Assembly: GCA_039588275.1 (NCBI GenBank)
Contig: JBDHAC010000067.1
Coordinates: 1 to 17,288, forward strand
Length of the DNA stretch: 17,288 bases
Direction: 5' to 3'
Source of the DNA: Gemmatimonadota bacterium
GTDB lineage: Bacteria; Gemmatimonadota; Gemmatimonadetes; Palauibacterales; Palauibacteraceae
Shown here: piece by piece, positions 1-17,288 of the stretch
Position numbering within the stretch: the stretch's first letter is position 1
Layout of the letters: the number at the start of each line of letters is the position of its first letter
Position numbers and translations under genes: made by a program
The notes under the pieces: generated by a model
Databases searched by the model: none
What the model was told of the DNA's origin: nothing
What the model saw: only the letters and a program-made list of their open reading frames with translations

Positions 1-228
1 CAGCTCGAGGACGTCTTCGCCCTTGAAGAGGATCTCTCCCGAAGTGACCTCGTACCCCGGGTGGCCCGCGATGACCTTCGCGAGCGTGCTCTTTCCGGAC
101 CCGTTCGGGCCCATCAGCGCGTGGATCTGTCCCGGGCCGACGGCGAGAGTGAGACCCTTTAGGATCTCGACGTTCTCGCCCTCCACACGGGCGTGCAGGT
201 CGCGAATCTCCAGCAGATGCTCGGCCAT
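1..228 (-). CDS. sufC: Fe-S cluster assembly ATPase SufC (5' part; runs off the left edge)
   Basis: Manual translation from ATG at 228: [76 protein letters not shown]. Walker [10 protein letters not shown] plus the SufC-typical GHPxYEVTxG. AGAAGGA RBS upstream. Not in the ORF track because there is no stop in the window. Confidence 0.95.
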
Positions 229-328
229 GCGTTCGAAGTCCTTCTGTTCAGTGCCTTTAGCTGCAAAGGCCGGGACCCTCAAACGGGCGCCCGGCCTGGA
301 TCTGGTCCTGGTTTCCCAATTAACCCTT

Positions 329-357
329 AACCTACGCTAGTTGAGACTCGTTTTCAA
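329..357 (-). promoter_or_regulatory. sigma70-type promoter for sufC: -35 TTGAAA (357-352), 17-nt spacer, -10 TAGGTT (334-329)
   Basis: Minus strand reads TTGAAA-ACGAGTCTCAACTAGCG-TAGGTT, in an AT-rich patch about 100 nt upstream of the sufC ATG. Confidence 0.65.
341..357. promoter_or_regulatory. Fur-family-like inverted-repeat operator TTGAGACTCGTTTTCAA overlapping the sufC -35
   Basis: Imperfect palindrome TTGAGA-N5-TTTCAA resembling the 7-1-7 Fur-type box TGA(T/G)AAT-N-ATT(A/C)TCA. Its position over the -35 of an Fe-S assembly gene fits a repressor site. Confidence 0.55.
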
Positions 358-533
358 GTGAAGCGAAGGGCTTGAGGACAGGGTCTCGCACCGGGGGGGC
401 CGACACCGGCGGAACGGGCGCCCCGCGACGTCGGAACCACTGGCCCCGCGCTGGCGGGCCCGGCGTCGCGGCCTGCCCTGCCCTGCCCTACGTTCCCGAG
501 GCCACAGCGAGCGAAGCCGAGGGAGGAGGTCCG

Positions 534-1562
534 ATGCGGGCCGCATACATCGAGGAACACGGAGACCCGGGCGTGCTCCGGGTGGGAGAGCTTCCCGAGC
601 CCGAGGCCGGCCCGAGAGATGTCGTCGTCGAGGTTCGAGCCGTGGCCCTGAACCACCTGGATCTCTGGGTACGGCGGGGGCTTCCGGGTCTGGACCTCTC
701 GATGCCGCACATCGGGGGCTCCGACGTCGCCGGTATCATCGCGCACGTCGGTGCGGAAGTCGGGAATTGGGGGCCGGGGGATCGGGTCGTGGTCAACCCG
801 AGCCTGTGGTGTGAGGGGTGCGAGTGGTGCATGCGTGGCGATCACAGCCTGTGTCAGGCGTTCGGAATCCTGGGAGAGCACGTGCCGGGCGGACTGGCCG
901 AGCGTGTCCGGGTACCGGCGCGGAACCTTCTCCGCCTGCCGGACGGGTTCGAGTTCGAGCCGGCCGCCGCGGCACCGCTCGTCTTTCAGACCGCCTGGAG
1001 AGCCGTCATCACGCGCGGGAAGTTGATGGCAGGGGACCGCCTGCTGGTGACGGGTGCCTCAGGTGGCGTGTCGACCGCCGCGATTCAGATCGGGAAGCTG
1101 ACGGGCGCGACGGTGCTGGCGGTCACGAGCGGACCGCAGAACGTGAAGCGTGTGCTGGAGCTGGGGGCCGACGTCGCCATCGATCGACTGGAGGAGGACT
1201 TCTCGCGCCGGGTCTGGATCGAGACGGAAAGACGGGGTGTGGATGTGATCGTGGACGGAGTCGGCGAAGCGATATGGGAGTCGGCCCTGCGGACGCTGGC
1301 GCCGGAAGGACGGCTCGTGACCTACGGCGCGACTACCGGGCCGGAGGGACGCGTAGACATCCGGCGGCTCTTCTGGCGTCAGGGCACGATCATGGGAAGC
1401 ACCATGTCCGGCGCGGCGGATTTCGAGCGCGTCATGCGGTTGGTCTTCGAGGGGGTGCTGTCTCCGGTGGTTGACGAGGTACTCCCACTCGATCGGATTC
1501 GCGACGCGCACGAGCGGCTCGAGCGCGGCGACGTGTTCGGCAAGATCGTGCTCGTCCCGTGA
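534..1562 (+). CDS. Zinc-binding medium-chain dehydrogenase/reductase (quinone-oxidoreductase-like), 342 aa
   Basis: Start MRAAYIEEHG after GGAGGAGG RBS (the ORF-track start at 372 is too far upstream). ALNHLD in place of the catalytic Zn Cys, GGSDVAG, structural Zn lobe CEGCEWC-x7-C, Rossmann GASGGV, C-terminal GKIVL. Confidence 0.92.
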   Translation: MRAAYIEEHGDPGVLRVGELPEPEAGPRDVVVEVRAVALNHLDLWVRRGLPGLDLSMPHIGGSDVAGIIAHVGAEVGNWGPGDRVVVNPSLWCEGCEWCMRGDHSLCQAFGILGEHVPGGLAERVRVPARNLLRLPDGFEFEPAAAAPLVFQTAWRAVITRGKLMAGDRLLVTGASGGVSTAAIQIGKLTGATVLAVTSGPQNVKRVLELGADVAIDRLEEDFSRRVWIETERRGVDVIVDGVGEAIWESALRTLAPEGRLVTYGATTGPEGRVDIRRLFWRQGTIMGSTMSGAADFERVMRLVFEGVLSPVVDEVLPLDRIRDAHERLERGDVFGKIVLVP

Positions 1563-1608
1563 CCGATCATCCCGTGACGCATTGGCGAACCGCCTGCTGA
1601 GGACCCCG

Positions 1609-3279
1609 ATGCCCGCACTGAACCGCACGCATCACCTCGCACGGCTCCGCGAACAGGCGTTCGACCTGCTCGTGATCGGCGGTGGGATCAGTGGCACGGC
1701 CGTCGCTCGTGATGCCGCACGGCGCGGATTCCGCACCGGGCTCATCGAGGCACGTGATTTCGCCGAAGGGACCAGCAGCCGCTCGTCGAGGCTGGTGCAC
1801 GGCGGTCTCCGCTATCTGGAGCACTTCGAATTCGACCTGGTCTTCGAGGCCTCCCAGGAACGCCGCCGCTTGCTTCGTATCGCGCCGCACCTGGTGCGAC
1901 CGCTCGAGTTCCTCTTCCCGATCTTCGAGGAGGGCCGGATCGGCCGGGTGAAGCTGGATGCCGGAATGTGGCTTTACGACGCGCTGTCCCTGTTCCGCAA
2001 CATCGAACGCCACCAGATGCTGGATCGCGACGCGCTGCTGGAGATCGAGCCGCGGCTGCGCAGTGAGGGACTGCTGGGTGGGGCTCGGTACTTCGATGCC
2101 CAGGTGGATGACGCCCGTCTCGTGATCACGACGGCGATCGCCGCGGCGGAGTCGGGTGCTGCCGTGGCCAACCGGGTCGAAGCGAAGGAGATAGACACCT
2201 CGGACTGGCCCGGGCACCGGGTGTTGGCTCGCGATGCCGAGACCGGGTCCGAAGTGCTCATCGACGCCCTCTCGATCGTCAACGCTACCGGGCCCTGGGT
2301 CGACGAAACGCTGCGGCGCGCCGGCGTGAGCACTGACTCGCTCGCCCCGACGCGCGGCACGCACGTGCACATACGCCGCGAGCGGTTGGGTCACTCGCAC
2401 GCGTTCATCTTCGAGTCGCACCTGGATGGACGCATCATGTTCGTCCTGCCGTGGCGTGACCTGACCCTGATCGGAACCACGGACGACTACCACGAAGGTG
2501 TTCCGGAGGGTGTTTCACCGACCGCCGACGATGTTCGCTATCTGCTCGACTCCACGAACCACTTGTTTCCGGAGGCACGTTTGACGGTGGAGGATGTATT
2601 GAGCGCGTGGGCCGGTCTGCGCCCACTCGTGTCGGCCCCCGATGCCGACGTCGGTGCCGGAGAGGGGGACGTGTCCAGGGACTTCACGATTCGCGAGGGG
2701 CCACCCGGCCTGTTCACCCTGGCGGGCGGCAAGCTGACGTCGCACCGAGCGATGGCCGAGGAGACCGTAGATGCGGTGGCACCGCTGCTCGCTCGGGCGG
2801 GTGTGAAGCCGGTCGCGAAGTGCGATACGGCCAGAGTGGCGTTGCCTGGCGGTAGCTTTCGGGACATGGATGAGCTGAAGGCGCACGTGCGAAACGAAGC
2901 GGCTCGGTCGGGCATTCCGGAAGAAGGGGCAGATCGGCTCGCGAGGGCGTATGGCTTGCGCGCCGGGCATGTCCTCGGGCTCGTCCGGCGCCGTGAGGAG
3001 CTGGGCCGACCGATCCTCGAGGGGCGGCCGCACATCGGGGCCGAGGCGATTCACGCGGTGAGATCGGAGATGGCGTTGCACGTCGAGGACGTCCTTTATC
3101 GACGGACGCGAATCGGGCTCGAGACAGCCGCCGACGTCGAGTCGGCGGCCCGGAACGTGGGTGAATTGATGGCTCCGGAGCTTGCATGGACCGGGGTGGA
3201 CGTCGCCGCGGAGGTTCGGCGGGCGGTCGAGGTGCGAGAGCGCGACGACCGAGCGCTACGCGAGCTGGGAGACTCTTGA
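1609..3279 (+). CDS. glpD: FAD-dependent glycerol-3-phosphate dehydrogenase/oxidase, 556 aa
   Basis: FDLLVIGGGISG FAD motif, DFAEGTSSRSSRLVHGGLRYLE, VDDARL, NATGPW, IGTTD, WAGLRPL, GGKLT, RRTR. ATG 1609 has a GAGGA RBS. Confidence 0.92.
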   Translation: MPALNRTHHLARLREQAFDLLVIGGGISGTAVARDAARRGFRTGLIEARDFAEGTSSRSSRLVHGGLRYLEHFEFDLVFEASQERRRLLRIAPHLVRPLEFLFPIFEEGRIGRVKLDAGMWLYDALSLFRNIERHQMLDRDALLEIEPRLRSEGLLGGARYFDAQVDDARLVITTAIAAAESGAAVANRVEAKEIDTSDWPGHRVLARDAETGSEVLIDALSIVNATGPWVDETLRRAGVSTDSLAPTRGTHVHIRRERLGHSHAFIFESHLDGRIMFVLPWRDLTLIGTTDDYHEGVPEGVSPTADDVRYLLDSTNHLFPEARLTVEDVLSAWAGLRPLVSAPDADVGAGEGDVSRDFTIREGPPGLFTLAGGKLTSHRAMAEETVDAVAPLLARAGVKPVAKCDTARVALPGGSFRDMDELKAHVRNEAARSGIPEEGADRLARAYGLRAGHVLGLVRRREELGRPILEGRPHIGAEAIHAVRSEMALHVEDVLYRRTRIGLETAADVESAARNVGELMAPELAWTGVDVAAEVRRAVEVRERDDRALRELGDS

Positions 3280-3773
3280 GGACCGCACCGGCCAGTCCGT
3301 GGCTCGGGGTCTGGCTGGCAGCGGCCGCCGGGTGCGGGCCAGCCCCCGAGGACACGGCGGGAGCCCCTGGCGCCGTCACCGTCGACACGAACATAGGCGG
3401 CATCGACTCACCGAACGACAGCGGTCCATTTGGTGCTTCGCCCACCGGCACCCCACCACCCGCGGACGCGGCGGGGGAGCCAACGCCCTTCCCGGACCTG
3501 GACGGAGAGACGGCCCTTCGCACCTACGAGCTCTGGATCGTGAACCGATCGCGTATGGACCTGCTTGTATATGCGAGCGCCGGGGCGGGCCGGGTGACTT
3601 TGGACACGGTGCCCGGTCGCGATTCGGTCAGAGTGAACGTCCAGGTCAGAGCCCGGAGCCTCAGCCTCGACGCCGAAGACGCGGACGGGCGAACGATCGG
3701 CTCCACGATACTGGAGCTCGCGCCCGCCTCGTCCAACCGATGGGAGATCGTGGGGCCCGGAGGCGTGCGGTAA
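3276..3773 (+). CDS. Hypothetical lipoprotein, about 165 aa
   Basis: TTG at 3276 overlaps the glpD TGA (TTGA), with GGGAGA upstream. MRTAPASPWLGVWLAAAAG|C lipobox, Pro/Gly/Asp linker, beta-rich C-terminal domain (LWIVNRSRMDLLVYA...). Confidence 0.7.
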   Translation: MRTAPASPWLGVWLAAAAGCGPAPEDTAGAPGAVTVDTNIGGIDSPNDSGPFGASPTGTPPPADAAGEPTPFPDLDGETALRTYELWIVNRSRMDLLVYASAGAGRVTLDTVPGRDSVRVNVQVRARSLSLDAEDADGRTIGSTILELAPASSNRWEIVGPGGVR

Positions 3774-3890
3774 CGGGGGAGGAGCCCCGGTGGCCGCGAA
3801 TGAAGGAGGCAGCGCGGGACGGTGGGCGCTTGTACGCGCCGAGCACCCCGCTTATCCTCGGTCGGATCTGTGTCCACCTACGGAGGATCG

Positions 3891-5267
3891 ATGGCAGTGA
3901 CGGGCCCTGAGAGCCGCGCCACCTGGGGGTCGAAGGCCGCGTTCATCCTCGCCGCGGCGGGGAGCGCGATCGGCCTCGGCAACATCTGGGGATTCCCCAC
4001 ACAGGCCGGGAGGAACGGCGGCGCCGCCTTCCTGGTGCTCTACCTGATCGCGGTGGCCCTCATCGGAGCCCCGGTGATGCTTGCCGAGCTCGTGGTAGGC
4101 CGAAAGACGCTGCGCAACCCGGTCGGCGCCTTCAAGCAGCTCGCGCCGAAGACCGCCTGGTATGTGTTGGGCGGGTTCGGCGTGCTCGCCGGCGTGTTGA
4201 TCCTCAGCTTCTACAGCGTCATCGCGGGATGGACCGTGGCCTACATCGTCAAGGCGGTCACCTGGACATTCCGCGGCGAGGTCGATGCGGCCGCGATATA
4301 CGCCAGCGTGTCGGCCAGGCCGCTCCCGGCCATCGGCTGGCACCTGCTGTTCATGTGTGTCACGGTGTGGGTCGTGTTGGGCGGCATCCGGCAGGGCATC
4401 GAGCGGTGGACGAAGGTGCTCATGCCGGTCCTATTCGCCCTGCTCGTACTCCTGGCGCTGAGAGCGGTCACGCTACCGGGCGCGGCGAACGGGCTCGACT
4501 TCTACCTGAGGCCGGACTTCAGCGCCGTCACCGGAGGAGTCATCGTGAACGCGGTCGGACAGGCGTTCTTCTCGATGAGCCTCGGGATGGGCGCGATGAT
4601 CACGTACGGCTCCTACGTATCGAAAAGGGACGATCTGGTGTCGTCCGCCGCGTGGGTCACGGGTGCCGATACCCTGATCGCGATGCTGGCCGGGCTGATC
4701 ATCTTCCCGACCCTGTTCGCTTCGGGATTCGATCCCTCGGTCAGCGGTCCCGGGATGGTGTTCGTGGTGCTTCCATCGCTTCTCGCTTCGATCCCGCCCG
4801 AGCCGTACGGCGGTCTGATCTTCGGTACCGGCTTCTTCGTGCTGCTGGGAATCGCGGCGCTCACCTCGAGCATCTCGTTGCTCGAGGTCGGGGTGACATG
4901 GGCCGTCGACGAGCGGCGCATCTCGAGGAAGAAGGCGGCGATCACGCTGGCGATCATCGCGTTCGTGGTGGGGATCCCCAGCGCTCTGGCGAACGGGGCC
5001 GTCCCCTGGCTGACCTCGCTCCCGGGCATCGAGCTGGACTTTCTGACCTTCATGTTCACGATCTTCGGCGTATTCGCCTTGATCGTGGGAGCGTTGCTGA
5101 TCAGCCTGTTCGTGGGTTGGTACTGGGGGGTCGCGAACGCCGGCGAGGAGGTGAGGGCAAACGACGGGAAATTCCCGCTCGGCAGGACATGGTCCTTTCT
5201 GATACGCTGGCTGTGTCCGGTGGCGCTAGCCGGCGTACTGATCAACAATCTCGTCCAGACCTTCTGA
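3891..5267 (+). CDS. Sodium-dependent transporter, neurotransmitter:sodium symporter (NSS/SLC6) family, 458 aa
   Basis: RATWGSK..FILAAAGSAIGLGNIWGFP..AGRNGGAAF, GQAFFSMSLGMGAMITYGSY, AALTSSISLLE; many TM helices; GGAGG RBS before ATG 3891. Confidence 0.95.
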   Translation: MAVTGPESRATWGSKAAFILAAAGSAIGLGNIWGFPTQAGRNGGAAFLVLYLIAVALIGAPVMLAELVVGRKTLRNPVGAFKQLAPKTAWYVLGGFGVLAGVLILSFYSVIAGWTVAYIVKAVTWTFRGEVDAAAIYASVSARPLPAIGWHLLFMCVTVWVVLGGIRQGIERWTKVLMPVLFALLVLLALRAVTLPGAANGLDFYLRPDFSAVTGGVIVNAVGQAFFSMSLGMGAMITYGSYVSKRDDLVSSAAWVTGADTLIAMLAGLIIFPTLFASGFDPSVSGPGMVFVVLPSLLASIPPEPYGGLIFGTGFFVLLGIAALTSSISLLEVGVTWAVDERRISRKKAAITLAIIAFVVGIPSALANGAVPWLTSLPGIELDFLTFMFTIFGVFALIVGALLISLFVGWYWGVANAGEEVRANDGKFPLGRTWSFLIRWLCPVALAGVLINNLVQTF

Positions 5268-5466
5268 CGCGGGGGCACGGCGGCGCGCTCAACGAGCGGA
5301 CGCCACGGCACGTTCCGACGCTTGCCAGGTACGACGACCTGGGCAGGGCGCCTCCGTGCGGAATACTGCAGGACCTGTGTGGTTCTGCCGCAACATCGCA
5401 ACAGCGATCACGCGCCGGTCGGCGTCACAAACCGTTATGCTCGTACGTCTTGGTGATGGCGGCGCG

Positions 5467-5483
5467 CCGGCAAGAAACCTGCA
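5467..5483 (+). promoter_or_regulatory. Candidate sigma54 -24/-12 promoter CCGGCAAGAAACCTGCA
   Basis: GG-N10-GC spacing is exact. Matches YTGGCACGNNNNTTGCW with 3 mismatches. Lies in a 400-nt intergenic gap upstream of the small ORF at 5666. Confidence 0.5.
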
Positions 5484-5665
5484 AGCTTCGACCATCGTTC
5501 AGATGGATGGCGGCCGCCGCCGCGCGAGTGATCGACAGCGCTCCGGGGACGTCATCCGTCATGAATCCGGAGACGCTGGGGAGGCGGTGCGGGCCGGGAC
5601 CGCTGAAATGGTTTTGAAGGAGGCTCGATACCGAAACACACGTTGTTCGCAGTGAGGAGGAACCG

Positions 5666-5818
5666 ATGAAGCCGTACTACCTGCTCCTCGCTATCGCGGC
5701 GAGCATCGCGGCGATCGCGATCAGCCAGCGTGAGGATCAAGAGCAGGAGGCCGCGCGAGCCCAGAACGCCGAGGTCGAACCGGACACCGAGTCCGAGATG
5801 GAGGCGTGGTTCATCTGA
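5666..5818 (+). CDS. Small membrane-anchored protein, 50 aa (MKPYYLLLAIAASIAAIAISQREDQEQEAARAQNAEVEPDTESEMEAWFI)
   Basis: Strong GAGGAGG RBS just upstream of the ATG, GC3-rich codons, N-terminal hydrophobic helix plus acidic tail, and a downstream terminator hairpin. Shorter than any ORF listed in the track. Confidence 0.8.
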   Translation: MKPYYLLLAIAASIAAIAISQREDQEQEAARAQNAEVEPDTESEMEAWFI

Positions 5819-5870
5819 GCTCCCGCCAACTGAAATGACCCGGGGTCGCGCCTCGGGGGCGTTTGACTCT

Positions 5871-5906
5871 AGGCCCGGGTCGACTCGGTGTCGACCCGGG
5901 CCTTTC
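5871..5906. terminator. Intrinsic, probably bidirectional terminator between convergent genes
   Basis: Perfect 14-bp stem AGGCCCGGGTCGAC-tcggt-GTCGACCCGGGCCT followed by TTC, between the 50-aa ORF and the CDGSH gene. Confidence 0.75.
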
Positions 5907-5941
5907 ACATCTCGGATCACTCACCAGGGCCGACACCAGGG

Positions 5942-6157
5942 TCATTCACTCGCCCGATTCACCGCGTCGAACTCGAGGCTTGAGTGCGACCCATCGCAGA
6001 ACGGCTTGTTCCGGGACCCGCCACAGCGGCAGAGAGCGATAGACGGCCGCCCTGCCGTGTCCCAACAGTTGCCCTCCGCGTCCACCACTTCGGCGGCCCC
6101 TTTGACCAGGTACGGACCGTTGTCCAGGATCGTGATCACGACACCCTCGTCGCTCAT
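5942..6157 (-). CDS. CDGSH iron-sulfur domain protein, 71 aa
   Basis: MSDEGVVITILDNGPYLVKG...IALCRCGGSRNKPFCDGSH carries the NGPY and C-x-C-x8-CDGSH motifs. GGAAGGAG RBS before ATG 6157. Confidence 0.95.
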   Translation of the reverse strand: MSDEGVVITILDNGPYLVKGAAEVVDAEGNCWDTAGRPSIALCRCGGSRNKPFCDGSHSSLEFDAVNRASE

Positions 6158-6252
6158 CTGAGACTCCTTCCAACTTTCGAACGCACTCGACAGATACACA
6201 CCATCGGCGGACACTTTGTCCCCCGAATGAATCGCGTTCAGCGAGGAGGCGT

Positions 6253-7590
6253 TCACTCTTCACGCGTAAGGCGGTAGATGAGCAGCGCCGCCCTGACGGT
6301 GGCCGTCCTGAGCGAACCCAGCTCGACGCTCTCCTCGATGGTGTGCCCCCCGTCGCCAAGCGGTCCCAGCCCCGCTAGCCCATCGACGTACGGCGCCACG
6401 AAAGAGATGTCCGCCGCGCCTCGCGCCCCGGGATCGACGGCATCGACGGCGCCGAGCCCCAGATCGCGACTGACCTCATCGAACAACTCGAACAGGCCCC
6501 GGTTCCCCGCCGTCGGCGGCATGGCGGGATACCCGTCACGGAACTCGATCTCGGCTGAGGTTCCCGGTAGGTGGTCGCCCACGATCTCGCGCATCTTCGA
6601 CCTGGCCCGTTCCTTCTGTTCTTCGCTGATGAAGCGCAGTCCACCATCCACGACGACGGTCTGCGCGATCACGTTCGTCTTCCCGAACGAGGTGCCGCGG
6701 TTGAACGCCGGGTCATATTCCACGTCCGTACCGCCGAGCATCACACCGGGATTGAACGTCAAGTACTCCTCGCCACGCACGTTCTCGTGAAACGCGTTCA
6801 GGATGCGAGCGGCCTCGAAGATGGCGCCGCTCCCGTAGTGCTCGCCGAAGATCTGCGATGAGTGGCCACGGGTGCCCGTGACCCTCAGCGTCCAACCGCT
6901 CGACCCGCGGCGCGCGACGGTCGCGGAGTTGGCGCTCCCCACTCCGCCCTCGAACCCGAGCGCGACGTCCGCCTCGATCCCCGCTTCGATCAGATCGCGT
7001 CGGCTGATCTTGATCGGGTGCCCCGGACTCTCCTCGTCCCCGATGAGCGCCACCGTGATCGAGGTGCCCGCCAAAACGCCGGCCGCGTGCAGGGCCTTGA
7101 GGGCGTACAGGATCACGAGGTTTCCCCCCTTCATGTCCTCCACGCCCGGACCGCGCGCCGTGTTGCCTTCGCGCTGGAAGCGCTGGAAGGGGCTGTCCTC
7201 TTCGAACACCGTGTCGAGGTGTCCGATCAGCAGGATCTTCTTGCCGCGTTCGCCGTTCCGCTCGGCGAACAGGTGCCCCGCGCGGTTCACCTGGGCGGGC
7301 ATGTCGATCCAGCGCACCGCGAAGCCGAGCTCTTCGAAGTACGGCTCGAGCGCACGACCGACCGCCCGCACGCCAGCATGGTTCATGGTGCCGCTATTCA
7401 GGTTCACGCTGTGCTCGAGCATCGCGATCGCCTCCTCGGCGTCGGAGTCGACGTGCTGAACGATGCGTCGCTCGACGTCCGTGAGACCTTGCCCGACCGC
7501 GTCGCCGGTAGCGCCCGTGAGCAGTGCGATACAGAAGCAAACCGGTCGAGCTCCCTGTATAGCTCGGACGCCTGCAGGTACAGATCGCAT
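6253..7590 (-). CDS. Exported M20/M25/M40 metallo-hydrolase (carboxypeptidase G2-like), 445 aa
   Basis: GHLDTVF, GPGVEDMKGG, GDEE, FEGG, GHSS, GGHTIEE metal and catalytic motifs; N-terminal signal-like segment; GGAG RBS before ATG 7590. Confidence 0.92.
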   Translation of the reverse strand: MRSVPAGVRAIQGARPVCFCIALLTGATGDAVGQGLTDVERRIVQHVDSDAEEAIAMLEHSVNLNSGTMNHAGVRAVGRALEPYFEELGFAVRWIDMPAQVNRAGHLFAERNGERGKKILLIGHLDTVFEEDSPFQRFQREGNTARGPGVEDMKGGNLVILYALKALHAAGVLAGTSITVALIGDEESPGHPIKISRRDLIEAGIEADVALGFEGGVGSANSATVARRGSSGWTLRVTGTRGHSSQIFGEHYGSGAIFEAARILNAFHENVRGEEYLTFNPGVMLGGTDVEYDPAFNRGTSFGKTNVIAQTVVVDGGLRFISEEQKERARSKMREIVGDHLPGTSAEIEFRDGYPAMPPTAGNRGLFELFDEVSRDLGLGAVDAVDPGARGAADISFVAPYVDGLAGLGPLGDGGHTIEESVELGSLRTATVRAALLIYRLTREE

Positions 7591-7807
7591 TCGATTCTCC
7601 ACGTTTCGGACCGCCCGGATGGCGAGCCGACGCAGTATGGGGGGGAGACGAACGCGCGGCCACTGACGCGCCGGCCCGAACACCAGCCAGGTCCCGCTCG
7701 AACATCATCCAGAACTTTGGCGGGGCGAGCGGGTTATGTTGAAGGTCACATCACGGTCGGGAAGCGGTTCCGGGGGACGGTTCGTGACAGGTCAACGAGG
7801 ATCTCGC

Positions 7808-8980
7808 ATGCCGCGAAGCTCCCCACGATCCAGACAGCGCTGGCTTCTGGGCTCGGTGTGGCTCGTACTCGCCGGTTGTGGAGATTCGATCTTCGACCCG
7901 GTGGCCAACTGCAGTATCCCGGCGGACGCCCTGGTGGATGGCGGCACCGATCGCAGCTCGATCCCCGCGCTGGCCAACCCGGGGGTCGCTCGCATGTTCG
8001 ATCCGAGAGTCGGCTTCATCGGTTTGGACGAACGCGTGATCGGGATCGAGTTCAACGGCCAGCCTCTCGCGATCCCGCACCAGATCCTGTGGTGGCACGA
8101 GGTCGTGAACCTGGCGGTCCCCGGCCAGGAGCTCACGGTCACGCACTCGCCGCTCACCGGCTCGAGCATGATCTTCGACCGCCTGGGGACCGGTGTGGGC
8201 GAATTCACCGTCTCGAAATACGTGGTGGACAGCAACCTCGTGCTCGAGGATGAGACCGGCTCCTTGTGGCCCCAGCTGAGTCGTGCCGCACGCTGTGGAG
8301 CCAAGGACGGCCTGAGCCTCAAGTTGGTCCCACACCAGGAGGTTACCCTGAGGGGTTGGACCCTTCAGCACCCCGATACGTGGATCGTCCACCGCGCCAC
8401 CGGCTTCGAGTTCCTGTACACGCTGTACCCGTACGGTGACTACGAGGAGCAGAATGCCCGTTTTCTGTATCCGGTCGGGAGCGTAGATCCTCGCCTTCCG
8501 GCAAAGGAGCGTGTGCTCGGCGTTTCGTCGGGGGCCGGCGGCATCGCGCTCGCGCTCTCGGGATTGGGCCAGACCGCGGCCGCGGAGGGCGTCGCGGTGT
8601 GGGCCGAGAACGTCACCGTGGCGGGCGAGCCGATCGTCGTCTTCTGGAACTCGCTCTTCCGAGGCGCCGTGGCGTACCGATCGGCGGTGAACGGGCAGGA
8701 GCTCACCTTCCGCGTCGAGAACGGCGAGCGGGTCGACCAGGAGACCGGTTCGATCTGGGTGTTCGACGGGCAGGCGATCGAAGGCCCGCTGGATGGGGAG
8801 CGACTCGAGCCGGTTCGGGACGCGCACGTCTCTTTCTGGTTCGCGTGGGCCAAGTTCCAGCCCGCCACGGAGGTCTGGTCGCCACCAACACAGGCTTCCA
8901 TCGGAGCGCCGCTCGCCCCGCTCACGGAAGCCCTTCGAGCGGCCGCGCTCGAGGATGTGGAACCCGCCCGCCCGAACTGA
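7808..8980 (+). CDS. DUF3179-domain lipoprotein (Cys/Sec-less variant), 390 aa
   Basis: Lipobox LAG|C. IPALANP, IPHQILWWHEVVN, VTHSPLTGS, SNLVLEDETGSLWPQ, KERVLG, DQETGSIW, FWFAWAKFQPAT resemble DUF3179 as recalled. GAGGA RBS before ATG 7808. Confidence 0.82.
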   Translation: MPRSSPRSRQRWLLGSVWLVLAGCGDSIFDPVANCSIPADALVDGGTDRSSIPALANPGVARMFDPRVGFIGLDERVIGIEFNGQPLAIPHQILWWHEVVNLAVPGQELTVTHSPLTGSSMIFDRLGTGVGEFTVSKYVVDSNLVLEDETGSLWPQLSRAARCGAKDGLSLKLVPHQEVTLRGWTLQHPDTWIVHRATGFEFLYTLYPYGDYEEQNARFLYPVGSVDPRLPAKERVLGVSSGAGGIALALSGLGQTAAAEGVAVWAENVTVAGEPIVVFWNSLFRGAVAYRSAVNGQELTFRVENGERVDQETGSIWVFDGQAIEGPLDGERLEPVRDAHVSFWFAWAKFQPATEVWSPPTQASIGAPLAPLTEALRAAALEDVEPARPN

Positions 8981-8992
8981 GCGTTTCGCAGG

Positions 8993-9018
8993 GGAACCCT
9001 CGTCAAGCTACCCGCGTT
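8993..9018 (+). promoter_or_regulatory. ECF (SigR/SigH-type) promoter GGAAC-N18-GTT
   Basis: GGAAC 8993-8997, 18-nt spacer, GTT 9016-9018 (context CGTTCT), upstream of the propeller-TlpA gene. Confidence 0.65.
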
Positions 9019-9134
9019 CTCGATCGGTCGACGTGGATAGGCCGGTACACCCCTCGAATCGGAGGGGTCGGAGTCCGGTTCGGGACACGGTGGACGGGCC
9101 GCCCTGACATGGCACACGGACAAGAGACTCAGCG

Positions 9135-10760
9135 ATGAGACACATGCTTCAGCGATGGGGCTCCGGGAGATTCGGCGACCACACGGCAACTCTCCTGATC
9201 GCCCTGCTGACCGCGGGAGCCGTAACGGGCTGTCGTGACGTCCCGGACCTGCCGGCGGCAGGCCCGTATCCCGACGAACGGCCGCCGGTCACCGTCGAGC
9301 CCGGCTTCCTCGAATACACCACGCCGAGCGAGTCGTTGTACGTCCATCCTCTCCCCGAAGATGAACGGCTCTCTCTCCTGTTCTATCGCGGCCGCGGGGT
9401 CGCCCGCGATGGGCAGAACGCCGCGTACGTCGCCGACGCGGATGGCAGCCGCGTCCTCGTGATCGACGACCGCCTCAGGGTGACCCGAACCGTGGGCGGT
9501 CCGAATCCCGAGCAGGGTCCCTTGGGCCTGCCGCTCTCGGTTGCACCAACGTCGGAGGGGGCCGTGTTCGTCGTGGATGTTGAGCACCCTGCGGGCCTGC
9601 TCTACTTCGACGAGAGCGGGTCGTACGTCGGTGCGGCGGAGCCTCCCGTGATGAATGGCAACGTGCGCGCCGACTCGGATGGCTACCTGTGGGCGGCGCG
9701 CTCGCCGTATATCCTCGGCTTCGAGCCGACGGACGCCGAGCAGCCGCTGCTCTATCGGTTCGACCCCCTGGCGGGCGAGGGCGTGGGGATCGCCGCCATC
9801 GAGGCGTCGGCAGCACCGATGTGGAATCGGCTCGCGAACGCGGGCTCGATCGCCATCGGTCCCGAGGGGCGGGCCTACTTCGCGCATCTGCTCCGAAACG
9901 AGATCCGCGCGTACACGGCGGAGGGCGATTTGCTGTGGCGGGTACGCCGGTCGCTTCCCTTCGAGACGGTGGACGGGATCCAGCTCGGCCCTGAGGACGG
10001 GCAGGTGGTCCGCCTGCGTCCCGTCACTCAGGCGCTGGCGGTGGGCCCGGACCGCCTGCTGTACGCCCTCACCGCCACGGACCCGCCCGCCCAGCCCGGA
10101 CAGGAGGCGGAGAAGGATGCGGTGCGCCGAATCGAGGTCTACGATCCGGCTACCGGCCGCCTGCTTCGGGCCACCACCATGCCCGCGGCGTGGGCGACGT
10201 TGGCCGCGGACGAGGGGGGGCGCGTCTATCTGGCCGATGCCGAGGCGATCGACGCGTCCGCGCCAGCGCCGGAGCGGGCTCCGCTCCCGGCCTTCTCCTT
10301 CGAGACGTTCGCCGGCAAAACGGCGGCGTTCGCCGATTACAGAGGGAAGGCGTTGCTCGTGAACGTGTGGGCCAGCTGGTGCGGTCCATGCCGCGAGGAG
10401 CTTCCCCGGCTCAAGAAATACTACGAGACGCTCGACCGTGAGCGGGTCGAATTCCTGGCACTGTCGGATGATGTGGACGAGGCGGCGGCCCGCGGGTTCG
10501 CTGATCCGATGGAACTCCCGTTCCCGCTCTTCCTCGGTCACGGCGAGATCCAGGGACACCTGAACTACATCGGCCTACCGTACACCCTGATCGTGGACTA
10601 CCGCGGCCGTGTCGTCGAGGAGATCTACGGGTTCGGCAGCCAGGAGAGCTGGGAGCTGCTGACCTCGACGCTCGAGCGGGAGATGGAGCGCGTCACCGTG
10701 GACGAGCCGGGTGAGCGCTCCGGTCACGCGGGTGAGGACTCCGGTCACGAGCACGAATGA
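9135..10760 (+). CDS. Lipoprotein: NHL-like beta-propeller fused to a C-terminal TlpA/ResA-type thioredoxin domain, with a His-containing tail
   Basis: Lipobox VTG|C. Propeller-like repeats (RGVARDG..AYVAD...RVLVID; PLSVAPTSEGAVFVVD; IAIGPEGRAYFA; LAVGPDRLLYAL; LAADEGGRVYLAD). YRGKALLVNVWASWCGPCREELP and GLPYTLIVDYRGRV. Start could be ATG 9135 or 9144. Confidence 0.88.
   Translation: MRHMLQRWGSGRFGDHTATLLIALLTAGAVTGCRDVPDLPAAGPYPDERPPVTVEPGFLEYTTPSESLYVHPLPEDERLSLLFYRGRGVARDGQNAAYVADADGSRVLVIDDRLRVTRTVGGPNPEQGPLGLPLSVAPTSEGAVFVVDVEHPAGLLYFDESGSYVGAAEPPVMNGNVRADSDGYLWAARSPYILGFEPTDAEQPLLYRFDPLAGEGVGIAAIEASAAPMWNRLANAGSIAIGPEGRAYFAHLLRNEIRAYTAEGDLLWRVRRSLPFETVDGIQLGPEDGQVVRLRPVTQALAVGPDRLLYALTATDPPAQPGQEAEKDAVRRIEVYDPATGRLLRATTMPAAWATLAADEGGRVYLADAEAIDASAPAPERAPLPAFSFETFAGKTAAFADYRGKALLVNVWASWCGPCREELPRLKKYYETLDRERVEFLALSDDVDEAAARGFADPMELPFPLFLGHGEIQGHLNYIGLPYTLIVDYRGRVVEEIYGFGSQESWELLTSTLEREMERVTVDEPGERSGHAGEDSGHEHE
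10710..10749 (+). repeat. Imperfect 21-nt tandem duplication encoding GERSGHA/GEDSGHE
   Basis: GGGTGAGcgCTCCGGTCACGc followed by GGGTGAGgaCTCCGGTCACGa at the 3' end of the TlpA fusion gene. Confidence 0.6.
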
Positions 10761-10775
10761 ACCGACGTGGCCCTG

Positions 10776-10801
10776 GGAACCGAATCCCGGGGCTCCTTGT
10801 T
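10776..10801 (+). promoter_or_regulatory. ECF (SigR/SigH-type) promoter GGAAC-N18-GTT
   Basis: GGAAC 10776-10780, 18-nt spacer, GTT 10799-10801 (GTTG), upstream of ATG 10877. Confidence 0.65.
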
Positions 10802-10876
10802 GTGACGATTACGAACAGGATGAATCGGCTACCGAGAAGGCCGAAGACCGTGGGACTGACACCCGAAGGAGGACGG

Positions 10877-11263
10877 ATGAAGTCGAAGGGGCTAACCCTG
10901 GCCGCCGTGGCCGCCGCCGGTGCTTTGATCGCATCGCCGGTGCAGGCGCAGGAGATGGAGATGCCTGAGCCCCAGACGGTGACCGCAAAGGTCATCGACA
11001 TGGCGTGTTACATCAACGCCGGGCTGACGGGCGACGATCACAAGATGTGCACCGAGGTTTGCGCCAAGGCCGGCGTGCCCCTCGTGTTCCTCACGGACGA
11101 CGGTGGCATCCTGCTGCCCACGGGCATGGGCATGCCCAGCACCGGTCAGAACGAAAAGCTGATCGAGTTCGCCGAGCAGAAAGTCGCGGTTACGGGCCCG
11201 GTCGTGGAGCGCGCGGGCGCGCGTTCGATCATCGTACAGAAGATCGAAAAGGCGGGTTACTAG
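10877..11263 (+). CDS. Secreted 128-aa protein with C-X10-H-X2-C-X3-C motif, probable OB-fold metal-binding protein
   Basis: AAGGAGGA RBS. Signal peptide MKSKGLTLAAVAAAGALIASPVQA|Q; VIDMACY...GDDHKMCTEVCAKAGVP; C-terminal KVAVTGPV...IIVQKI strands. Fold is inferred. Confidence 0.85.
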   Translation: MKSKGLTLAAVAAAGALIASPVQAQEMEMPEPQTVTAKVIDMACYINAGLTGDDHKMCTEVCAKAGVPLVFLTDDGGILLPTGMGMPSTGQNEKLIEFAEQKVAVTGPVVERAGARSIIVQKIEKAGY

Positions 11264-11283
11264 CCACCCGCGATCATCCGACT

Positions 11284-11340
11284 CCGAGGGCGTGGCCCTC
11301 GGTCGAGACCGGGAAGAGGGGGGCTGGGCCCCCCTCTTTC
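11284..11340 (+). terminator. Tandem hairpins; the second is a likely intrinsic terminator
   Basis: CCGAGGGC-gtg-GCCCTCGG (11284-11302) and AAGAGGGGGGC-tgg-GCCCCCCTCTT (11314-11338), followed by TCGTT. Confidence 0.7.
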
Positions 11341-11378
11341 GTTCGGTGGGTCCCTTACGCCACGAGCACCGGTTCGGT

Positions 11379-11404
11379 TGAACCGACGCGATCCTGGAAG
11401 CGTT
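11379..11404 (+). promoter_or_regulatory. ECF promoter TGAAC-N18-GTT upstream of the sigma/anti-sigma pair
   Basis: TGAAC 11379-11383, 18-nt spacer, GTT 11402-11404. Context CGTTCT is identical to the -10 at 9015-9020. Confidence 0.6.
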
Positions 11405-11468
11405 CTTCAAGTGCGAGCGTGAAGGTCACGCCGACGTGAGATCATGAGACCGGGAGGCTCGGCGAGCG

Positions 11469-12071
11469 GTGAAGGCAACAGAGACGTTCGAGGAGAGGGT
11501 CAGCCGTTCGCTGAACGCACTCTCGGATGGCGCTCGGCTCCTGACGGGAAACCCCGACAGAGCCGATTCGCTCGTGGTGAGCGTCGTGGTGGATGCCTCT
11601 CGGGTCTACGCTCGTTCGGAGGTCGACGGAGATTTCGGTAAGTGGATTGTAGGGCGCATGGTGAAGCAGTATCTGGACTATCTGGACGGGACGGGCGGAT
11701 GGCCGGAGGATGAGCCGGTCCGGTCGCCCGATGCGCTGGAGCGATTCACCCACTCGTCGGAGAGCGACGTGGACGCCATGCTCCGGGGAATGAGCGCCCT
11801 GGAGGCCGGCGACTCCGACCGGCTGGGTCACCTGATCAGATCTGCCATGGGGCAACTCGGTCTGCTCGAGCGGACCGTCCTGTGGCTGGTCAACGTGATG
11901 GGGTTCAGCTACGCGGAGACGTCCGCCGTGGTAGGGCTGAATCCGATTGAGCTGCGCGACACGCTCCTTCGGGCACGACGCGAGCTTCAGGCCCGCCTCG
12001 CGATCGCGTTGCAGCGGGAAGTGAGCGCGGACGACTCGAAGCTCGGTTGGGGAGGGCTTGGCGGTGCCTGA
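11469..12071 (+). CDS. Divergent ECF sigma-70-family factor (sigma-like protein), 200 aa
   Basis: Region-2-like ARLLTGNPDRADSLV...FGKW and region-4-like AMGQLGLLERTVLWLVNVMGFSYAETSAVVG...LLRARRELQARL. Overlaps a downstream anti-sigma gene. Several consensus residues are replaced. Confidence 0.8.
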   Translation: MKATETFEERVSRSLNALSDGARLLTGNPDRADSLVVSVVVDASRVYARSEVDGDFGKWIVGRMVKQYLDYLDGTGGWPEDEPVRSPDALERFTHSSESDVDAMLRGMSALEAGDSDRLGHLIRSAMGQLGLLERTVLWLVNVMGFSYAETSAVVGLNPIELRDTLLRARRELQARLAIALQREVSADDSKLGWGGLGGA

Positions 12072-12864
12072 GAACGCGCGTCGAACCTCCGAGTGCGACG
12101 AGGTCCGCGAGCTCCTGTGGCCGATGGATCGACCGCGGGAGTACGTAGAGGGCGAGGAGGAGGCTCGCGTTCACCTGGAGCGCTGCCCGGCGTGCCAGGC
12201 GTTCTTCCGCCGGGATGCGGCCATAACGGCGACGCTTCGACGCCAGGGCGTTCAGGTGCACGCGCCACAGGCTTTGCGTGAGCGGGTGTTCGACGCCCTC
12301 GCACGCGAGCGGGCGCTGGGGCCCGGATCGCGCTCCGAGCCCTCTTCCCCCGCTTGGCTGTCCCGTCTGGTGCCGTTGGGAGCGGCCGCTGCGGTCGTAC
12401 TCCTGATAGGGGTCGGGCTGTTAGGTACGCCTGGAAACGAAACAGCGACGCGCGGTGAGGCGGCGGAAGGGACCTACGTCCAGGATTTTCTCAGTCGGGC
12501 GGTCGAGGCCGACGTCGTCGAGTTCCCGGAGCCGGAGGCCGTGACGGCCTTCTTCATGCGCGAGCTCGGCATCCATGTGGAGCCGATCGCCCTCGAAGCC
12601 GGCCGCATGAACCGGGCGATGATCTGTCTCATCGAGGGCGAGCGCGCGGCGATGGTCGAGTACGAGATCGAGGGGCGCACCATCGCGCACTACCTGGTTC
12701 CGGTTGCCGGTGAGACGGTGAAGCCGTCGGATGTACGGTCCGGCTCAGAGGCCGGCGTGCAGGTCGTGAGCTGGTCGGACGGCCGCTTCGAGCACGCGCT
12801 CGTCTCTGACCTCTCCGAATCAGATCTCACGGACCTCGCTCGCACCCGGTTCGCCACGCGTTGA
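12064..12864 (+). CDS. Transmembrane zinc-binding anti-sigma factor (ZAS/zf-HC2), about 266 aa
   Basis: CDEVRELL...HLERCPAC (Hx3Cx2C), APQALRERV, one TM helix (LVPLGAAAAVVLLIGVGLLG), extracytoplasmic C-terminal domain. GTG 12064 follows GGGAGG and overlaps the sigma stop. Confidence 0.9.
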   Translation: MPENARRTSECDEVRELLWPMDRPREYVEGEEEARVHLERCPACQAFFRRDAAITATLRRQGVQVHAPQALRERVFDALARERALGPGSRSEPSSPAWLSRLVPLGAAAAVVLLIGVGLLGTPGNETATRGEAAEGTYVQDFLSRAVEADVVEFPEPEAVTAFFMRELGIHVEPIALEAGRMNRAMICLIEGERAAMVEYEIEGRTIAHYLVPVAGETVKPSDVRSGSEAGVQVVSWSDGRFEHALVSDLSESDLTDLARTRFATR

Positions 12865-13041
12865 GTCCATTGCCCGCGCGGTGAAGCCGGGGGCTCTTTC
12901 TACTCCGATCTCCACGACGACTCCGGAACGACCCCCGGGGGGATGCCACCGGCACCCGTGTCGGCCCGCTCGGGGGCTCCGTGCGCCCGTTGGCCGGGAC
13001 GTGACCTGGCATACTCCCCGCTCCGATCGAATACTGAGCGA

Positions 13042-14268
13042 ATGCGAAGCTCCATATCGTCGGGTGGGGCCGATTCCCCTCTGAACGCCGGAGAGTCGTT
13101 CCCCGTCCCCGCGTTGCGCACCCGGCGCTTCTGGGCCGTATACACCGCCGCCTGGGTCGCGTACGCTGGGCTGTTCGGCTTCGGTGTCGCCTCGGAGGGG
13201 GTCGACGTCGACATGGCCGTGCTCGGCGCGGTCGGGAACGTCATCGTGCCGGGCCTGCTGGGCATCGCCCTCCTTCGATTCCAGATACCGAGCCGCTGGA
13301 CCGGATCCGGTGCCTGGTTTCGGCTCGCGGCGACGGTAGGGACGTGTCTCGGCTTCGTCGCGTTGGCCACGCTGGGCACGGAGTTGGTGTTCCTGCTCCT
13401 CCGACCGTTATACGCGAGCCGCACCGAGTGGACGTTCAACCTCGTCGTCCTCGTGTGGCGGTCCATCATGAACGTGCTGGCGTTCGTGGTCCTCGCCAGC
13501 GTGCAACAGGCGATCGTCTCGTCCGCGAGGCTCCGCGTCCACGAGCGGCGTACTGCCCGGGCCGAGGCCCTGCGGGCGCGAGCCGAGCTCGAGGCACTCC
13601 GGGCACGATTCAACCCGCACTTCGTGTTCAACACATTGCATTCCCTCATCGCGCTGGTGCGCACCGATCCGGAGCGGGCCGAACAGGCGATCGAGGAAGT
13701 AGCGGCGCTCATCCGATACGCTTCCCGTCTACAGCGCTCCCAGGTCGACGAGGTCCCGCTCGAGGAGGAGTGGCGGTTCGCCGAGAACTACCTCGCGCTA
13801 GAGTCGCTCCGCCTGGGGGACCGATTGCGCGTTCGACACGAGATAGATCCGGCGGCCATGGATGCACCGGTCCCGGTCTTCACGCTCCAACCGCTGGTCG
13901 AGAACGCGGTGCGCCACGCCGTGGCCCCACGCGCGGATGGGGGCACGATCGCCATCACCGGGACGACGGCGGGCAGCCACCTCGAACTGCACGTGAGCGA
14001 TGATGGACCGGGTAACGACCTTCGCGCCGTGGACGCATCGTCGGGCCAGGGTCTCCGTCTCCTGCGACAGAGGCTGACGGCTCTCTACGAGGACCGCGCG
14101 GAGCTGCGGATCGAAACGAGTCCGGGTGGCGGCTTCCATGTCTCCCTCCGGCTCCCGCTCGACAGCGAAGCTCACCCCGATGACGGCGGTGCGGGGCTGG
14201 CGGATGACACCGTTCGGACCGGGCCCACCGAGGCGGGGGCCGACCCTCACGCCGCGAGGAACCCGTGA
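13042..14268 (+). CDS. LytS/YehU-type membrane sensor histidine kinase
   Basis: About 4 TM segments, then LRARFNPHFVFNTLH (H box), LQPLVENAVRHA (N box), DDGPG, GQGL. Start uncertain: ATG 13042 chosen, 12943 possible. Confidence 0.9.
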   Translation: MRSSISSGGADSPLNAGESFPVPALRTRRFWAVYTAAWVAYAGLFGFGVASEGVDVDMAVLGAVGNVIVPGLLGIALLRFQIPSRWTGSGAWFRLAATVGTCLGFVALATLGTELVFLLLRPLYASRTEWTFNLVVLVWRSIMNVLAFVVLASVQQAIVSSARLRVHERRTARAEALRARAELEALRARFNPHFVFNTLHSLIALVRTDPERAEQAIEEVAALIRYASRLQRSQVDEVPLEEEWRFAENYLALESLRLGDRLRVRHEIDPAAMDAPVPVFTLQPLVENAVRHAVAPRADGGTIAITGTTAGSHLELHVSDDGPGNDLRAVDASSGQGLRLLRQRLTALYEDRAELRIETSPGGGFHVSLRLPLDSEAHPDDGGAGLADDTVRTGPTEAGADPHAARNP

Positions 14269-15002
14269 TTCGCGCGCTGCTGGTCGAAGACGAGCCGCTC
14301 GCGCTTCAATCCCTGCACGAGCTTCTGGCCGAGGTGGACTGGATCGAGGTCGTCGGCGAGGCGCGCGACGGCCGAACCGCGGTGCGGCTGATCCAGAAGC
14401 TGGAACCCGATCTCCTGTTCCTGGATGTACAGATGCCCGAGCTCAACGGGATCGAGGTGCTCGAAGAGATCACGCACCGGCCTGCCGTCGTGTTCACCAC
14501 AGCGTACGACGAGCACGCGGTGACCGCTTTCGAGCTCGGGGCGACCGATTACCTGGTCAAGCCGTTCGGCCGCAAGCGGTTCGAGGACACGCTGACCCGG
14601 GTCCGCGAGCACCTGGCGGATGAGCGGTGGACCGAATCGGCCGTCGAGCGGGCGGCGCGGGCGCTGCGCGAAGGTCCCGTCGACAGGATCTTCGCACGCA
14701 AGGGCCGCAAGATCGTCCCTGTTCCCGTGGATTCCGTGGTTCGCATCGAGGCGGGGCGGAGCTACGTCACCCTGAAGACGGCCCAGGAGGACTTCCTGCT
14801 CGGCGTCACGCTCGTCGACCTGGAAGCGCGTCTCGATCCGCGACGCTTCCTCCGCGTGCACCGGTCGCACATCGTGAACCTCGACCATCTCGTCGCGCTC
14901 GAGCCCTACGATGACCGACGCCTCCTCGTCCGTCTCGACGACGACTCCTCCGTAATCGCCAGTCGGGCCGGCTCGCGCGTGCTCCGCAGCCTGGTCGCGT
15001 AG
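14265..15002 (+). CDS. LytTR-family response regulator, 245 aa
   Basis: Receiver VEDE...FLDVQMPELNG...FTTAYDEHA...DYLVKP and LytTR FLRVHRSHIVNL...SR. GTGA overlap with the kinase stop. Confidence 0.95.
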   Translation: MIRALLVEDEPLALQSLHELLAEVDWIEVVGEARDGRTAVRLIQKLEPDLLFLDVQMPELNGIEVLEEITHRPAVVFTTAYDEHAVTAFELGATDYLVKPFGRKRFEDTLTRVREHLADERWTESAVERAARALREGPVDRIFARKGRKIVPVPVDSVVRIEAGRSYVTLKTAQEDFLLGVTLVDLEARLDPRRFLRVHRSHIVNLDHLVALEPYDDRRLLVRLDDDSSVIASRAGSRVLRSLVA

Positions 15003-15038
15003 GACTCGACGCCGCCGGTCGAAGCGGTCGCCCGGCCG

Positions 15039-15110
15039 CCACTCGCAGCCCGAAGCGGCCGTTCGCGCTGGAATCCGCCCTGTTCGCGATTTCCCCGTTG
15101 GATACTCGCT
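15039..15110 (+). promoter_or_regulatory. Candidate LytTR direct-repeat operator (four 9-mers at 20-22 nt period)
   Basis: CCACTCGCA (15039), CCGTTCGCG (15059), CTGTTCGCG (15080), ATACTCGCT (15102); resembles the AlgR-type CCGTTCGTC site. Confidence 0.55.
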
Positions 15111-15290
15111 CACGCACGCCTACCGTGCCGGTCACGACGCCGGTTCGTCAGGCAGAACTTTCGTGTCGAATTTGGCGTATGGCATACGTCGTCCTCAGGT
15201 GGCCCGATCCCGCACGCATCGACCGGGATCTCGCAGCGTCAAACGGGGTTCCAAGGGGACTCTCTGAGCTCGAACCAGCGGTGAACTAAC

Positions 15291-17288
15291 GTGAAGCTTT
15301 CGGACATATCGATTCGCCGGCCCGTTCTCGCCAGCATGATGAGCACGGCGCTCGTCCTGTTCGGCGCCATCGCCTTCGGGCGACTGTCCGTGCGCGAGTA
15401 TCCGGACACCGACTCGCCGATCATCTCGGTGAGCGTCGTGTTACCCGGTGCGAACCCGCGCGTCATCGAGTCGACGATCACGGACATCCTCGAGGAAGAG
15501 CTCGCGACCATCGAGGGGATCCGGACGTTGACGAGCGCGAGCGCCGAGCAATCGGCGAACATCACGATCGAGTTCCACCTCACGCGCGAACTCGAGGCGG
15601 CAGCGCAGGACGTGCGCGACAAGGTCGCCCGCGTCCGGGGCCGGCTCCCACAGGACATCCTGGAGCCCGTGGTCGCGAAGGTGGACAACGACGCGCAGCC
15701 GTTCTTCTGGCTCGCGCTCTCGGGCGAGAACTACACGCTGATGCAGCTGTCAGACATTGGCGATCGGCAGGTGAAGACCCGCCTCCAGAGCCTGCCCGGC
15801 GTGGGGAGCGCGCAGGTGTTCGGCGAGCGCCGCTACTCGATGCGCGTGTGGCTCAGGGCCGCGGAGCTAGCCGCCCGCGGGCTCACGGTGCAGGACGTCG
15901 AGGCGGCGATCCGGAGTCGCAACGTGGAGGTGCCGGCCGGCCGGATCGAGTCGCAGCGGCGCGAGTTCACGGTGCGCTCTCTGGGCGAGCTCAAGACCGC
16001 CGGGGAATTCGGCCGCATGGTCGTCTCGACGCAGAACGGACAGGTCGTGCGGCTCAGCGACGTGGCCCGGGTGGAGCTGGGGCCGGAGGATTACCGCAGC
16101 GCGTTGCGCTTCAACGGGATCACCGCGGTCGCGGTCGGGGTCGTCCGGCAGTCGAAGGCCAACCTGATCGAGGTGTCGGACGGGATCCGGGGGGAGCTCC
16201 CCGCCATCCAGGCTTCGTTGCCGCCGGGCGTGTCGCTGGACCTCGCCTTCGACGGGGCCGACTTCGTGCGCACCTCGATCCGCGAGGCGGAGGACACGCT
16301 GATCCTGGCGGGGATCCTCGTGGTGTTCATCATCTTCGTCTTCCTGCGCAACCTGCGTGGCACCTTGATCCCAGGGCTCGCCATCCCGACGTCGGTCGTG
16401 GCGGCGTTCGGGCTCATGTACATACTCGGGTTTACGATCAACAACCTGACGCTGCTCGCGCTCATCCTCGCGATCGGGATCGTGGTGGACGACGCGATCA
16501 TCGTGATGGAGAACGCGTTCCGGCACCAGGACGAGCTGGGGGAGGACCCGACCACCGCCGCGCTGCACGGGACGCGCGAGATCGCGTTCGCCGTGATCGC
16601 CACCACGGTGGCACTGGTCGCCGTGTTCTCGCCCCTCGCGTTCCTGCAGGGGACCACGGGGCGGCTGTTCAACGAGTTCGGGATCGCGATGGCCGGGGCC
16701 GTCGTGGTCTCCTCGTTCGTCGCGCTGAGCCTGACGCCCATGCTGTGCGCGAAGATCCTTCGCGTGCGGCGTTCCCACGGGCGCGTGTACAACTCGCTCG
16801 AGCGCGGCTTCCAGGCCGTCGCCAACGGGTACGGAGTGGCGCTGCGTTGGGCCCTCGGGCACCGCAAGACCGTAGTCGCCGCGGGTGTGGCCTCGATCGC
16901 GCTCGCGGTCGTCGTCTTCAACCAGCTGGAGCGCGAGTTCGTACCACCCGAGGACCGCGACTTCTTCATCATCTTCACCGTCGGTCCGGAGGGATCGACG
17001 CTCGAGTACACCGACAGCTACCAGCGACAGGTCGAGGCCGTGCTCGCGCGCACGCCGGAGGTGGACCAGTACTTCAGTCTGGTCGGGGGGTTCGTCCCCG
17101 TCTCCAGCGGCATCGCGTTCGTGAAGCTGGTCGACATCGACGAACGAGAACGGGGCGTCGAGGAGATCCTCGCAGAGGTGCGCCCGCAGCTGTTCGGGAT
17201 CCCGGGCGTGTTCGCCTTTGCCAGCAACCCGCCCGCGTTCGGGTTTGGGAACCCGGTGAACTTCGTCGTCCGACACCCGGACTTCGAC
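15291..17288 (+). CDS. RND efflux transporter permease subunit (AcrB/MdtB-like; partial, runs off the right edge)
   Basis: Manual translation from GTG 15291: MKLSDISIRRPVLASMMSTALVLFG...LSVREYPD...PGANPRVIESTITDILEE...; TM4 GIVVDDAIIVMEN with the proton-relay DD; LSLTPMLCA. Appears open to the end of the window (666 codons). Confidence 0.95.
   Translation, partial: MKLSDISIRRPVLASMMSTALVLFGAIAFGRLSVREYPDTDSPIISVSVVLPGANPRVIESTITDILEEELATIEGIRTLTSASAEQSANITIEFHLTRELEAAAQDVRDKVARVRGRLPQDILEPVVAKVDNDAQPFFWLALSGENYTLMQLSDIGDRQVKTRLQSLPGVGSAQVFGERRYSMRVWLRAAELAARGLTVQDVEAAIRSRNVEVPAGRIESQRREFTVRSLGELKTAGEFGRMVVSTQNGQVVRLSDVARVELGPEDYRSALRFNGITAVAVGVVRQSKANLIEVSDGIRGELPAIQASLPPGVSLDLAFDGADFVRTSIREAEDTLILAGILVVFIIFVFLRNLRGTLIPGLAIPTSVVAAFGLMYILGFTINNLTLLALILAIGIVVDDAIIVMENAFRHQDELGEDPTTAALHGTREIAFAVIATTVALVAVFSPLAFLQGTTGRLFNEFGIAMAGAVVVSSFVALSLTPMLCAKILRVRRSHGRVYNSLERGFQAVANGYGVALRWALGHRKTVVAAGVASIALAVVVFNQLEREFVPPEDRDFFIIFTVGPEGSTLEYTDSYQRQVEAVLARTPEVDQYFSLVGGFVPVSSGIAFVKLVDIDERERGVEEILAEVRPQLFGIPGVFAFASNPPAFGFGNPVNFVVRHPDFD

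Follow-up and report, generated by a model that had tools for sequence, protein, structure and literature searches.

The window, that is, the whole 17,288-nucleotide stretch of Gemmatimonadota DNA analysed here, carries five co-oriented open reading frames on the forward strand, all of them present where the first-pass annotation had placed them. Gene 1 (7808-8980, 390 aa) encodes a DUF3179 lipoprotein, gene 2 (9135-10760, 541 aa) a propeller-TlpA lipoprotein, gene 3 (10877-11263, 128 aa) a secreted Cys3His OB-fold protein, gene 4 (11469-12071, 200 aa) a pseudo-sigma factor and gene 5 (12064-12864, 266 aa) a membrane ZAS anti-sigma factor. Lipobox cysteines Cys24 (gene 1) and Cys33 (gene 2) bear out the two lipoprotein assignments, and genes 4 and 5 overlap by 8 nt. 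A terminator-like hairpin in the gap between genes 3 and 4 (11318-11335, forward strand), found by a consensus scan only, suggests that genes 4 and 5 probably form a transcription unit of their own. A LytS/LytTR-like pair lies 3' of gene 5 both here and in a same-genus genome; it is absent beside gene 5 from the other orthologous loci read.

Gene 2 has an NHL-type beta-propeller (best NHL-domain profile match at E 4e-12; the Pfam NHL profile alone is weak on this family, matching 1 of 18 members), and the protein also carries a TlpA/ResA-like thioredoxin domain with the motif WCGPC, whose best solved matches are ResA and TlpA. It is predicted from its lipobox to be exported and lipid-anchored, it scores under each NCBIfam cut-off, and WCxPC is invariant in all 18 aligned orthologs. 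The anchored thioredoxin-like domain and WCxPC are shared with TlpA, ResA and StoA, but gene 2 differs from these in its fusion to an NHL-type propeller and in its linked Cys3His OB-fold partner. Propeller-TlpA occurs in 41 of the 301 genomes of the class and adjoins the Cys3His gene at 32 of 34 loci; 40 of the 60 genomes with the membrane anti-sigma factor gave no match to it. Two CcdA/DsbD-family genes (PF02683, above the cut-off) are encoded in the genome. In gene 3, the motif C44-x10-H55-x2-C58-x3-C62 lies in a helical insert of a small OB-fold; it is present at all 34 loci, and across 159 aligned domains C44 is conserved in 90%, H55 in 76%, C58 in 92% and C62 in 94%. Gene 3 has no Pfam family match, and no described counterpart of the Cys3His OB-fold protein was found in the libraries searched. 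Since its fold matches are those of a generic OB-fold (best Foldseek E 8e-4; best VIA Z 7.3, rmsd 2.6 A over 71 residues), with CusF/SilF-like chains at a Z of only 5.2-5.5, no function can be assigned by fold. Linkage makes the Cys3His protein a candidate substrate of the TlpA protein, and whether the latter serves it is, in our judgement, evenly balanced.

Gene 1 matches DUF3179 (PF11376, E 4e-64), and by alignment and a motif census it has SPLT where the family has CPLC or CPLT; gene 1 shares SPLT with its ortholog of the same genus and with the one at locus L193, and other copies have CPLC or CPLT. The redox-type motif of DUF3179 is C/UxxC or C/UxxT (tables of PMC9312934 and PMC13188914), and gene 1 lacks it. 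Of the thiol or metal links originally proposed for genes 1 to 3, the one of the DUF3179 kind thus falls for gene 1, and the motifs named for gene 2 (WCGPC) and gene 3 (Cys3His) are present. DUF3179-like genes stand at 15 of the 34 Cys3His loci, 9 of them as long matches, and DUF3179 is a looser member of the cluster. The neighbourhood co-occurrence on which the first-pass annotation had staked its module is seen for propeller-TlpA with Cys3His and, at 11 of 34 loci, for the pseudo-sigma and anti-sigma genes together within 5 kb. The five genes are no fixed unit: a 5-kb reach around the Cys3His gene takes in all five at only 2 of 34 loci, with a third locus just past the flank.

One promoter motif recurs, as had been noticed earlier, ahead of genes 2, 3 and 4, and it is conserved in relatives. 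Its consensus at the locus is (G/T)GAACC-N17-GTT, which agrees in sequence and in its 17-bp spacer with the Mtb SigH promoter. Pattern matches on the forward strand place GGAACC-N17-GTT before gene 2 (8993-9018) and TGAACC-N17-GTT before genes 4 and 5 (11379-11404), and the forward-strand site before gene 3 (10776-10801) is the top-scoring site of the genome. The strict pattern has no match before gene 1, where a doubtful near-match with a spacer one base short can be read (7712-7735, forward strand); the L193 ortholog of gene 1 has the exact motif at -62. As GAAC[CT]-N17-GTT matches 99 times in 4.1 Mb on both strands, three sites in three upstream gaps exceed chance. A matrix built from relatives alone ranks the gene 3 site first and the gene 2 site second of 41 intergenic upstream matches, and the motif lies within 260 nt of the Cys3His match start at 18 of 34 loci, compared with 0-4 for other spacer lengths. 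Among the orphan anti-sigma genes, 18 of 23 have GAAC-N18-GTT upstream, compared with 6 of 24 for the pseudo-sigma genes and none of 9 for the intact pairs, and other spacers give at most 1; none of the ten pseudo-sigma genes of a second family has the exact motif directly upstream. Genome-wide, the motif is not enriched (14 upstream matches versus 3-13 at other spacers), so that no large SigH regulon is proposed, and regulon membership rests on conservation at the cluster genes.

Gene 4 is ECF-like, as first proposed, but in a degenerate form that has lost most promoter-contact residues. Among solved structures, gene 4 is closest to Mtb SigH (E 6e-19), and its model shows a sigma2 plus sigma4 fold (pLDDT 88.6); its family scores fall under the cut-offs (TIGR02937, 26.4 versus 42.9 bits; PF08281, 25.5 versus 25.7), no sigma2 Pfam match was found, and the L090 ortholog exceeds the TIGR02937 cut-off. 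The residues through which SigH contacts DNA include W81, I85, T179, S182, R183, R186 and R188 (bioRxiv 10.1101/534826). These seven positions, picked after a first alignment as invariant in the intact set, are all kept in 13 of 13 SigH-like proteins and in 10 of 10 intact partner sigmas, and the 26 pseudo-sigmas keep 0-5 of them; gene 4 keeps three, the equivalents of W81, R186 and R188. Among the pseudo-sigmas, S182 is kept in 2 of 26 and T179 likewise in 2 of 26. At the -10 positions T76, N77, W81, I85, N88 and N92, gene 4 has G, D, W, R, K and D, and in the -35 helix, at T179, S182, R183, H185, R186 and R188, it has E, D, T, L, R and R, so that neither set of reading residues is that of an active ECF sigma. 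In region 2.2, the D..QE residues, which we take to bind core polymerase, are replaced in gene 4 by S, V and S; across the pseudo-sigmas, the D is kept in 3 of 26 and the Q in 11 of 26. The ten pseudo-sigmas of the second family retain Q and E of region 2.2 and might still touch core polymerase. Taken with recognition-helix residues that vary freely among its orthologs, gene 4 is very probably not an active sigma factor. The pseudo-sigmas have long branches, and 25 of the 26 fall on one branch of the tree (support 99/98).

A different surface of gene 4 appears to have been retained. At predicted anti-sigma-contact positions, the mean within-group BLOSUM score is 2.36 for active and 2.32 for pseudo-sigmas, compared with 3.57 and 1.31 at DNA-contact positions (permutation p 0.003, although the columns are not independent). 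To judge from the alignment, gene 4 thus seems to keep a predicted anti-sigma-binding surface, a conservation that is equally explained by binding of gene 5 alone. A predicted complex of gene 4 with the RsrA-like protein described below scored 0.81, compared with 0.00 for the best of three controls; the mark is reached by 116 of 157 solved pairs and 2 of 215 mismatched pairs, at least 91% of contacts are shared between runs, and partner pLDDT is at least 80. The score may reflect likeness to solved sigma/ZAS complexes, and the test is also passed by close relatives of a true partner, the modelled interface being the general anti-sigma surface. On this model, gene 4 is predicted to bind the RsrA-like protein.

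The ZAS domain of gene 5 bears the site C11...H37-x3-C41-x2-C44 and is followed by a single hydrophobic helix (residues about 96-125) and a single outer cysteine, C188, in agreement with the first description of the protein. Zinc is structural in most ZAS domains, according to the relevant passages of PMC4598750. Across 59 loci, the H, C and C of the site are kept in all 59 and the first cysteine in 57; these loci come from 65 anti-sigma matches after six partial ones (in G007, G028, G049, G108 and G193) were left out, and include L125, counted as an orphan because its neighbour is an ordinary ECF gene on the other strand, as well as L140 and L141, anti-sigmas on long branches whose membership of the family is uncertain. 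The membrane anti-sigma factor of the class adjoins an intact sigma at 10 loci and a pseudo-sigma at 26, and stands alone at 23, and its outer cysteine is kept in 4 of 10, 24 of 26 and 20 of 23 of these, respectively. In the anti-sigma tree, from which the truncated L131 was excluded, orphans nest among pseudo-paired members with 7 changes of state, at least 4 of them forced by well-supported branches; gene 4 has therefore been lost several times and is dispensable. Gene 5 shares the ZAS domain and transmembrane helix with RsiW of SigW (weak profile match, E 0.002), and by description it is comparable to OsrA of EcfF, a membrane anti-sigma whose conserved cysteine is needed for sigma release under peroxide in the pertinent part of PMC3420878. 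Both RsiW and OsrA, however, hold an active cognate sigma, whereas the neighbour of gene 5 is inactive or absent.

An intact SigH-like gene and a soluble RsrA-like anti-sigma gene lie on another contig (G000:C11:19041-18224). The anti-sigma, an 82-aa reading frame with Cys11, His37, Cys41 and Cys44, overlaps the stop codon of the sigma gene, and the sigma keeps all seven tested DNA-contact residues; the best families of the pair, TIGR02947 (174 versus 251.55 bits) and TIGR03988 (43 versus 62.5 bits), are under their cut-offs. The motif occurs at -202 of this sigma gene, with a variant at -94, and at -72 and -169 of the L071 and L194 orthologs, respectively. Since gene 4 lacks residues needed to read the promoter and a fitting sigma with its own soluble anti-sigma is encoded elsewhere, the self-contained circuit that had been supposed is not supported; a thiol-stress theme is likely. 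SigH and RsrA genes directly adjoin the pseudo-sigma/anti-sigma pair at L120, L123 and L194, and L194 also carries the Cys3His, propeller-TlpA and two DUF3179 genes. A SigH-like gene (E<=1e-60) is present in 24 of 26 pseudo-sigma genomes, 22 of 23 orphan genomes and 122 of 301 genomes overall, counts in which related genomes are not independent; the remaining two pseudo-sigma genomes have weaker SigH-like and RsrA-like pairs. In one genus, SigH was found in 3 of 28 genomes, 2 of which also have the anti-sigma. An apparent lack of SigH in intact-pair genomes (5 of 6 at E<=1e-60) was rejected, as more distant SigH-like/RsrA-like pairs are present there, so that SigH presence alone cannot separate the states. 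The C11 pair shares with the ECF12 systems SigR-RsrA (Streptomyces) and SigH-RshA (Mycobacterium) the soluble ZAS protein at +1, the GGAAC-type -35, the GTT -10 with a 17-bp spacer, and thiol-reducing targets. By analogy, its sigma would be released by disulfide stress. The ECF12 passages of PMC7826278 mention one subgroup with transmembrane anti-sigmas, and within them no second, membrane anti-sigma and pseudo-sigma under the same promoter.

The nearest precedent is the PhyR-NepR-EcfG system (ECF15) of Alphaproteobacteria, in which PhyR's sigma-like domain, degenerate for promoter and core binding, acts as an anti-anti-sigma (relevant passages of PMC8103513 and PMC4598750). Gene 4 shares such a degenerate domain, and its model is compact, with a TM score of 0.53-0.60 to anti-sigma-bound sigmas and the PhyR sigma-like domain versus about 0.3 to polymerase-bound SigH. 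PhyR has a C-terminal receiver domain, whereas gene 4 is a 200-aa single-domain frame in which none was found; its 26 orthologs measure 166-221 aa as cut, and a search at E<=1e-10 gave no longer fused form, which is weak evidence. The two systems further differ in that (i) the partner of PhyR is NepR, while the neighbour of gene 4, to go by the locus, is a membrane ZAS anti-sigma; (ii) PhyR serves EcfG, while gene 4 derives from a SigH-related ECF, its closest sigma being SigH-like; (iii) PhyR is controlled by phosphorylation, while gene 4 would be controlled by release from a membrane protein; and (iv) anti-sigma binding is demonstrated for PhyR and modelled for gene 4. Searches outside the subscription journals found no paper on ECF/anti-sigma systems of Gemmatimonadota, and for decoy sigmas only papers on the PhyR system, reviews or unrelated work.

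These observations lead us to favour, at somewhat better than an even chance, a reading in which the cluster is a target of a SigH/SigR-like sigma encoded elsewhere and gene 4 is a decoy that binds zinc anti-sigmas and not DNA; a role for gene 4 in the SigH circuit by way of anti-sigma binding is probable. The circuit could work as follows: (i) cytoplasmic thiol stress would free SigH from RsrA, and SigH would transcribe the cluster; (ii) genes 4 and 5 would be made together, the ZAS domain of gene 5 tethering gene 4 at the membrane; (iii) an envelope signal on gene 5, either Cys188 oxidation or proteolysis, would release gene 4; (iv) free gene 4 would bind RsrA and free more SigH, giving the cytoplasmic sensor an envelope input; and (v) propeller-TlpA, fed by CcdA/DsbD, would maintain the OB-fold protein's three cysteines in the reduced state, so that these, together with His55, could coordinate a soft metal (Cu or Zn). 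In lineages that have lost gene 4, gene 5 would restrain SigH itself. The activating relay of (iii) and (iv) falls a little short of an even chance.

Several other explanations have to be weighed against this decoy. Gene 5 could be a SigH-induced second brake, with gene 4 only titrating it, setting the strength or delay of feedback and never meeting RsrA. The 23 orphan anti-sigma loci, 18 of them with a SigH-type promoter, need a sigma in trans and speak for such a buffer, as do the gene 4/gene 5 overlap, the repeated loss of gene 4 and the homology of the gene 5 ZAS domain to RsrA (hhalign 97%); yet a decoy co-expressed 1:1 with the brake would cancel it out, and the model of gene 4 with RsrA passed, possibly by likeness to solved complexes, so we hold this explanation to be unlikely. 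The gradient from intact to pseudo to absent, along with several losses, long branches and a dN/dS that is the highest of six genes measured, could be read as the trace of an ancestral sigma displaced by SigH, whose remnant, bound for deletion, persists only to keep gene 5 in a folded or harmless state. Such a relic is improbable, however, for a frame that is open in 26 genomes of five families with a dN/dS of 0.28 (measured on the ortholog of the same genus; the neighbouring genes give 0.07-0.21), keeps invariant residues in an alignment of 28 sequences, has a confidently modelled fold and conserves one surface selectively.

A stable gene 4/gene 5 membrane complex might instead dock a third signalling protein, apart from any release of SigH. 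The LytS/LytTR-like pair after gene 5 would fit this role here and in the same-genus genome, but its absence from the other orthologous loci read, the lack of any conserved third gene there and the existence of orphans without gene 4 make such a scaffold distinctly improbable. Least credible of all is a gene 4 that acts as a divergent active ECF sigma, reading the three promoters itself once released by gene 5: the classical sigma/anti-sigma gene order, the motif upstream of gene 4 and the retained W81, R186 and R188 equivalents would suit it, but the equivalents of I85, N88, T76/N77, T179, S182, R183 and the region 2.2 D/Q/E are lost, recognition-helix residues are free to vary, the same promoter is kept where the anti-sigma has no upstream sigma, and an intact SigH-like protein matches the motif.

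Returning to the decoy, its wider form, which we advance tentatively, is a second, independent case of sigma mimicry, in which an ECF sigma/membrane anti-sigma pair was captured by the SigH regulon and became an outer-cysteine sensor with a receiver-less decoy that strips RsrA. If true, one sigma would answer thiol stress in either the cytoplasm or the envelope (OR logic), a double brake (AND logic) would persist in lineages without the decoy, living genomes would between them preserve the three evolutionary stages of intact pair, decoy and orphan, and the dedicated output would be a new metal-handling pair, propeller-TlpA and the Cys3His OB-fold protein. PhyR is the sole sigma mimic named in the relevant passages of two reviews and of the ECF classification; a stand-alone mimic governed by a membrane anti-sigma of its own would illustrate the conversion of a dead sigma into a signalling component and the wiring of an envelope signal into a cytoplasmic redox switch. 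Pseudo-sigma genes are annotated as sigma factors, the L090 ortholog being one that exceeds the TIGR02937 cut-off, and regulon predictions for them would then be wrong. The circuit consists of four small regulators and a defined promoter and could be rebuilt in a laboratory strain. For the widespread Cys3His OB-fold family, with its 1,641 clusters at E<=0.001, the locus would offer a first candidate partner enzyme and regulator; atlas searches returned unnamed clusters, DUF5818 at 0.85, as a lead only, and also DUF3379.

The five co-oriented open reading frames at 7808 to 12864 (+) have the lengths, cysteine motifs, lipoboxes and transmembrane helix attributed to them in the first-pass annotation, as borne out by an ORF and motif check; gene 1 was identified as DUF3179 by domain search, gene 2 is a TlpA/ResA-like domain fused to an NHL-type propeller, and gene 5 (12064 to 12864) is an anti-sigma factor by family search. 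Judging from the names of homologs, the source genome belongs to Gemmatimonadota. The promoter motif described as recurring before genes 2, 3 and 4 was recovered in a pattern scan at 8993, 10776 and 11379. This motif, (G/T)GAAC-N18-GTT, is kept upstream of orthologs and is the same as the Mtb SigH consensus (-35 GGAAYA, -10 GTT, best spacer 17 bp) as given in the accessible part of its report (bioRxiv 10.1101/534826). With a matrix trained on 14 sites from relatives, the site before gene 3 ranked first and that before gene 2 second among 41 intergenic upstream matches in the source genome (G000), in which the motif showed no genome-wide enrichment (14 upstream matches versus 3 to 13 with other spacers). 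Since a terminator-like hairpin (11318 to 11335) splits gene 3 from genes 4 and 5, the cluster probably consists of several transcription units sharing a promoter type rather than one operon. The motif also lies upstream of genes elsewhere in G000 that read as TlpA-like (contig C4:69485), peroxiredoxin-like (C22:28136), DoxX-like (C1:3794) and Fpg-like (C6:75586), which are possible further regulon members, as a set not above chance.

Gene 4 (11469 to 12071) is a weak ECF match, below every cut-off in the family search, and its closest solved relative is SigH. In the alignment it is changed at the equivalents of SigH T76, N77, I85, N88, N92, T179, S182, R183 and H185, and likewise at those of the region-2.2 D, Q and E, which are core-binding residues, while the equivalents of W81, Y166, R186 and R188 are retained. 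The earlier description of gene 4 as a pseudo-ECF therefore holds, with most SigH contact residues changed and the same class of loss in 26 loci. Seven DNA-contact positions, taken from published SigH contacts after the alignment had shown them to be invariant in the intact set, are all kept in the SigH-like sigmas (13/13) and the intact partner sigmas (10/10); the 26 degenerate sigmas keep 0 to 5 of them. Judged by these residues, gene 4 would be unlikely to read the cluster's promoter motif, and a divergent but active sigma, which the retained residues might accommodate, is a less likely explanation. Purifying selection acts on gene 4 (dN/dS of 0.28 versus its same-genus ortholog), and the gene is also less likely to be a decaying relic, to which its place at the top of six genes measured (0.07 to 0.28) could point. 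All but one of the 26 degenerate sigmas form a single branch (support 99/98) adjoining the intact partners, the pseudo-sigma of locus L134 being placed apart on a long branch. The confident AlphaFold model of gene 4 (pLDDT 88.6) is compact and resembles anti-sigma-bound sigmas, predicted compactness being weak evidence.

The surface that would contact an anti-sigma has fared differently. When gene 4 was modelled in complex with the RsrA-like protein, the score was 0.81, the best of three controls scoring 0.00, against a mark reached by 116/157 solved pairs and 2/215 mismatched pairs; runs shared at least 91% of contacts, with partner pLDDT of at least 80. As sigma/ZAS complexes have already been solved, this pass may reflect likeness only, and the predicted complex does not discriminate between RsrA and gene 5 as the true partner. 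The modelled contacts were used as an interface map to compare 24 pseudo-sigmas, a set that excludes gene 4 and its same-genus ortholog, with 23 active sigmas. Conservation (mean within-group BLOSUM) at 32 interface positions was 2.32 in the pseudo-sigmas versus 2.36 in the active ones, whereas it fell from 3.57 in active to 1.31 in pseudo-sigmas at 16 DNA-contact positions and from 4.63 to 1.25 at three core positions. The pattern matches that of the PhyR sigma-like domain, as described in the accessible parts of PMC8103513 and PMC4598750; unlike PhyR, gene 4 is without a receiver domain.

The anti-sigma profile, searched in 301 genomes of the class, matched 65 places in 60 genomes. Upstream of the 59 places read lay an intact ECF (10), a degenerate ECF (26) or none (23), and the outer Cys was found in 24/26 pseudo-paired, 20/23 orphan and 4/10 intact-paired anti-sigmas. 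At loci with sufficient upstream DNA, the motif precedes 18/23 orphan anti-sigma genes, 6/24 pseudo-sigma genes and 0/9 intact pairs, other spacer lengths giving at most 1. Orphan anti-sigmas nest among pseudo-paired ones in the anti-sigma tree, so gene 4 was lost several times; most simply, an orphan anti-sigma under a SigH-type promoter would act on SigH. Intact pairs are also flanked by DUF3179 genes (L124, L126, L129, L136), and in L122, L124, L126 and L136 their neighbours include a conserved membrane protein of 160 aa that has no Pfam match.

A family search located an intact SigH/SigR-like sigma gene in G000 (C11:19041-18469), directly followed by a gene for a soluble, RsrA-like ZAS protein of 82 aa (C11:18472-18224); the best families of the pair, TIGR02947 and TIGR03988, are both below cut-off. 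A second DUF3179 gene (CPLC-type) is divergent from the sigma gene, with the motif in between (L072, G000:C11:18224-20499). SigH-like matches (E<=1e-60) occur in 122/301 genomes overall, 24/26 pseudo-sigma genomes (the remaining two have weaker SigH-like pairs) and 22/23 orphan genomes, counts not to be over-read because genomes with an intact pair also hold distant SigH-like/RsrA-like pairs and kin genomes are not independent. Physical linkage is stronger evidence: in L120 and L123 the pseudo pair has SigH and RsrA as neighbours, and L194 brings together in one stretch, with three occurrences of the motif, genes for a peroxiredoxin-like protein, the pseudo-sigma, the membrane anti-sigma, RsrA, SigH, Cys3His and propeller-TlpA as well as two DUF3179 genes. 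This Longimicrobiales locus (L194:1326-9835) carries the entire circuit, its second DUF3179 and peroxiredoxin-like genes appearing frameshifted or split.

We propose that the SigH-like sigma most likely transcribes the cluster, that gene 5 would bind and retain gene 4, and that an envelope signal acting on gene 5 would release gene 4, which would then bind RsrA and set SigH free. In the main rival reading, gene 4 does no more than buffer gene 5, itself a second brake on SigH; orphan anti-sigmas acting on SigH would fit this reading. A scaffold role is less likely. For the proposed release, OsrA, a membrane anti-sigma with Cys-dependent action, is a precedent for the outer Cys of gene 5 in the accessible part of PMC3420878, but ZAS zinc sites are mostly structural according to the accessible part of PMC4598750. 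Sigma mimicry and ECF12 regulation are already known separately; their combination in a receiver-less sigma decoy paired with a membrane anti-sigma did not turn up in the literature searched or in the accessible part of the ECF classification (PMC7826278).

A family search with gene 3 gave no match, and fold searches with its model returned generic OB folds only. It belongs to a large, unnamed family of 1,641 clusters, in which the three Cys are kept at 90-94% and the His at 76% (159 aligned domains, best 150 matches); the model is a five-stranded OB-type barrel (pLDDT 79.8) in which two helices, inserted after strand 1, carry the ligands. Tandem two-domain members (P0018, P0019, P0028, P0036) have Cys/His ligands replaced in some domains. 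The first-pass annotation took the five genes as one module, of which the effector pair stood and the five-part unit did not: among 34 Cys3His loci, all Gemmatimonadota near the query and many with flanks ending at contig ends, propeller-TlpA is adjacent in 32 (both exceptions being a second copy), and all five parts occur in 2 (L194, L208), L184 being a third just past the flank. DUF3179-like genes occur in 15 (9 long, 6 partial), the motif in 18, the anti-sigma and the pseudo-sigma in 12 each, and these two together in 11. Propeller-TlpA is found in 41/301 genomes, 34 SigH-positive and 20 anti-sigma-positive, so the regulator and effector pairs are separable. From linkage and ligands, we infer that TlpA may reduce the gene 3 protein and that the latter may bind Cu or Zn; two CcdA/DsbD-family genes are present in G000. 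YtkA-like genes lie upstream in several Cys3His loci, as lipoprotein genes directly so at L185:4339-4830, L189:4314-4874, L198:4421-4969 and L209:4427-4945, and P0027 is a YtkA-like/Cys3His fusion; these lead us to lean towards metal handling.

The accessible parts of PMC9312934 and PMC13188914 list DUF3179 among selenoprotein families, its motif being UxxC/T; gene 1 reads SPLT at this site, so that its copy is unlikely to be redox-active. In one genus, a split or shortened DUF3179-like pair follows propeller-TlpA (L191, L192, L195, L196, L198, L200), the second part beginning directly past a stop codon with a CNT motif, and the stop may be read through, e.g., as selenocysteine.

A small CDGSH iron-sulfur (NEET-type) gene at 5942 to 6205 (-) is likewise found close to the module in L063, L064 and L193, probably as local synteny; NEET-type CDGSH proteins use a 3Cys-1His site. 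Just upstream of propeller-TlpA in another genome (G009, L064:1732-8234) is what we take to be a nitrous-oxide reductase (nos)-like cluster, a possible copper link. Gene 5 is followed by a LytS-like histidine kinase and LytTR response regulator (13042 to 15002, +), a pair otherwise found, among loci read, in the same-genus genome only. The neighbours at 534 to 5267 (+), 6253 to 7590 (-) and 15867 to 17288 are ordinary and include a zinc-type dehydrogenase, glycerol-3-phosphate dehydrogenase, a secreted protein, an SNF-family symporter and an M20 peptidase, and the window ends in a + strand gene reading as an RND efflux gene.
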